From: Candidatus Latescibacterota bacterium
GTDB taxonomy: Bacteria > Latescibacterota > UBA2968 > UBA8231
Reading direction: 5' to 3'
Length of the DNA stretch: 64,000 bases
Assembly (NCBI GenBank): GCA_963422735.1
Contig: OY730476.1
Location: 1,504,001 to 1,568,000, forward strand
The position numbers and the translations under genes were made by a program. Position 1 is the first letter of the stretch. Each line of letters begins with the position of its first letter. This document shows positions 1 through 64,000 of the stretch, piece by piece. The notes below the pieces were generated by a model. The model did no database searches and was not told the origin of the DNA. It was given only the letters and a program-made list of their open reading frames with translations.

Positions 1-1
1 C

Positions 2-337
2 GAGCTAGTCCCCGACCACGCATCGGACCCGGGCAAGGCCCTTGCCGCGAGCGACGGGGCCGATGTGCGCATCCTGCTCGCGCACCAGCCCCGCAGCATA
101 GAGGCCGCCAGCCAAGCCAATTGCCACCTGCAACTGTCGGGCCACACGCACGGCGGCCAATTTGTGCCGTGGAAGTACGCAATTCCCCTGCAACAGCCCT
201 ACGTCGCGGGTCTGCACAAATTTCGCGACACTTGGATCTACATCCACCGAGGCACTGGCTACTGGGGTCCGCCGCTGCGGCTCGGGGCCCCTTCCGAAAT
301 CGCGCTACTCACCCTGAGCCGAGCTGGGTCCGCATGA
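2..337 (+). CDS. Metallophosphoesterase (YkuE-like), C-terminal part; 5' end lies outside the window
   Basis: Motifs LLAHQP, LQLSGHTHGGQ, RGTGYWGPPLRLGAPSEI; frame is open from the window edge. Confidence 0.9.
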   Translation, partial: ELVPDHASDPGKALAASDGADVRILLAHQPRSIEAASQANCHLQLSGHTHGGQFVPWKYAIPLQQPYVAGLHKFRDTWIYIHRGTGYWGPPLRLGAPSEIALLTLSRAGSA

Positions 338-422
338 AACCGCTTGGCGAAGTTCGTTGATCATAGAGCACTGAGTGGGCGTTGATACCGTTTTGCTAAT
401 GGTCTGTCCTAAGGTCGTCTCA

Positions 423-567
423 GAAGCTGTCTTAAAATTCCGGGTTTGGTTTCTCAAGTGGCTCAGAACATCTGGGAACAAGGGCGTCTCGCCCTCGAAA
501 ATCGCTTGCCGTCAAGAAAACGCGATAGCCCTACAGAGCGGCCCGATGGGGATTTTAAGACAGCTTC
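423..567. mobile_element. MITE (non-autonomous, IS5/IS1182-like ends), 145 bp
   Basis: Perfect 16-bp terminal inverted repeats GAAGCTGTCTTAAAAT (423-438) and ATTTTAAGACAGCTTC (552-567); TCA on both sides (420-422, 568-570); no transposase. Confidence 0.8.
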
Positions 568-647
568 TCAAAGGCGAGACTATCTCCCTTTCTCACGTGT
601 TCGTGGATCTCGTTTAGCATCAGCTTCGCAGCCTGTATCGCAACTAG

Positions 648-767
648 TTATGGTCTAAAGCGATGATATCCGCGTTTATAAAGGTGGGGCAATAATTCGG
701 TAGCAAACGTCGTCTTGCCTGCACCGTTTGGTCCGGCAATGATCAGTATCCTTTTGCAGGCTGCCAT
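648..767 (-). pseudogene. Zeta-toxin-like P-loop ATPase N-terminal remnant
   Basis: MAACKRILIIAGPNGAGKTTFATELLP, with the expected FINADIIA motif out of frame, then a stop. Confidence 0.7.
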
Positions 768-771
768 CCGC

Positions 772-2376
772 TCACATCCCCCACACCGAGACCGGTGTAC
801 CACCTGCGGTTTCCTCACGGCGATACACCTTGTCGTCCCACGACTTGCCCTCAGTGCGGTCGAAGAGCACGAGGTGCCCTTCCGCCGCCGCGCAGCGATC
901 CATGTAGGCGCACGTCTGCTCCAGACCTTCGCGCAGCGTCTGCTCCAAACTTCGATGCAGCACCTTGCACTCGATGACGACCTTCTGCACCCTGCCGGGA
1001 TCCCCGCCCACCGGCCACACCAGTAGCAGATCCGTGCGCCTGCGGCCCAAGCCATACTCGCGTTCAATCCGCCCGCCACTGTTGACGATGCGCTGCAAGA
1101 ACGCCTGCAACAGCAACTGTGGGCCGGCCTCCTTGTACTGGAAACGCTCTACCCAGTGCTCGGAATGCTCGCGGAAGAACTCCTGAAACGCGGCCAATAG
1201 CTTGCCCACCTGTAAGGTGCCGTCAGCATCGACGTACCAAGCCGGGTCGTGGTGGATCGACATCTCCTGCGTGGTATAGGTGAGGTCGCGCGGGATCACC
1301 TCGCGGTAGATGGGGTTGGCGATGGCAACGGGACCGTCTCGCGCCACCAAGCCCAAGTCGCGTGCGTACTGCAGATCGTCGGCGGGAATTGAGTCGGCGG
1401 CAGCGGTGCCGCTCAGCAGCGGTTCGACGACTCGGCGCACCCGTTCCTCTTGGAGTTTGTCGGTGAGCTGGTCCAAGTGGGTCTCGCGGCGCAGGATCAA
1501 CTGCTCGCGGGCGTCTTGGATGTCGGCGGCGGTGATCGACCGGCTGCGGTCGCGTCCGGCCTTACTCTTGAAGCAGGCTTCGTAGGCGAGAGCGTTGACC
1601 AGCCACGGTTGGCCCTGGGTCAGTTCCCAGACGTCGCTTCGCGCCTTCTCAGTGGACGCTTGGCCGGTCTCCTCGGTGTGCTGTGCCAGCAGCGATTCGA
1701 CCTCGTCGCGCGAGAAGTCCCCCAGGCGCAGGGATTCGGAGCGGATGTTGAAGGCACTGCCCCCAGCGATGATGGCGTTTTCAGCGGACGACCGGATGCG
1801 GTAATCGCGCACGTCGCGCACGCCGCACAGGATCACGCTCTGCGGAAAGCGGCGCGGGCGCTCCGGGTAGCCAGCGCGTAGTTGCCGCAGCACAGCCAGC
1901 AGGGTGTCGCCGATCAGCGCGTCAATCTCGTCGAGCATGAGCACCAGCGGCTTGGCGTCCGACTCAGCCCAGCGGGCAAGGGTCTCCCCAAGCGCGTCGT
2001 TGGGGCCAGCGTCGTCGAGGATGCTGGGCCAGATGCCAGCGACAAACAAGTCATCGAGCGCGTGGCGCGCCGCACGAGCCAATGCGCTGAGCATCGCCCG
2101 CATGGCCGCGGCCACATCCTCCCGCGCCGACTGGCCGATCTCGACGTTGACGTACGCGCAGCGGAACTCGCCGCTGGCGTTTAGTTCGTCCCTCAGCGCT
2201 AGGAGGGTGGAGGTCTTGCCCGTCTGGCGAGGCGCATGCAGGACAAAGTACTTCCGCTGCCGGATGAGCAGCAGCATATCTTCGACAGCGAGCCGTGCCA
2301 AGGGCGAGATGTGGTAGTGTATCTCCGCATCAATGGGACCGGCGGTGTTGAAGAAACGCATGGTTGTTGTCGTCAT
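772..2376 (-). CDS. AAA-like ATPase with C-terminal PD-(D/E)XK-like nuclease domain
   Basis: MRFFNTAGP start motif, Walker A APRQTGKTS, Walker B LMLDEID, C-terminal REYGLGRRRTDLL...VIECK. Confidence 0.85.
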   Translation of the reverse strand: MTTTTMRFFNTAGPIDAEIHYHISPLARLAVEDMLLLIRQRKYFVLHAPRQTGKTSTLLALRDELNASGEFRCAYVNVEIGQSAREDVAAAMRAMLSALARAARHALDDLFVAGIWPSILDDAGPNDALGETLARWAESDAKPLVLMLDEIDALIGDTLLAVLRQLRAGYPERPRRFPQSVILCGVRDVRDYRIRSSAENAIIAGGSAFNIRSESLRLGDFSRDEVESLLAQHTEETGQASTEKARSDVWELTQGQPWLVNALAYEACFKSKAGRDRSRSITAADIQDAREQLILRRETHLDQLTDKLQEERVRRVVEPLLSGTAAADSIPADDLQYARDLGLVARDGPVAIANPIYREVIPRDLTYTTQEMSIHHDPAWYVDADGTLQVGKLLAAFQEFFREHSEHWVERFQYKEAGPQLLLQAFLQRIVNSGGRIEREYGLGRRRTDLLLVWPVGGDPGRVQKVVIECKVLHRSLEQTLREGLEQTCAYMDRCAAAEGHLVLFDRTEGKSWDDKVYRREETAGGTPVSVWGM

Positions 2377-2469
2377 TTGTTGCGATCCCTTACTGGCGGG
2401 TGGTCTTAGGACTGTCGATCAACCTGCGCCTCCAAGACCGCCACTTCAAAATTTCCCTATGAGTTTGAT

Positions 2470-2851
2470 TCATGCAATCGCGGCTGCCTCACTCGGCTGC
2501 CCTATAACAGCCCCCGGGGTGATCGCGTAGGCGAGAGATTCGCGGCTCCTGACGAGCAGCTTGGCAAACCCCCGCCAAACGCGGGTGAGGCGTGGCGCAG
2601 TCGAAGACGACGTAGAGCCAGTCTTCGTCGCGGAGATTGCAAGCCTTGGCCCATTCATTTTCACTCAGTTCAATGCCCCCGGTACCAGCCCGTCCCTTGA
2701 CTTCTATGGCGCGTCGTTCCGCTGCGGCGCGGCGGGAGAGCAGATCGAAGCCAGGTCAATCGGTTAGCCCGACGCGACGCGCTAGTTCGGGCCGCGAAAT
2801 ATCCTGCACCTCGGCCCCGAAACGCTCCTCATAAGCGGTAGCGACCTCCAT
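2470..2851 (-). pseudogene. DUF3883 domain remnant (helicase C-terminal type)
   Basis: Manual translation MEVATAYEERFGAEVQDISRPELARRVGLTD*PGFDLLS...IEVKGRAGTGGIELSENEWAKACNLRDEDWLYVVFDC; internal TGA and a later frameshift. Confidence 0.75.
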
Positions 2852-2865
2852 TTTATAATCGCGTT

Positions 2866-3016
2866 ACGGAATTTCCTAGTGTACGGTTGGGGATTCCGGT
2901 TTCATGTAGGCGGTATCACTCGGCTGGCCCGTAGCCCTCGTCCGGGCCAGCGCGGCTCCCCGCGTCAATGTTCCGAGGCCCGTCGCCGGGTACCCGTCGC
3001 CACTAACCACTAACCA
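2866..3016 (-). repeat. Dispersed structured repeat, copy 1
   Basis: Near-identical to 32314-32497 and to the reverse complement of 20736-20892; ends in ACTAACC heptamers. Confidence 0.9.
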
Positions 3017-3055
3017 AGCCGTTACTCCGGCCAGCAGCAGACTTCAACGGCGCGG

Positions 3056-3871
3056 CTATTCCTTCACGGCACCTGCCGTCAGCCCCTGCGTGAAAAATCG
3101 CTGGGTAAAAAGAAAAAAGAGTACCGTCGGCACCAAGGCGATGATCGAGGCCGCCGAGATGTAGCGCCAGTTGACCCCGAAGACGCCTTGGAGACTGGCC
3201 AGCCCCAATTGGAGGGTGTACAGCTCGCGGCTTTTGAGCACCACGAGCGGCCACAGAAAGTCGTTCCACTGGGCCACAAACGTAAACGCCGCCTGCACGG
3301 CGAGGGCCGGTTTGACTAGGGGCATCATAATGCGCGCATAGATGGTCCATGAACCGCAGCCGTCGATGCGAGCGGCGTCCTCTAAGTCGGTGGGAATGGT
3401 GGTGAAGGCTTGGCGCAGGAGAAAGATGCCAAAAGCGTTGACCGCTACCGGCAGGATGACGCCGGCGTACGAATCCACGAGGCCAAGCTTCAAAGTGACG
3501 ATAAAGAGCGGGATTAAGAGGACTTGGAACGGCACCATGGTCGTGGCCAATATGCAGTAGAAAATGGCTTGGCGTCCGCGAAAGTGCATGCGGGCGAGGG
3601 CGTAGCCAGCCAGCGAGCAGCACGCCAAGTTGAGCAGGACGGTGGCGATGGCAATGTAGAAGGTATTGAAGAGATAGCGCACGAACGGGAGGATGTTCCA
3701 AGCCTTGACGAAGTTACTCCAGACGATGGGGTCGGGAATCCACTGCGGAGGATGGGCGAACAGATCGGCCGACTCGGCCTTGAGCGCGGTGGATAGCAGC
3801 CAAGCGAAAGGGGCCAGCAAAATCGCGCCGACCGCGAACAGGACCGCGTAGAGCAGAATGCGCGTGGCCAT
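3056..3871 (-). CDS. Carbohydrate ABC transporter permease (MalG-like)
   Basis: EAA loop DLEDAARIDGC, WNDFLWPL motif, hydrophobic segments. Confidence 0.92.
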   Translation of the reverse strand: MATRILLYAVLFAVGAILLAPFAWLLSTALKAESADLFAHPPQWIPDPIVWSNFVKAWNILPFVRYLFNTFYIAIATVLLNLACCSLAGYALARMHFRGRQAIFYCILATTMVPFQVLLIPLFIVTLKLGLVDSYAGVILPVAVNAFGIFLLRQAFTTIPTDLEDAARIDGCGSWTIYARIMMPLVKPALAVQAAFTFVAQWNDFLWPLVVLKSRELYTLQLGLASLQGVFGVNWRYISAASIIALVPTVLFFLFTQRFFTQGLTAGAVKE

Positions 3872-3872
3872 C

Positions 3873-4793
3873 TCAATATCCTCGGCCAGCGAGGCGAAAA
3901 TTGAGCAGAGCAAAGATCAATATGACGACCAGCAAGCAGAGCGAGACAGCCGCTGCGTACCCTACTTCGAGGTATTTGAACCCGAGCGTATAGATGTAAT
4001 AGGCCAACAGGTTCGTGCGATGGAAGGGGCCGCCGCCGGTCATCACGTACACTTCGCCGAAGGTGCGCAAGGCAGCGATGGTGGCGATGATGGAAACCAC
4101 GAGCGTATAGGGTTTGATCGTTGGAATGATGACGTGGCGCACGACCTGCCACCAACCGGCCCCATCGACGCGGGCAGCTTCTTTGAGCTGAGCCGGAATG
4201 CCCTGCAGGCCGGCTAGATAGATGATCATGTAGTACGGCGCGGCCTTCCACACGGTGACTATGGCCACCGCAAACAGGGCAATCGCTGGCTCGGTCAACC
4301 ACGCGGATTGGGTCTCCACACCCAACAGGCCCAAGAAAGCCTCGGGGACGCCGCGCACATCGGCCAGCCACGACGGGCCGCTGACACCCAGCCCCTTGAG
4401 GAAGGCATTGAGCAGGCCATCGGCATTGTAGAGCCACTTCCAGACGATGCCGGCGACGACTATGGAGGTGACAACCGGAATGTAGTACAGGGTGCGAAAG
4501 ACCTTGATCAGCCGCAGCGAGTTGTCGAGCAGGAGCGCCATAAAAAACGAGAGCACCACGAGCGCGGGCACGACGATGATCGCGTAGAGCAGGGTATTGG
4601 CCAAGACCCGCCAAAACAGCTCGTCGCCCCAAGCGCGGCGAAAGTTGTCGAGGCCGACAAAGGTTGGCGGCGAGAAGATGTTGTAGCGATGCAGGCTGAG
4701 ATAGAGCGTGTCGAGCAAGGGATAGGCGAAGAATACGACTAGGAACAACAGCCCGGGGGCGACAAAGTAATAAGGTGTGTAGCGTCCGTACAT
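3873..4793 (-). CDS. Carbohydrate ABC transporter permease (MalF/UgpA-like)
   Basis: FVGLDNF, YLAGLQGIP, EAARVDGA, VYVMTGGGP; likely ATG at 4793. Confidence 0.92.
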   Translation of the reverse strand: MYGRYTPYYFVAPGLLFLVVFFAYPLLDTLYLSLHRYNIFSPPTFVGLDNFRRAWGDELFWRVLANTLLYAIIVVPALVVLSFFMALLLDNSLRLIKVFRTLYYIPVVTSIVVAGIVWKWLYNADGLLNAFLKGLGVSGPSWLADVRGVPEAFLGLLGVETQSAWLTEPAIALFAVAIVTVWKAAPYYMIIYLAGLQGIPAQLKEAARVDGAGWWQVVRHVIIPTIKPYTLVVSIIATIAALRTFGEVYVMTGGGPFHRTNLLAYYIYTLGFKYLEVGYAAAVSLCLLVVILIFALLNFRLAGRGY

Positions 4794-4803
4794 GGATTTA
4801 GTC

Positions 4804-6057
4804 TCAATGGAAGCGCGACAGGTGGTTCCATTTGGATTCGATGCGGCTGAGGGCGGCGTCCGCACTCTGCTGGCCGGCCAATGCCTTGGCGAATTCTTCG
4901 TGGAGAATGTCCTCCATCCGACTCCAGCCCTCGACGTCGGGCGGGGCCATGACAAAGGAGTGGGCGATGTCGGCCGCGGAAAGCTGGTTGGCGGCGTCGG
5001 CCAGCGTGGTGGGCCGGCGGCGGAAATAGGGGTCGGCGGCCGCGTCCACGGTCGAGGGCAAAATGGCGACTCGGCGGCAAAATTCGAGCTGGTTTGCGTC
5101 GTTGGTGACAAACAGCCCGAAGTCAACGGCTTGCTCTACGTGGGGCGAGGCTTTGGGCACGACGAGCACTTGGCTGGTGGCCGGCACTTGGCCGAGGCGG
5201 CCCCGAGGCATGGGTGCTGGTGCCGCCTTTTTGGCAAAGGAGTCGTCGAAGTAGCGGGTGATCCACCCGCCGGAGAAGGGCAGCATGGCCGCACGGCCCT
5301 CGATGAACCAATTGACCTCGTCGCGGTGGGAGGCGGCGAGGGCCTCGGGCGGAACGATTTCTTGCTGATAGGCATCGATCCACTTCTGCAAGATAGCTTG
5401 GGCCTCGGGGTGGTTGATGCGGGCGCGGCGGGCGTTGGGAGTAAAGAGCGGCCAGAAGCCGTCTAGACGCAACAGGGCCCAAGGCGGGGCTACGAGCGAG
5501 GGATGCAGCCGCCAAGAGATGCCGTATTTGCCGGTGCGCTCGCGGATTTGGCGGCCCATGGCGAGCATCTCGTCGATGGTGGCCGGCGGGCGCTCGGGGT
5601 CGAGCCCGGCTTGGGCAAAGAGGTCCTTGTTGTACCAGAGCATGGTGACGCCGACGTACCAAGGGATGGCGTAGTTGCTGCCTTGGAAGTAGCCGACGCC
5701 GCGCCAGAAATTTGCGAGCCGTTTGGCCTTTTCGGCTGGCGCGACCGCTTCGTCCATGTTGACGAGGATGTCGTATTGCAAAAAGCGAGGCAGGTCGTAG
5801 ATATTGGCCAAGTCTGGGGGCGCGTCTCCTACCAAGGCGGCGAGGAACTTCTCGGCCACTTCGCCGCCGCTGACATCGACCCACTTGACTTTTACGCCGG
5901 GATGCGCCTGCTCGTACTCAGCGATCATGCCCAAGATGTAGTCGGCGAATGCATCGCCAAGGGCAATGGTCCAGAACTCGAGGGTGACGGTGGCATCTTG
6001 GCGCGGCTCAGAGCCGCAGGATGAAAGGACGAGGAGGAGAGAAAGGGCTAATGGCAT
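4804..6057 (-). CDS. Sugar ABC transporter substrate-binding lipoprotein
   Basis: Lipobox LSSC, YAIPWY...LWYNKDLFAQAGLDPERPP motif; adjacent to two permeases. Confidence 0.9.
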   Translation of the reverse strand: MPLALSLLLVLSSCGSEPRQDATVTLEFWTIALGDAFADYILGMIAEYEQAHPGVKVKWVDVSGGEVAEKFLAALVGDAPPDLANIYDLPRFLQYDILVNMDEAVAPAEKAKRLANFWRGVGYFQGSNYAIPWYVGVTMLWYNKDLFAQAGLDPERPPATIDEMLAMGRQIRERTGKYGISWRLHPSLVAPPWALLRLDGFWPLFTPNARRARINHPEAQAILQKWIDAYQQEIVPPEALAASHRDEVNWFIEGRAAMLPFSGGWITRYFDDSFAKKAAPAPMPRGRLGQVPATSQVLVVPKASPHVEQAVDFGLFVTNDANQLEFCRRVAILPSTVDAAADPYFRRRPTTLADAANQLSAADIAHSFVMAPPDVEGWSRMEDILHEEFAKALAGQQSADAALSRIESKWNHLSRFH

Positions 6058-6198
6058 TGCGAATTGGGGGCGAAAGGGTGGAGTGCAGGGTCTTGTCCAT
6101 ATAAATAGGATTTGGCATCGTCACACGGCTCGTTGTGTTGACAAACTACGTTTGAGCGCATCTGCAAGCAATGCGCCAGCCCCGAAAAGGAGCTTTTC

Positions 6199-6650
6199 AT
6201 GCGTCTGTTTTTCTCTACCCTGATAGGCGTAGTCTTTTTCGCCTGCGCGGATAACGAGTGGATGAATTAGAGCAGCGTCTCGACGAAGTGGAAGCCGCGC
6301 AAGAGGAGGACTTGGCGCGACTCGAAGCCCTCGCGGTGACGGCAGACAATGCCGAGGAGATCGGCCAAGTGCGCGCCAAGCTGACGCAGACGAGTATTTC
6401 GCGGTCGGAATTTACGGCCCTGAGAAATCGCGTGACAGCGCTTGAACGCCAGATTGGGGATTGGAGCGGGATTGTCAGTTCTATTCAGCACTCCATCTAT
6501 GCTGTGCTTCACTGGGCCTACGATGACGAAGATAGTTTTATAACATTTGTCGGCACGGCCTTTGCCGTAGAAGGCAAAACGCTTGGGACATTGATTACTA
6601 TCGGCTACACTCGGAATATGACCCCGACAATCAAAGTTCGCCTGACGTAG
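6199..6650 (+). pseudogene. Frameshifted and truncated lipoprotein (coiled coil, then possible trypsin-like N-terminus)
   Basis: RBS AAGGAG; MRLFFSTLIGVVFFAC signal is out of frame with the downstream VDELEQRL... ORF; GTAFAV motif near the end. Confidence 0.55.
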
Positions 6651-6848
6651 GTACGCTGCATATTAGCTATGAAGGCTCTTTTCCGCAGCGTATCACCTTG
6701 GCGTCAAGCAGCGGGGCTCGCCGATTGAAAATAGGTGCTCCAATAGCGACTTTGGGATTCCCCGGCGAGCTTCAAAGCAGTGAAACAGAACACATTTCTC
6801 CGATCGCCACTTTTAAGGATGGCACTATTAGTGCCTTGCGCCCTCCCT

Positions 6849-7028
6849 AGCTTAGAGCAGACTATCCTCGCAGGTCTCGACCAGACCCGCGCCTACATGA
6901 ATCGCTGCACCCCAAGCGAAGGGCATCTCGTGATCTTTGACCGCACAGCCGGGATGTCGTGGGACGACAAGATCTTCCGCCGCGAGGAGGGCATGGGCGC
7001 GACAAAAGTCACCGTGTGGGGCATGTAA
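6849..7028 (+). pseudogene. C-terminal remnant of a paralog of the AAA-like ATPase at 772-2376
   Basis: SLEQTILAGLDQTRAYMNRC...EGHLVIFDRT...WDDKIFRREE...VWGM aligns by eye with SLEQTLREGLEQTCAYMDRC...VWGM. Confidence 0.85.
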
Positions 7029-7096
7029 AGGTTCGGCAAATAGGTGTGAAAAATCCCGAAAAATCGGCGCGTTTGCAGAATATCTCTGAAGCCAGA

Positions 7097-7960
7097 TCAA
7101 TCGGTCTGGATCTTGAACGATTGTGTAGCGATATGCTCGTGATCCGATGTCCGTGCCTGCTTTGCGGCGTACTCGGTCAGCGGCAGATAGTAATGGGTCT
7201 CGGCGTTGGCTTTGATAAAGCCCTCGGCATAAGCGCACCCGGCGGCTGTGCCAAAGGCCCCGTCGCTAGTCTCGATCCGCTTGCGTGCATACGCCCCACC
7301 GTAGCCTTGGCTTTCTAGGCAATCCAGCGCCGCCAGCTTCTTGGCGACCACATCGGTAATATCGATAAAGACATCGTTGTAGTAGCCGCCCTCCGAATCC
7401 CAGACACTGCGCGGGATCGCCGCAGCCCCGGTGCCAAAATAGAAAATTTGGGCGACCCGATGCGGTGGACGGCTATCGCCGGGATCCACCCCATTGGCCA
7501 GCGCGAGCGCGTGGAGGACGATTTGTCCGCAGATGGCATGGGCGTTGGTCAGCCCGTCGCCTTCCTTGGGAAAGTGCGTCAGCACCACATCCGGCCGCAG
7601 TTGGCGCACCAGCCGCGCCAAGCGGCGCACGGCCTCTTCGGTAACTTGCAACACCGCGTCGTCGGCTCCAAAAAAGTGAATTTCCTCGACTCCGAGCAGG
7701 GCACAGGCTCGCCGCACCTCGTCGGCCTTAACGGCGGCGCGCTCGGCCATCAGCGCCGTTAGTTGATCGGCTTGCGGGACTTCTGCCCGGTGGAACATCT
7801 CGTCGCTGATCACCTTGTCGTGGACCCTCGCTCCGTGCGTCAGTACCACGCAGCCGACCCAGTCGCCACGGGCGATGTGGTGAGCCATCGTGCCGCCCGA
7901 CTGGTCGAAGATGTCGGCTGGATGCGCCCCGATGGATAACAACCGCAGAGTATCGTTCAT
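7097..7960 (-). CDS. PIG-L/LmbE family deacetylase-like protein
   Basis: IGAHPAD, VVLTHG, RQLRPDVVLTH, FIDITDVVAKKLAAL, YAEGF; likely ATG at 7960. Confidence 0.85.
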   Translation of the reverse strand: MNDTLRLLSIGAHPADIFDQSGGTMAHHIARGDWVGCVVLTHGARVHDKVISDEMFHRAEVPQADQLTALMAERAAVKADEVRRACALLGVEEIHFFGADDAVLQVTEEAVRRLARLVRQLRPDVVLTHFPKEGDGLTNAHAICGQIVLHALALANGVDPGDSRPPHRVAQIFYFGTGAAAIPRSVWDSEGGYYNDVFIDITDVVAKKLAALDCLESQGYGGAYARKRIETSDGAFGTAAGCAYAEGFIKANAETHYYLPLTEYAAKQARTSDHEHIATQSFKIQTD

Positions 7961-8073
7961 GTTCGGTTCCTTTCGAGTTTTGTCCCCACTCACGCCGAGA
8001 CCACGACCGGCACTCGATGAACGTTCCAAGGCTGACGGGCCCAGATTTCCGCAGTACCCCTTGTTGGCAAACT

Positions 8074-8715
8074 TCACTTGAACAGGCTCTTGCGGCCTAT
8101 CCTGCTGCACAAAGGACACTCGGCTGGCTGATGCCCGCGCGCTGGGCAATGCTCGCGGCCAAAGTAGATGATTTGCAGGTGCAGGTCGTTCCAGCGCACC
8201 TCGGGGAAGAGGCGCTTGCAGTCCCGTTCCGTCTGCTCGACGCTCTTGCCGCTGGACAGGCCCCAACGGTAGATCAGCCGATGGATATGGGTGTCCACGG
8301 GAAAGGTCGGTACGCCGAAGTTCTGCGCGAGCACGACTTGCGCGGTCTTGTGCCCCACCCCAGGCAGGCGTTCGAGTGCGGCCAGATCGGACGGAACTTG
8401 GCCCCCGTGTTCGGCGAGCAGGATTTGCGACAGCGCCCAGATGGCCTTGGACTTGCGCGGGGCCAGTCCGCAAGGGCGAATGATCTGCTCGATCTCTTCC
8501 ACCGCCAACTCGACCATGCGTTCGGGCCGGTCGGCGCGTGCAAAGAGCGCGGGCGTTACTTGGTTGACGCGCACATCCGTGCATTGCGCAGAAAGCAACA
8601 CGGCAATGAGATGCGTGTAGGGGTCTCGACGTTTGAGCGGGACTGCGGGATTGGGATAGAGCCGCTGGAGTGCGTCGAGGACGATCTGAACTTTGGTGGT
8701 AGGTGTTAGCAGCAC
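8074..8715 (-). CDS. nth: Endonuclease III
   Basis: LLSAQCTD, HhH LPGVGHKTA, FPVDTHIHR. Confidence 0.93.
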   Translation of the reverse strand: MLLTPTTKVQIVLDALQRLYPNPAVPLKRRDPYTHLIAVLLSAQCTDVRVNQVTPALFARADRPERMVELAVEEIEQIIRPCGLAPRKSKAIWALSQILLAEHGGQVPSDLAALERLPGVGHKTAQVVLAQNFGVPTFPVDTHIHRLIYRWGLSSGKSVEQTERDCKRLFPEVRWNDLHLQIIYFGREHCPARGHQPAECPLCSRIGRKSLFK

Positions 8716-8760
8716 CCTACTTCCTCCTGTGCGGGTGTTGTGGGAGCGTTCCTTTGCGCT

Positions 8761-8781
8761 AGGGCAACCGGTTGCCCCTAC
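8761..8781 (-). repeat. GTAG-type REP-like palindrome
   Basis: Minus strand reads GTAGGGGCAACCGGTTGCCCT, containing the perfect palindrome GGGCAACCGGTTGCCC; lies between genes. Confidence 0.5.
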
Positions 8782-8800
8782 AGTAGAAACCCCGCGTCTG

Positions 8801-9934
8801 CTAGGATGTTTTGCTGCCTGCTGCCCATTGCTTTTTCATCTGCTCCATTTCCGCGTTGGGGCGAATTTTCCCACTGGTAATTTGATTCGCCGAATCGTAC
8901 AACCAGCGGCCTTGGTCGTCGCGCAGGACGGGCATGCGCTGAGCGACCGCCGGGGGTTCGGCCACGCGGGTGGGTTCGGCCGCGTACCAGTAGGCGACGC
9001 TGCTCATCTCGTTGCAGAGGTGATTGCCGTGGCCATGTTCGATGGTGGCCTTGATTTCCCGCTGGAAACGGACGGGGTTTTCGAGGTGGTGGACGTACGA
9101 AGTTTGGTAGCCGTTGGTGTTGTCTTCGTGAATGGAGGAACCGTTGCGCAAAAAGGCGTTGTCCTGCATGCCCCACGCCTGATTGAGGTAATCCTCACTG
9201 CCGGTGCCGTGCAACTCGGGGGGCCACTTGTAGCCATCAACCCAGATCATGTCGTCGCCCTCGCCCCACCAAGTGCCTTGGAAGTTGGTGACGCTGATGT
9301 TGCAGCCGATGTAGTGGCCGCGGCCTTGGGTCTCCAAGATGACGTAGTTGTTGTCCCAAGCAGTCTGTTCCTTGTTTATGATGTTGGCCTCCGGCGCGTT
9401 GACGCGAATTTCGTGGCCCCACCCGCCAAAGGGGTTTTCGCGGCGGAACTCCGCGTGGAAATATCCGGCCTCGCTCGGCACATCGCCGGTCTCGTAATCA
9501 ACGTAGAAGTACTGGCGGTGTCGTTTGCTGCTCTCGTTGACCAGCTCGACGACCGCTCGCTTGTGGAAGGGCATTTGCACGTAGGCGTTGAGGGCACAGC
9601 CGGTATTAAAAACATTGTTACTGCGCGTCGAGGCCGAAAAGAGCAAGGACTGGTAGGAGTTGACGATGCCGTGGCCGAGGCCGAAGAAATCGCCCAGAGG
9701 GCAGACCACGCTGGGGCTATCCGCGTCGTCCCAAGTGATTTTGAGCAGGCATTCTCGGTAGTGGTTGGCTTGGGTCAGCCAGAGGTGGGTGATGCGGCCG
9801 GGGCCTTTGATGTCGGCGAGGATTGCGCTCTCACCGGGTTCGATCCACCAAGCGTCGCTGTTGCGGCCGGTTTCATCCCAGGACGAGGCGCGCCCGGTCT
9901 GGGCAGCGCAGATATAGGCGAGTTGATCGAGCAT
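8801..9934 (-). CDS. DUF2961 / glycoside hydrolase family 172 protein
   Basis: RASSWDETGRNSD, GPGRITHLW, PLGDFFG, WWGEGDD, HGTGSEDY, TIEHGHGN; likely ATG at 9934. Confidence 0.88.
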   Translation of the reverse strand: MLDQLAYICAAQTGRASSWDETGRNSDAWWIEPGESAILADIKGPGRITHLWLTQANHYRECLLKITWDDADSPSVVCPLGDFFGLGHGIVNSYQSLLFSASTRSNNVFNTGCALNAYVQMPFHKRAVVELVNESSKRHRQYFYVDYETGDVPSEAGYFHAEFRRENPFGGWGHEIRVNAPEANIINKEQTAWDNNYVILETQGRGHYIGCNISVTNFQGTWWGEGDDMIWVDGYKWPPELHGTGSEDYLNQAWGMQDNAFLRNGSSIHEDNTNGYQTSYVHHLENPVRFQREIKATIEHGHGNHLCNEMSSVAYWYAAEPTRVAEPPAVAQRMPVLRDDQGRWLYDSANQITSGKIRPNAEMEQMKKQWAAGSKTS

Positions 9935-9947
9935 GAAGTGCTCCCTT

Positions 9948-11162
9948 CTAAATCTTAACTTTGCCCGTCTTTTGCACCTGTTCATACACGCGGGCGAATT
10001 CCTCCGAGCCGTCGTCGTTCCAGACCTCGGTGCGTACGCCGCGCACATTGCCCTCGACAAATCCGGTCAGCCGCTCGACCGCCGGGATGCTCGGGGTGTA
10101 GTACGTGGTGCCGCCGGGCAGGTGCAAGATGCCGACGTGGCGGGGCAGTTTGCTCTTGGGCCGCGCGGCTAGCTCTGCCAATATCTGCTCATCTACCTCC
10201 ACGCCTAGCCCCGGCCCTTCGGGCACTGGCGTGCTGCCCTCGCCGACTTCGAGACGGCCTCCGGTCACATCCTCCGCGTACTGGTCGTCGAGGTTGGTCG
10301 AATGCGAGACATTGGGAATGACCGCGCCCAAGTGCATGGCCATAGCCTTGCAAAGAGTGCCGCCGGTGAGCTGAACCACGGTCGAAAGGCCGGCGGCGGC
10401 TGCAGCTAAGCCCCGGCGGATGGAGTGGCCAATGCCTATTTCTCCGATCATGTAGAGGTCGGCCACATCCCGCTGAATCTCCGGGCCGCCCCCAAGCTGC
10501 GGCACGTGCATCAAGAGCGGCAGGGAGGTCTTTGAACGCAACAGACGCCAGCCCTCGATGTCATAGGGATAGAGCGGATCTTCCAAGAAGCCGACGACCG
10601 GAAATTTTTCCAGTTCATCGACGATGCGCAGCACGGCCGTAGCGGGCCGATTGTGGTTGAAGTCCCAGTGGACCTTAAAGCCGGGCGGGGCGACTTCTTG
10701 GGCGGCGCGCGTCTGTTCGATCACGTCGTGGTGTTCGGCCGAGTGCATCTTGAAGATGGTGTAGCCCTCTTGGGCCGCGCGCTGGATTTCGCGGGCAAAG
10801 TCTTCGGGGGCCGCCGGCCGGGTCCACGCCGCCACTGGTACGCGATCGCGGACCTTCTGGCCCAACAGCTTGTACACCGGCTCTTCTATGGCCTTGCCCA
10901 TGGCGTCGTACAACGCTCCCATCAGGCCGGTGTTGAGTGCTCCAGCAACATAATTGAACGGCGATTGGTCGATCATGCCCGCGATTTGCCCCTCGGCGAG
11001 CGAGACATGGCCGCGCCCGTCGCCGTAGCCGACGACGCCATTGTCGAGGGTTACGCGGAAGACGGTCTGGGTATCGATTGCGGAGAAGCGGACCTCGTGG
11101 CCTTGGTAGCGGTCGCAGAGGCGCGGGTTGAGGTGGAAGTACTCGACGTTGGTGATTTTCAT
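9948..11162 (-). CDS. Mandelate racemase/muconate lactonizing enzyme (enolase superfamily)
   Basis: GVVGYGD, ALYDAMGKAIEEPVYKLLG, DFN, LEDP, PGLGVEVDE. Confidence 0.88.
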   Translation of the reverse strand: MKITNVEYFHLNPRLCDRYQGHEVRFSAIDTQTVFRVTLDNGVVGYGDGRGHVSLAEGQIAGMIDQSPFNYVAGALNTGLMGALYDAMGKAIEEPVYKLLGQKVRDRVPVAAWTRPAAPEDFAREIQRAAQEGYTIFKMHSAEHHDVIEQTRAAQEVAPPGFKVHWDFNHNRPATAVLRIVDELEKFPVVGFLEDPLYPYDIEGWRLLRSKTSLPLLMHVPQLGGGPEIQRDVADLYMIGEIGIGHSIRRGLAAAAAGLSTVVQLTGGTLCKAMAMHLGAVIPNVSHSTNLDDQYAEDVTGGRLEVGEGSTPVPEGPGLGVEVDEQILAELAARPKSKLPRHVGILHLPGGTTYYTPSIPAVERLTGFVEGNVRGVRTEVWNDDGSEEFARVYEQVQKTGKVKI

Positions 11163-11447
11163 TTAACATCCCCTCGCTAATTTATTAGTACGTAGTACTA
11201 GCAATACAAGTCCAAGAATAATCAACGGCAAGACAATAAACATGCCACACCCAAGCTTTACCCCATCGGCGACACCACTTCTAGCTTGAACTTCCTGAGG
11301 TTGAGTGCTCTCCTTGTCTTCCTGCCGAATCGGTTGGCTTTTTGTTAGATCCATCTGACAAAAGCGGCAAATTATTGCCTCTTTCTTAATTGTCTCCGCA
11401 CAGTAAGGACACCGTTTCGTTTCCTCAGGGGACGATGGGACTGCCAT
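11163..11447 (-). CDS. Small zinc-ribbon membrane protein, low GC
   Basis: CPYCAETIKKEAIICRFC plus a C-terminal TM helix. Confidence 0.7.
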   Translation of the reverse strand: MAVPSSPEETKRCPYCAETIKKEAIICRFCQMDLTKSQPIRQEDKESTQPQEVQARSGVADGVKLGCGMFIVLPLIILGLVLLVLRTNKLARGC

Positions 11448-11741
11448 TTTCTATTTCCTCCGCAAGTTCTAATGGTGAAACTGCTGACCGCTCGCTTTGC
11501 TTTCCGCAGAAACGAATCGTGCAGAAAAGGTCTGCCTCGCCAGCTTCAGCCGATGCAAGCTCGGCGTACCGGATGTGGATTGCGCACAATCTCAAAGGTA
11601 GGCACATCGGACGACATAAACTCAACGCAACCGGCTTTAACGAGGTCGAGAATGCTCAAAACCGCTTCGGCCTTAAGGCGATTGCGAAGCTGCCACTTGT
11701 CGTCTAAGTGGGCGCTGAAGACTGCAAGTATAGACTCTCAT
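11425..11741 (-). pseudogene. PIN-domain protein remnant
   Basis: Manual translation across frameshifts: MRVYTCSLQRPL/DDKWQLRNRLKAEAVLSILDLV...RNPHPVRR/LASAEAGEADLFCT...VSPLELAEEI. Confidence 0.65.
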
Positions 11742-11750
11742 GCTTGGAGG

Positions 11751-13136
11751 CTACAAGCCATTCAGGACTTTGCCGGGGTTCATCAAGTTATCCGGGTCGA
11801 GTGCTCTCTTAATGCGGCGCATGATCTCAACGCCCGGGCCGCACTCAGCTTCAAGCGCGTCGAGCTTGCCCAAGCCGATGCCGTGTTCGCCAGTGCAAGT
11901 CCCTCCGGCTTGAAGTGCCCACTCGACGATCTGCTCGCCCAGCCGCTGCACTTGCTCCAGTTCCGCAGCGTTGCCTGGCTCAATGAGGCAGACGACGTGG
12001 AAGTTGCCGTCGCCGACGTGGCCGAAGAGCGGCGCGGGAAAGTCGAGGTCGGCGAGCGCGGCCCTCGTTTGGTGGATGCAGCGAGCAAGGGCCGCAATCG
12101 GCACGCAGACATCGGTTACATAGCCCACCGAGCCGGGGCGGAGCGCACGCGAGGCGTAATAAGCATCGTAGCGCGCCTGCCACAAGCGGTCGCGCTCACC
12201 CTCGGCCGTGGCCCAGCGGAAGAGTCCGCCGCCTCGCCGATCCACGTGCGCGCCGGCGGTTTCAGCTTGTTCGACAACCCCCCTTTCCGAGCCGTGAAAT
12301 TCAAAAAAGAGCGTCGGTGCTACCTCGTAATCGAGGCCCGCATATTGGTTGCAGGCTTGCATTTGCACTTCGTCGAGCAATTCGAGCCGCGCGACGGGGA
12401 TCCCCGCGCTCAAGACGTCGATGGCCGCGGCGACAGCCGTGTCGAGGTCGGCAAAGGGGCAGACGGCTGCGGAGATGGCCGCCGGCAGCTTGGCTAGGCG
12501 CAGGGTCACTTCGGTGATGAGGGCCAGCGTCCCTTCGCTGCCGACCAGCAGGGCGGTCAAATCGTAGCCAGCCGAGGATTTGCGCGCCCGCCCGCCCACT
12601 TCGACGACCGTGCTGTCGGCGAAGATGGCCTTGAGGCCCAAGACATTGTCGCGCATGGTGCCATAGCCAACCGCAGCACTGCCAGAGGCGCGGGTGGCGG
12701 CCATGCCGCCCAAAGAGGCGTCGGCTCCAGGATCAACCGGAAAGTGCAGGCCGGTACCTTGTGCCCGGAGGTGTTCGTTGAGCTGCTGGCGGGTGACGCC
12801 AGCTTCGACCGTGGCGTCCATGTCGGCAGCACTGACGCGGAGGATGCGGTTCATGCGCGAAAGATCGACGCACAGGCCGCCGCGCACGGCGACGATGCCG
12901 CCTTCGACAGCCGTGCCGGTGCCAAAGGGCACGATCGGCACTTGGTGCGCAGTGCATATCCGGGCAATCTGGGCTACTTCCTCAACGCTTGCGGGAAAAG
13001 CTACGGCCTGTGGCGGTTGCGGCGCGTGATAGGAGGCGTCGGCGGCGTGTGCGCGGCGCACCTCAGAGGTCGCATTCAAGCGCGAGCCGAGGAGAGCGGC
13101 CAGTGCCGACTGGACTTGGGGGTCTATGGAATTCAT
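11751..13136 (-). CDS. FAD-linked oxidase (D-lactate dehydrogenase/GlcD-like)
   Basis: FPVDPGADASLGGM, GSEGTLALITE, GHVGDGNFH, GEHGIGLGK, MNPGK. Confidence 0.92.
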   Translation of the reverse strand: MNSIDPQVQSALAALLGSRLNATSEVRRAHAADASYHAPQPPQAVAFPASVEEVAQIARICTAHQVPIVPFGTGTAVEGGIVAVRGGLCVDLSRMNRILRVSAADMDATVEAGVTRQQLNEHLRAQGTGLHFPVDPGADASLGGMAATRASGSAAVGYGTMRDNVLGLKAIFADSTVVEVGGRARKSSAGYDLTALLVGSEGTLALITEVTLRLAKLPAAISAAVCPFADLDTAVAAAIDVLSAGIPVARLELLDEVQMQACNQYAGLDYEVAPTLFFEFHGSERGVVEQAETAGAHVDRRGGGLFRWATAEGERDRLWQARYDAYYASRALRPGSVGYVTDVCVPIAALARCIHQTRAALADLDFPAPLFGHVGDGNFHVVCLIEPGNAAELEQVQRLGEQIVEWALQAGGTCTGEHGIGLGKLDALEAECGPGVEIMRRIKRALDPDNLMNPGKVLNGL

Positions 13137-13244
13137 GGGCGGATAATATGTCCAACGGCCGGAGGGCCGTCAAAAAAGTCGATTATCAATACTCAGGTGA
13201 GTACGGCACACAACTATAGGGCAGAGGAATAGCTATTTACAAAC

Positions 13245-13263
13245 TGTTCGCTATATGCGAACA
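13245..13263. promoter_or_regulatory. Palindromic operator-like site
   Basis: TGTTCGC-TATAT-GCGAACA directly upstream of the RelE-like remnant. Confidence 0.5.
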
Positions 13264-13472
13264 TGATTGACATGAATGCGGAAAAAGCCATGGGTGCCCA
13301 AGGCGATCAGGGATATGCGCCGCCTCGCTACACAGGATCGCGGAGGATCATTGCCAAAGTTGATCAGTATGCCAGAGATCCGGCCTCTTTGGCCAACCAA
13401 GTGATTATAATGACCGGCAGTGAGTATAGGCGTATGGGAGTTGGAGACTATCGCGTTATCTTTGACATGTGA
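13263..13472 (+). pseudogene. RelE/ParE toxin remnant
   Basis: RRIIAKVDQYARDPASLANQV...RRMGVGDYRVIFD; N-terminus disrupted, no antitoxin seen. Confidence 0.65.
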
Positions 13473-13585
13473 ATAGACAAGGGAACATTGTGAAAGTCGT
13501 TTATGTCGAACGCATCTTGATCGAAGTGCCCTTCACGCTATCGCTTTCTTCTTGTAACTCTTCTCTAACCGGAGCCTAAACAAAC

Positions 13586-13960
13586 ATGTCGCAACCCCTT
13601 CTCAGCGCCGCCGAGAGCCGCCAAAACCGAGTAGGTGAATCGTGGGGCCATCTGACTTGGTTGGCGGGCCGTCCGCAGGGCAATGTCGAGGGCCTCACCT
13701 TGGGCCGCGTCGTCCTCAAAGCCGGCCAAGCCAACCCGCGCCACGCCCACCCCAATTGCGAAGAAGTGCTCTATCTGCTCGCCGGCCGCGTAGAGCACAG
13801 CTTGGGCGACCAGTCTTTCACGCTAGAAGCCGGCGACACCCTTGCCATCCCGGCCGGCGTCTTCCACAACGGAATTAGCCTCGGCCCCGAGGACGCGGAT
13901 ATGATCGTGGCCTACTCGGAAGGAGACCGCCAATTCGTCTTGGAAGAAGACCGCTCGTGA
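13586..13960 (+). CDS. Cupin domain protein
   Basis: PRHAHPNCEEVLYLL...GDTLAIPAGVFH. Confidence 0.9.
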   Translation: MSQPLLSAAESRQNRVGESWGHLTWLAGRPQGNVEGLTLGRVVLKAGQANPRHAHPNCEEVLYLLAGRVEHSLGDQSFTLEAGDTLAIPAGVFHNGISLGPEDADMIVAYSEGDRQFVLEEDRS

Positions 13961-13974
13961 CCCGCAACGCTCTA

Positions 13975-14302
13975 TACTTCGCCTTGGGATCTGGTCCCTT
14001 TCGCCCATGTTCCGCGCCTATCGCCGCGGCGGCAAAATTCTCATGCTGGGCGTTGATTACCAAACTCCACCTATATCCATCTGGTCGAAGCACTCTACTG
14101 GCATCACCTGCGTCGGTCCGATCCTCAAGCCGCTTATCCCGTCTTAGACCGCCCGCGTCTGGGAGCCTTTTGGGATGTCAGCGACCCGCTGACACGGGGC
14201 CTCGTCGGCGCGTCCCCGTGCCGGCTTTTTGCCATAGGCACTTATGATGTCGATACCCTGCTAGCCGAGATCGTGGCAAGCCCCGAGAGCTATTGGGTCT
14301 GA
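13975..14302 (+). pseudogene. AAC(3)/YokD-family N-acetyltransferase C-terminal remnant
   Basis: Manual translation SPMFRAYRRGGKILMLGVDYQ/STYIHLVE...GLVGASPCRLF with a frameshift. Confidence 0.6.
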
Positions 14303-14437
14303 TTCTAACCGCCGTATAGGCGCGGAGAGTGAGCTCGGCATACGGCTGCTAACTGGTCCGCTGCTCAGGCTCTATTCTACGACCGGGGTACTGACCTTGT
14401 GCTTGGAGATGCCAAAAGTGGTGCGGCGAAAACGGGA

Positions 14438-15154
14438 CTACTCAGGTGTGAAGTCGGCGGGTTCGAGAGCGTACCAGTACACCGCGCCGTTATCGATCAG
14501 TGTCTGGATCTCGTGGACGTTGCGGACGCTGGCAATGGCGGCGTGGGCTGGGTGCCCAGTAAGTTGAGTGAGTAGGATGGCGTTGCGCTGGGCACGGCTC
14601 GTATCGCGTTGGTCAGCAGTGTAAGAAGTCTCGACAGCGATGTAGTGGATAGCGCCATCAGAGTCCGTAGCCTCGATAACCAGATCGGCGCGAAAGAAGC
14701 TGCGCCGATCGTTTTGGGGAATGTTGTCGGTCTCGCGTTGGAAAATCAATTGGCCGAGATCCAGCCTTGTCAAGAGCCCCTTGAACCGGAAGCCCATACC
14801 GTCGGTGATCTCTAGGAAATGCACACCGACCACCTGCCGGGCTACGTTGCCGCGCAGTTCGCCGATAGCATCTCCCTGCCGGGCTACTTTGCCGCGCAGT
14901 TCGCCGATAGCATCTCCCTGCCGGGCTACGTTGTCGCGCAGTTCGCCGATGGAACTCTCCATTCGCTGATTGAACTTCCGCTGCTCACCAATAAAGCCCC
15001 CGACATGAGTTTCGAACTTGGCAAATCGCTCGGGTAGCTGAATCAGCTCGTCGCTCAGGACATGGCGGCGGACAGCTTGGCGGAACTCGTCGTTTTCGTT
15101 CAGCAGGCGGCTCAGATCGTCGGCTGCGTGAATGACGGTCATCGTGGTCTCCAA
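14438..15154 (-). CDS. Hypothetical coiled-coil protein with tandem repeats and a PD-(D/E)XK-like C-terminus
   Basis: Repeats IGELRxxVARQ(GDA); RADLVIEA...IAVETS motif; possible ATG at 15142. Confidence 0.7.
   Translation of the reverse strand: METTMTVIHAADDLSRLLNENDEFRQAVRRHVLSDELIQLPERFAKFETHVGGFIGEQRKFNQRMESSIGELRDNVARQGDAIGELRGKVARQGDAIGELRGNVARQVVGVHFLEITDGMGFRFKGLLTRLDLGQLIFQRETDNIPQNDRRSFFRADLVIEATDSDGAIHYIAVETSYTADQRDTSRAQRNAILLTQLTGHPAHAAIASVRNVHEIQTLIDNGAVYWYALEPADFTPE
14833..14950. repeat. 42-bp coding tandem repeat, about 2.8 copies
   Basis: Unit CCTGCCGGGCTACGTTGCCGCGCAGTTCGCCGATAGCATCTC with few substitutions. Confidence 0.9.
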
Positions 15155-15174
15155 GGCGAGGGAACGATAGACGA

Positions 15175-15966
15175 TCAGACCCGCATCCGCAGCATGGGGC
15201 GGCCAAAAGATACTTCGAGGAATTGGCCGGTGTGCGCCGAGCGCGTACCAGGGGACATGAAGTGGATGACAAAGGCGCGGCGCTGGCGATCGGTTTGGTT
15301 CGGCGGGGTGTAGTGCAGGGTTTGGCAGTGGTGGAAAAGCGCACCGCCTGCGGGTAGGTCTATGACTGCGGCTTGGGTTGCATCGACTTGGTCGCCGTAG
15401 TCGAGCAAGGCACTGGTCTGATCTGAGCGCTCGTGCCCGACGGGCATCAGGTGAGATTCGGGCAGCAGGTGCATGGCACCGTTGGTCACATCGACATCGT
15501 CGAGCGTCATCCAGCAGCTAACCAAGTTGGCCGGCATACATTTCCAGTAGGCGTTGTCTTGGTGCCAAAAGACGGGGCCGCCGTGGTGGGCGGGTTTGTA
15601 GAGGGCTTGGTCGTGGAAGAGCTGGATATTGGGGCCGATGAGGTCTTCTGCAATGTCGAGGATGCGGGTGTCGTAGAGCAGTTGCCGGAAATGGATGCTA
15701 CGCTCGCACATCTGCATGATCTGCAACATTTGCTCGTCGGCGCTGTTCTTTTCGTCGAGGTCGTCGGTGTCGCTGATGGACAGGTTGCGGAAGCGCCCGT
15801 TCTGGCGCGCTTCGGCAAAGAGCCGATCGTATTCATCGCGCAGCACGGCGACGAGGTCGTCGTCGAGCAGCTTGCCGATGATGATGAAGCCACGGCGGCG
15901 GAATTGGTCGATCTGCTCTTGGTCGAGTGCTTTGTGGAGCTGGGTAACGGACGGGGCTGTGGTCAT
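15175..15966 (-). CDS. Phytanoyl-CoA dioxygenase (PhyH) family protein
   Basis: WHQDNAYW, NGAMHLLPESH, FHHCQTLH...N..D..RR. Confidence 0.92.
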   Translation of the reverse strand: MTTAPSVTQLHKALDQEQIDQFRRRGFIIIGKLLDDDLVAVLRDEYDRLFAEARQNGRFRNLSISDTDDLDEKNSADEQMLQIMQMCERSIHFRQLLYDTRILDIAEDLIGPNIQLFHDQALYKPAHHGGPVFWHQDNAYWKCMPANLVSCWMTLDDVDVTNGAMHLLPESHLMPVGHERSDQTSALLDYGDQVDATQAAVIDLPAGGALFHHCQTLHYTPPNQTDRQRRAFVIHFMSPGTRSAHTGQFLEVSFGRPMLRMRV

Positions 15967-16236
15967 CTGTATCCTCCTAGTGAGGCGTGCAAATTAACAA
16001 GGGCAGCGACAAATCACAACCGCCTGTGGGTCTTGGGGACGATGTGGATGGAGGATCTAAAGCGCGAGTTAATTGAGGCCATTCACGCCACGGGAACGAT
16101 ACCCATACTCGGCGGTATCGAATATGCGGAAGACATTGTGCAGCAGATAAATATCAACCGCCGCGCCCACCTCGAATGGATTGGCACCCACCGCCATTTG
16201 TGGGCATAGCGGCTGAGGCCGCAAGGAGCTAACGAT

Positions 16237-17247
16237 ATGGACATCCAAGCGATCCAACGCGCCATCGACGCGCAGCCCCGCCACCGCCTGACGCATTTGC
16301 CAACGCCCTTACAGCATTGTCCGCGGCTGTCGGCCGCGCTCGGGGGGCCGCAGGTATGGATCAAGCGCGACGATCTGACCGGCCTCGCCTTGGGCGGCAA
16401 TAAGTCCCGCTACCTCGAATTCACCCTCGCCGAGGCCACGGCCCAAGGGTGCAATGCGGCCGTGCTGAGCGCGGTCGTCCAGTCCAATCACTGCCGCCAA
16501 TTCGCCGCGGCCTGCGCCCAGCTCGGCCTCAAGGGCGTCGTCGTCCTGCGCGAGGACGATTCCATCATGGGACGCAAGTCGCCAGCCCAAGGCAACTACC
16601 TTTTAGACCAGCTATGCGGGGTACGCATTCGCTTTGCTCCGCCCGAAGGCATTGGCGCAACCATAGCCGAGGAAGTGGAGCGACTCAAGCAAGAAGGGTA
16701 CAAGCCTTTCACCGGCCTGTCCGGGCTGTTGTCGCGCGTGGCCTATATCCAATGTGCGTTGGAAATCGAAACCCAACTGTGCATCGCGGGCATCCAAGCC
16801 GACGACGTGGTAGTCGGGTCCGGAGGAACCAGCTTGGCTGGGCTGGTAGCCGGCTTTTCCCTCTTGGGGCGGTCGGCCTGCTTCCTCGGCACTCCCCAGA
16901 GCAAAATGAGCCAGCGCGAAGGGGTATCTGAGCGCATCGCGCAAGCCGCCGCGCAAGCCGCGGCCCACCTCGGTCTCGAATGCGCGCCCAATCCGAGGCG
17001 AATCGCCGTGACCGATGAGTACGTCGGCCCAGGTTTCGGCCATTTGGACCGCGCCACGCTCGACAGCATCCGCCTCCTCGCCCAAAGCGAGGGCATCTTC
17101 GTCGATCCCACCTATTCGGGCAAGGGATTGGCCTGCCTAATCGATCAGGTGCGCCAAGGGCGTTTCCGCGACAGCGAAAACATTGTCTTCGTCCACACCG
17201 GCGGAACGCCGCTTCTATTCGCCTACGGGGAAGCTCTGCTCGACTAG
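16237..17247 (+). CDS. D-cysteine desulfhydrase / ACC deaminase family PLP enzyme
   Basis: PTPLQ, IKRDDLTGLALGGNK, QSNH, DPTYSGKG, FVHTGG. Confidence 0.9.
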   Translation: MDIQAIQRAIDAQPRHRLTHLPTPLQHCPRLSAALGGPQVWIKRDDLTGLALGGNKSRYLEFTLAEATAQGCNAAVLSAVVQSNHCRQFAAACAQLGLKGVVVLREDDSIMGRKSPAQGNYLLDQLCGVRIRFAPPEGIGATIAEEVERLKQEGYKPFTGLSGLLSRVAYIQCALEIETQLCIAGIQADDVVVGSGGTSLAGLVAGFSLLGRSACFLGTPQSKMSQREGVSERIAQAAAQAAAHLGLECAPNPRRIAVTDEYVGPGFGHLDRATLDSIRLLAQSEGIFVDPTYSGKGLACLIDQVRQGRFRDSENIVFVHTGGTPLLFAYGEALLD

Positions 17248-18776
17248 GGGGCTAACCCCAACGGCCCAACCAACTCGTCCAGCGCGTCAGCCAGCGGCTG
17301 TGGGTCGGCAAAATCGGCGATGACGGCAGACAAAAAGATCACGCCGCCGCGACGGGCAAAATCCGCAATCTGCGCGTAACTCAGCTTGGGCAGGTCGGCT
17401 AGCTGTTCGCCCACTAAGTGTGCGAGCCGCTGCTCTAAGACCGGAGGCCGGTCGGCGTATGGCATGTTCTTCAGCAATAGGATTAGGTCGTTGCGCGCCA
17501 AGACGCGCTCGCGGACTCCGTAGCCCAAGCGGCGGCAATATCCGGCAAAATCGTCTAAAGCATCTGCACGCCCCCTCGTTAAGCCCAGGGCATCCTCCCG
17601 GCCAAAGAGGGTCGTCATTATGGTCTGTGCGATCAGGTAGTGGCCCCAGACCGTAGGGTGCAAATACTCGGTGATTAACTCGTCGCCGACCAAACCAGCC
17701 GGAGCATGGGCGGCAAACGCCTGCTCCACGTCGATCAAGATCGCACTATACTCAGCAGCCAAGGCGCGAATGGCGCGGTTGAAGGGCGAGCAGGCCCGCA
17801 GGTGGATGCCGTCTAAATCGCGGGCGCGCACAAACGCGGCTAGCGCCTGCGCCGAATCCCCGGCCGCTTGGTGCGCCGAGCCAGCGGCAAAGTGCAGGGC
17901 CGCATGCTGTGGATAATCCGCAGGCACCGCGTCCAGCGGCGGGACCGGTCCCTGCGAGCGCAGGGGATAAAATCCGGCCAAGTTGGAAACCAGCGTACAG
18001 AGCGCAACCGGCACCTCGCGCTCGCGCAGCACTTCGATCATCTCGGCCATATTGCGTTGGTAATGGGCCTCAGTTTGTCGGTGCGCCTCGTCCCCCAAGT
18101 AGATCGCGCGCCGTACCAAGTGTACGCCAAAGGACTCGGCAGGTGCGGCCGGGCGCAGTGAGTGCAGCAGGCTTTCGAGCAAGTAGTAGCTTTTCGTCCG
18201 CTGCAAGAACATTTGCAACTGTATGAAGGACCAGTTGCCGCTCAGGCGCGCAAACGGGGTCGAAGCTCCGTACGGCCCCACGAACTCGTTGTGGCCAGCG
18301 TAGATCAAGACCAGATCTGGCTCGTGCTCGACCACCTCCTCGACAAATTCGCGCAAGACAAAGGAATTGATAGCGGTGACGCCGCAGTTGACGACCTCGA
18401 TCACGCGCTCTGGATACGCATCGGCGAGCATCTGTTGCAAGAAGTTGGGAAACGAGGTATAGGCGGGGTTGGGGAAGCCGAGCAGGGTCGAAGCCCCCAG
18501 CGCGAACACGCGAAACGCACGTGCGTCTTTGTCGCGGGCAAAGCGATCTTGCCCCGGGGCCAAGCGCACGTACTGGCGGGGGAAGAAGCGCCGCGCAGCC
18601 TGCGGGTTGATGCGATAGGACGAGTCGCTAGCTGCGAAAAGGGCGTCGTCCGGGCCGACGCCCACCAGCTGCAAGCCCGCCTCAAAGAGCACGACGAACG
18701 ACAAACCAACCAATAGGGCAACGGCCCGGCCTTTTGCTCTGTTTGCCGTTTTTGCTTTGTTTGTCGCGTTCATCAA
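17244..18776 (-). CDS. SGNH/GDSL-like hydrolase domain membrane-anchored protein
   Basis: FALGASTLLGFP, EVVNCG, IYAGHNE, EYLHPT; N-terminal TM. Confidence 0.75.
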   Translation of the reverse strand: MMNATNKAKTANRAKGRAVALLVGLSFVVLFEAGLQLVGVGPDDALFAASDSSYRINPQAARRFFPRQYVRLAPGQDRFARDKDARAFRVFALGASTLLGFPNPAYTSFPNFLQQMLADAYPERVIEVVNCGVTAINSFVLREFVEEVVEHEPDLVLIYAGHNEFVGPYGASTPFARLSGNWSFIQLQMFLQRTKSYYLLESLLHSLRPAAPAESFGVHLVRRAIYLGDEAHRQTEAHYQRNMAEMIEVLREREVPVALCTLVSNLAGFYPLRSQGPVPPLDAVPADYPQHAALHFAAGSAHQAAGDSAQALAAFVRARDLDGIHLRACSPFNRAIRALAAEYSAILIDVEQAFAAHAPAGLVGDELITEYLHPTVWGHYLIAQTIMTTLFGREDALGLTRGRADALDDFAGYCRRLGYGVRERVLARNDLILLLKNMPYADRPPVLEQRLAHLVGEQLADLPKLSYAQIADFARRGGVIFLSAVIADFADPQPLADALDELVGPLGLAP

Positions 18777-18788
18777 TCGTCAAAAAAC

Positions 18789-20735
18789 ATGGCTGAAATC
18801 GACCCATCTGACAATGCGCCGGCCGCCATTACGGGCCGAAGCATCCTCGTCGGTGCCGTGCTGAGCTTGGTCATTGCCATCGGTATCCCTTACGGTAGCA
18901 TGGTCGTGCAAGGCTCGCGCCTTGGGCTAAGTTCGGCCACGCCAGCGGCGTTCTTCCTGCTATTCGTCCTGCTCCTGACGGTCCAAATCGCCTTGGGACG
19001 CTGGGGTTTCCGGCGCGGCGAGTTGGTCGTCATCTTCGCCATGATGGCCGTCGCCACGGCCATCCCCACGCGCGGCGTGGTGGGGATGCTGCTGCCCATG
19101 ATCACCGGCACCTTCTACTACGCCACCCCTGAAAACCAATGGGCCGACTTAGTCCACCCGTTTCTCTCGGATTGGATGGTGGTGTACGATCCGGCCGCAG
19201 TAAAGGCATTTTACGAGGGTACGCAAGGCTCGGCCATTCCCTATGACGTCTGGCTCAAGCCGCTCGGGCGCTGGCTTGCATTCTACGCGGCGTTGTACGC
19301 AACCATTATCGCGGCCATATCCATCTTGCGCCGTCAATGGGTCGACAACGAGCGACTCGTTTTTCCGCTCGCCCAAGTCCCGCTCGCCATGATACAAGAC
19401 GATGGCGAGCAAAAAATCCTCAAACCCTTTTTTCGCAACCCCATCATGTGGTGCGGCTTACTGCTGCCCTTCTTGCTCAACAGCACTAACGCCCTGCACC
19501 ACTATTTCAACTTCGTCCCTTCCCTCGCCCTTCAGACCAGCGTCGAGCTTTTCAACCGCACGGCCTCGCTCAACATCCGCATCAATTTCCTAATGTTCGG
19601 CTTCGCGTACTTCATCAACTCCAATATCGCCTTCAGCCTGTGGTTTTTCTACCTGCTGCACGTGATACAAGAGAGCATCTTCAGCTACATCGGCATCTTC
19701 AGCCCCGAGGAGTTGGGGCCTTGGACCGGGTCTGGGCCGGTGGGCGCGATCATGGGGCATCAGATGATGGGCGCGCTCATCGTCTTGGTGTTCTATGGGC
19801 TGTGGACGGCGCGGCCCCACCTCAAAAACGTCCTGCGCAAGGCCCTGTGGGGCGACGACCGGATCGACGATTCGCAGGAGATTCTCTCCTATCGGGCCGC
19901 GTTTTGGCTCTTCGTCGTCGGCGTCGGCGCGATGGGCTTCTGGTTGTGGAAGAGTGGGATTCCGGCCTGGATCGTGCCCTTCTTCCTGTTCTCGTCCCTA
20001 GTCATATTCATCGGCCTAGCGCGCGTCATCGCCGAAGCGGGCATGCCCACTGTAACCCCGGAAATGGTCCCGGCCGGCTTTGTCGTCTCCGGCGTTGGAG
20101 TCCCGGCCCTCGGTGCGCCAGGCATGGTCGCCACGGGCTATTCCTTTGTCTGGGCGGGCGATCTGCTGGTCTTTATGACCGCGCCCCTCGCCAACAGCCT
20201 GCGCTTGGGCAGCGCGATCAACGGCACCCGCCGGCCGCTCTTTTGGGCGATTGTCGCGGCTATGCTCATCAGCCTCGTGGTCTCCTGCTGGTTCATGCTC
20301 TACCTCGCGTACCGCGACGGCGCGCTCAACCTACATCCCCAATACTTTACCGGCTTTGCCGCATATCCCTCGGACTTTGCCGCGAAAAAACTCGCCAATC
20401 CCACCGGGCCGAGCCTCGCCGGGTGGCTGTGGACGGGCTTTGGTGCCCTGATCATGGGCGGCTTGATGACCGCCCGCCACTTCTTCGTGTGGTGGCCCTT
20501 TCACCCGCTTGGCTTTGCTGTGAGCACCGGCTGGGTAATGAACAGCATCTGGTTTTCGATCTTTCTAGCTTGGCTCATCAAGATCACCGTCCTCAAATAC
20601 GGCGGTCCCCGCACCTACCTTCTCACTCGTCCCTTTTTCGTCGGGGTCGTGCTCGGCCAGTTCGTCGCTGCCGGCCTGTGGCTAGTGGTGGATGGCTTTA
20701 CCGGGATGGTCGGTAATCGGACGCCGGTGTATTGA
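18789..20735 (+). CDS. DUF6785/DUF6784-like polytopic membrane protein (putative transporter)
   Basis: YYATPENQW, RRQWVDNERLVFPL, WWPFHPLGF, LKYGG...PFFVG; many TM segments; paralog of the C-terminal third of 57688-63972. Confidence 0.8.
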   Translation: MAEIDPSDNAPAAITGRSILVGAVLSLVIAIGIPYGSMVVQGSRLGLSSATPAAFFLLFVLLLTVQIALGRWGFRRGELVVIFAMMAVATAIPTRGVVGMLLPMITGTFYYATPENQWADLVHPFLSDWMVVYDPAAVKAFYEGTQGSAIPYDVWLKPLGRWLAFYAALYATIIAAISILRRQWVDNERLVFPLAQVPLAMIQDDGEQKILKPFFRNPIMWCGLLLPFLLNSTNALHHYFNFVPSLALQTSVELFNRTASLNIRINFLMFGFAYFINSNIAFSLWFFYLLHVIQESIFSYIGIFSPEELGPWTGSGPVGAIMGHQMMGALIVLVFYGLWTARPHLKNVLRKALWGDDRIDDSQEILSYRAAFWLFVVGVGAMGFWLWKSGIPAWIVPFFLFSSLVIFIGLARVIAEAGMPTVTPEMVPAGFVVSGVGVPALGAPGMVATGYSFVWAGDLLVFMTAPLANSLRLGSAINGTRRPLFWAIVAAMLISLVVSCWFMLYLAYRDGALNLHPQYFTGFAAYPSDFAAKKLANPTGPSLAGWLWTGFGALIMGGLMTARHFFVWWPFHPLGFAVSTGWVMNSIWFSIFLAWLIKITVLKYGGPRTYLLTRPFFVGVVLGQFVAAGLWLVVDGFTGMVGNRTPVY

Positions 20736-20892
20736 GGTTAGTGGTTAGTGGTCCGTCCCATCCGCTCCCTTGGCGACGGGCCCCGGAACATTGACACAAG
20801 GGACCGCGCTGGCCCGGACGAGGGCGACGGGCCAGCCGAATGAAACCGCCTAAATGAAACCTGAATTCCCAACCGTAAACTAGGAAATTCCG
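20736..20892 (+). repeat. Dispersed structured repeat, copy 2
   Basis: Reverse complement of copies 1 and 3; fills the whole gap between the stop at 20735 and the ATG at 20893. Confidence 0.9.
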
Positions 20893-22533
20893 ATGAGATA
20901 TATAGGAACTTTGCTGATGTTGGCTTTGTGGGGGTGTGCCCAAGAAAGGGAACGGCCCGTGGCGCGGGTCGATGAAGTGCCCATCTCGGCGGAGAGCCTG
21001 CGGGCCTTTGTCGAAAAGCTGCCCGTAGGCTTGCACAACCCCGAAGGCGGCGACGCGGCCCGACGGCAATACGTGCAATCGCTCATCGACCGCCAACTAA
21101 TCCTCAAAGAGGCTATCGCCCATGGGCTGGATACGCTAGGCTCGGTAAAACGCGCCGTGGATGAGGCCGTGGATGCCCGGGTCATCGCCCTCTATCGGGC
21201 GCGCAACATAACCGCTCAGGTGCAAGTGCCCGAAGAGGATGTGCGGCGCGTATTTGCCGAAGAAGGCTACCACCGCGAGCGCAAACTCAGCGCGATCTTG
21301 GTCCACACCCGCGCTGAAATCGAAGCGGCCATAGTCGCGCTCGATACCGACCAACCCTTTGCCGAGGTGGCCCGCGCGCACTCGCTCGACAAGCGCTCGG
21401 CCAAACAGGGCGGCGAGTTGGGCTTTATCGGCCGCGAGGCCGCACCCAGTCTGCACATCCCAGCCGAGGTCTTCAATACACTGCCTTTGGGGGACATATC
21501 CGCCCCATTGCGCGCCGGCCGCAGTTGGCACATCGTCCGCTTTACTGAAGACCGCGACGCGCCCTACGAGCGCTACCGGCCCCTCATTGAGGAACAGCTA
21601 TTCAACGAGCGCTTGGCCCAAGCTGAGGCCGAGCACTTTGAGTTGCTCCGCACGGCGACGGGTGCGGCCCTCGACCGCGACGTGCTGCAACTCATGCTCA
21701 ACGCGGCCCAGCGCGAGGACACAAGCCTGCTCGACACATGCACTGCGCCGCTTTACACCTTTGCCGAAGGGCAAGCTACGGTCGCTGTGGCGTACAAGGC
21801 CCTGCGGCGGCTCAATGCCCAGCGCAGCCTCAAAGACAGCACGCGCACACACACTGTGCTAGACAGGCTGGTGCTGCGGCCCCTTCTCCAAAGGCGTGCC
21901 GCGCGCGAACAGGGCCTGTACGACGACCCGGATATCCAACGGATGGCCACGAGGGCCTACCAAGACGCCCTCCTCAACGCCGTGCGCAACCGCTTCGCAG
22001 CCGTCGAAATGCTCTCTGACGCCGAGGTGTGGGCCTACTACGACAGCCACCCCGACATGTTTTATCACGAAGAGTCCGTCGAGGTCGAAGAGCTGCTCGC
22101 GTCCAGCCCGGCCGAGGCCCAACAGCTCAGCGACCAGCTCGCTGCCGGCGCGAGTTTTGCCGATCTCGCCGACCGCAGCGTACGCGCCCAAGCCATCCAG
22201 TCGCGAGCGCGCTTCCACTTCCATCCGCGCGACGAGAAGCTCTATCCGCGCCTAGTCCCGGCCATCGATGCGGCAGAAGAAGGCCAGCTCGTCGGGCCGA
22301 TTCGGGTGCGCGACGGGTACTCCATTTTCCGCGTCCAAGGACGCAATCCCGGCAGGGTCGAGCCGTACGAGCAGGTCCAGCACCGCGCCCGCGCTCTGCT
22401 GCGCCGCGAGCGAGAAAACGCGGCCTTCACCACCTTGGTCAAAGACCTGCGCCAGCGCTATCAAAACCGGGTCGCTATTGACGAGCAAGCACTCAAGGCC
22501 GCCCTGCCCGATTCGCTGGTCCAAGGCACCTGA
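20893..22533 (+). CDS. Parvulin-type peptidyl-prolyl isomerase lipoprotein (two PpiC domains, SurA/PrsA-like)
   Basis: Lipobox LWGC; FAEVARAHSLD..SAKQGGELG; second domain GASFADLA...GYSIF. Confidence 0.85.
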   Translation: MRYIGTLLMLALWGCAQERERPVARVDEVPISAESLRAFVEKLPVGLHNPEGGDAARRQYVQSLIDRQLILKEAIAHGLDTLGSVKRAVDEAVDARVIALYRARNITAQVQVPEEDVRRVFAEEGYHRERKLSAILVHTRAEIEAAIVALDTDQPFAEVARAHSLDKRSAKQGGELGFIGREAAPSLHIPAEVFNTLPLGDISAPLRAGRSWHIVRFTEDRDAPYERYRPLIEEQLFNERLAQAEAEHFELLRTATGAALDRDVLQLMLNAAQREDTSLLDTCTAPLYTFAEGQATVAVAYKALRRLNAQRSLKDSTRTHTVLDRLVLRPLLQRRAAREQGLYDDPDIQRMATRAYQDALLNAVRNRFAAVEMLSDAEVWAYYDSHPDMFYHEESVEVEELLASSPAEAQQLSDQLAAGASFADLADRSVRAQAIQSRARFHFHPRDEKLYPRLVPAIDAAEEGQLVGPIRVRDGYSIFRVQGRNPGRVEPYEQVQHRARALLRRERENAAFTTLVKDLRQRYQNRVAIDEQALKAALPDSLVQGT

Positions 22534-22536
22534 GCG

Positions 22537-23985
22537 ATGACCGCGCGCCTGTTGCTTATTTTGGGCGCACTCGCCTGCGCCGACCAACCCGACCCGCAAG
22601 ATGCGGCGCACCCCGAAGAAGCCCGCCGCTTGCTCCAGCGCGGCACGCTCTTCTTACAACAGGATCGGCCCGCCCGCGCCCTAGCGACACTCGCGCAGGC
22701 CGTGGCGCTCGATTCCTCGTCGAGCACCGCCCATTTTCAGCAGGGGCTAGCGCACGCTCGGCTCGATCAGCCCGCGCTCGCCATTGCGGCCTTCACACGC
22801 GCCTTGGCCCTGACGCCCGAGCAGCCTCGCGCTCACTTTGCCCTCGCCGCCGTGCTGCGCGACCAGCACCGCTACCTAGAGGCCGCAGCCCATCTGGAGC
22901 AGGCCATAGCCCTCGCGCCCGAGCGCGCCAAATATCACTTCTACCTAGGCGAAATGCGCCGCGCCACCGGCGATTTTGCAGGCGCGCTCGCGGCCTTCAA
23001 ACGCACCATCGAACTCGCGCCCGACCACCTTGAAGCCCGCTACTACCACAGCGATCTCCTCGTGCGCAACCAGCAGTTATCCCAAGCGCGTCCGGGCTTT
23101 GTAGAACTGCTCGCCCGCGATCCCAACCATGTCCAAGGCGGCCTCGGCTTGGGCGGTTTGCTCATCCGCCTCGGGGAACCCACAGCGGCCATCACCGTGC
23201 TCGAGCGCGTCGCCGACGCCGACCCGCATAACCCTGCTCCCCACTACCTGCTAGCCCAAGCCTACGCCGAGTGCGACCGCCCCGACGACGCCCGCAACGC
23301 GCAGAGCCGCTTCCAGCGCTTGAGCGCGGCCGAACGCCACTTCAATCAGGGCAACATTTATATTCGCCAACGCGCGTGGGACAAGGCGATCGATTCCCTC
23401 AAGCGCTCGCTCGCCAGCGACTCTACTGCCGTGGACATTCGCCTTCGTCTCGCCACCGTGTACGCGCAGCAAAAGCACTTCGCCGACGCCCGCGCCACCC
23501 TAGAGCAAGTCCTCGCCCGCAATCCCGACCACCGCGACGCCTACATCATGTTGGGCGACCTACACTTGCACGAGGGCGTATTCAAAGAAGCCAACGAGCA
23601 CTTTGGCCGCGCCTTGGCGATTGATCCCGACTCCTTTGCCGCCGCCTATGGCGTGGGCCGAGCGCGGTTCAAAAGCGGCGACTTTGCCGGGGCTGTCGCT
23701 GCATTGCGCCAAGCCCTCGCTCGCGATCCCGACCACCGCGACGCCCACTATGTCCTCGGGCTGGCCTACGTCCGCCAATCAAGCTACCGCGATGCTCACG
23801 CCCATTTCGCTCGCAGCATTGCCCTCGACCCAGACCACGCGGAATCGCACTACGGGCTGGCGCTGATCCTCATGCAGCAAGGGCAGCGGGAACAAGCGCG
23901 GCAAGCCTTGCAAAAGGTGCTCGACCTCGCCCCGGATCACCAGCGGGCCCGGACCAAGCTAGGCGAGCTGGATCAAGAGCCGTGA
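22537..23985 (+). CDS. Tetratricopeptide repeat lipoprotein
   Basis: More than 10 TPR-like units (A..LDP....AHY.LG); LALAC-type lipobox. Confidence 0.9.
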   Translation: MTARLLLILGALACADQPDPQDAAHPEEARRLLQRGTLFLQQDRPARALATLAQAVALDSSSSTAHFQQGLAHARLDQPALAIAAFTRALALTPEQPRAHFALAAVLRDQHRYLEAAAHLEQAIALAPERAKYHFYLGEMRRATGDFAGALAAFKRTIELAPDHLEARYYHSDLLVRNQQLSQARPGFVELLARDPNHVQGGLGLGGLLIRLGEPTAAITVLERVADADPHNPAPHYLLAQAYAECDRPDDARNAQSRFQRLSAAERHFNQGNIYIRQRAWDKAIDSLKRSLASDSTAVDIRLRLATVYAQQKHFADARATLEQVLARNPDHRDAYIMLGDLHLHEGVFKEANEHFGRALAIDPDSFAAAYGVGRARFKSGDFAGAVAALRQALARDPDHRDAHYVLGLAYVRQSSYRDAHAHFARSIALDPDHAESHYGLALILMQQGQREQARQALQKVLDLAPDHQRARTKLGELDQEP

Positions 23986-26273
23986 TCCGCTGTTTCCGCG
24001 CCCTGTGCTTGGCCGGCCTCGGCCTCGGCTGCCAAGCCCTGCCCGAGGCCGAAAGCGACCGCGTCTATGCCGAGGCCCTGAGCCTACTGCACCAAGGGCG
24101 GTTCTCCGAGTCCGCAGCCCTCTTCCAGCGCGTCGTCAGCTTGGCACCCGACAGCGCGATTGCCCAGATCCGCCGCGGCGAAGCCCTGCTCCGCCAAGGC
24201 CGGTGGCAGAGCGCGGGCCGCCTCCTCGACGAGCTGCCAGCACCAGCGCGCCAACAGCCAGCGGCCCGGCTCCTCGAAGCGCGTCTCCTCGCCTTTGGTG
24301 GCTTTGCCCGCGAAGCCGAACTCGCCGTCAATGAAATCCTCGACGAATACCCCAACTCGCTCGACGGCCGCCTGCTGCTGGCCGAGCTATACTTGCAGGC
24401 TGCCGCCACTATGAACCTCGAGCGAGCCACGGCCCTGTGCAGCCAAGCGCTGGCCGCCCAACCCCAACGCCGCGACGCGCATTACCTTCTGCTCCAAGCC
24501 ACGCTGCGCCTCGGCCGCTTTCCCGCGGCCTTGGAACGCAGCCGCTCGCTGCTCGACGCCTATCCAGACGATGGCCGCGCCTATCTCTTGGCGGGCACGG
24601 CCGCGTTCTGGGCGGGAGACGACCGCGCACGTCCTTGGCTCGAAAGAGCGGTCGATCTGTTGGAGTCGCTCGACCGCCTAGAGGCCCTGTGGCTGCTCAA
24701 GCTGACCCACGAGCGGCAGGCCGACGATGCGACCGCGCTGCTGCCGCGCTATCGCTTTCCACTGCACACCTTAGTGCCAACAGCGACCGACCTGCACTTT
24801 GTCGATGTCGCTGCGCGCGTCGGCGTGGCCAAGAAAGATCGCGGCCGCGGCAGTGCCTGGCTCGACTTTGACGGCGATGGCGACTTCGATCTCTTCAGCG
24901 TTGGCATCCAGGTCAAACACGCGCTCTTTCGCAACGACGGCAGCCAATTTTGCGATGTCGCCCAAGCGGCCGGGCTAGCCGACGCCCGAGGCGGTTGGGC
25001 TGCGGCGAGCGCGGACTTTGATAACGACGGGGACGACGACCTCTTTGTCAGTCGCGACGCCTGGGAGGGCCGGGCACCTAACTCATTGTACAGAAACGAC
25101 TCGGGCGCATTCATCGACATTGGGCGCACCGCCGGAATGGCCGACTCCAGCGACAGCTTTACGGCCGCTTGGCTCGATTTCGACTGCGATGGATACCTCG
25201 ATTTATACGTGGCCAACGGCGTCACTGGTACGGACGCGCCAAATGCCCTCCTGCACAACCAGAAAAACGACGCGTTCCTCGACGTGGCGGCTGCCGCCGA
25301 GGTCGCCGACTCAAGCAAGACTATCGGCACGGCCGCTGGCGACTTCGACGGCGATGGCCTGACCGACTTGTACGCGGTCAACATCGGCCAGCTCAACCGC
25401 CTCTATCGCAACCTCGGCGACGGAACTTTTGCCGAGGTGGCCGAGCGCGCCGGAGTCCTTTTCCCAGTGGAAGGCGGGTATGTGGCGTTCTTTTTCGACC
25501 TTGACAACGACGGGCATCTCGACCTATTTGCTTCAACTATGAGCGCCTTTCCCGATGTCCTCAACAGCATGGTCACCGGTGAGGCCATTGAGCCGAACCG
25601 TCCCTTTCTCTATCGCAATATGGGCGACGGCACCTTTGCCGACATCACAGTCGCCGCGGGCCTCAAGCGCTCTTTCGGCAGTATGGGCGCGGGCCTCGGC
25701 GACATAGACAACGACGGCTTTGTCGATATCTACCTCGCCAACGGCGGCCCGCAAATGGCCCGCCTTGAGCCCAACGCGCTCTTCCGCAACATGGGCGACG
25801 GAACTTTTGCCGACATCACGGCCACTGCGGGCACCTCCAGCCTCGGCAAGGGCCACGGGGCCACCTTCGCCGACTTCGACCAAGATGGCGACTGCGATCT
25901 CTACGCCGGTTTGGGCGGCCACTACGACGCCGATACGTGGGACAACGCGCTCTATCGCAACGACGGCCCGGCGCAGCACTACCTATCCATCGAGCTTGTG
26001 GGCACGCAGGCCAACCGCAGCGGGCTCGGAGCTCGCGCCGCAGCCTTTGCTGCGGGCCGCGTCATTCGCGCTCAGCGCCAGAGCGGCTTTGGCTTCGGCA
26101 GCAGCAACGAACCAGTCCTGCACCTCGGGCTGGGGTCGGCCACTCGCGTCGATAGCCTGCACGTGCTCTGGCCCGGCCAGTCCCCACAGCGCTTCTTTGA
26201 CCTGCCCGTCAATTGCCGCATCCGCATCGTCCAACGCGAGGCGCACTACCGGATTCTCAGGAGGCCACCATGA
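23982..26273 (+). CDS. TPR + FG-GAP/VCBS repeats + ASPIC/UnbV (CRTAC1-like) protein
   Basis: Repeated DFDGDGD/DxDNDG motifs, LYRNxGDGTF, C-terminal NRSGLGAR...LHLGLG. Confidence 0.9.
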   Translation: MIRCFRALCLAGLGLGCQALPEAESDRVYAEALSLLHQGRFSESAALFQRVVSLAPDSAIAQIRRGEALLRQGRWQSAGRLLDELPAPARQQPAARLLEARLLAFGGFAREAELAVNEILDEYPNSLDGRLLLAELYLQAAATMNLERATALCSQALAAQPQRRDAHYLLLQATLRLGRFPAALERSRSLLDAYPDDGRAYLLAGTAAFWAGDDRARPWLERAVDLLESLDRLEALWLLKLTHERQADDATALLPRYRFPLHTLVPTATDLHFVDVAARVGVAKKDRGRGSAWLDFDGDGDFDLFSVGIQVKHALFRNDGSQFCDVAQAAGLADARGGWAAASADFDNDGDDDLFVSRDAWEGRAPNSLYRNDSGAFIDIGRTAGMADSSDSFTAAWLDFDCDGYLDLYVANGVTGTDAPNALLHNQKNDAFLDVAAAAEVADSSKTIGTAAGDFDGDGLTDLYAVNIGQLNRLYRNLGDGTFAEVAERAGVLFPVEGGYVAFFFDLDNDGHLDLFASTMSAFPDVLNSMVTGEAIEPNRPFLYRNMGDGTFADITVAAGLKRSFGSMGAGLGDIDNDGFVDIYLANGGPQMARLEPNALFRNMGDGTFADITATAGTSSLGKGHGATFADFDQDGDCDLYAGLGGHYDADTWDNALYRNDGPAQHYLSIELVGTQANRSGLGARAAAFAAGRVIRAQRQSGFGFGSSNEPVLHLGLGSATRVDSLHVLWPGQSPQRFFDLPVNCRIRIVQREAHYRILRRPP

Positions 26274-29200
26274 GACTCTTAGCGCTTCTCGGCATCTGTT
26301 TGGTACCGCTGGTCGCAGCCCACGCCCAAAAGGGCCACCGCGTCACCAGCCGCTCCGTAGTGGTCAATAGGGCCGCGCACTGGCACAATTGGCAGCTACC
26401 TATCCACGCCGTGAAGGTGTCGCCGGACGGCGCGGTTGAGCCGCGCTTTTTTCGCGCACATTTCAACCTGCTCGACGACCTGAAGACCTTCACCCGCCCC
26501 ATCGTAGATCTGCGTCGCCGCCGCAACCAGACCGCCATCCTCAACATCGATAGCACCCAGACCCGCGACGTAAAAGGCGAAGTCATCCTCGACCGCAAGG
26601 GCAACCCCATCTATTCCTATTTCTTTCGCCCGGGCATCAGCCGCGTCGGCTCTAATGAGGCCGCTGCCGCCCACATTCTCGACGGCGATCCAACCACCTT
26701 CTGGGAGCCCGACCCGCAGGCGCCGCTCGACGACTGGTGGATCGAAATAGACTTGGGCCGCGTCGTGGCAGTCGATTCCCTCGTCATCCACTTCGTCGAG
26801 GAAGAGCTAGGCGATCCCTTCTTCCAGTTCCGCGTCCTCGCCGCACCCGACCAAGAACCGGTGTGGGAAAACGCCGACAAAATCACCTTTGAACGAATCG
26901 CCAACACCAAGGCCCCCAACCGCGACCAGCGCACCTTCCTCATCGGCCTCGAACAGCTCAAAGCCGACCCCGACTGGCAGGGCCAGCTAGTGCAGACCAT
27001 CCGCATCGTGGTCAGCGATACCCGCGGCGAGCGCGGCGAGCGCATCAGCGAAGAGGAATGGCAGGCCCTGCCAGCCGACGAGCGCGGCGCGAGCGTCTAT
27101 TTCATCCGCGACGAACAGGGCTTTGAAGAGCCGGTCGAGCGCGCAATCTATGAAAGCCTCGCCCCCCAACGCCAAGGCCGCTTGGATTTCTATCGGCGCG
27201 AGCGACCGCGCTTAGCCGAAATCGAGGTGTACGGGTTTGGCGACAACATCAGCAGCGGCTTGATAGCCGGCGGCGGCCGCCTCGGCCTGACCGGCGACGG
27301 CTTCCTACCAGGGCCGGCTTTTGACGCGGATTTCAACACCAGCTTTCTGCACCTTGTTTGGTCGCCGACCATCGACCGCGGCGTGCTCACCGTTGACATG
27401 GGCGCGTCGTTTTGGCTCGACGCCATGCGCATTTCCTCGGCCCGGCCCCAGCCCTTTATCGACGGCTACTTGATCCGCGGCTCCGACGGCTCGCGCGACA
27501 CGCGCGGCAGAATCAAGTGGGCGCGCCTCAGCCCCCGCTCCCGCGAGGACAATAGCTCCGACCGCTTTGAGCACATCATCGATACCTACATCTCCAGCCC
27601 TAAGCTCCGCTTCCTCGAAATAAGCATCATCTCGTCGGACCCGCGCCGCCGAGGCGGGTACAACACCGGGCCGACCATTGCCGAGTACCAGCTTTTTTCC
27701 ACCGGCTACCCAGCGCAAGCAGAGTTGACTTCCGATCTGATTGCGCTGCCTGGGGCGCGCAACTTCGGGGCCATTACTTGGGAAGCCCAAACGCCCCCGG
27801 GCACGACCGTGGCAATTCGCACCCGCACCGGCGACTTGCTGGGCAAGTTCATCCGCTACTTCGATAGATCGGGCAACGAAATCACCTATGACGCTTGGAA
27901 AAACCTCTTGGGTAGCTTCAAGGGGCCAGCCGACACCACCTTCGTGCCCACTAGCGGCTGGAGCTCTTGGAGCCGCGCCTACCAGCAGCCCGGCGACATT
28001 GTCACCTCCCCCGGTCTGCGCAAGTTCATGCAGTTCCAAGTCGAGATGACTACCACCGACCGCGAGGCCGCGGCTTCGATCCGCTCGCTCGCAGTCGAAC
28101 TGCTCAATCCCGTGGCCGAGCGCATCGCGGCCGAGCTGTGGCCAGCCTCGGTGGAGGTCTCCGGTGTGCGGGAGACCTTTGACGTCTTTGCCCAACCCTA
28201 CTTCATCGAGTCGCCCGCGGCATCGCGCAGCTCTGGCTTCAACGAAATCCTGCTGACCATGCCGGCCGCGGAAAACCTCGAACTCTTGGAATTTGGCATC
28301 GGCAGTCCAGACGGCGAAAAGGTCTTTCGCTCCGGGGCTGAGGGCGGCCTACTCACGGCCGACGACCAGACGCCAGTCGCGCTTTTGGCCAACGGCGGCG
28401 ACTCGATCTGGGTGCGCCTAGACGACGCGCTCAACATCCTGCCTGCGGCTAGCCGCACGTACAACCGCATAACCCTTGAGGGCGAAGAGGTGCCCGTGAC
28501 CCAAGACGGCTTGCCACTTACGGCCGCGGCGTACGGCACCCTCGACGAAGACGAACGGGGGGCCATCCGCTACTTCCGCCGCCGCGGCGACCGGCTCAGC
28601 GAGATCGACCAAACCAGCTACCGCGACCTGCCCAGCGAGGAGCAAGGCCCGGTCCGCTACTTCCGCGTTCTGCGCGGCGATGGAGCCCAGTTCCCCTTTG
28701 ATGTGCGCGGCGACTCGCTCGACTCGGTCGCGTACAACCGCCTCTTTTCGACCGAGCGCGGCATTGTGACCGGGCCGGGCCAGCGTTTCCGCTTGCGCCT
28801 TTCAGCACCGGTCTTTCTCAACGGCACGACCTTGCGCCTGTTCGTGCGCCACGCAGCGAGCGCCGATGCCGAGGTGGCGTGGCAGGCCGTTGAAGCGGGC
28901 AACGCCGACGAAGGCGTCGCCAGCAACACGCTCTCAATCAAGGTCCCCATCGACAGCGATCTCGTCCATGGCCTCACAGTCGGCCCCAACCCCTTTACCC
29001 CCAACGGCGACGGGATCAACGACGCGGCTGAAATTTCGCTGGATATCTTCAAGCTCACTTCGAGTCGCCGCCTCCAAGTGCGGATGTACGCGCTCGATGG
29101 GCGACGGGTTTGGCAGCGCGAAGAAATGGTGCTGAGCGGCCGCACCACCGTGCGTTGGGACGGCGTCGATGATCGCGGCCGCCAAGCACCGCCCGGGCTG

Positions 29201-29281
29201 TATCTGTGCCAAGTCCAGCTCGACGCCGACGCCGCAGAGCACCCGACGACCCAAGCGCGGATTATCGCCGTGGCCTACTAG
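26270..29281 (+). CDS. Large secreted protein with discoidin-like N-terminal region and C-terminal FlgD Ig-like domain
   Basis: Signal peptide from ATG 26270 (RBS AGGAGG); ILDGDPTTFW...WIEIDLG; PNPFTPNGDGIND...WDGVDDRG...PPGLY. Confidence 0.8.
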   Translation: MRLLALLGICLVPLVAAHAQKGHRVTSRSVVVNRAAHWHNWQLPIHAVKVSPDGAVEPRFFRAHFNLLDDLKTFTRPIVDLRRRRNQTAILNIDSTQTRDVKGEVILDRKGNPIYSYFFRPGISRVGSNEAAAAHILDGDPTTFWEPDPQAPLDDWWIEIDLGRVVAVDSLVIHFVEEELGDPFFQFRVLAAPDQEPVWENADKITFERIANTKAPNRDQRTFLIGLEQLKADPDWQGQLVQTIRIVVSDTRGERGERISEEEWQALPADERGASVYFIRDEQGFEEPVERAIYESLAPQRQGRLDFYRRERPRLAEIEVYGFGDNISSGLIAGGGRLGLTGDGFLPGPAFDADFNTSFLHLVWSPTIDRGVLTVDMGASFWLDAMRISSARPQPFIDGYLIRGSDGSRDTRGRIKWARLSPRSREDNSSDRFEHIIDTYISSPKLRFLEISIISSDPRRRGGYNTGPTIAEYQLFSTGYPAQAELTSDLIALPGARNFGAITWEAQTPPGTTVAIRTRTGDLLGKFIRYFDRSGNEITYDAWKNLLGSFKGPADTTFVPTSGWSSWSRAYQQPGDIVTSPGLRKFMQFQVEMTTTDREAAASIRSLAVELLNPVAERIAAELWPASVEVSGVRETFDVFAQPYFIESPAASRSSGFNEILLTMPAAENLELLEFGIGSPDGEKVFRSGAEGGLLTADDQTPVALLANGGDSIWVRLDDALNILPAASRTYNRITLEGEEVPVTQDGLPLTAAAYGTLDEDERGAIRYFRRRGDRLSEIDQTSYRDLPSEEQGPVRYFRVLRGDGAQFPFDVRGDSLDSVAYNRLFSTERGIVTGPGQRFRLRLSAPVFLNGTTLRLFVRHAASADAEVAWQAVEAGNADEGVASNTLSIKVPIDSDLVHGLTVGPNPFTPNGDGINDAAEISLDIFKLTSSRRLQVRMYALDGRRVWQREEMVLSGRTTVRWDGVDDRGRQAPPGLYLCQVQLDADAAEHPTTQARIIAVAY

Positions 29282-30068
29282 TTGACCAATGGTGCTAGTG
29301 TCCTAGATGGACAATTTGACGAATTCATCGCGAGCTGACAAAAGAACCGAACCGCTCGTGTCCATCACCTTTTGCATGGCCGCGAGTAAAGCGGCCGGGC
29401 TCATCAGAATACCCAGAATGGAAAGCGCACTACCCAGTGGTATTTCTAAAGTCTCGCGTGAGCTGTAACGGGGAGCTTGCGATTGGGTCGATCGATGCTG
29501 AGATGGGCATACAGGGTGCCCCCGTGGGGTTTTCCAAAATCACGGTCGACCCCGTCATACCGCTGGGCGCGGGGCTCGAGAACGCGGTCGTCACCTCGCG
29601 TAGGCGAGGATTTCCCGCCCCCCGTCGAGCTGAGCCTAAATCGCCTCCGGCTCCAGTTGACAGATCGCCGCGCCAACGTCGTTCGCACAGCAACTCGCGC
29701 TCGAGATAGATCCCGGCGTTTGCCTAGCACATCTGCCAGTGCCTGCGAAGATTCGGCCAGTTCTGATGCTAACAGCGCGGCAAAATTTTTAGGGTCTCTC
29801 AGCAGAAAGAAGGCGATGGGCCAGCACTCGGGTGAGAGGAGGATGCGAAGAATATCCATCATATTGGACGGCGGCATGTCTTCTCCAAGGCTTCGCCTCC
29901 CACAAAGCATACCAAGCCGCTGCTCCAAAAGCTGAAGCCCTCCAGTTCCTTATCCAAATCGAGTTGATAGGAAATATTCCTATCCCGATTCCTCATATCA
30001 TAGGGCGAATTAGAAGTCCGAGTGCCGTCATCAGCGCGGCCTGTCGTTCTTCCTTCTCTCTGAGGTCG

Positions 30069-30272
30069 CTAATGCGCTGAGCCAATTTGACGCTGAGCGT
30101 TTCGATCCTGAGCCCGCTCCGGCGCGACCGTGATGAAGGCATTGAGCTTTGAGTCGAGCGATTCGATTCGGCGCAGCACGGCCTGTACGACCTCCACCGG
30201 GGACAGCTCGCGGCGCTCGTACAGGCGGCGCAGTTCAGCACCGGAGAGATAGCACAGATCGGTGTCGTTCAT
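30069..30272 (-). pseudogene. Amidase (GatA-like) N-terminal remnant
   Basis: LCYLSGAELRRLYERRELSPVEVVQAVLRRIESLDSKLNAFIT, then abrupt truncation. Confidence 0.8.
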
Positions 30273-30276
30273 GTTG

Positions 30277-31269
30277 TTATGAATCTGGAAGCACCACTTC
30301 TCTGCCGAGGCGGGACGACTCCATACACGCCGTCAGTACCGCCACCAGATGGCGGGCGTATTCGGCCGTCACCGGTGGCTCCGTTCCCGCGTCAATCGCC
30401 TCGACGAACGCGCCTAGCTGCCGCGTCGTGGTGTCGTGGTTCTCGGTCACCTCGGCCTGTTCCCAGTCCCCATCTCGGCCGATAAATAGATCGTTCCTTC
30501 CCGATTCGATCCCTCTTCGCAGTTGGATCATGCCGTCCGTGCAGACAAACTCCGTGCTCAAGCGTTTACCCCCCGTCCTCCACCACACGTGAATCAGCGT
30601 CGAGTACATTCCGTTGTCGAACTGCAAAAGCACCATGGCCACATCGTCCGCTGAGAATTCAAAAAAACGGCTGTCGATTAAGGCCTTGACGGCGACGACG
30701 CGACTGCCCGTCCACCAGCAGGAGCGATCGATCAAGTGGATGCCGTTCTGATACCACAAGCCCCCATGCGTCGCCTTGTCGAGGTACCAGGCCGGCCTGT
30801 TGGGGTTGAAGGGGCGATAGGCCTCGTCGCAGAGACAGATCAAGTCGCCCACGGCCTGCTCGCGCAGCAGCTTCTTCACGGCTCGGTTTGGCGGCGAGAA
30901 GCGGTGCATGTGGCCGACGGAGAGCTGTTTGCCGGCCCGCTGCGCGGCCGCGATCATGGCGTCTGCCTGCTCCACGTTGACGGCCATCGGTTTTTCCACC
31001 AGCACGTGTTTGCCGGCCTCCAAGGCGGCTACGGTCACTTCGCAGTGCAGGCCGTGGGGCAGGCAGACGATGACGAGGTCAACCCGATCATCTGCGAGCA
31101 GATCCTCATAGGAGGAGTAGCTGTGGCAACCGTACTCCGCGCAGACGAGGGCTAGGCGTTCCGCGTGGGTGTCGGCGACCGCCCGCAAGTGCGTAGATTC
31201 AAGGGCCGCCACCGCTTGCAGATGCCCTCTGGCTATGCTGCCGGCACCGATGATTCCAACTCCGTGCAT
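30277..31269 (-). CDS. Gfo/Idh/MocA oxidoreductase
   Basis: GIIGAGSIA, AGKHVLVEKPMA, GIHLID; likely ATG at 31269. Confidence 0.92.
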   Translation of the reverse strand: MHGVGIIGAGSIARGHLQAVAALESTHLRAVADTHAERLALVCAEYGCHSYSSYEDLLADDRVDLVIVCLPHGLHCEVTVAALEAGKHVLVEKPMAVNVEQADAMIAAAQRAGKQLSVGHMHRFSPPNRAVKKLLREQAVGDLICLCDEAYRPFNPNRPAWYLDKATHGGLWYQNGIHLIDRSCWWTGSRVVAVKALIDSRFFEFSADDVAMVLLQFDNGMYSTLIHVWWRTGGKRLSTEFVCTDGMIQLRRGIESGRNDLFIGRDGDWEQAEVTENHDTTTRQLGAFVEAIDAGTEPPVTAEYARHLVAVLTACMESSRLGREVVLPDS

Positions 31270-31345
31270 CTCATCCTCGATTCGGAAGGTGGGAAGTATA
31301 AACGGGCATTTGAACCTTGGCCCACCTCGATGGACGGGCCTCTCC

Positions 31346-32287
31346 CTATGGTTTCTGAGCACCGTTCGTCTCGATGTACACCGAAAACAGCGACTGCGAA
31401 CAGGTGATGAACAGCCTGTTCTTTTTTGCACCGCCGAAGCAGAGGTTGGCGCAGGGTGCCGGCAGGTGGATCTTGCCGATCAAGGTACCGTCGGGAGCAA
31501 AACAATGTACGCCGTCGTAGCCCTCGCCCCCCCAGCAGGCCCCCGACCACAAGTTGCCATCCACATCAGTGCGGATCCCATCCGACGAGCCAGGCTCCAT
31601 GTCGGCGAAGACGCGCCCGTTTGCGATGCGGTCGCCGTGGACGTCGAAAACGCGGATGTGGGTGGGGTGTTGGGGGCCGTCGGAACGCCCGGTATCGACG
31701 ATGTAGAGCAGGGACTCGTCCGGGCTGAAGCAGAGGCCGTTTGGCCGCTGGAAATCTCCGGTCACCACCGTCGCTTGCCCAGTGTCCGGGTCGAGACGGT
31801 ACACGTTGGCGGCATTCTCGAACGCACCCCGATGCCCCTCGTAGTCCAGCAGAATGCCGTAACCGGGATCCGTGAACCAGATCGAACCATCGGATTTTAC
31901 TACGATGTCGTTGGGGGCGTTCAACGGCCTGCCCTCGAACTGGTCCATCAACACGGCGATCGAACCGTCGTATTCCGTCCGCGTGACTCGGCGTGCGTCG
32001 TGTTCGCACGACAGCAATCGTCCTTGGCGGTCGCGCGTGTTGCCATTGGTGTTGTTGGATGGCTTGCGGAAGACGGAGACGGCTCCGGTCTCTTCTTCCC
32101 ACTTGAGAATGCGGTTGTTGGGGATGTCGCTGAACAGCAGATAGCGGCCGTCGCCAAACCACGCGGGGCCTTCGAGCCAGCGTCCGCCGGTCCAGAGCAT
32201 TTCGAGGGCGGCATTCGCCAACTTGTACTTGGCGAAGCGCTCGTCGAGTACCTCAATGCGGCGGTCTGGATACCTCACAAATTCCAT
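31346..32287 (-). CDS. SMP-30/gluconolactonase family protein
   Basis: EGPAW, FSDIPNNRI, NAPND, FTDPGYG, PNGLCFSPDE, DGIRTD. Confidence 0.93.
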   Translation of the reverse strand: MEFVRYPDRRIEVLDERFAKYKLANAALEMLWTGGRWLEGPAWFGDGRYLLFSDIPNNRILKWEEETGAVSVFRKPSNNTNGNTRDRQGRLLSCEHDARRVTRTEYDGSIAVLMDQFEGRPLNAPNDIVVKSDGSIWFTDPGYGILLDYEGHRGAFENAANVYRLDPDTGQATVVTGDFQRPNGLCFSPDESLLYIVDTGRSDGPQHPTHIRVFDVHGDRIANGRVFADMEPGSSDGIRTDVDGNLWSGACWGGEGYDGVHCFAPDGTLIGKIHLPAPCANLCFGGAKKNRLFITCSQSLFSVYIETNGAQKP

Positions 32288-32313
32288 ATCATCTTCCTAA
32301 GTTAAATTAACTG

Positions 32314-32497
32314 ACGGAATTTCCTAGTTTACGGTTGGGAATTCCGGTTTCATGTAGGCGGTTTGACTCGGCTAGCCCTTAGCCCTCGTCCGGGCCAGCG
32401 CGGTCCCCCGCGTCAATGTTCCGGGGCCCGTCGCCGGGTATCCGTCGCCAAGGGGGCGGATGGGACTAACCACTGACCACTGACCACTAACCACTGA
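32314..32497 (-). repeat. Dispersed structured repeat, copy 3 (longest)
   Basis: Matches 2866-3016; four to five ACT(A/G)ACC heptamers at one end. Confidence 0.9.
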
Positions 32498-32609
32498 TTA
32501 AACAGTCCTTATTCTAGCAAAGTCCGTTAACTGATTGCGGCGAATTGCTGATGAAAGTTCTGGTTTTGTCCAGCCTCTAGCAAGGTTTGAGCAAAAGCGG
32601 CCAAATCGC

Positions 32610-32638
32610 TTGACTTCTACACAGATGAATACTACTTT
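32610..32638 (+). promoter_or_regulatory. Possible sigma70-type promoter
   Basis: TTGACT-N17-TACTTT in an AT-rich gap. Confidence 0.35.
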
Positions 32639-32968
32639 TTTGTGCAGGTATTTTACGTGCCACAACGACGGGGCGGATCGGTCGGTAAGTTGCGTTCACT
32701 AATGAAATCGCGGGCCTGCACCAGTATCCCTAAAAGGATATCTCTATGGAGTTTGTTTATTCGGTCTGCACGTCGCTGGCAGGCTGACCGTTTTGTTAGA
32801 GCACCGAGCTTTTCGACGGCAAAACTCTGAAGAGGTGGTGGACACTATCCGACCAGTGGACGGTTCAGGATCGACAGATCCTATGCCCAACCTCCGAGCG
32901 AATACATTTCGCGATCTCAGAAATCGTCATCGACGAGCCGTTTCAACTCTGCTACGAAGTATCCGCCC

Positions 32969-33315
32969 TTGAGCGGTCGCACGGAGACGGCAAGATGGTG
33001 GGATTTGGACGACCTCGATCGCGTGCGAGAGCTGCTCAAACGCTGTGACGACGAGCAAACGCACACCCCTCCACCTAGCTGCGGAAAGAGGAGATGTTGG
33101 TTCCCCCTGGTTGCTGAGCGACTACGGTGCTACGGTGCCGACTTGAATGCCCAAGACACCAAGGGCCGGACCCCATTGCATCCGCGACCTATGTAGGTCA
33201 AGTGGACTCGGCAGAAGCACTCATTGTACTTGGTGCTAGTACTCGAATCCAAATGAAATCGGGCAAGAATCCACTAGAGGTGGCACGCCTAGATTGCAAA
33301 TACCTGCGGTCGTAG
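32969..33315 (+). pseudogene. Ankyrin-repeat protein remnant
   Basis: YGADLNAQDTKGRTPLH / YVGQVDSAEALIVLGA...GKNPLEVA split across frames. Confidence 0.7.
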
Positions 33316-33332
33316 AAATTGAACTTCGGCCT

Positions 33333-34181
33333 CTAAACGCGGCGGAACTTCTGTACTCTATTGTGCAGAGTGGCTACTTCACCGATGTACAGCGAGCCTT
33401 CCTCGTCCACCCAAATGCTGTGTGGGGAGTCGGCGAATTGACCCGGGGCCGAGCCGTCCTCGCCCCAGCGGGCCAGCAGGTGCCCTTCTAGGTCGAATAT
33501 GCTGACGCGCGACCGGGCCTCGACCACGTACACTGTATTGTCCGGGGTGATGAAGAGATCCATGGGCGTTACCACATCGGTCCACTCGTCCAAGTAGCAG
33601 CCCTCAGAGTCAAAGCGCTGGATGCGGTTGTTTTCGCGGTCAACAGCCCAGACGCGTTCGTCGCGATCAACCCACAGGCTGTGGGGCAGGGCGAATTGAC
33701 CCGGACCAGTGCCCCCGGATCCCCACGAATGAAGCAATTCTCCCGCAGCCGAAAAGCGATGGATGCGAAACTGGCCGTACCCGTCGGCCACGTACAAATC
33801 CCCGGAAGGGCCGCACATGGCTTTGGTGGGCTGGTTAAAGGGCTGGTCGGGCGCACCCGGCACTTTAGGCGTGCCCCAAGTGTGGACCAGTGCCCCCTGC
33901 GGATTGAAGCAGCGGATGGTGTGGGTATCGGTGTCGGCCACGTACACTTGGTCTTGGCCGTCAACCCACAGGAGGTGAGGGTTTCCCAGCAGGTCGTCAC
34001 CCCAAGTGTCGAGATAGACTCCGTCGCAGTCGTAAACCAGCAGGGCGGGCGGGTGACGGCGGGCCACAAAGACCCGGCCCTCGGTATCGGCAGCCACTCC
34101 GGGCACGACGCCGCCCATGGGGCGGCCTTGGGGGCCGAGACCCCAGTGTTCGACGACTTCGTAATTATAGGTAGCACTCAT
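33333..34181 (-). CDS. NHL-repeat protein (peptidyl-alpha-hydroxyglycine lyase-like)
   Basis: FNQPT, LYVADGYG, GTGPGQFALPHSLWVD, DRENNRIQRF. Confidence 0.9.
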   Translation of the reverse strand: MSATYNYEVVEHWGLGPQGRPMGGVVPGVAADTEGRVFVARRHPPALLVYDCDGVYLDTWGDDLLGNPHLLWVDGQDQVYVADTDTHTIRCFNPQGALVHTWGTPKVPGAPDQPFNQPTKAMCGPSGDLYVADGYGQFRIHRFSAAGELLHSWGSGGTGPGQFALPHSLWVDRDERVWAVDRENNRIQRFDSEGCYLDEWTDVVTPMDLFITPDNTVYVVEARSRVSIFDLEGHLLARWGEDGSAPGQFADSPHSIWVDEEGSLYIGEVATLHNRVQKFRRV

Positions 34182-34504
34182 GGCGTCCCTCACAGTTTGG
34201 GGCAAAGATCAATGTATATTGGTAATACAGATAGCGGCCTGCAATAGTCACCGAGCAGCTTGAATACGCAAAAGAAAAAAGAAGCGGCCTATTATAGCGG
34301 GGGAACCGATGAAGATGTACTATCTGCAAAGACCGACTCGGCGTAGCGATCGGTTGGAGGGCTTTGCAAGCGCAAACCAAAACGCGGTGGAGGACTATCC
34401 AGAGGAACGCCGGGCCCAGATCGCCGCGGCCATCCGCCGGACCCTCCTTCCCTCGGAGGCGCTCGCCAACGATCCACCCGCAGAACGGCTCTTGCAGGAC
34501 GACG

Positions 34505-34689
34505 ACCTGCTGTAAAATCTTGTTCAAAAGTCCACGTCCAATGTCACTGCGATGTGGATTGGGCAGGACAAGACGTGTTGTTTCTCGGACCATATCAATG
34601 ATGATGGCCCCAGGATACGGGCCTTCAAATCCCAACTGCTGCAAATATCGAATAAGGTCGCGGCGACTAATCGGCCCAAATTTGGGCAT
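34505..34689 (-). pseudogene. HicA toxin remnant
   Basis: MPKFGPISRRDLIRYLQQLGFEGPY...LPNPHRSDIGRGLLNKIL; GxxH motif altered; 3' end runs into unrelated sequence. Confidence 0.7.
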
Positions 34690-34912
34690 CACACCGACTC
34701 CGGCACGCTATCCAAGCGCAACCCATCCACTTCTGGAAGCGGATGGCCCATTCTCAATCCGAGGATAATCCAGCTTTCAAGTACGGATTGCAATTCTTCT
34801 CCGCATTTGCATACACGCCTTGAAATCCGACGATTTCTCCACAAAACGTTTGCTCGTCGAGAACCTCGTATGTCGCATTTCTCATCGCCGATTGGATATG
34901 GGCAGTCAACAT
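34689..34912 (-). pseudogene. HicB antitoxin with internal deletion and frameshift
   Basis: MLTAHIQSAMRNATYEVLDEQTFCGEIVGFQGVYANA / EELQSVLESWIILGLRMGHPLPEVDG; TGATG overlap with hicA. Confidence 0.75.
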
Positions 34913-34940
34913 AGAATGCTCACTTTCAAAAGTGTTGCTT

Positions 34941-35981
34941 TCAATCCGCCACAGCGAGTTTCAGAAACTCGTATTCTAGCTTGCCCATAAAAAAATCGCC
35001 TTCGATGTCCTCAAGTTTTTCGACCGTTGCTTTAATCGCGTGTTCTGATTGGTCGATGCCGATCCAAGTTCTATTGATCCGTTGAGCGGATTTTAACGTC
35101 GTCCCCGATCCACAAAAACAATCCAAGACAATGCTTCTCGGATTGGAAGAAGTGCGAATAATCAAGTCCAAGAGTTCGGAATTTTTCTCCGTTGGATACA
35201 CCGGATATTGCGGATCCTTATACTCCCAAATATCTTGTACCCTCTTACCTTCTTTCTCGTCTGCAAATACCACTTTTCTTGGATTGCCCGTCGCCGACCA
35301 TTCTATCAGGCCGTCTCTATCCCACCGCTCTAGTGTTTTGACAGATGTTCGCCAATGGCGTCCTCGTGGCGGCATCATACCTCTAAAAGGACGATTTGAT
35401 TCTCCATTTACGGTTTCACCGGGTGCGTGAATAGGGACTGTGGTGTAGCGTCTTCCTTGTTTATCCTTCTTTGGGAACAGTCGCTCTATATCTTTTTCCG
35501 AGTACCTTTCCTTTGGTTCATTCCATATAGGATGCGATGTTTTGCTGTAAAAGAGGATTAAGTCTTTAACATTCCCATAACCCGTTCTTTTAAAGTTCTT
35601 GGGGTTACATTTTACTCTTGTTATGTCATTCCGAAAGTTCCCCATGCCAAATACTTCGTCCATCATAACTTTGACGTAATGGCCTATTTTGTAGTCTATG
35701 TGTAAGTAAATCGAACCTCTCGCAGATAAAAGCTCCCTTAGCAAAATCAATCTTTCGCGCAAAAACTCAACAAACTCAGTGCCTACTAATCGATCAGAAT
35801 AAGCGACGGATCCACGTTTCGAACTGCTAATCGTCGCAGCTCGATCTTCGGCAATGGTGAAATTGCTTCCCGTAGCGAAGGGAGGATCAATATACACTAA
35901 GTCTATTTTTTCTTGGAGTTTCCTTTCTTGCAAGAGATAGTTTAAGCCAGCAATATTATCGCCTTCAATGAGCAGATTCAT
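34941..35981 (-). CDS. Site-specific N6-adenine/N4-cytosine DNA methyltransferase (beta class), orphan
   Basis: YIDPPF before YPTEK and VLDCFCGSGTT; clearly lower GC than the flanks. Confidence 0.92.
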   Translation of the reverse strand: MNLLIEGDNIAGLNYLLQERKLQEKIDLVYIDPPFATGSNFTIAEDRAATISSSKRGSVAYSDRLVGTEFVEFLRERLILLRELLSARGSIYLHIDYKIGHYVKVMMDEVFGMGNFRNDITRVKCNPKNFKRTGYGNVKDLILFYSKTSHPIWNEPKERYSEKDIERLFPKKDKQGRRYTTVPIHAPGETVNGESNRPFRGMMPPRGRHWRTSVKTLERWDRDGLIEWSATGNPRKVVFADEKEGKRVQDIWEYKDPQYPVYPTEKNSELLDLIIRTSSNPRSIVLDCFCGSGTTLKSAQRINRTWIGIDQSEHAIKATVEKLEDIEGDFFMGKLEYEFLKLAVAD

Positions 35982-36058
35982 CAGTATATACCTCGCCCAT
36001 TTTATACAACCTACCACAAATTCTATTTATCGTTCTGGGGTTCCTTCCTATTGCTCGC

Positions 36059-36449
36059 CTATCTCTTCTCAGAAGTGTCTTGTAGATTCCCAGATTCAAA
36101 AGGGTTCAATAATGACAATTCTTGAATCCACTGAAAATCCTCCACATTGCGAGTTACCAACTTTAGTTCGTGTCTTAGTGTAGCCCCGGCTACGAGGGCA
36201 TCACCGAGGGACGTTTTCCGCTGCTGTCGGAGGGCTACTGCTCGGTCGAGGACGTCTTGTGAAAGAGGTAAGACCTGCGCCAAAAAAAATGCCCCAAGTA
36301 TTGCCGTTCCTCGTCATCGAGTTGATGATACCCGAGGACTTCTACGTAACTGACGGCTGAAATGGCCGGCGCATACTCAACAATCAACTGTCTCAGGTGA
36401 GTATATGTAGGTTGGGATGCATAGATAAGAACGTTGCTGTCAATGAGTA
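36059..36449 (-). pseudogene. VapC (PIN) toxin, frameshifted
   Basis: LIDSNVLIY...SAVSYVEVLG / LGDALVAGATL...LVTRNVEDF; frameshift at the G4/T8 tract near 36282-36295. Confidence 0.8.
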
Positions 36450-36593
36450 CTACTCTTCGGGCTCCGGCAATACGCGATCTCGGCGGAACTCGCTTGCTCC
36501 AGCACTATTTAACGGCACGTCTTTCTGAAGTTCTGGTGCTTCTTCGAGCCACTCGAAGCGGTCACCTTGGAGGAATGCTCTGTAGCTACGCAT
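36450..36593 (-). pseudogene. Probable shortened antitoxin upstream of vapC
   Basis: MRSYRAFLQGDRFEWLEEAP...RRDRVLPEPEE; abuts the PIN gene. Confidence 0.5.
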
Positions 36594-36629
36594 GACAACC
36601 TCTTGAGACTTCAGGCCCAGCGGCATACA

Positions 36630-38057
36630 TTAAAATGTATCGACCGGCATCTGCCGACACTCGCGGATGAAGACTTCGGCTTCGCGGCCATAGGTGAGAA
36701 AGGGATCGTCGAGGCTGAGGAACCTATCGTCGCCCACGCAAATGGAGTCCCAATCAATTTGGTAGCGCACCTTTTGATCGGTCAGCGCCCTCATCACTCG
36801 GGAGCGGGCGCAAGCGCGGGTGGTGGCCGGGGGATGCGTGATGGCTTGGTTGATCTGCTCGTCGCCGACGACTCGCTTGACCATCCCGCGCGCGTACAGA
36901 TCAAAATAGAGGCTCCGCGCCGCATTGAGATTGTGGTATTCCAAATCCAAACTTTGGATCCAAGTATCCTGCCAGTCCAACCCCTCTTCCCGCATGAAGT
37001 ACTCCAACAGCCACTTCTTGGCCACCCAATCGACGCGATCGACCAAGCATCCGGGATCGTGCTCTAAGGCGTCGATGACAAAGCGCCACTCGTCCAACAC
37101 CCAATCGCCCTCTTCATCCCGGCCGCGCAGATAGCGCTCGGCCAAGTCGAGATACGCACGCTGTATCTCCGTAGCCGTGGTGTAGCGGCCGTCCTCTAGC
37201 TGCACCTCCCAGCGATAGGTCATGTCGCGCGAAATGTCGCGGATGGCCTGTACCGGGTCGAGGAGCTTGATGTCGTCGCAGAGTATGCGCTCTTGCTCTT
37301 CCAAAAGCTGCAACACCAAAGCGGTGGTGCCCACCTTCAGGGCGGTGGCATACTCCATCATGTTCGAGTCGCCCACCAGCAGGTGCAAGCGGCGGTATAG
37401 CCCCCAATCAGCTAGCGGCTCGTCGCGAGTGTTGATGATCGCGCGACTGAACTGGATCCACTGGTAGATCTCGGTGACGATGTGATCGGCCCGCTGCGAG
37501 AGTTGGAATTCAACACCTTCGTCCTCGGCACTGCCGTACTCGAAAATATCCGTGTGGCAACCGACTCGGCCGGCACCGGCGAATATCTGGCGGGTGACAA
37601 AAAAGGGCAGCATGGTGGGCAGCAGCACTTGCGAAAACGGCACCTCTCGGCGCACGAGGTAGTTTTCGTGGCAGCCAAAAGTAGCCCCGGTGTAGTGGTC
37701 GATATTGTTCTTGAAAAAGGCCGCGCTATCGGCCAAGCCAAGCTGATCTAGCGCGCGCTGCACCAACCGCTCGCCAGCCCGGTCGGCAGCCACCAAATCA
37801 AAAAGCCCGGTGCATTCCGGGGTGGCGTACTCGACGTGGCCCATGTCGATGTACAAGCGCCCGCCGTTGAAGAGAAAACCGCCGTTGCCGGGCGGCTCGT
37901 CGCGGCCCCGATAGTGCATATCGACAATGCCCAAGCCCTCGCGGTAGAACACACAGTCCTTGACCTTTATCGACACAAAATCGGGACTCAAAAAGGGATC
38001 TGAAGCCGGCGGCAGACAGCCGAACTCGGTCTCTATCCCATAGATGCGACCTTCCAT
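36630..38057 (-). CDS. pafA: Pup/UBact-protein ligase (PafA)
   Basis: GIETEFG, FLFNGGRLYID.GH.EYATPEC, KNN, GCHENYL, IINTRDEP, RRLHL..GDSN; lacks the Dop loop. Confidence 0.9.
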   Translation of the reverse strand: MEGRIYGIETEFGCLPPASDPFLSPDFVSIKVKDCVFYREGLGIVDMHYRGRDEPPGNGGFLFNGGRLYIDMGHVEYATPECTGLFDLVAADRAGERLVQRALDQLGLADSAAFFKNNIDHYTGATFGCHENYLVRREVPFSQVLLPTMLPFFVTRQIFAGAGRVGCHTDIFEYGSAEDEGVEFQLSQRADHIVTEIYQWIQFSRAIINTRDEPLADWGLYRRLHLLVGDSNMMEYATALKVGTTALVLQLLEEQERILCDDIKLLDPVQAIRDISRDMTYRWEVQLEDGRYTTATEIQRAYLDLAERYLRGRDEEGDWVLDEWRFVIDALEHDPGCLVDRVDWVAKKWLLEYFMREEGLDWQDTWIQSLDLEYHNLNAARSLYFDLYARGMVKRVVGDEQINQAITHPPATTRACARSRVMRALTDQKVRYQIDWDSICVGDDRFLSLDDPFLTYGREAEVFIRECRQMPVDTF

Positions 38058-38058
38058 A

Positions 38059-38826
38059 CTAGACCTCGAAGTAGGAAGTGAGTGGCTCGGCTAATTCTTC
38101 CGAGGTGAGCAGGTGGAACTTCGACTTGGCGACGCGCTCGCGGTCGAGTACTGCGGCCTCGATGGTCAGCCCTTGCAAACCGCCCTTTAGAAAATCGCGC
38201 ACAGCCTCCGCGCTGGGCACCTCTCCATCGCGGACATCGAGGGTCAATCGGCCTAATCCCCACACCTCCAACGCCGTGCCCAAGGCTTGATCAAGGGGCG
38301 ATTCCGGATCAGCCACCTGCAGTTGTGCCGTCATGGCCTGCGCGCTCTCTGCGTTGCCGCTGATGGCCGCCATCCCGCCACTCTGGGCAAAGGACCCATC
38401 GGCGTCAATGGTAAAAAAGACGTCGCCGCCGTCTGGGTCTAGCTCGGCCATCATCACGCGGGCGACGAAGGGCGAGCGAAATAGCTCGTCGAAAGCCGCC
38501 TTCATCAGCGGGCCGATGCCAAAGCTGACTAACCGCTGCAAGGTTACGTCATTGGCCGACAGGTTGAACCCCTCGACATGGGCGATGTCGATGACGGCCT
38601 TGCGCAGCTTCTCGATGTCGGCCGGATGCCCCACGGCCGCGAAGGCGATCTCGTCGTACACCTCAAAGAGCTTGCGCGGACCTGGAGTAGCCGTCAGTAG
38701 TAGCACTCCGTCGGCATACGTCGTACCCACCACCGGACTGCCGCTCGCGAGCTGGTCTTCCACGTATTCACGGCGGTTGTTGATCGCCTCAACCCAGCGA
38801 TAAGGCTCCTCTAACATGCGTTTCAA
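38059..38826 (-). CDS. prcA: 20S proteasome alpha subunit
   Basis: GSPVV...DGVLL...RKLFEVYDEIAFAAVG, IEAAVLDR; operon context. Confidence 0.88.
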   Translation of the reverse strand: MKRMLEEPYRWVEAINNRREYVEDQLASGSPVVGTTYADGVLLLTATPGPRKLFEVYDEIAFAAVGHPADIEKLRKAVIDIAHVEGFNLSANDVTLQRLVSFGIGPLMKAAFDELFRSPFVARVMMAELDPDGGDVFFTIDADGSFAQSGGMAAISGNAESAQAMTAQLQVADPESPLDQALGTALEVWGLGRLTLDVRDGEVPSAEAVRDFLKGGLQGLTIEAAVLDRERVAKSKFHLLTSEELAEPLTSYFEV

Positions 38827-39593
38827 GCCCTTGGGTAGAGCGCGGCCAACTCCGCTTCGGGTACCGCGCTCAAGCCCGCGGCCGTCACCTGCACGACCTG
38901 GGGAAAGATATGCGCGGCCTCGCGGAAGCCTCCGGTAGCAGTGTCGTATTCAGCGGCCGTCTCCAGCATCTTGAGCACCAGCTCGACAGCCTGCTCCCCG
39001 GCCATTTCCCGCAGTGGCTGCGGCCCCCAGCGGTTTTGGTAGTACAGCGCACCGCGCACGATGTGTGAGCCCGACCCGGTGGTGCAAAAATCTACACACT
39101 CGAACTCGGCCCCCAAGAGGTCATAAAAGAAAATTTTGCCTTTTGCGGCCGCGTGGTCAAAGGCCGCGAAAATCGGCACCACTGCGCCAATCCCCTGTAT
39201 GGCCAACGGCAAGTTCTGGCGCAACAGCCGCGACAGAGTCCGCACCTTGCCGTCCAAACTCAGCCCTTGTAGCTGGCTACGGCGATAGTACTGCACCGAC
39301 ATTTCCAACATGCGCGCAATGTCCCATGCCACCGCCGGTGAGCCGGCAATGGCCATGACCGCTTCGTCGTCGATGATCAGCACTTTGTCGGCTCGGTCGT
39401 ACACCACCGAGTTTCCCATGGTGGCGCGGCGGTCGCCGGCTACCACCACCCCGTCGGCGCAGCGCACCGCTACAATCGTGGTGCCCTCGACCGGCTGCAA
39501 AGACGCTTCCGCAGCGACGACCGGGGCGGCGGGCAAGAGCTCTCGCTCCTTGAGCAGATCGAGAAAGTCGCAGCTTTCCATCGTTTCCATCAT
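38823..39593 (-). CDS. prcB: 20S proteasome beta subunit with propeptide
   Basis: PVEG|TTIVAV (N-terminal Thr nucleophile), AGDRRATMG, TGSGS, D.ATGG; likely ATG at 39593. Confidence 0.92.
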   Translation of the reverse strand: MMETMESCDFLDLLKERELLPAAPVVAAEASLQPVEGTTIVAVRCADGVVVAGDRRATMGNSVVYDRADKVLIIDDEAVMAIAGSPAVAWDIARMLEMSVQYYRRSQLQGLSLDGKVRTLSRLLRQNLPLAIQGIGAVVPIFAAFDHAAAKGKIFFYDLLGAEFECVDFCTTGSGSHIVRGALYYQNRWGPQPLREMAGEQAVELVLKMLETAAEYDTATGGFREAAHIFPQVVQVTAAGLSAVPEAELAALYPRA

Positions 39594-39602
39594 TTCAGTC
39601 CG

Positions 39603-39626
39603 CTCCCCTCGCCCAAGCAAGGGGAG
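39603..39626 (-). promoter_or_regulatory. Hairpin covering the prcB Shine-Dalgarno
   Basis: Minus strand CUCCCCUUGC-UUGG-GCGAGGGGAG; 10-bp stem ending 9 nt before the ATG. Confidence 0.55.
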
Positions 39627-39738
39627 ACCTTCTTGTGCTAAGGGTTGGTTCTCTTGCAATGCTCAATGTATGCGTCCTCAAAGGACAGGGCCATGTCGGC
39701 GAATTCTATGAGAGAAGAGGTCAGACAGGTCGTGACAG

Positions 39739-39927
39739 CTATTGTCCGGTGCGCTGGCGGTAGCGACGCGCCTGATTCGGATCTACTCGGCGCATCCGCT
39801 TGAGGATGTCGTCCGTGCTGGGGCGCTCGACCCTCGGCCGGCGCGGGCCGGCGTCTGGCTCCTCGCCGTCGTCGAGCGGCTTGGTCGGCCGGGGCGCGCG
39901 CTCCCGGTAATAAATAAAATCGCTCAT
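39739..39927 (-). CDS. ubact: Ubiquitin-like protein UBact
   Basis: 62 aa, disorder-prone; LKRMRRVDPNQARRYRQRTGQ C-terminus; sits between dop and prcB. Confidence 0.9.
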   Translation of the reverse strand: MSDFIYYRERAPRPTKPLDDGEEPDAGPRRPRVERPSTDDILKRMRRVDPNQARRYRQRTGQ

Positions 39928-41468
39928 GATGCCACCTCCGGTTTCGGGCTTCTACCCAGTTTGGCGAGCAAATCCTCGACGCTCGAAGCAGCGTCTAAGG
40001 CTTCATTATAATAAGCCGCTGTCTCCCTGCCGACACAAGCCTTGAGGTCAATGACCTCGGAGCGACCATCGAGGTCCAGCTCAATGCTGTCCCAATTGAG
40101 TGAGCGCACTGACGCGGAAAATTTCTGCAATATCTTGCCGCGGAAATAGGCCCGCGTGTCCCCGGGCGGATCGACCAACGCCCGGCACACCGCCTCCTCG
40201 GAGACAACGCGCTCTACTTGGCCCGCAGCCTCGAGCGTCGAGTACAACCCCTCAGTCGGGTCGATGTTGTGGTATTCGAGATCTTGGCTTTGCAGCCAAG
40301 CGCGGTCCTCCGGCCGTTCCCAATCGAGGCCCTCGGACTCGGCAAACGCATTCAAAAGCCACTTTTTGGTCACCCAATCGAGGCGTCCAATCAACTCTTG
40401 CGGGTCCCGCGCTAGGGAGTCCAACACGTTGCGCCAAGCCGAGAGGACCCAATCTGTCTCCTCGTCGCGGCCCTGAAAAACCCGCGTCGCCGCCGCCATA
40501 ATGGCCGTCTGTATCTCCAGTGCCGAACTCGACCCTCCCCCGGCCAAGGCCACCGGCCACTGCTGGGACTCGTCGCGGGAAATGGCCTTGAGCGCGCCAA
40601 TGGGATCGGCCAATGCAACCGCGGGCAACGCGCCGGTCTCTAGCAAGTCCAGCACCAAAGAAGCCGTGCCGACCTTGAGTGCAGTGGCGTATTCGCACAT
40701 GTTGGCGTCGCCGATAATTAGGTGCAGGCGGCGGTACTGCGCTGGATCGGCGTGCGGCTCGTCGCGGGTGTTGACCAGCGGGCGGCGGTGCATGGTATCG
40801 ACGCTGGCGATGACCTCGAAAAAGTCCGCGCGCTGGGCTAGCTGGTAGGTGGCGGCCCGCGCCCGGGCATCCTGCTCGACGCCGACCTTACCGGCCCCGG
40901 CAAAAATCTGGCGCGTCACCACAAAGGGCAGCAACCCGTCGATCACCTGCTGGAAGGGAATGTCGCGGCTGAGTAGGAAGTTCTCGTGGCAGCCGTAGCT
41001 GTGCCCCTCAAAGTCAGTGTTGTTTTTGTATAAGCGCACCACACCTCGGCCGCGGGCCGCGGTGCGCCGGTGTGCACACTGGAAGAGGATCCGCTCCCCG
41101 GCGCGATCGACGGCTACCAGGTCGCGGAGACTATAGCATTCTGGAGTGGAAAATTCCGGGTGGGTGTGGTCGTTGTACAGGCGGGCACCGTTGTGGACGA
41201 TCAGGTCGCTTTTGAGGTCTGCTAGCTGGATTGGGCGCTGGCGATCCTTCTGCAAGTGGACGGTCTCGTCCTTGTCGTTGCGGAGCGCGGCGACCTCAAA
41301 GCCGCGCATGTCGAGCCGTGGGTTTTCGAGCGCGTAATCCCAGAGGGCGACAAAATCTTGGTGCATATAGCAGCGGATCAGCTCCATGGACTCTACCACC
41401 ACATCCATGGACTCGCCCTCATCAACCTCGATGCCGTATTCGGTTTCTAGCCCGCAGAGCCGCTGCAT
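39924..41468 (-). CDS. dop: Deamidase/depupylase (Dop)
   Basis: GLETEYG, Dop-loop WDYALENPRLDMRGF, NGARLYNDHTHPEFSTPEC, LYKNNTD...SYGCHEN. Confidence 0.9.
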   Translation of the reverse strand: MQRLCGLETEYGIEVDEGESMDVVVESMELIRCYMHQDFVALWDYALENPRLDMRGFEVAALRNDKDETVHLQKDRQRPIQLADLKSDLIVHNGARLYNDHTHPEFSTPECYSLRDLVAVDRAGERILFQCAHRRTAARGRGVVRLYKNNTDFEGHSYGCHENFLLSRDIPFQQVIDGLLPFVVTRQIFAGAGKVGVEQDARARAATYQLAQRADFFEVIASVDTMHRRPLVNTRDEPHADPAQYRRLHLIIGDANMCEYATALKVGTASLVLDLLETGALPAVALADPIGALKAISRDESQQWPVALAGGGSSSALEIQTAIMAAATRVFQGRDEETDWVLSAWRNVLDSLARDPQELIGRLDWVTKKWLLNAFAESEGLDWERPEDRAWLQSQDLEYHNIDPTEGLYSTLEAAGQVERVVSEEAVCRALVDPPGDTRAYFRGKILQKFSASVRSLNWDSIELDLDGRSEVIDLKACVGRETAAYYNEALDAASSVEDLLAKLGRSPKPEVAS

Positions 41469-41476
41469 GAGCTGAG

Positions 41477-43186
41477 TCAGATCACCTGGCCGACGCGCTT
41501 TTCGGGTGCTTTTTCCGGCTGGGGCCTGACAGGCGTCACCCTCACCACGTTCTCCGGCTCGTAGTCGAGCAGCTTGAGCCAGTCCTCGACGCTGTCCGAG
41601 GGCGGGAACACCTCGTTCTCGCGGTATTCGGCCCGCGCCGCCCGCCGCAGATCCGCGCCGCGAATCCCGCCTTCGGCGTCGCCCTCGGCAATGGCGCGCT
41701 TGATTGCCATCTCCTTGGCCCGCGATATGACCGAGGCGATGATGGCTCCGGAAATCAGGTCGCCGCGATAGAGAACTTCTTGGCGGCCGCTGCGCAGCGA
41801 CACCTCCAAGAACTGGGCCTCTTCGCTTTTGGCAAACAACTCGTCTAGGCCCTCCTGTATCAGGGCCTCGCGTGCAGCCGCTTCGCCACCGTGCTGCTCC
41901 ACCTCGGCGCGATCGAGCGGCAGCTCGGGCTTGAGATAAATCCCTAAAATGTCGCCGGCCGCCTCGTAGTTGGGGCGCGCGACCTTGATCTTGCGGTCGA
42001 TGCGGCCGGGCCGGAGCACGGCCGGGTCGATCAGATCGTGGCGGTTGGAGGCCAAAATCAGCACCACGTCGTGCAGCGACTCAATGCCGTCCATCTCGCT
42101 GCAAAACATCGGCACGACCGTGTTGGAGATGTTGTGGCTGCGCATCGAGCGCCGGGTGCCCAAGATCGACTCAGCTTCGTCGATAAAGACAAAGGGCAAA
42201 TAGCCTTCCTTGCGCTTTTGGCGCGCCTGGGCAAAGACCTCGCGTACCATGCGCTCGGTCTCGCCGAGCCACATGTTGAGAATCTCCGGCCCTTTGATGT
42301 GCATGAAATACTCTTCCAACTCCAGTCCCTCGACCTCGCGCATGTGCTGCACCAAGTTGTACGCCGTGGCCTTGCCGATGAGGGTCTTGCCGCAGCCCGG
42401 AGGACCGTAGAGCAGGAAGCCCTTGGGCGTCGAGTACTCGAAGCGCTCGAAGAGCTGAGGGTGCAACGCGGGCAATTCAATGGTGTCGCGGATGGCCTCT
42501 ATTGCTTCGGCTTGGCCGCCGATGCTCTCCCAAGGGGTCGGGGGGACGTCCTCGATGAAGTACTCCTTGCTCTCAGCGGACTGCAAAACTTCCAGCGCAA
42601 CCTTGTAGGCCGGGTCCATCCGCACCTCGTCGCCGATTTGCAAATCCTCGTCAGCCAACTCAGCGGCGCGCTCCACGACCACCTCTTGAGTGCCGTGCGC
42701 TTGGGCGATCCGCAACCGGCCCCCGCCGAGCAGGTCGCCGACCTTGGCCACCGGCCCAGAGGGGCTGTGCCCCAAGTTGCCGACGACCGCGTAGGCTTCG
42801 TTTACCAGCACCCGGCAGCCGACCTTGAGCTGGGACGCATCGACGCGCGGGTCAATGTTGGCATAGTACTCGGCACTACCGACGAAGACCGTGGCAATCC
42901 CCTCGCTCGGCATTCCGAGGAAGATGCCGACGCGGTTGGCCGGTGCTGTCACTTTCTCTAGGGCGGCTTCCATCTCCACGAGAGCCCGGCGCGCCTCCTG
43001 AAAGGAAATCTCCCGCTCCATCAGCTGGCGTCGGAGGCGGTACAGCAGGGGCCGGGCCGGGTCGCGGTCTGGAGCCAGCGCGAGCAGCTGATCGACCAAG
43101 CGCAACGGCTCGGCAGTCTGCTCCTCCGGCTCTTGGTCCTTGTCGTATTCGTGCGATTCCCTTTTCAATTTTTTCAATCTTTTCAA
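41477..43186 (-). CDS. arc: Proteasomal AAA ATPase (ARC/Mpa)
   Basis: N-terminal coiled coil, OB-like region, LYGPPGCGKT, IKGPEILN, FIDEAES, SNR.DLIDPAVLRPGRID; TTG start with RBS. Confidence 0.92.
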   Translation of the reverse strand: MKRLKKLKRESHEYDKDQEPEEQTAEPLRLVDQLLALAPDRDPARPLLYRLRRQLMEREISFQEARRALVEMEAALEKVTAPANRVGIFLGMPSEGIATVFVGSAEYYANIDPRVDASQLKVGCRVLVNEAYAVVGNLGHSPSGPVAKVGDLLGGGRLRIAQAHGTQEVVVERAAELADEDLQIGDEVRMDPAYKVALEVLQSAESKEYFIEDVPPTPWESIGGQAEAIEAIRDTIELPALHPQLFERFEYSTPKGFLLYGPPGCGKTLIGKATAYNLVQHMREVEGLELEEYFMHIKGPEILNMWLGETERMVREVFAQARQKRKEGYLPFVFIDEAESILGTRRSMRSHNISNTVVPMFCSEMDGIESLHDVVLILASNRHDLIDPAVLRPGRIDRKIKVARPNYEAAGDILGIYLKPELPLDRAEVEQHGGEAAAREALIQEGLDELFAKSEEAQFLEVSLRSGRQEVLYRGDLISGAIIASVISRAKEMAIKRAIAEGDAEGGIRGADLRRAARAEYRENEVFPPSDSVEDWLKLLDYEPENVVRVTPVRPQPEKAPEKRVGQVI

Positions 43187-43217
43187 TCCGCTCCCCTCTT
43201 CAAAGCACGGGAAGATA

Positions 43218-43931
43218 CTAGTAGATCACGTCGCCGAGACGCCCATAGCGCACTCGGCTGGGCAGGCGCCAGACAAAGCTGGCCACCACCGCGGGTAGCG
43301 AACTCAAGCCACTGTAGTAAGGCCCGCGGGTGTCGGGCTCCCACGACCAATAAATATTCATAGCCTTACCCTTAATCAACCGCTTGGGTACGGCGCGAAA
43401 GTAGCGGCTGTCGGCACTGTTGTCGCGGTTATCGCCCATCATAAAGAAATGCCCATCGGGCACAATATAGGGGCCGAAATTGTCGCGAGATCCGCGCGCC
43501 GCCGGGAGCACTCTGCGGTCGGCGTACTTGGCCAGCGGGGGGTCTTGCACCGGCTCATCATCGACGTAGAGCACCTTGTTGATGATATGCACGCGTTGTC
43601 CCCCAACAGCGACGCAACGCTTGATTAAATCGCGCCTCCCGTCCTGCGGGGAGCGGAAAATGACGATGTCGCCCGGCTGCGGTTCCCTGAGCCCGGGCAA
43701 GCGAAATAGGGAAACGCTCGTCAGGGGCACATCGACCGGAACGCCGTAGATAAACTTGTTGGCCAGCAGGTAATCGCCCACCAAGAGCGTATCCTCCATC
43801 GAGCTGGAAGGGATGTAAAAGGCCTGCACCACACCGGTGCGAATGACCAGAAACAAACCCACGACCGTCAGTATAGAATACAGATATTGGCCAAATTCGG
43901 ACTTTTGCTTGGCGTACTTCATCCGCAGCAT
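43218..43931 (-). CDS. lepB: Signal peptidase I
   Basis: IPSSSMEDTL, DLIKR, MMGDNRDNSADSR. Confidence 0.95.
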   Translation of the reverse strand: MLRMKYAKQKSEFGQYLYSILTVVGLFLVIRTGVVQAFYIPSSSMEDTLLVGDYLLANKFIYGVPVDVPLTSVSLFRLPGLREPQPGDIVIFRSPQDGRRDLIKRCVAVGGQRVHIINKVLYVDDEPVQDPPLAKYADRRVLPAARGSRDNFGPYIVPDGHFFMMGDNRDNSADSRYFRAVPKRLIKGKAMNIYWSWEPDTRGPYYSGLSSLPAVVASFVWRLPSRVRYGRLGDVIY

Positions 43932-43980
43932 CTCCTCAGACCAGAGTATAATAAACTACCCCCCCAGCCGCCATTTGCGC

Positions 43981-44976
43981 TTACCGCTGCGGCACCTTCA
44001 CCACCTGACCGGTTTCCCAGCTTTCGATGAGCGCCTCAATTACGAGCTGGACCCGCAAGGCGTCCGCTCCTTTGGCATCCACCTGCGAGGGCGGGACTTG
44101 GTTTAGCAAGTCGTCGATCCAGGCGTTGATGCGAGCCGGAAAGGTATCCGCAAAGCCGCCCATGCCCCCGAGGTGATCGTAGCTTTCCACCTCGCGCGAA
44201 AAGCGCGGGTAAAACGTCAGCTTCTCGCAGGCTTCATTGATGATGACTCGTCCCTCCGAGCCGACCAGTTCCAAGGTCTCCAAGCCGTAGCTCCCCCCGG
44301 CGTCGTACGACCCGGTCAAATGCCCGATGACGCCATTCTCGTACAGCAGATTCGCCTGCACGTTGGACCAGATCTGCCGCCCTTCTCCTTTCTTGAAAAA
44401 GGCCTGTGCCCGATCCACCCCTCCAGCGAAATAGCTCATCACGTCCAGCGAGTGCGGGTGCAGGGCGCGGATGTGGAACCACGGGCTCGACTCGTTGGGG
44501 TTGTTGATCCACATCGTCATGTTAATTATCTGTAGCCCGCCGAGCCGCCCGTTGGTCAGCCATTCCTTGGCCTTGACGGCCGCCGGCGTGAAGCGGTGGT
44601 TCAGGTTGATCCCGTAGGGCAACTGCTTTTCTTCGGCCAAGGCCACCATCTCCCGCGCCTTGGAAATTTCATTGGAAATCGGCTTCTCGCCCAGCACCGG
44701 AATGCCGGCCCGCAAAAGCGCCATCGTCGGCTCGTAGTGATCGCCCCCGTTCTCCACCCCGGCCGTTGTCACCGAACAAGCGTCGAGCCGCAGGCCGCTA
44801 GCGACCATCTGTTCGACCGAGTAAAAGGCCTGTGCCCCGTAGCGCTCGGCCGCAGCATCCGCCTGTTTTTCGACCATATCGCACACGGCAACGACCTGTG
44901 CGTTCTCGTTTGCAGCGTAGCAACGGGCGTGATTGTTGCCAATTCCACCCATGCCGACAATCCCGATGTGAAGCAT
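43981..44976 (-). CDS. Gfo/Idh/MocA oxidoreductase
   Basis: GIVGMGGIG, VLGEKP, NHRFTP; likely ATG at 44976. Confidence 0.9.
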   Translation of the reverse strand: MLHIGIVGMGGIGNNHARCYAANENAQVVAVCDMVEKQADAAAERYGAQAFYSVEQMVASGLRLDACSVTTAGVENGGDHYEPTMALLRAGIPVLGEKPISNEISKAREMVALAEEKQLPYGINLNHRFTPAAVKAKEWLTNGRLGGLQIINMTMWINNPNESSPWFHIRALHPHSLDVMSYFAGGVDRAQAFFKKGEGRQIWSNVQANLLYENGVIGHLTGSYDAGGSYGLETLELVGSEGRVIINEACEKLTFYPRFSREVESYDHLGGMGGFADTFPARINAWIDDLLNQVPPSQVDAKGADALRVQLVIEALIESWETGQVVKVPQR

Positions 44977-44996
44977 CGCAAACTCCTTTTTAGTAT

Positions 44997-46061
44997 TTAA
45001 GCGGCCACTGGCATTGGCAGTTCCACTCCCAACTCGGCCGCCAAGTCCTCTATCTCGGCCCAAGCCGTCTCATCCACGTATAGACCATCGCGCCGCCGCG
45101 CCTGCAATCGCTGGTGTGCCCGCTCTCCGGGCAGCAACACCTCGGCCACTCCGGGAGCTGGCGGACACGACTTGACCCACTCGACAAAGCCCGCAACCTC
45201 GGCGTAAAACTCGTCCAATGGCAGGAAGGCCGCGACATTGAGCACGGCGATGAATAGCGCGTTGCCCGCGCGCTCGGGCGCTTCTTGCGTCATCCCGGCC
45301 CCGGAAAGCGACCCAGCCAAGATATCGACTAGCACGGAAAGCCCGTAGCCCTTGTGTCCGCTCTGTGGGAAACCGAGCGGCAAGATGGCACCAGCCGGCG
45401 GGCCATAGTACGCGTCCACACTCGTCGTCGGGCGGCCCTCTGCGTCGATCAGCATCCCGGGCGGGGCATCCTCGCCTCTGTTGCGCAAAAGCCGCATATC
45501 GCCGCCAGAAATCATGCTCGTCGTCATGTCTAGGATCACCGGCCACGCGCCGCTGGTGGGAATGCCGCAGCAGATTGGATTCGTTGGCAGGCGACGGCTG
45601 CGGCCGCCAAAGGGTGCCACCGACCAATCGCCGCCATGGCCATTGGCCGCAATGAGGCCGATGCAGTCGGCGCAGGTAGCCATCTCAGCGAAACGACCCA
45701 GCCGCGCCACGTGGTTGCAGTCGCGCACCCCAGCGACTGCAACCGCGCCATCGCCGACCTTGTCCAGTACCCAGCGCACAGCCTCGGTTGCCGTCACCGG
45801 ACCGTAGTTCCACTGGCCGCTCAGCCGCCCCCCGCACTCGCTTTCGTCCAACACCACCAACTCGGCCCCAGGCTCAACCTGGCCATCGCGCACCATGTTC
45901 ACGTATTGGGGTAGCCGCAACACGCTGTGGGTATCGTGCCCCATCAGTCCAGCTTCGACCAAGTGCTCGGCCACCAACGCGGCATCGGCCACGGGAACGC
46001 CGACCTGTCGCAAGCAAGCCCGCGCCAGCGCATCGAGGTCTTCGGCTCGCAAAGTGGGCAC
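44997..46061 (-). CDS. Ldh_2 family (malate/L-lactate/sulfolactate dehydrogenase-like) oxidoreductase
   Basis: GHDTHS..RLPQY, NHVARLG, PTNP, LDMTTS, GHKGYGLS; probable GTG start overlapping the upstream stop. Confidence 0.88.
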   Translation of the reverse strand: MPTLRAEDLDALARACLRQVGVPVADAALVAEHLVEAGLMGHDTHSVLRLPQYVNMVRDGQVEPGAELVVLDESECGGRLSGQWNYGPVTATEAVRWVLDKVGDGAVAVAGVRDCNHVARLGRFAEMATCADCIGLIAANGHGGDWSVAPFGGRSRRLPTNPICCGIPTSGAWPVILDMTTSMISGGDMRLLRNRGEDAPPGMLIDAEGRPTTSVDAYYGPPAGAILPLGFPQSGHKGYGLSVLVDILAGSLSGAGMTQEAPERAGNALFIAVLNVAAFLPLDEFYAEVAGFVEWVKSCPPAPGVAEVLLPGERAHQRLQARRRDGLYVDETAWAEIEDLAAELGVELPMPVAA

Positions 46062-47227
46062 TAGGGCCGCTCCTCGTCCCAAGCGTCCGCCACGACCAAC
46101 AGGGCGTTAGCTACCGGCCTTTCGCCCGTGGGATCGGAGGGCCTGTTGACCACCTGCTCACCTATGACCATCGTCGTCGAACCGCCGCCATCGAGGTTTA
46201 GCCCCTGATAGGCATTCGCCTTGGCGCGGGAAAAATCGGCCAAGCGCGTACGCATAAATTCGGCCAACTCCTGCAAGCTCATGCCAACGCTGTACCCTGG
46301 TTGTCGCCCATCGACCACAAGCAGAAAGAGCACCTGCTCATCTTGGGAATATCCAATGGCCGTGCGCGGATGCCGCTTGTCGGCGAAGCTGCGGCTGAGC
46401 TGCTCCTTTTCCACTTCAATCGATACTTCGCCGTCGCGTAGGATGCGCGGCCCCCCGCTGATGGCCTCCATCAACTTGGCGCGGGCCGGCAACAGCCGGC
46501 AATACAGTTGCACCGTGTCGCCCAAGGCGATCTGCTCTGTTGCATCGTATTCGGCACCAGCGGCCAACAGCCACTGGTCGCGCTGGAGGGAGAGCGGCCA
46601 AGCCTGCCGCCGGACTTGTTGGACCCAAACAGAGATCGTGTCGTTGGCAATGGAGGTGTTGCCCAACCCCTGCAACAGGAAGCCTATGGCCGCCTGTAGC
46701 GAATCCCCCTGCACCTGTGCGTGCTCGTTGAACACGGACAGCTCCCCCAGCGCTGGCTCGCGGTTAAAGCCCGCGACGCGCAGGTGGTCGCCCCCAGCCG
46801 CCAACAGACCCAATTCCATCTTGTACACTGCGATCAAGGGCTGGCCCGCCTCGGTAATAGCAAAGGCCGAGCGCCGCTGTGGGATGCGGATGAGGTCGCC
46901 GGACTGGATGTACAATCCGGCCGGCCGACCGGACTCGCTGGGAAACAAAAAGTCCCCGTTTACGGCCGCTAAGGCACCGGCGGCCAAGCTACTGGTCTTT
47001 TGCGCCTCCTCCTGCTTGGCCGTGCGCACGCGGATGCCCGCCGCCCAAGCACTCGGCAGATATACCTCCACTAGGTGTATCCGCCACGGTCCTTCGGGCA
47101 AATGGATCTCGTGGTACACTACCCCGGGCGCTAGCTCCTCGGTGTTTTCCCGGGCGCAGCTCCAGATCAAGCACCACGCGAAAATCGAGAGGATAAAGCG
47201 CGTGGACGCGCTGTGCGAAATAGGCAA
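46061..47227 (-). CDS. Phosphodiester glycosidase (NAGPA) family lipoprotein
   Basis: AAVNGDF, HPRTAIG, VVDGRQ, NLDGGGST, NRPSD..GERPVAN. Confidence 0.88.
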   Translation of the reverse strand: MPISHSASTRFILSIFAWCLIWSCARENTEELAPGVVYHEIHLPEGPWRIHLVEVYLPSAWAAGIRVRTAKQEEAQKTSSLAAGALAAVNGDFLFPSESGRPAGLYIQSGDLIRIPQRRSAFAITEAGQPLIAVYKMELGLLAAGGDHLRVAGFNREPALGELSVFNEHAQVQGDSLQAAIGFLLQGLGNTSIANDTISVWVQQVRRQAWPLSLQRDQWLLAAGAEYDATEQIALGDTVQLYCRLLPARAKLMEAISGGPRILRDGEVSIEVEKEQLSRSFADKRHPRTAIGYSQDEQVLFLLVVDGRQPGYSVGMSLQELAEFMRTRLADFSRAKANAYQGLNLDGGGSTTMVIGEQVVNRPSDPTGERPVANALLVVADAWDEERP

Positions 47228-47396
47228 AAGAGGCGTTCCTCAGCGGCAAGGGGACGAGTGGCATACGATGGTACCTCCTGTTAAAATCGCCCAAAGGTAG
47301 CCCTGCGCTACAACCGTGTCAATTTTTTCAGCGACTGGCCCAGCCGCAGGCCAAGCCCTTTATTTTATTTATTAAAAATTCAGAGAAAGGACGCCA

Positions 47397-48410
47397 ATGA
47401 AAGCCATACTCGTAGGGTTGGGCGGTAGGGGCCGCTATTGGCTCGACCAATGCCGGAAGCAGCGAGGCGTTGATGTGGTTGCCTGCGTCGAGCCGAGCGC
47501 ACAAAATCGCGAGCACGCGGTCGCACAATGCGCACTCGCCGAGGATTCCATCTACCGAGACCTCGGCGAGGCCCTTGCGGCCGTGCAAGCCGACTTCGTT
47601 CTCGACGTGACGCCGCCAGCCATCCACGAAGAAATCGCCATGCAGACTTTTGCTGCGGGCCTACACCTGCTTGGAGAAAAGCCCATCAGCGACCAGTACG
47701 AGGCCGCCCGGCGCGTGGTAGAGGCCGGCACCCAAGCCGGCGTCGCGCACATGATCACCCAGAACTACCGATTCAACGGCCTGCCGCGCACGACCCGCCG
47801 CCTGCTTACCGAGGGCCTCATCGGCCCGGTCGGCCAGCTCGATGTCTCGCTCTACGTCAATTGGGCCGACTCGCCCGGCTCACATTACGTCACCGAGCCG
47901 TATATGTTCCTCACCGACATGGGCATCCACCACTTCGACATGATGCGCTACGCCCTCGGCCAAGACCCGGTGAGCGCGCACGCCCTCACTTGGAATCTCC
48001 CCTGGGGCTGGCACCAAGGCGACGCGGCCCAGATGATCCTCTTCCGCTTTGCCAACGGCACAGTCGCCACGCACCGCGGCATCGGCTGCACGGTCGGCTA
48101 TGTCCCAGCCGGGCATAACGGCGAGTGGCGCTACGAGGGGCCGCGCGGCACCCTGACGTGGGAGGGCTTCGACCTGTACCACACCCACTCGCACCGCGCC
48201 GACCCCCAAATTCGGCGGCAGATTCCCCTCGACGACGATGGCGGCCAAGGCCAGAACTTGGTGCTGCGGGAATTCGTCGCCGCCATAGAGGAAGGCCGTG
48301 CGCCCGAGTGCAATGCGGCCGACAACCTCAAGTCCATGGCCATGGTTTTTGCCGCAGTCAAAAGCGCGGTGGAGGGCCGGCCCGTGTCGCTTGCCGAACT
48401 CGACGCCTGA
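47397..48410 (+). CDS. Gfo/Idh/MocA oxidoreductase
   Basis: VGLGGRG, LGEKP, QNYRF, DMGIHHFD. Confidence 0.9.
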   Translation: MKAILVGLGGRGRYWLDQCRKQRGVDVVACVEPSAQNREHAVAQCALAEDSIYRDLGEALAAVQADFVLDVTPPAIHEEIAMQTFAAGLHLLGEKPISDQYEAARRVVEAGTQAGVAHMITQNYRFNGLPRTTRRLLTEGLIGPVGQLDVSLYVNWADSPGSHYVTEPYMFLTDMGIHHFDMMRYALGQDPVSAHALTWNLPWGWHQGDAAQMILFRFANGTVATHRGIGCTVGYVPAGHNGEWRYEGPRGTLTWEGFDLYHTHSHRADPQIRRQIPLDDDGGQGQNLVLREFVAAIEEGRAPECNAADNLKSMAMVFAAVKSAVEGRPVSLAELDA

Positions 48411-48452
48411 GTGCCTTGCGCTCAACCACCCATTGCCGCAGCTTTTTTCGCT

Positions 48453-49835
48453 ATGACTCTTCGCCTTTTCGACACCTATGCCCGCCAAGAGCGCCCCTTC
48501 ACACCACTCGCACCTCCCCAAGTCCGCCTGTACGCCTGCGGCCCGACCGTGTACAACTACCAGCACATCGGCAACTTGCGCACCTATATCTTCGAGGACA
48601 TCCTGCGGCGCACCCTCGAATACAGTGGCTATGCGGTCCACCACGTCGTCAACATCACCGACGTGGGGCACCTAACCTCCGACGCGGACACTGGCGAGGA
48701 CAAGATGGAGGCCGGCGCACGGCGCACCGGCCTGACGGCTTGGGAAATCGCCGAGCGCTACACCGCGGATTTCCAAGAGAAGCTCGAGTGGCTCAACGTG
48801 CGCACACCCCATGTCTGGTGCCGGGCCACCGACCACATCCGCGAGCAGATTGCAGCCATCGCCGCCATCGAAGAAAAAGGCTATGCGTACCGCACGGACG
48901 ACGGTCTGTACTTCGACACCTCGCGCCTGAGCGACTACGGCCACCTCGCCCGCCTCGATATTGAGGGCCTGCAAGGCGGCCAGCGCGTCGGTCTCGGACA
49001 AAAGCGCGGCGTCACGGACTTCGCGCTGTGGAAGCTCAGCCCGGCACAGACGCAGCGGCAGATGGAATGGGACAGCCCGTGGGGGCGCGGCTTTCCGGGC
49101 TGGCACATCGAATGCACCGCCATGGCAGCCAAGTACTTGGGGCCGTACTTCGACATCCACTGCGGCGGTGAGGATCACATCCCGGTCCACCACACCAACG
49201 AAATTGCCCAAGCCCAAGCCTGCTACGACACGCGGCTGGCCGAATTCTGGCTCCACGGCGCGTTTTTGCAACTCGACGGGGAGAAGATGTCCAAGTCGAG
49301 CGGCGACTTCCTTCGCCTTGAATCCCTCATCGAAAAGGGATACGACCCCCTCGCCTACCGCTTTTTCTGCCTCGGGGCGCGCTACCGGGCCAAGCTCTCC
49401 TTCACCTACGAGAGCCTCGCCGGAGCGGCCACAGCCCTCGATCGGCTGCGCGCAGCCGCCCACACTTGGGGTGCGCCATCTGAACCCGACGACCGCTACG
49501 TGGCCGCGTTCAAAGAGCGCGTCGAGAACGATCTCAACATGCCGCGAGTCCTCGCCTTGTGCTGGGAGCTTGTAGCTGACGATCTCCCCGACGCCGCCAA
49601 GAAGGCCACGCTCCTGCACTTCGACCAAGTCATGGGGCTGGGGTTGGCCACGTGGACGCCGCAAGAGGCGGACATACCCGACGCGATTCACGCGCTCGCC
49701 GCCCAGCGGCAACAGGCCCGCTCCGCCAAGGACTGGGCTACGGCCGACGCCCTGCGCGACGAAATCGCCGCAACTGGCTACGAAATCGAAGACACCCCCC
49801 AAGGCCCTCACATCCGCCCGCGCTCCAAAACCTAA
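48453..49835 (+). CDS. cysS: Cysteine--tRNA ligase
   Basis: CGPTVY..HIGN, DFALWK, PGWHIEC, HHTNE, KMSKS. Confidence 0.97.
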   Translation: MTLRLFDTYARQERPFTPLAPPQVRLYACGPTVYNYQHIGNLRTYIFEDILRRTLEYSGYAVHHVVNITDVGHLTSDADTGEDKMEAGARRTGLTAWEIAERYTADFQEKLEWLNVRTPHVWCRATDHIREQIAAIAAIEEKGYAYRTDDGLYFDTSRLSDYGHLARLDIEGLQGGQRVGLGQKRGVTDFALWKLSPAQTQRQMEWDSPWGRGFPGWHIECTAMAAKYLGPYFDIHCGGEDHIPVHHTNEIAQAQACYDTRLAEFWLHGAFLQLDGEKMSKSSGDFLRLESLIEKGYDPLAYRFFCLGARYRAKLSFTYESLAGAATALDRLRAAAHTWGAPSEPDDRYVAAFKERVENDLNMPRVLALCWELVADDLPDAAKKATLLHFDQVMGLGLATWTPQEADIPDAIHALAAQRQQARSAKDWATADALRDEIAATGYEIEDTPQGPHIRPRSKT

Positions 49836-49919
49836 TTCTGCCTATTTATTGCCGAGACCCACACCTCAGACAACGGCCCCCACATTCGCCCGCTCAAAAT
49901 CTAAACCGAACGGACGCCC

Positions 49920-51407
49920 ATGTCCCGCATTCTCGTCGCCGAGTGCAAGCAAGAAATCTCCTCCTTCAACCCGGTCATCGGCACGTACGACAACTTCTCC
50001 GTCCGCCGCGGCTCCGAACTGCTCACCTATCACCAAGGCCGCGAAACCGAGCTGTGCGGTGCCTTGCAGGTCTTCGCCGACAGCCACATCGAGGTCATCC
50101 CCACGTACGGAGCCTGCGCCCCGTCGGCCGGGCCTTTAGACCAACAGGACTTTGAGCGCCTTGCCGCCGAGTTGCTCGCCGAGGTTACACCGCATCTAGC
50201 TGAGGTCGACGGCATGTACTTCTGTCTGCACGGCGCCATGGGCTGCACCCAAGAGTTGGATCCAGAGGGCTACTTGCTGCAACAGATCCGCCAAAGTGCG
50301 GGCCCCGACTTCCCCATCGTGATCTCGCAAGACCTCCACGGCATTCTCACCCATCGCATGCTGGAGCACTCGAACGGCCTCGCCATTTATCACACCTATC
50401 CGCACGTCGATCTTGCCGACACCGGCCGCCGCGCCGCGTACTTGCTCCTCCAAGTCCTCGCCGGCGCTCAGCCGGTAGTGGCCCGCGTGCGGGTGCCCAC
50501 GCTCGTGCGCGGCAACGAGCTAATCACCGCCTCGGGAGTGTACGGAGAGTCCATCCGCTATTGCCAAGCTCTAGAAGAGCAGCCCGACATCCTCGCCGCC
50601 GGCATGATGATCGGCAACCCATTCACCGATGTGCCCGAGCTGTGCTCCCAAGCCATCGTCGTAGCCGATGCCGACCCCGACCTCGCCCGCAGCGAGGCCC
50701 TACATCTCGCCGAAGACTTTTGGGAACGCCGCGCACTCATGCAGCCCGACCTCGTGTCGGTCGAAGACGCCGTCGCCCAAGCCCCCCAATATAGCGGTCC
50801 GGTGCTCTTTACCGACGCAGCCGATGCCCCCTCTTCGGGCGCGACCGGCGACAGCAATGTCCTCGTCCAAGCCCTGTGCGCCAACGGGTACTGCGGCCAA
50901 GTGCTCGCGCCGCTGGTGGATGCGCCCGCCGCGTACATGGCCCACGACGCCGGGCTAGGCGCACGCATCCACGTGGTCTTGGGCGGCTCGCTCGACTCGC
51001 GCTTCGCCCCGCTCGATTTAGAGGTCGAAGTCACCCAGCTCGGCGACGGCGAATATCCCTGCGAATCTTGGAACACTCCCCAGCACGCCGGGCCTACGGC
51101 CGTGCTGCAAAGCGACGAGCTCACCATCGTCTGTGTCAGCCGCTCGGTGCCCTTTATCGATCGCTCGGTCTTTATCGCCCACGACATCAACCCCAAGGAC
51201 TACGACCTCATCGTCATCAAGTCGCCGCACTGCCAGTGGCACTTTTTCGACGAATGGGCCGAGAAAAACTTCAACATCGATGCCCTTGGATCGACCAGCG
51301 CGAACTTGCCCACCCTCGGGCACCGCGTCTGCCAACGGCCCATGTATCCGCTTGAACCCGATGCCCCTTTTACCCCGGTCGCCGAGATGTTCGGCACAGG
51401 AGCGTAG
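49920..51407 (+). CDS. M81 family metallopeptidase (MlrC-like)
   Basis: QEISSFNP, LHGAM, DPEG, DLHG, TYPHVD, DAADAPSSG. Confidence 0.9.
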   Translation: MSRILVAECKQEISSFNPVIGTYDNFSVRRGSELLTYHQGRETELCGALQVFADSHIEVIPTYGACAPSAGPLDQQDFERLAAELLAEVTPHLAEVDGMYFCLHGAMGCTQELDPEGYLLQQIRQSAGPDFPIVISQDLHGILTHRMLEHSNGLAIYHTYPHVDLADTGRRAAYLLLQVLAGAQPVVARVRVPTLVRGNELITASGVYGESIRYCQALEEQPDILAAGMMIGNPFTDVPELCSQAIVVADADPDLARSEALHLAEDFWERRALMQPDLVSVEDAVAQAPQYSGPVLFTDAADAPSSGATGDSNVLVQALCANGYCGQVLAPLVDAPAAYMAHDAGLGARIHVVLGGSLDSRFAPLDLEVEVTQLGDGEYPCESWNTPQHAGPTAVLQSDELTIVCVSRSVPFIDRSVFIAHDINPKDYDLIVIKSPHCQWHFFDEWAEKNFNIDALGSTSANLPTLGHRVCQRPMYPLEPDAPFTPVAEMFGTGA

Positions 51408-51410
51408 TTT

Positions 51411-52172
51411 ATGCCCACCATCAAACAATCCGTCTGCTTCAATCCCTTCACCGGTAGCGGCCTCAGCCCGCAGGAACTCGTCGCTGCCGCTGCTCGCATC
51501 GGCTATCAATCCGTAGAGATGGCCCCTCAGGAGCACTGGCCGCTCATCCAAGACCACGGCCTCGCCATCGCCATCGTCTCCGGGCACGCTTCCCTACCCG
51601 ACGGCCTCAACAAGCCCGAAAACCACGACCGAATCGAAGACGAGATCTTGGCCAACTGCGACCTCGCCGTTGAATACGGTATTCCCTCGCTAATTTGCTT
51701 TTCCGGCAACTGCGAGGGCCGCTCCTCAGAAGAGGGCCTCGCCAACTGCGTCGCTGGCCTGCGCCGCGTCACCGGTGCCGCCGAGGAAAAAGGCATTACC
51801 CTCTGCATGGAATTGCTCAACTCGCGCGTCAACCATCCCGACTACCAGTGCGACCGCACCGCCTGGGGCGTGGCCCTGTGCCGGGCCGTCGGCTCGCCCC
51901 GCTTCAAGCTGCTCTACGACATCTACCACATGCAGATCATGGAAGGCGATCTCATCCGCAACATCACCAACCACATCAACTGCATCGGCCACTTCCACAC
52001 GGCCGGCAACCCCGGTCGCCAAGACCTCGACGATCAGCAGGAGATCTACTATCCGCCGATCACGCAGGCCATCGCCGCCACCTCCTACGCGGGCTACGTC
52101 GGCCACGAGTATCGGCCCAAAGGCGATCCCATCGCCTCGCTGACCCACGCCTTTTCCGTCTGCGATGTCTGA
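51411..52172 (+). CDS. Hydroxypyruvate isomerase family TIM-barrel protein
   Basis: MELLNS..HPDY..D, LLYDIYHMQIMEG, HFHTAGNPGR, GHEY. Confidence 0.9.
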   Translation: MPTIKQSVCFNPFTGSGLSPQELVAAAARIGYQSVEMAPQEHWPLIQDHGLAIAIVSGHASLPDGLNKPENHDRIEDEILANCDLAVEYGIPSLICFSGNCEGRSSEEGLANCVAGLRRVTGAAEEKGITLCMELLNSRVNHPDYQCDRTAWGVALCRAVGSPRFKLLYDIYHMQIMEGDLIRNITNHINCIGHFHTAGNPGRQDLDDQQEIYYPPITQAIAATSYAGYVGHEYRPKGDPIASLTHAFSVCDV

Positions 52173-52275
52173 AAAGCCGTCTGAAAACCCCCGGCGATGG
52201 TCGCATGGGGGCAAGTAACCGCAGATGAACGCAGATGCGGGATGACCTTATTGGGGGCGTACGCGAAATTTTCAA

Positions 52276-53088
52276 ATGGTCTGTGAGACAACAATCGCGC
52301 CCACTGGCGGTGCACTCGGCGCGGAGATCAAAGGCTGCGACCTGTCCGCGCCACTCGCGCCCGGTCAAGTCGCGCAGGTGCGCCAAGCACTTCTCTACCA
52401 CGGCGTAGTTTTCTTTCGCCAGCAGCAACTCAGCGACGAGGACCAAGTGCGCTTCACCGCGTACTTTGGCAAACCTGTACCGCACGTGCGCCAGCAGCGC
52501 CCACGGCGGGTCAAGGAGATTTTTCTCATCTCCAATGTCAAAGAAAACGGCGAGCCAATCGGCGAACTAGGCGACGAGCTGATTCCCTTTCACTCGGATC
52601 TTTCCTACCTACAGCGCCCCGGCACCCTCTCGGTACTCTACGCGGTGGAGATTCCCTCGCAGGGCGGCCAGACTCAGTGGTGCAATTGCACGGCCGCCTA
52701 CGAAGTGCTCGACGACGCTTGGAAAGCCCGCCTCAAGGGGATGCGCGCGGTGCATCGCCACTACGTCGAGGAGCAAAACCCCTCCGAGCACGTCGCCCAC
52801 CCCATTGTCCGCACCCATCCCGAAACAGGTCGCCGCTCGCTCTACGTAGGGCCGCACCTGACCCAATACGTCGTCGGCCTCAGCCGCCAACAAAGCGACG
52901 CCCTGCTCGGCGAACTGTACGCCCATCTCGAACAGCCGCGCTTTGTCTGGACCCATGAGTGGCAAGTCGGCGACCTCGTCCTCTTCGACAACCGCTCGAC
53001 CATGCACCGCCGCCTCGCCTTCCCCCCAGACCAGCGCCGCCTGATGAAACGCACTCAGGTTTTCAACGACGAAATACCGGTGGAGTGA
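52276..53088 (+). CDS. TauD/TfdA family 2-oxoglutarate dioxygenase
   Basis: FHSDLSY, HPIVRTHPETG, FDNRSTMHR. Confidence 0.92.
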   Translation: MVCETTIAPTGGALGAEIKGCDLSAPLAPGQVAQVRQALLYHGVVFFRQQQLSDEDQVRFTAYFGKPVPHVRQQRPRRVKEIFLISNVKENGEPIGELGDELIPFHSDLSYLQRPGTLSVLYAVEIPSQGGQTQWCNCTAAYEVLDDAWKARLKGMRAVHRHYVEEQNPSEHVAHPIVRTHPETGRRSLYVGPHLTQYVVGLSRQQSDALLGELYAHLEQPRFVWTHEWQVGDLVLFDNRSTMHRRLAFPPDQRRLMKRTQVFNDEIPVE

Positions 53089-53643
53089 ACACTCTTTCGC
53101 CCGCTTCGCCCTCCAGCACGACGTGATTGACACCGGGCAACCCACCGTCGAAGTCCACCGCACCGATAGCCTCATCCGCGTGCGCATCGGCGAGGAGGAG
53201 GCGTTAGTCCATCACGAATTTCAAACCACCGATAGTACCCCGCCGATGCCGCGCCGCATGGCCGGCTATATCGGGCACGGCATTGAGCAGCACGGCCTAC
53301 CGATCTACTCCAGCGTCATCTATCTGCGTCCAGAGGCCGACCGAACCGATTCGGGGTACTATACCCAAGAGCGGCACGGCTTCCGCGTGTTGGTCCAATA
53401 CCAAGTGATTCGACTGAGTGAACTAGACGGCCAACGCATCCTCGACGGGAGGCCTTTGGGCTTGCTTCCGTTGTCACGCCTGAAGGCGCGGTGAAATACG
53501 CCGTTAATGCAGCGGCCGGCAGGTGTGGATGCAGAGGCGTGGCTGCGCCAGTATGTGAACCGGGCGCAAGCAGTACCGATGGACGAAACTCTCAAGGCGA
53601 ATTATCTGGCCGATCTTGCCATTTTGAGCGGACTGGTGTATAA
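53085..53643 (+). pseudogene. Rpn/YadD-like (PD-(D/E)XK putative transposase) remnant
   Basis: DSLIRV...HHEFQT....MPRRMAGY, VIYLRP, GLLP..PLM; internal TGA inside a 24-bp insertion. Confidence 0.7.
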
Positions 53644-53980
53644 AGCGGAATCACTGTCGTTGGCCATGCTTGAAATCCTCGTCAACCTCGACTCAGCTGC
53701 AACCCTTGATCGGTATCTGAGCATTCCGGTCGAATTTGACCACAGCCTGTGCAAGGTACTGGCATTGGACGGGGCGTCCAATCCGGTGCCGCCGAACGTC
53801 CAAGAGATGGGCTCTAGGTGGGCCGCCGGTCGTGAATCAGCAGTGCTCGTCGTTTCCAGTGCCATCGTTTTGCAGGAACACAATTTCCTCTTAAATCCAC
53901 AGCATCCCGGCTTCGCGCAAATACGCATCGGCCACTCCACCGAGTTCAACTTCGATCAGAGGCTAATTAGGGAATTTTAA
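53644..53980 (+). pseudogene. RES-domain toxin C-terminal remnant, fused in frame to the Rpn remnant
   Basis: AESLSLAMLEILVNL...SAVLVVSSAIV.QEHNFLLNPQHP.F...FDQRL. Confidence 0.7.
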
Positions 53981-54099
53981 GGCGAATGCGGTTTCGTTTG
54001 CGGATTTCAAACTGAGACAATACCATAAATCGACACAAAAACTTCCCGGCAGATCGTCTGTCGGCTGCTTGAGTTCTCTCTTTCGATCTTATAGGAACC

Positions 54100-55074
54100 A
54101 TGTTTAAAGCACTCATCTTACATGAGCACTCCGCCCTCATCGAAGAGCTCGACGAAAGCCGCCTGCCCCCAGGCGACGTAGAAATCGCCGTCGCGTACTC
54201 CTCGCTCAACTACAAGGACGGGCTGGTCCTCAACGGCTTGGGCGGATTAGTCAAAACCTACCCGCACGTTCCCGGCATCGACCTCGCCGGTACCGTCGTT
54301 TACAGCCAGAGCGACCGGTTCCAACCCGGCGACCAAGTTATCTGCACTGGCTGGCGCGTCGGCGAAATCCACTGGGGCGGATACGCGCAAAAGGCGCGAC
54401 TCAAGGCCGACTGGCTCGTGCCCCTACCCGCTGATCTGACGCTGCGCACCGCCATGGGCCTGGGTGCCGCGGGCCTGACCGCGGCTATCTCCTTAGAAGC
54501 GCTCGAAGCCCACGGCCTCACGCCCGACAAAGGCGAGGTCCTCGTCACCGGGGCGGCCGGCGGCGTCGGCTCCTTCTCCGTCCTGCTCCTCGCTGCCCTC
54601 GGCTACCAAGTCGCCGCCTCCACCGGCCGCCCCGAACTCGAACCCTATCTAAAAGACCTCGGTGCCCAGACCATCATCCCGCGCCAAGACCTCGCCGAGC
54701 CATCCAACAAACCTTTGGAGAGTGCGCGCTGGGCCGCTTGCATCGACTCGGTCGGCGGCACTACTCTAGCCCGCGTCTTGGCCCAGATGAATTACGGGGC
54801 TTCCGTCGCCGCGGTGGGCTTAGCCGGTGGTGCCCAACTTGCAACCACCGTCATCCCCTTCTTGCTGCGCGGCATCAACATCCTCGGCATCGACTCCGTG
54901 TTCTACCCAGCCGAGCGCCGCGCTGCCGCTTGGGCGCACCTAGCCAATAAGCTACCCTTGGAAAAATTAGACCTTATCTGCACTGAGGTCGGTTTAGCCA
55001 ATGTCCCCCGCCTCGGCAAGGACATCTTAGCTGGCAAAGTGCAGGGGCGCGTCATCGTCAACCCCCATCAGTAA
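54100..55074 (+). CDS. acuI: MDR-family oxidoreductase YhdH/AcuI (acryloyl-CoA reductase-like)
   Basis: YSSLNYKDGL, PHVPGIDLAG, VTGAAGGVGS, PFLLRG...GIDSV. Confidence 0.85.
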   Translation: MFKALILHEHSALIEELDESRLPPGDVEIAVAYSSLNYKDGLVLNGLGGLVKTYPHVPGIDLAGTVVYSQSDRFQPGDQVICTGWRVGEIHWGGYAQKARLKADWLVPLPADLTLRTAMGLGAAGLTAAISLEALEAHGLTPDKGEVLVTGAAGGVGSFSVLLLAALGYQVAASTGRPELEPYLKDLGAQTIIPRQDLAEPSNKPLESARWAACIDSVGGTTLARVLAQMNYGASVAAVGLAGGAQLATTVIPFLLRGINILGIDSVFYPAERRAAAWAHLANKLPLEKLDLICTEVGLANVPRLGKDILAGKVQGRVIVNPHQ

Positions 55075-55098
55075 ATAACACGATAGGAAAAGCACACT

Positions 55099-56082
55099 AT
55101 GCGCCGACTCGCGCTTCTACTGCTCACCCTAGCAGCTACCCAAGCTGGAGCCGACCCCAACATGCCCGGTACCGATCGCATCACCTACTTTGGCTACGAA
55201 GACTGCATCCTCCTCGAAAACGCCCACACCCGCGTCGTCCTCACCGCATCGGCCGGCCGCATCCTCGAGTACTCGCGCAAAGGCCCTAACGCCATCTACC
55301 TCGACCCCGCTCAAGAAGGCGCGACCTTTGAAAGCGGCGATCCTCCCTTCGGCCCCACTGGCGGCCGCCTCGACATCGGCCCGGAAATGGTCATCCCCGC
55401 TCATCCCGACCTTTGGCTCGGGCAGTGGGAAAGCCAGATTACCGGCCCGCGCTCGGCGCGCCTGATCAGCAAAAAGGACGAGCCTACCGGCGTCCAACTC
55501 ATCCGCGACTTCCAGCTCGCCGAGCACTCCACTCACTTGAGCGTCACCCAGACCATCAAAAACGTCTCTGATAGCGAAAAGCAGTGGGGCCACTGGAGCC
55601 GCACCTTCGGCACCGGCGGCGGCATCGTGCTCATTCCCCTGACGCCCGCAAGCCGCTTCCCGGTCTCCTATGTCATGTATGGCCCCGGGCCGGTTATCAA
55701 CTACCGCCCCGAAGACCCCAACATCCGCATCCGCGACAACTTCCTCGAAGTCCTCTCCACCCCTTTGCGACCCAAGCTCGGCATGGACTCCCAAGCCGGA
55801 TGGTTCGCCTATCTCGACCGCAACGACCTGCTATGGGTCAAGCGCTATCCAGTGTACCCCGACCGCCCTTATGGCGAACTGGCCGGACTGACTATCTCGA
55901 TATGGTATTACCAAGATCTGATGTGCGAGTTGGAGCCTATCGGCCCGCGCGAGGAGATCCCGCCCGGCGGCCAAGCCTCCTTCACCGAGGACTGGTGGCT
56001 TTTGCCCTACGCCTACCCCTATGACGGCAGCGACCTCGATCTCAAAGCCATCAGCGCACTGGTGGAGCGAGAGGCGCGATGA
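55099..56082 (+). CDS. Secreted hypothetical protein (galactose-mutarotase-like fold suspected)
   Basis: Signal peptide; 327-aa ORF with typical codon usage; ELEPIGP...SFTEDW tail. Confidence 0.7.
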   Translation: MRRLALLLLTLAATQAGADPNMPGTDRITYFGYEDCILLENAHTRVVLTASAGRILEYSRKGPNAIYLDPAQEGATFESGDPPFGPTGGRLDIGPEMVIPAHPDLWLGQWESQITGPRSARLISKKDEPTGVQLIRDFQLAEHSTHLSVTQTIKNVSDSEKQWGHWSRTFGTGGGIVLIPLTPASRFPVSYVMYGPGPVINYRPEDPNIRIRDNFLEVLSTPLRPKLGMDSQAGWFAYLDRNDLLWVKRYPVYPDRPYGELAGLTISIWYYQDLMCELEPIGPREEIPPGGQASFTEDWWLLPYAYPYDGSDLDLKAISALVEREAR

Positions 56083-56163
56083 CCATAAAAAACCGCCGCC
56101 AACTCGGTCGGCTCCACGAGGAGGCCATAGAGCCGAGGCCCAAGAGTCATGGCCGCCCTCCGG

Positions 56164-56520
56164 TCAGTGCAACAAGGTTAGCTTGTGCGTCTCAATAGTC
56201 CCATTGACTGAAAGCACCATAAGATACGTGCCCGACGCTTGGAACTGCCCGGCTTGGGGGTCAATCTCCGGCCGACTTTGCAAGTAGCGGTAACAGGCGA
56301 CCACATCCTCTATGTCGCCGGTGCCTATGCTGTAGCGGCGATAGTCGATGTCGAAGTAAGCATAGCCGTCTGCCAGCATATAGGACCGCACGTACCGGGC
56401 GTAACCCGGCCCGGGGGGCAACCCCCGACCGCTGTGGATATACATGAGTGCCGGGTTCGGACCCTCGCCGACGGATAAAAATGGGCGCCGTCGTACGACT
56501 CGACGAAGAGGTATTCTGCC
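56164..56520 (-). pseudogene. Chimeric debris: alpha/beta-hydrolase fragment joined to a secretion-tail-like fragment
   Basis: GPNPALMYIH...DIDYRRY...DVVACYRYLQSRPEID then SGTYLMVLSVNG...KLTLLH. Confidence 0.5.
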
Positions 56521-56541
56521 TATTCGGCGAAAGCCGCCGAA

Positions 56542-57510
56542 TCAGCCATCACCGCGACCAAGGCGAGAAGACTCCGTTTCTTCAAGGGAAACCTCCTTTG
56601 GCAAGCGACCAAAATCTCTCAATGCTTTCAAGGTATCGACCGTGATCCTGGACTGCCATTCTCTCTTGGCTGTCCGCCACGCTTCCGAATGCGGATCTCC
56701 CCACGAGAAATTCGGAGACCAATATCCCTCCTCGCTCTGCTGTTCAACCTCAAAGTCCAAGTTCATCTCCACTTCATTCGCAAGCCCAGCGGCCAAAGGT
56801 GATTCGGGAGAGGAAACTAGCCACAGGGGCTTGAGGGCATAGCCAACCAACTGCTCTGCATCCCGGACAACACTATGCGCCGCCGCTCGGGCTAGTTTCT
56901 CCCATACTCGATCCCTTTTTGGCAGAGTTTTAGTCTCCGCGAGCCGGATTGAACAGAGGATGTCGTGTATCTCCATTTCGTCGGGCAGGGAGTCCAGATG
57001 CTCCAGAACGGCCCCAGTTAATATCTTCAGCAATCTCATCGGCACCCCATCGCTAAAGTCGTGCAAATATCCGACAATCTCAGCGCGCGGATTGACCAGA
57101 AAGTGCCCGAAGGTCACCGCGCTTTTCTCATAATTCCACCAAGGGGCGTGGGGCGCCTCATTCACTTTGGGTGGAACGATTGGCCACGCCTGCCGGGACT
57201 CGTCGTATGTGGCGAGAAAGTACTCGATTCCCTTCCGGGCCATAGCGTGGTCTGCAGGGGCCCGAATTTCTCTGAGAATCTGGAAAGCTACCGTGGTAGC
57301 AATCGCAGACGAAGCCGGTGTCCTGATGTCGGGTTCTAGGCCATGGCCGAATCCGCCGTCGTCATTTTGGTAAGATGCCAGCGCGGCCAGAACGGCATCG
57401 GCAGATCCATCTTCAAAGTGAAATTCAAAACGCCTTCGGTCCAACTTTCTCCCCTGATCCACTACGAAGGCCCGTGCTCTCTGAAATGCTGCTTGCGCGA
57501 GTCTTTTCAT
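56542..57510 (-). CDS. Prenyltransferase/squalene-oxidase repeat (alpha-alpha toroid) hypothetical protein
   Basis: YQNDDGGFGHGLEPD, HAPWW, QQSEEGYW; lower GC. Confidence 0.75.
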   Translation of the reverse strand: MKRLAQAAFQRARAFVVDQGRKLDRRRFEFHFEDGSADAVLAALASYQNDDGGFGHGLEPDIRTPASSAIATTVAFQILREIRAPADHAMARKGIEYFLATYDESRQAWPIVPPKVNEAPHAPWWNYEKSAVTFGHFLVNPRAEIVGYLHDFSDGVPMRLLKILTGAVLEHLDSLPDEMEIHDILCSIRLAETKTLPKRDRVWEKLARAAAHSVVRDAEQLVGYALKPLWLVSSPESPLAAGLANEVEMNLDFEVEQQSEEGYWSPNFSWGDPHSEAWRTAKREWQSRITVDTLKALRDFGRLPKEVSLEETESSRLGRGDG

Positions 57511-57544
57511 TTTTGACCTGTCCGTTGGTTTACTGGTTTATTAC

Positions 57545-57573
57545 TGCACAAAAATATACTATCTATTTGTGCA
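57545..57573. promoter_or_regulatory. Inverted repeat in an AT-rich divergent intergenic region
   Basis: TGCACAAA-N13-TTTGTGCA. Confidence 0.4.
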
Positions 57574-57687
57574 TATATCAAATGCTTACAGAGGTAATCG
57601 CCTTAAGGCAATCCTCCAGTCACCATCGGAAGCAGTCGCGTCCGTCCGCTTGCTGGACGGGATGCTTAGGACCGATATTGGGACGCT

Positions 57688-60600
57688 ATGGTTGCGCTGA
57701 TTATCGCCTTTCTGATCGCCTTTGCCATCGGCCCGGTGGCGGCTTCTGCAGGGCCACGGGCTGTCGTGGAGCATTTGTCCTCGCTGGGGTCGCGGGTGGC
57801 GGGGTATTCGGGAAGTACCCGGGCGGCGGAGTATGTGGAGGGGCGGTTACAGGCGTTGGGGTGGCCGACGCGACGCGACACCTTTGCCGTGGTGGTGCCG
57901 ATCGACCAAGGCGGGCGGTTGGAGTGGGAGGATGAGTCGGTGGCCCTATATGCGGTGTGGCCGAATGGGGCGCGGACTTCGACCGTGCCGCCGGAGGGGT
58001 TGCGAGCACCGGCGATTTGGGGCGGCGATGGGGATTGGAGCGATTTCAATGGGCAGGAGGTGGCTGGGCGGGTGGTGGTGCTGGATTTTGCCAGTGGGGA
58101 CGCTTGGTTGAAGGCCGCGTCGTTGGGGGCGCAGGCGGTGGTGTTTGTGGCCGCGGATTCGGCTACTACGCAGCAGGGGCAGAGCAAATACGTACGGGCA
58201 CCGTTGGATGTGCCGCGCTTTTGGGTGGAGCGGGCCGCTGGGCAGCGGCTGCGGCGGCGGTTAGTGGGTGGAGAGGTGGAGGTGGAGTTGTGGGGGCGGA
58301 TGGATTGGCAGGAGCGGGCGGCGCACAACGTGTGGGCAGTGATGCCGGGAAAAGGTGCGGAGGCTTCCGTGCGAGGTGGCCGGGACGAGACGGTTCTGAT
58401 CCATGCGTATTACGACGCGCCGTCGGTGGTGCCGGCGCGGGCACCGGGGGCAGAGGCGGCAGTGAGTGTGGCGGCGCTGTTGGAGGTGGCCGCTCGGTTG
58501 CAAGCGAACCCACCGGCGCACACAGTGGTGCTCGCCGCGCTGGGTGCCCACTTCCAAGGGCGGCAGGGCATGGTCGCCTTCCTCAATCGGCACGCCCGCC
58601 GCCAACCACACTACGCGGACCGGCTCGCCGAGCCGCTGGATATTGACCTGTTCATTGGACTCGATTTGTCCAGCCACGGCGAGCGGGTGGTGCTGTGGAA
58701 CAACACGGATAGCTACGCGCTCAAGCGGTTTTTCGTGCCCTTTGGCCGTCGCTTTGCCGAGTACGCGGCGGCACTGGGCCGCGCCGAGGCATTGGCCAAT
58801 GGCATCAGCCCAATTCGGGGAATGGATTGGGACAGCTATATGCCTAGGGGTTTGGCCGCCGATGGGGAGTTGGCACTCGAGGCGGGATTCCCGTCGCTGA
58901 CGCTGGCCACGGTAGGCGATGCCCGCTTTGCGCTGGATTTGCCGCTGGACACGGACGCGAGAGTGGCGTGGGACCATGTGGAAGGGCAGGCGGCGTTGGT
59001 GGCCGATCTGCTGGCTCATGCGTTGGCCGATACGGCACTGTTAGCCGGGCGGGAGCGGCTCGACGAGGCGTTGGAGGATCGGCTACGGGATTTGCGGGTC
59101 AAAGCGCGGACGTTCCCTCGGCGCAGTCAGGTGCCGGACCGACCGGTGGCCGGGGCACTGGTGGCGGTGCAGGTGGAGAAAGAAGAGCGCAAAGGGGTGC
59201 GCGACACGCGCTACTTTCTCGCGGATAACGCCGGGACGGTGCGGGTACCTGGGCTGGAGCAGGGGACGTATCCGCTGGCCGTGACGGCACTGGACGCCGA
59301 GCGGGGGACGATCACCCACGTCGTAGATTTGAGCATCCGCGCCCAGAAGCACCACGGTGCGCCGGGATTGGACGGTCGCTTGTTCAATAATGTGCGCTGG
59401 CTGCACAATGAGCAGATCGCCGTGCTCTTCCCCGGGGTGGGTCGCCCCCTGTACGGCTTGGTCGAGCCGCGTCTTTTGCGTGCGTTGAACAAAGTGAAGG
59501 TGATCTCGGCGGACGGGGGCGAGCCGGGCCAGTACGGGTACGCGCTGGATTCGAGCAGCATCGGCTCGGTAGGGGTGCTTTACGGGCCAGCCGATGCCGC
59601 GACCGACGACCGCGTCAAAGTGATTTTGGACGGCCAGCTTTTGCTGCTCAACAGCGAGGGTAGCCACAGCGAGGCCGAAGCGCGGGGCCGGGGGTTTTTG
59701 CTGGCTGAGGAAGGGTTTGGGGCCGCGACGCTGCAGGCGGCGCGGGATGTGTGGAACTTGGATGCGGCGCGGCTGGGAGTGCTCGCAGAGCACGGCATTG
59801 AAAATCAGCGGTTGACGCGGCTACACGCACAGGCGGCCGCGGCCATAGCCGAGGCCGAAGCAGCGGCCGAGCAACTGAAGTGGGATGAGTACGTGGCGTG
59901 GAGCCGCAAGGCACTGGGCTTGGAGACGCGGGCCTACCCGGAGGTCTTGGCGACGCTCAACGATGTCCTCAAGGGGGTGATCTTCTTTTTGGCGCTGTTG
60001 TTGCCGGCGGCCTTTTTTGGGGAGCGGCTCGTATTTGCTGCGGCCGATATTCGCCGGCAGCTCGCTGGCTTTGGGCTGTTCTTGCTGGCGATTTGGCTGA
60101 TTTTGGCGCAAGTGCATCCGGCCTTTGCGCTGGCCGAGCCGCTGGTGGTGCTGCTGGCGTTTGCGATTATGGCGATGGGGGCGTTGGTGCTCTTTATGGT
60201 GGTGGGCCGGTTCAACCGCGTCATGGCCCAGCACCAGAGCCAGCAGACGCGGATCCACGCCCAAGACCTGAGCCGCTTGAGCGCGTCTTATGCGGCCTTC
60301 ATGCTTGGGATTTCCAATATGCGGCGGCGACCCCTGCGCACCGGCCTGACGCTGGCAACGCTGACGCTTTTGACGTTTACCCTGCTCTCTTTTACCTCGT
60401 TTGAACAGCAAATCCGCTACGCGAGTTTCCGGCTGCCACACGCCGCGTTGTACCCCGGGATTCTCATCCGCGACCGCGGCTGGGAGCACCTGACGCCGGA
60501 GGCACTCGACTATGCCGAGTCGCACTTTGGCGGCCGCGGCTGGATGGGGCGGCGCGGCTGGTACGCGGCCGAAGACGGCAAGGGGGGCTGGATTGGGGTG

Positions 60601-63600
60601 GCGGTGGCGGGGAAGACGGTGCGAGCCACGGGCTTGTTGGGCCTGACGCCGGAGGAGGCGCAGATCACCCAGATAGATGCGAGCTTGGTGGCCGGGTCGT
60701 TTTTTGCCGCAGATGACGAGGCTACCTGCATCCTGCCGCTGGACATGGCCGAGGCGCTGGGCATTGGGGTTGGGGATCGGGTCGAGGTATTCGGGCGCGC
60801 ACTGGAGGTGCGAGGGATTGCCGACCCAGAGCGATTGGGTGCGCTGCGCGACCTCGACGGCGAGAGCCTGATGCCGGCCGATTTTGTCCTGTCGGGCGCG
60901 GAGGTGCTCCAGCTAGGAGCGGCGCGGGAAGTGGATATTGCCGGCGCGGAGGATCCACACGCCCTGCGCCCCTTCGTCCACCTAGAGCCGCACCACGTGG
61001 TCCTCGTGCCTTACCAAACGCTGGCCGAAGCCGGTGGGAGCTTGCACTCGGTGGCCGTGCGCTTTCCGGCGGCCACCGACGGGCAGGCGCTGGTCGAGGA
61101 CTATCTGACGCGGGTGGCGGCCACCTTGTTCGTCGGCTCGCCGGACGGGGAAGTGATGGCTCTAAGCTCGGTGGGGCTGACGGCTGTGGAAGGGCTGGGG
61201 GCACTGGCGATCCCAGCACTGGTGGCCGCACTCATTGTACTCAATGCGATGATGGGGGCGGTGTACGAACGCCTACGCGAGATCAGCATCTACTCCTCGG
61301 TGGGGCTAGCTCCCCTGCACATTGCGCTGCTGTTTGTGGCCGAAGCCTGCGTCTATGCGGTATTGGGGACGACGTTGGGGTATTTGCTGGGCCAAGGGTT
61401 GGGGCGGGTGCTGTTGGGACTGGGGCTGTTGCAGGGTCTGACCTTGAACTACTCGTCGCTGGCGGCGATTGGGGCCGCGCTGGCGGTGATGGGGGTGGTG
61501 TTGCTTTCGACGATCTATCCGGCGCGGCAGGCGGCGCGGCAGGCGGTGCCGGATGTGGTGCGGCGCTGGCGGCCAGACCCTCCCGGCGGCGACGAGTGGC
61601 TGTTTGAGTTCCCCTTCATGCTCGGCGAGGGAGAGATCGAGGGGGTGTGCGGCTTTTTGGCCAACTACTTTAGGGCCTTTGGTCAGGCGACGCTGGGAGA
61701 TTTTTACGTCGAAGATATGCAAGTTACACAAGCCGATGGCTATCGCCTCGCGTTTGCTGTGTGGCTGGCTCCTTTTGACTTGGGGGTGAGCCAAGAGGTG
61801 GTCGTGGAGTTTGTGCCAGCCGGAGGGCGGGCGCGGGCGATGGAAGTCAGGTTGCGCCGGCTAAGCGGCGAGCGCCACTACTGGCAGCGGCTCAACTTGC
61901 GATTGGTGGAGGCGCTGCGGAAGCAGATGTTGATTTGGTACGCGCTCAGGGAAACTGAGCGGGTCCAGCACGTGGAGTCGGCGCGGGCGCTGGCAGCCGA
62001 GCAGGCTGAGCAGCGCGTCGAGGAACAGTCGGCAGCGGAACCGCCGGCGTCCTTTACTTGGCGGGGGTTTGCGGTGGGGGGCCTGTTGGCCTTGGGCATC
62101 GGCATGGGGGCACCCTACGCGGTGATTATGCTGCAAGGATCGTACATGGCACTCAACAGCTCGTCGCCCGGGGCGATCTTTCTGTTTTTTGTCTTAGTGG
62201 TGTTGGTCAATACCCTACTGCGGGCACTAGGCCGCGGCCTCGCGCTGGGCCAAGCCGATTTGGTACTCATTTATGCGATGATGCTGTTGGCATCGGCGGT
62301 ACCAACGCAGGCGTTTGTCGGCTACCTGATTCCGATCATCAGCGGGCTGTACTACTATGCGACCCCGGAAAACAACTGGGGCGAGATTTTCTTTCCGCAC
62401 GTAACGCCGTGGCTGGTACCGCAGGACCGGCAGGCGATTGTCGATCTGCACGAGGGGCTGCCGCCCGGGGAGAGCATTCCGTGGGGGGCTTGGAGCGAGA
62501 CCCTGAGCTATTGGTACGTCTTCTTTTTGGTACTGAGCTTTATGATGCTCTGCATGAGTTCCATCCTGCACCGGCAGTGGTCGCAGCACGAGCGGCTGGC
62601 CTATCCCATGGTGCAACTGCCGCTTAAGATGGTAGAAGAGGGCCGGCCGGGGTTTAAGCTAGCGCCGCTTTTTAAGCAGCGGCTGTTGTGGATCGGTTTT
62701 GCGGTGCCGTTCGTCCTGCTGTCGCTCAAGGGGCTGCACTACTACTTCCCGGCGGTGCCGAAGCCGATCCAGTCGGCTGGGCAACTGGCGTGGATCGGCA
62801 AGGGGATGGAGCTGGGCTTGGATTGGGTGTACGCGTGGATCGGCTTTTTCTATTTGGTCAACCTAGACATTTCCTTTTCGATTTGGTTTTTCTACGTCCT
62901 CAACAAGGCGCAAGAGGGAATTTTCGCCTCTTTGGGCATTGCTAGCAGCGAAAAGCTGAGTCTCTACTCCTACTCGCAAACGGCGGACCTGACGCACCAA
63001 GTGATGGGTGCTTGCCTGATCTTTGTCGGCTACACCTTGTGGATGGGACGGCGGCACTTGGGGGCGGTGTGGCGCAAGGCGTGGCGCGGCGACCCCGCGG
63101 TGGATGATGCAGGGGAAATGCTTTCCTACCGGGTGGCGGTCTTTGGCTTTTTGGCTAGCCTGCTCTTGGTGGGCGTCTGGCTGTGGGCGTCCGGGGTGCC
63201 GCTGACGATTTTGCCGCTGTTTTTGCTGGTGTGCTTGATATTCTACGTATTCGTCACGCGGGCGGTGGCCACGGCCGGGCTGGCGACAGCGCGCTCGCCG
63301 ATGGTGGCGGCGTTTTTCGTCATTTCCGCTGTCGGCGCACCAGCGATTGGGGCCAAGGGGCTGACGGCCCTGACCTTTACCTACATCTGGCAGTCCGAGA
63401 TGCGGCTCTTTCCAATGATTGCCGCCGCCAATTCGCTCAAGCTGGCCGAGGCGGTGGTTGGCTCTAAAAGGCGGCTGTTTTGGGGGATGGCACTGGCGTT
63501 GGTGGTGAGTTTGGCCGCAGCGACGTGGATCATTTTTCAGGTGTGCTACGAGCACGGCGGGATCAATTTGCATCCGTTTTTTATGACCCGTCAGGCCAAT

Positions 63601-63972
63601 CGCACATTTACCGACATGGCGCGGCCGATCGTCGATCCGCTACCAGCCGACGGGCGTGGCTGGTTGTTTACCGGTATCGGCGGTCTCGTCGAGGCCGTGC
63701 TCTTATGGGGACATCATCGGTTCTACTGGTGGCCGTTGCACCCGTTGGGATTTATCGTCAGCGTGGGCTGGTTGGCTAACCAAGTGTGGTTTTCAGTGTT
63801 CATCGCGTGGGTGCTCAAACTGGGCATTGTCAAGTGGGGCGGGATGCCGCTCTACGAGCGAGCCAAGCCCTTCTTTCTAGGGCTGATTTTGGGCGAGGCG
63901 ACGGCGGCTGGATTGTGGCTGTGCATTGATGGCGTGTTGGGCCAGACCGGGCATTTTCTGTCGTATATGTGA
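57688..63972 (+). CDS. 2094-aa fusion: PA/M28 peptidase-like + FtsX/MacB-type permease + DUF6785/DUF6784-like membrane domain
   Basis: Signal peptide; GSRVAGY, AYYDA, PGAE; NMRRRPLRT and VYERLREISIYSSVGL FtsX motifs; YYATPENNW, RQWSQHERLAYP, WWPLHPLGF. Confidence 0.85.
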   Translation: MVALIIAFLIAFAIGPVAASAGPRAVVEHLSSLGSRVAGYSGSTRAAEYVEGRLQALGWPTRRDTFAVVVPIDQGGRLEWEDESVALYAVWPNGARTSTVPPEGLRAPAIWGGDGDWSDFNGQEVAGRVVVLDFASGDAWLKAASLGAQAVVFVAADSATTQQGQSKYVRAPLDVPRFWVERAAGQRLRRRLVGGEVEVELWGRMDWQERAAHNVWAVMPGKGAEASVRGGRDETVLIHAYYDAPSVVPARAPGAEAAVSVAALLEVAARLQANPPAHTVVLAALGAHFQGRQGMVAFLNRHARRQPHYADRLAEPLDIDLFIGLDLSSHGERVVLWNNTDSYALKRFFVPFGRRFAEYAAALGRAEALANGISPIRGMDWDSYMPRGLAADGELALEAGFPSLTLATVGDARFALDLPLDTDARVAWDHVEGQAALVADLLAHALADTALLAGRERLDEALEDRLRDLRVKARTFPRRSQVPDRPVAGALVAVQVEKEERKGVRDTRYFLADNAGTVRVPGLEQGTYPLAVTALDAERGTITHVVDLSIRAQKHHGAPGLDGRLFNNVRWLHNEQIAVLFPGVGRPLYGLVEPRLLRALNKVKVISADGGEPGQYGYALDSSSIGSVGVLYGPADAATDDRVKVILDGQLLLLNSEGSHSEAEARGRGFLLAEEGFGAATLQAARDVWNLDAARLGVLAEHGIENQRLTRLHAQAAAAIAEAEAAAEQLKWDEYVAWSRKALGLETRAYPEVLATLNDVLKGVIFFLALLLPAAFFGERLVFAAADIRRQLAGFGLFLLAIWLILAQVHPAFALAEPLVVLLAFAIMAMGALVLFMVVGRFNRVMAQHQSQQTRIHAQDLSRLSASYAAFMLGISNMRRRPLRTGLTLATLTLLTFTLLSFTSFEQQIRYASFRLPHAALYPGILIRDRGWEHLTPEALDYAESHFGGRGWMGRRGWYAAEDGKGGWIGVAVAGKTVRATGLLGLTPEEAQITQIDASLVAGSFFAADDEATCILPLDMAEALGIGVGDRVEVFGRALEVRGIADPERLGALRDLDGESLMPADFVLSGAEVLQLGAAREVDIAGAEDPHALRPFVHLEPHHVVLVPYQTLAEAGGSLHSVAVRFPAATDGQALVEDYLTRVAATLFVGSPDGEVMALSSVGLTAVEGLGALAIPALVAALIVLNAMMGAVYERLREISIYSSVGLAPLHIALLFVAEACVYAVLGTTLGYLLGQGLGRVLLGLGLLQGLTLNYSSLAAIGAALAVMGVVLLSTIYPARQAARQAVPDVVRRWRPDPPGGDEWLFEFPFMLGEGEIEGVCGFLANYFRAFGQATLGDFYVEDMQVTQADGYRLAFAVWLAPFDLGVSQEVVVEFVPAGGRARAMEVRLRRLSGERHYWQRLNLRLVEALRKQMLIWYALRETERVQHVESARALAAEQAEQRVEEQSAAEPPASFTWRGFAVGGLLALGIGMGAPYAVIMLQGSYMALNSSSPGAIFLFFVLVVLVNTLLRALGRGLALGQADLVLIYAMMLLASAVPTQAFVGYLIPIISGLYYYATPENNWGEIFFPHVTPWLVPQDRQAIVDLHEGLPPGESIPWGAWSETLSYWYVFFLVLSFMMLCMSSILHRQWSQHERLAYPMVQLPLKMVEEGRPGFKLAPLFKQRLLWIGFAVPFVLLSLKGLHYYFPAVPKPIQSAGQLAWIGKGMELGLDWVYAWIGFFYLVNLDISFSIWFFYVLNKAQEGIFASLGIASSEKLSLYSYSQTADLTHQVMGACLIFVGYTLWMGRRHLGAVWRKAWRGDPAVDDAGEMLSYRVAVFGFLASLLLVGVWLWASGVPLTILPLFLLVCLIFYVFVTRAVATAGLATARSPMVAAFFVISAVGAPAIGAKGLTALTFTYIWQSEMRLFPMIAAANSLKLAEAVVGSKRRLFWGMALALVVSLAAATWIIFQVCYEHGGINLHPFFMTRQANRTFTDMARPIVDPLPADGRGWLFTGIGGLVEAVLLWGHHRFYWWPLHPLGFIVSVGWLANQVWFSVFIAWVLKLGIVKWGGMPLYERAKPFFLGLILGEATAAGLWLCIDGVLGQTGHFLSYM

Positions 63973-64000
63973 GGCGAAACTCTCAACAGAGCACTACATC

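Follow-up and report, generated by a model that had tools for sequence, protein, structure and literature searches.

A complete UBact-proteasome operon in a Latescibacterota genome

Does this member of the Candidatus Latescibacterota encode a complete proteasome pathway built around a ubiquitin-like tag, and would that pathway work as the Pup-proteasome system of actinobacteria does? The window that we analysed, 64,000 nucleotides of a Candidatus Latescibacterota MAG, contains six minus-strand genes between positions 36630 and 43186, in the order arc-dop-ubact-prcB-prcA-pafA-like. An initial annotation had described them as a complete, Gln-terminated UBact-proteasome operon outside Actinobacteria, formed by six co-oriented and tightly spaced genes. 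Each gene was named by Pfam/NCBIfam models at these positions, and the profile search suggested in that annotation matched the UBact, Pup_ligase and Proteasome families. HMM scores, conserved synteny and intact catalytic residues all agree with a complete operon, and comparative analysis confirms the locus, as predicted from its sequence, to be an intact six-gene UBact-proteasome operon, typical apart from a few uncommon details. In the whole genome, a single contig, UBact matched one gene and Pup_ligase two.

The spacing is tight at most junctions. An 8-nt gap separates arc (41477-43186; 569 aa from the listed TTG) from dop (39924-41468; 514 aa), which overlaps ubact (39739-39927; 62 aa) by 4 nt (ATGA); prcB (38823-39581; 252 aa) overlaps prcA (38059-38826; 255 aa) by 4 nt, and 1 nt separates the latter from the pafA-like gene (36630-38057; 475 aa). 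The description as tightly spaced therefore holds at these junctions, where gaps and overlaps measure 1-8 nt, but not between ubact and prcB, where a 157-nt spacer (39582-39738) lies.

The five enzyme and structural proteins each score under the corresponding NCBI equivalog cut-off (TIGR03688, 492.3 bits; TIGR03686, 551.3; TIGR03689, 504.75; TIGR03690, 191.9; TIGR03691, 139.05), a difference from the actinobacterial system which means that they cannot be taken as strict orthologues of its characterised proteins.

The tag belongs to the UBact family

Pup ends in GGQ or GGE. The 62-aa product of ubact, encoded between dop and prcB within the proteasome operon, ends instead in RRYRQRTGQ, as first noted from the translation, and this terminus fits the motif R-[T/S]-G-[E/Q] reportedly given for UBact by Lehmann and co-workers in 2017. 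The protein scores 72.6 bits against UBact PF20513 (cut-off 27.8) and 73.6 bits against NCBIfam NF033388 (cut-off 35), while no Pup family matched it at E <= 0.01 in the Pfam/NCBIfam profile search; its identification as UBact and not Pup is thereby upheld. Among 77 related loci the tag ends in RTGQ in 41 and in RTGE in 36, and the tail V-D-P-x-Q-A-R-R-Y-R-Q-R-T-G is invariant in all 30 aligned homologues. Since the tag ends in Gln, a deamidation step is implied, and by analogy with Pup-Gln we infer that it would require activation by Dop.

UBact-proteasome loci of Gram-negative and candidate phyla were reportedly described by Lehmann, Udasin, Livneh and Ciechanover in 2017 (BBRC 483:946), whose list of phyla is said to name Handelsmanbacteria and not Latescibacteria. 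Compared with those loci nothing essential differs, the tag family, the R-T-G-[Q/E] tail and the order mpa/arc-dop-ubact-prcB-prcA-pafA being the same; what is specific to the present strain is the 157-nt ubact-prcB spacer together with CRISPR-repeat-like hairpins. Of 80 related loci, 69 have the full set of six genes arranged identically, and a contig end interrupts 10 of the remaining 11. One related locus, L035, whose Dop is 69% identical, is labelled Handelsmanbacteria.

Across the Latescibacterota, 128 of 168 genomes have UBact. Nearly every genome of the class to which the window belongs carries it (69/75, 3/3, 22/22 and 31/31 genomes of families f1 to f4), as do both genomes of family f9, and none of the 34 genomes in the other nine families of the phylum yielded it. 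Given the UBact identity, the common gene order and the phylum-wide spread, the operon is a further member of an already known, bioinformatically described system, one that is catalogued as PF20513 and NF033388. The literature that we searched contained no biochemistry of any UBact system.

A proposed pathway

In the actinobacterial Pup-proteasome systems of Mycobacterium, Rhodococcus, Corynebacterium and Acidothermus the six roles are the same and their order is identical, and the present locus shares with them a Gln-ended tag, a Dop-loop with a conserved Dop active site, a Mpa-type architecture of two OB domains plus AAA, and a propeptide-bearing Thr1 beta subunit. The tag differs in being UBact, with an RTGQ tail and a strongly basic C-terminal half. 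The analysis establishes what the genes are, that their catalytic residues are intact, and that they and their order are conserved across a bacterial class. We consider it very probable that this is a functional UBact-proteasome system working like its actinobacterial counterpart.

By homology, the biochemical steps would be as follows. UBact would be synthesised with Gln at its C-terminus, and the 514-aa Dop-clade enzyme would deamidate this residue to Glu and probably also strip UBact from substrates. The 475-aa Pup_ligase paralogue would phosphorylate the terminal Glu with ATP and couple UBact to substrate lysines. An ARC/Mpa-like hexamer would then bind the tag via its N-terminal coiled coil, unfold the substrate and thread it into the PrcA/PrcB 20S core.

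Two Pup_ligase paralogues and the division of labour

The dop product scores 529.5 bits against Pfam Pup_ligase and 454.9 bits over the full length of TIGR03688, under the cut-off but 94 bits above its PafA score of 361. Its best solved relatives are Dop 5lrt/4b0r (407 bits), to which residues 1-504 align with the Dop-loop included, and its AF2 model has a pLDDT of 91.1. In the tree it falls inside the Dop clade (SH-aLRT 100 for the Dop side). A His after the catalytic Asp and an S-T/A-P motif are traits of Dop (PMC7947786, Table 1), and in the alignment the product reads D-H-T-H and S-T-P next to this Asp. It can accordingly be classed, from its sequence, as a true Dop-clade enzyme.

The 475-aa paralogue is less easily placed. 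It too belongs to the Pup_ligase family (474.9 bits in Pfam), and both paralogues retain G-x-E-x-E, the catalytic Asp, and a His, a Glu and an Arg position, all of them shared without exception by canonical PafA and Dop enzymes. The gene had initially been called pafA, and family and position in the operon agree with that name; the protein, however, is not a canonical PafA, as it reaches 367.6 bits on TIGR03686 where 551.3 are required, and lies in a clade of its own. The canonical PafA representatives P0170 and P0150 reach 692.7 and 657 bits on the same model. In two trees the protein falls in a separate clade B (SH-aLRT 96), which FastTree places beside Dop and which IQ-TREE places, with a fourth group A2, outside the PafA+Dop pair. 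At the positions that discriminate PafA from Dop (Hecht et al. 2020, Table 1; PMC7947786) it shows a mixture of both states. The 475-aa paralogue would thus represent a deeply branching Pup_ligase lineage, separate from canonical PafA as well as from Dop; since it lies outside both, a ligase role can only be inferred, and we regard it as the presumptive UBact ligase.

This position leaves room for a division of labour unlike that of the Pup system, in which the clade-B paralogue would be unspecialised or bifunctional, acting as ligase and hydrolase, or would be a second hydrolase, with ligation performed by or shared with the Dop-clade enzyme. Such an arrangement would fit the separate, deep clade and the practically equal scores of the paralogue on the PafA and Dop models (367.6 and 364.5 bits). 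It would also fit its slightly closer match to solved Dop than to solved PafA, both in sequence (292 against 253 bits) and in fold, where the AF2 model (pLDDT 87.7) gave Foldseek TMq values of 0.85-0.87 with Acidothermus Dop (0.76 for the shorter 9cku chain) and of 0.78-0.84 with PafA. PafA carries a one-residue insertion, Val58, adjacent to the catalytic Asp, and an alpha-loop folded as a helix (PMC7947786). The paralogue, unlike actinobacterial PafA, is without the insertion, and it also lacks the G-S after the catalytic Asp, reading D-M-G-H; in the AF2 model, which is not a solved structure, its alpha-loop (residues 190-209) lacks the PafA-type helix and forms a turn-strand-loop-strand, the same as in the Dop model. 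Moreover, in the argument of Hecht et al. (PMC7947786) the ancestral enzyme was a ligase with promiscuous Dop-like activity.

Other features of the two enzymes argue against this arrangement. The 514-aa enzyme has the Dop-loop, the His after the catalytic Asp and S-T-P, and characterised Dop enzymes are without ligase activity (PMC7947786). The 475-aa paralogue lacks that His as well as most of the Dop-loop, its insert measuring about 18 residues against about 40 in Dop, and it shows the PafA state at Phe34, Phe47, Ala65, Thr66, His174, Ser186 and Asp418 and in a neighbouring 2-residue indel. A tree with clade B and canonical PafA as one clade, sister to each other, was not rejected by the AU test (p = 0.395), and the gene occupies the pafA position in the operon. 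We therefore think a different division of labour improbable, and keep Dop as the deamidase and the 475-aa paralogue as the candidate ligase.

The unfoldase, the 20S core and their coupling

The arc product was recognised by Pfam as AAA (106 bits) with Prot_ATP_ID_OB_N (60) and OB_C (53.6), and scores 455.4 bits on TIGR03689, below its cut-off. Residues 61-550 align to residues 76-584 of M. tuberculosis Mpa (338.5 bits), in agreement with the Mpa/ARC layout of a coiled coil, a double OB, AAA and a C-terminal domain, and the translation contains the Walker A GPPGCGKT and a DEAE motif. The start codon is uncertain by a few codons around the listed TTG.

For prcB the longest ORF spans 38823-39659, and by alignment to 14 close relatives the start is most likely ATG 39581, giving a product MESCDF... 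with a 33-aa propeptide before Thr1. PrcB scores 102.8 bits in Pfam Proteasome and 169.8 bits on TIGR03690, again under the cut-off, and its G|TTIVAV, Asp17, Lys33 and GSGS align to PrcB of Rhodococcus (beta-1) and M. tuberculosis. PrcA is a divergent 20S alpha subunit, with 31.2 bits in Pfam Proteasome (cut-off 22.4) and 79.2 bits on TIGR03691, short of the 139.05 required; all 8 listed solved matches at E <= 0.001 are PrcA of Rhodococcus or M. tuberculosis.

In Mpa, the GQYL tail is required for opening the 20S gate (PMC8142254). This docking motif is absent from the C-terminus of ARC, which ends in ...KRVGQVI, and a penultimate Tyr occurs in none of the ARC C-termini of 79 relatives. Because ARC is without a Tyr-containing docking tail, tagging and proteolysis might be only loosely coupled, UBact acting chiefly as a reversible mark for regulation or in ARC-driven remodelling while the 20S core is fed otherwise; the high divergence of the alpha subunit would agree with this. 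The ARC tails nevertheless conserve two terminal branched hydrophobic residues, and within the genus the sequence G-Q-V-I, which resembles G-Q-Y-L. This pattern speaks more for a docking motif that has co-evolved than for one that has been lost. The beta subunit keeps an intact active site, and arc, prcB and prcA share an operon with the tagging genes in the 69 of 80 loci noted above. Loose coupling is thus quite unlikely, and docking of ARC to the 20S core, by homology, would remain part of the pathway.

The ubact-prcB spacer and CRISPR-repeat-like hairpins

The gap between ubact and prcB measures about 5-12 nt in 10 of the 14 close relatives aligned, and on this alignment the 157-nt spacer is to be read as a strain-specific insertion relative to most of them. 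Within it, on the minus strand, lies a solitary CRISPR-repeat-like hairpin (39592-39628) with a 10-bp stem, a 4-nt loop and a ...GGACTGAAAT tail, whose end lies 10 nt upstream of the prcB ATG. It is 85-92% identical to the 37-nt repeat of a 4-repeat CRISPR array in the same genome (G000:C1:3169196-3169456), directly downstream of cas3-cas5d. A second solitary hairpin of this kind (43180-43217, minus strand) lies in the 31-nt lepB-arc gap, and the listed arc start TTG falls within its GGATTGAAA tail.

Both hairpins could be functional RNA elements, either nuclease processing sites (e.g. for Cas5d) or hairpins that stabilise the message or control translation. They would then set the levels of arc-dop-ubact and of prcB-prcA-pafA independently of each other, adding to the pathway proposed above and not replacing it. 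Their position immediately 5' of the start codons of arc and prcB and the array of the same 37-nt repeat beside cas3-cas5d would suit such a role, as would their recurrence: the 3' part of the arc-side hairpin, followed by the first codons of arc, recurs in 13 of the 31 genomes that represent the genus, and the prcB-side hairpin in the same spacer of 5 of 80 related loci. Of the 13 genomes with the arc-side hairpin, 10 have a Cas5d match, compared with 7 of the 18 without it, although these genomes are related and not independent. On the other hand, G126, G141 and G142 (94% complete) keep the arc-side hairpin and gave no Cas5d match, and the prcB-side copy, being missing from most relatives, is dispensable. 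The RNA fold of the whole spacer is no better than that of shuffled sequence (z = -0.77), and both copies may instead come from a mobile repeat whose insertion was neutral. A function for them seems to us improbable.

Contigs from RNA libraries also cover the locus. Those of three metatranscriptome libraries, from two studies, span 25, 26 and 30 of 30 operon bins at 90-99% identity; they derive from relatives, RNA libraries can contain DNA, and contigs neither prove a transcript nor show its ends, so that they only weakly support a functional operon. Positions 39583-39738 are skipped by contigs of three RNA-library runs and are present in a near-identical contig of a further run.

Cell envelope

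The organism had been described as an apparent diderm. A full-length BamA was found and speaks for this description, but a search of the genome for LpxC, LpxB and LptD gave no match. The cell may have an outer membrane that lacks classical LPS.

Identity and Layout of the Operon

The six genes arc-dop-ubact-prcB-prcA-pafA-like all lie on the minus strand, and the initial annotation, which placed them at these coordinates and took them for a complete UBact-proteasome operon, was essentially right: the observation was confirmed, and each gene was named by both Pfam and NCBIfam. The arc gene (41477-43186) encodes an AAA domain and both proteasomal-ATPase OB domains. Two genes belong to the Pup_ligase family, dop (39924-41468; 514 aa, 529.5 bits) and the pafA-like gene (36630-38057; 475 aa, 474.9 bits), and two are proteasome subunits, prcB (ORF 38823-39659) and prcA (38059-38826). 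For the small ORF, ubact (39739-39927; 62 aa), the HMM check that had been proposed gave the UBact family above both cut-offs (PF20513, 72.6 bits against 27.8; NF033388, 73.6 bits against 35), and no Pup family was listed for it in the Pfam and NCBIfam search. The source genome, one 4.95-Mb contig that is 95% complete, contains a single UBact gene and exactly two Pup_ligase genes. The UBact system described here is a further member of a kind that is already catalogued.

The genes had also been described as tightly spaced. This holds at four of the five junctions (one 8-nt gap, two 4-nt overlaps and one 1-nt gap) and fails between ubact and prcB, where a spacer of 157 nt intervenes. In 10 of 14 aligned close relatives prcB starts approximately 5-12 nt past the ubact stop, the other four having longer spacers, and the products, of 251-254 residues, begin MES(C)DF (10 of 14 aligned). 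Because the ATG that matches the relatives' start is found at 39581 in the window, we assign prcB to 38823-39581, encoding 252 aa, and the spacer to 39582-39738. This spacer is a real, strain-level insertion, since contigs assembled from related strains in three RNA-library runs leave out exactly 39583-39738, while a near-identical contig of a further RNA run, with 4 differences in 1,386 nt, contains it. The fold of a 160-nt stretch across the spacer was overall ordinary (z = -0.77).

The GC content is 0.62-0.63 over 38-42 kb, 0.56 in the 36-38 kb bin, which spans pafA and the edge of a neighbouring island, and 0.57-0.66 elsewhere. A scan of 36000-44200 revealed no convincing promoter or terminator at the operon boundaries (4 promoter-like sites versus 2.7 expected and 14 terminator-like sites versus 7.5 expected), and Rfam (gathering threshold) and tRNA scans gave no match within the window. 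A sigma-70-like promoter match (40005-40033, minus strand, 10 of 12 positions) was observed within dop, at its 3' end and some 80 nt ahead of ubact, and may serve the tag as an internal promoter. At the other end, a co-oriented signal peptidase I gene (43218-43931, minus strand; Peptidase_S26, 156 bits) lies 31 nt upstream of arc, and it may share one transcript with the operon.

Distribution and Conservation

A Dop query against species-representative genomes retrieved 356 relatives. The best 80 of these, with identities ranging from 93% down to 58%, were nearly all titled Candidatus Latescibacterota, with some Gemmatimonadota and one Handelsmanbacteria (L035); among these 80 loci, 69 carry the six genes in the same order on one strand, and 10 of the other 11 are interrupted by a contig end. 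UBact was found in 128 of the phylum's 168 genomes: in nearly every genome of the window's class (69/75, 3/3, 22/22 and 31/31 genomes of families f1, f2, f3 and f4, respectively), in 2/2 genomes of family f9 and in none (0/34) of the other nine families. The conserved synteny and the class-wide presence of UBact show that the operon is ancient in this class and has been inherited vertically. The alternative that it is decaying or was recently transferred was rejected, because the catalytic residues are all intact and synteny is kept across a class.

Some individual arrangements differ. One related locus (L070) holds arc-dop, but in the 6 kb past dop (after position 7530) that strand carries none of ubact, prcB, prcA and pafA, and another (L017:7530-9434) has an insert of about 1.9 kb between dop and ubact, which overlap by 4 nt in the other loci. 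Three genomes of the phylum (G038, G066 and G109) have two UBact matches each; in G038 the pair is in tandem, approximately 150 nt apart (G038:C69:7179-7576).

In Gram-negative bacteria, UBact systems are the counterpart of pupylation; the founding paper is that of Lehmann et al. in 2017. In the literature searched we found no UBact-proteasome study in Latescibacterota or Handelsmanbacteria and no published experiments on UBact biochemistry, "UBact" being there, by titles, mostly an unrelated abbreviation. In the excerpted text of Hecht et al. 2020 (PMC7947786), Dop and PafA are described as occurring mainly in Actinobacteria and Nitrospirae and sporadically in other phyla, with a single-copy relative in Planctomycetes, and Latescibacterota are not named among these phyla. 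As a discovery the locus adds little: systems of this kind have been catalogued before, and nearly the whole class carries one. It might nevertheless be a clear test case on three points, namely whether Dop is really required by a UBact that ends in Gln, whether the ligase is a member of the Pup_ligase family outside both canonical PafA and Dop, and by what means an ARC that lacks GQYL and its Tyr opens a 20S gate. The points of note are the non-canonical ligase lineage, the ARC tail lacking Tyr and, at a more speculative level, the hairpins found at two gene starts.

The Two Pup_ligase Paralogues

The 514-aa protein matched the Dop model over its full length with 454.9 bits, versus 361 for PafA, missing the Dop equivalog cut-off of 492.3. 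Its residues 1-504 align to the solved Acidothermus Dop, Dop-loop region included, and by the catalytic Asp it carries the Dop-state residues D-H-T-H and S-T-P (compared with Table 1 of PMC7947786). An IQ-TREE analysis of 49 sequences separates all Dop-like proteins, this one included, from the rest by a branch with 100 SH-aLRT; two representatives of this group reach the NCBI Dop equivalog score. Among ten representatives whose cluster members were listed, one, from the Dop subclade, carries a taxon label, Armatimonadota.

The pafA-like gene is the least ordinary of the six. Its 475-aa product scores equally with the PafA and Dop models (367.6 and 364.5 bits; PafA cut-off 551.3), and against solved chains it scores higher with Dop (292 bits) than with PafA (253 bits). 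By fold, too, it is nearer to Dop: the AlphaFold2 model (pLDDT 87.7) gave Foldseek TMq values of 0.85-0.87 to Acidothermus Dop, 0.78-0.84 to PafA and 0.76 to the shorter Dop chain 9cku. A search with this protein returned at least 120 relatives among the matches listed, all of them close (79-97% identity), and those named are Latescibacteria/Latescibacterota or Gemmatimonadota/Gemmatimonadetes MAGs labelled "PafA2 family". Being all close and generically named, they give no anchors for a tree.

From a whole-library search came 150 representatives, and 121 were kept by length (430-640 aa). The Latescibacterota proteins and a few representatives form a clade of their own, clade B (96 SH-aLRT), which was recovered both by FastTree (133 rows) and by IQ-TREE (49 rows) and which lies, in both trees, outside the clade whose members attain the PafA equivalog score. 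The attachment point of clade B differs between the two trees, and in an AU test its placement as sister to canonical PafA was not rejected (p = 0.395).

At the positions by which Hecht et al. 2020 (PMC7947786) tell PafA from Dop, the 475-aa protein is a mosaic. Phe34, Phe47, Ala65, Thr66, His174, Ser186 and Asp418, together with an adjacent two-residue indel, are in the PafA state, and the Dop-specific His after the catalytic Asp is absent. Also absent are the Val58 insertion (the protein reads D-M-G-H) and the PafA alpha-loop residues, and Pro stands in place of PafA Ala67; the alpha-loop region is modelled as turn-strand-loop-strand, as in the Dop model, with no helix. The Dop-loop is mostly missing, with about 18 inserted residues versus about 40, and the catalytic columns common to PafA and Dop are all intact. 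Taking into consideration that a tag system needs a ligase, that the other paralogue is clearly Dop and that the gene sits at the pafA position, the 475-aa protein is, by elimination, the presumptive UBact ligase; it should not be filed as canonical PafA. Whether it is the ligase bears on how ligase and hydrolase activities parted in the Pup_ligase family.

The Tag, the Unfoldase and the Core

The fourteen-residue stretch V-D-P-x-Q-A-R-R-Y-R-Q-R-T-G that precedes the last residue of UBact is invariant in 30 of 30 aligned homologues. The terminal residue itself is Gln in 41 of 77 loci and Glu in 36, a set retrieved entirely via Dop, which therefore cannot show whether Glu-ended lineages keep Dop; on an ARC tree of 74 loci the Gln/Glu state switches at least three times. 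According to the excerpted text of PMC7947786, Pup-Gln needs deamidation ahead of ligation and, by analogy, the Gln form of UBact would require deamidation before it could be ligated. The tryptic remnant predicted by the initial annotation, Thr-Gly-Glu on lysine, agrees with the arithmetic, which gives a cut after Arg59 and +287.11 Da. A predicted complex of two ARC copies (residues 20-205) with UBact, run without controls, scored 0.02 versus a mark of 0.32, a value that speaks neither for nor against binding.

Residues 61-550 of ARC align to M. tuberculosis Mpa with 338.5 bits. The C-terminus of Mpa is GQYL, described in the excerpted text of PMC8142254 as required for opening the 20S gate, whereas the ARC encoded here ends in GQVI. 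In 79 related ARC tails the final two positions are nearly always Val or Ile, and a penultimate Tyr occurs in none (0/79). Conservation of the tail across relatives suggests that the docking motif has changed and has not been lost. In PrcB, Thr1 comes after a propeptide of 33 residues, and Asp17, Lys33 and GSGS are all in place; PrcA is very divergent, and its nearest match is bacterial PrcA.

Metatranscriptome contigs from three libraries (two studies) fell on 25, 26 and 30 of the 30 operon bins at 90-99% identity, uncovered bins being uninformative, and one RNA contig of 2,835 nt extends across ubact and dop, with one end in prcB and the other in arc. As these contigs come from relatives, as RNA libraries may hold DNA and as the contigs do not prove a single transcript, they give a weak hint that the operon is expressed.

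CRISPR-Repeat-Like Hairpins at Two Gene Starts

Two solitary CRISPR-repeat-like hairpins were observed on the minus strand, directly 5' of prcB and of arc. The prcB copy (39592-39628; 37 nt) occupies the 3' part of the ubact-prcB spacer and consists of a 10-bp stem and a 4-nt loop, followed by a tail ending in GGACTGAAAT. The arc copy (~43180-43217), more degenerate, lies in the 31-nt gap between the signal peptidase gene and arc; its tail, ATTGAAA, is present as three tandem repeats, and a TTG within the tail is the listed arc start codon.

Elsewhere on the contig of the source genome, the 37-nt repeat of the hairpins makes up an array of four repeats and three spacers (G000:C1:3169196-3169456), directly after cas3 and cas5d. 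This locus (L086, G000:C1:3166089-3169456), with cas3 and cas5d only, is an apparent remnant of type I-C; Cas7 and Csd1 gave no match, and the Csd1 control itself matched nothing anywhere. A type III-B locus (L085, G000:C1:896036-908107), with Cmr2, Cmr3, RAMPs, Csm6 and Cas1, has its own 14-repeat array, whose repeat differs from that of the hairpins. A further solitary hairpin copy was found at 3414966 of the same contig, about 1.1 kb from a sixteen-copy tandem array (G000:C1:3412728-3413834; period of ~73 nt) with near-identical "spacers", which is not CRISPR-like.

Within the genus, 13 of 31 genomes conserve the arc copy; the prcB copy is present in 5 of 80 related loci. Of the 13 genomes that have the arc copy, 10 contain Cas5d, versus 7 of the 18 that lack it, related genomes not being independent, and three genomes retain the arc copy without Cas5d. 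Type I-C repeats are processed by the nuclease Cas5d, and we take the 3' tail of the hairpin to resemble type I-C repeat tails. The hairpins may be processing, stability or translation elements, or else neutral insertions. One specific possibility, to which we give very little credence, is that they were co-opted as RNA processing or stability sites, where a cut by Cas5d of the remnant locus, or by another nuclease, would split the transcript and set the tag:proteasome ratio; a housekeeping proteolysis operon would then be a host target of a CRISPR nuclease.

Cell Envelope and Neighbouring DNA

The organism had been regarded as an apparent diderm. BamA is present at full length, a single 803-aa frame scoring 351.5 + 85.7 bits (cut-off 297.15); LpxC, LptD and LpxB gave no match in the single-contig, 95%-complete genome, where the positive controls matched. 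A diderm envelope is plausible and classical LPS doubtful, and the cell may have an outer membrane that lacks LPS of the classical type.

Just downstream of the operon, the GC content falls to 0.49 over 34000-36600, versus approximately 0.62. This stretch contains a HicA-like gene inside the ORF 34165-34692, a UPF0150/HicB-like gene (34754-34912), an N6/N4 DNA methyltransferase (34941-36017) and a PIN-domain fragment (36059-36283), and it is probably a small mobile island. On the plus strand, a very long ORF of 2094 aa (57688-63972), in a region of strongly positive GC skew, extends nearly to the end of the window at 64000.
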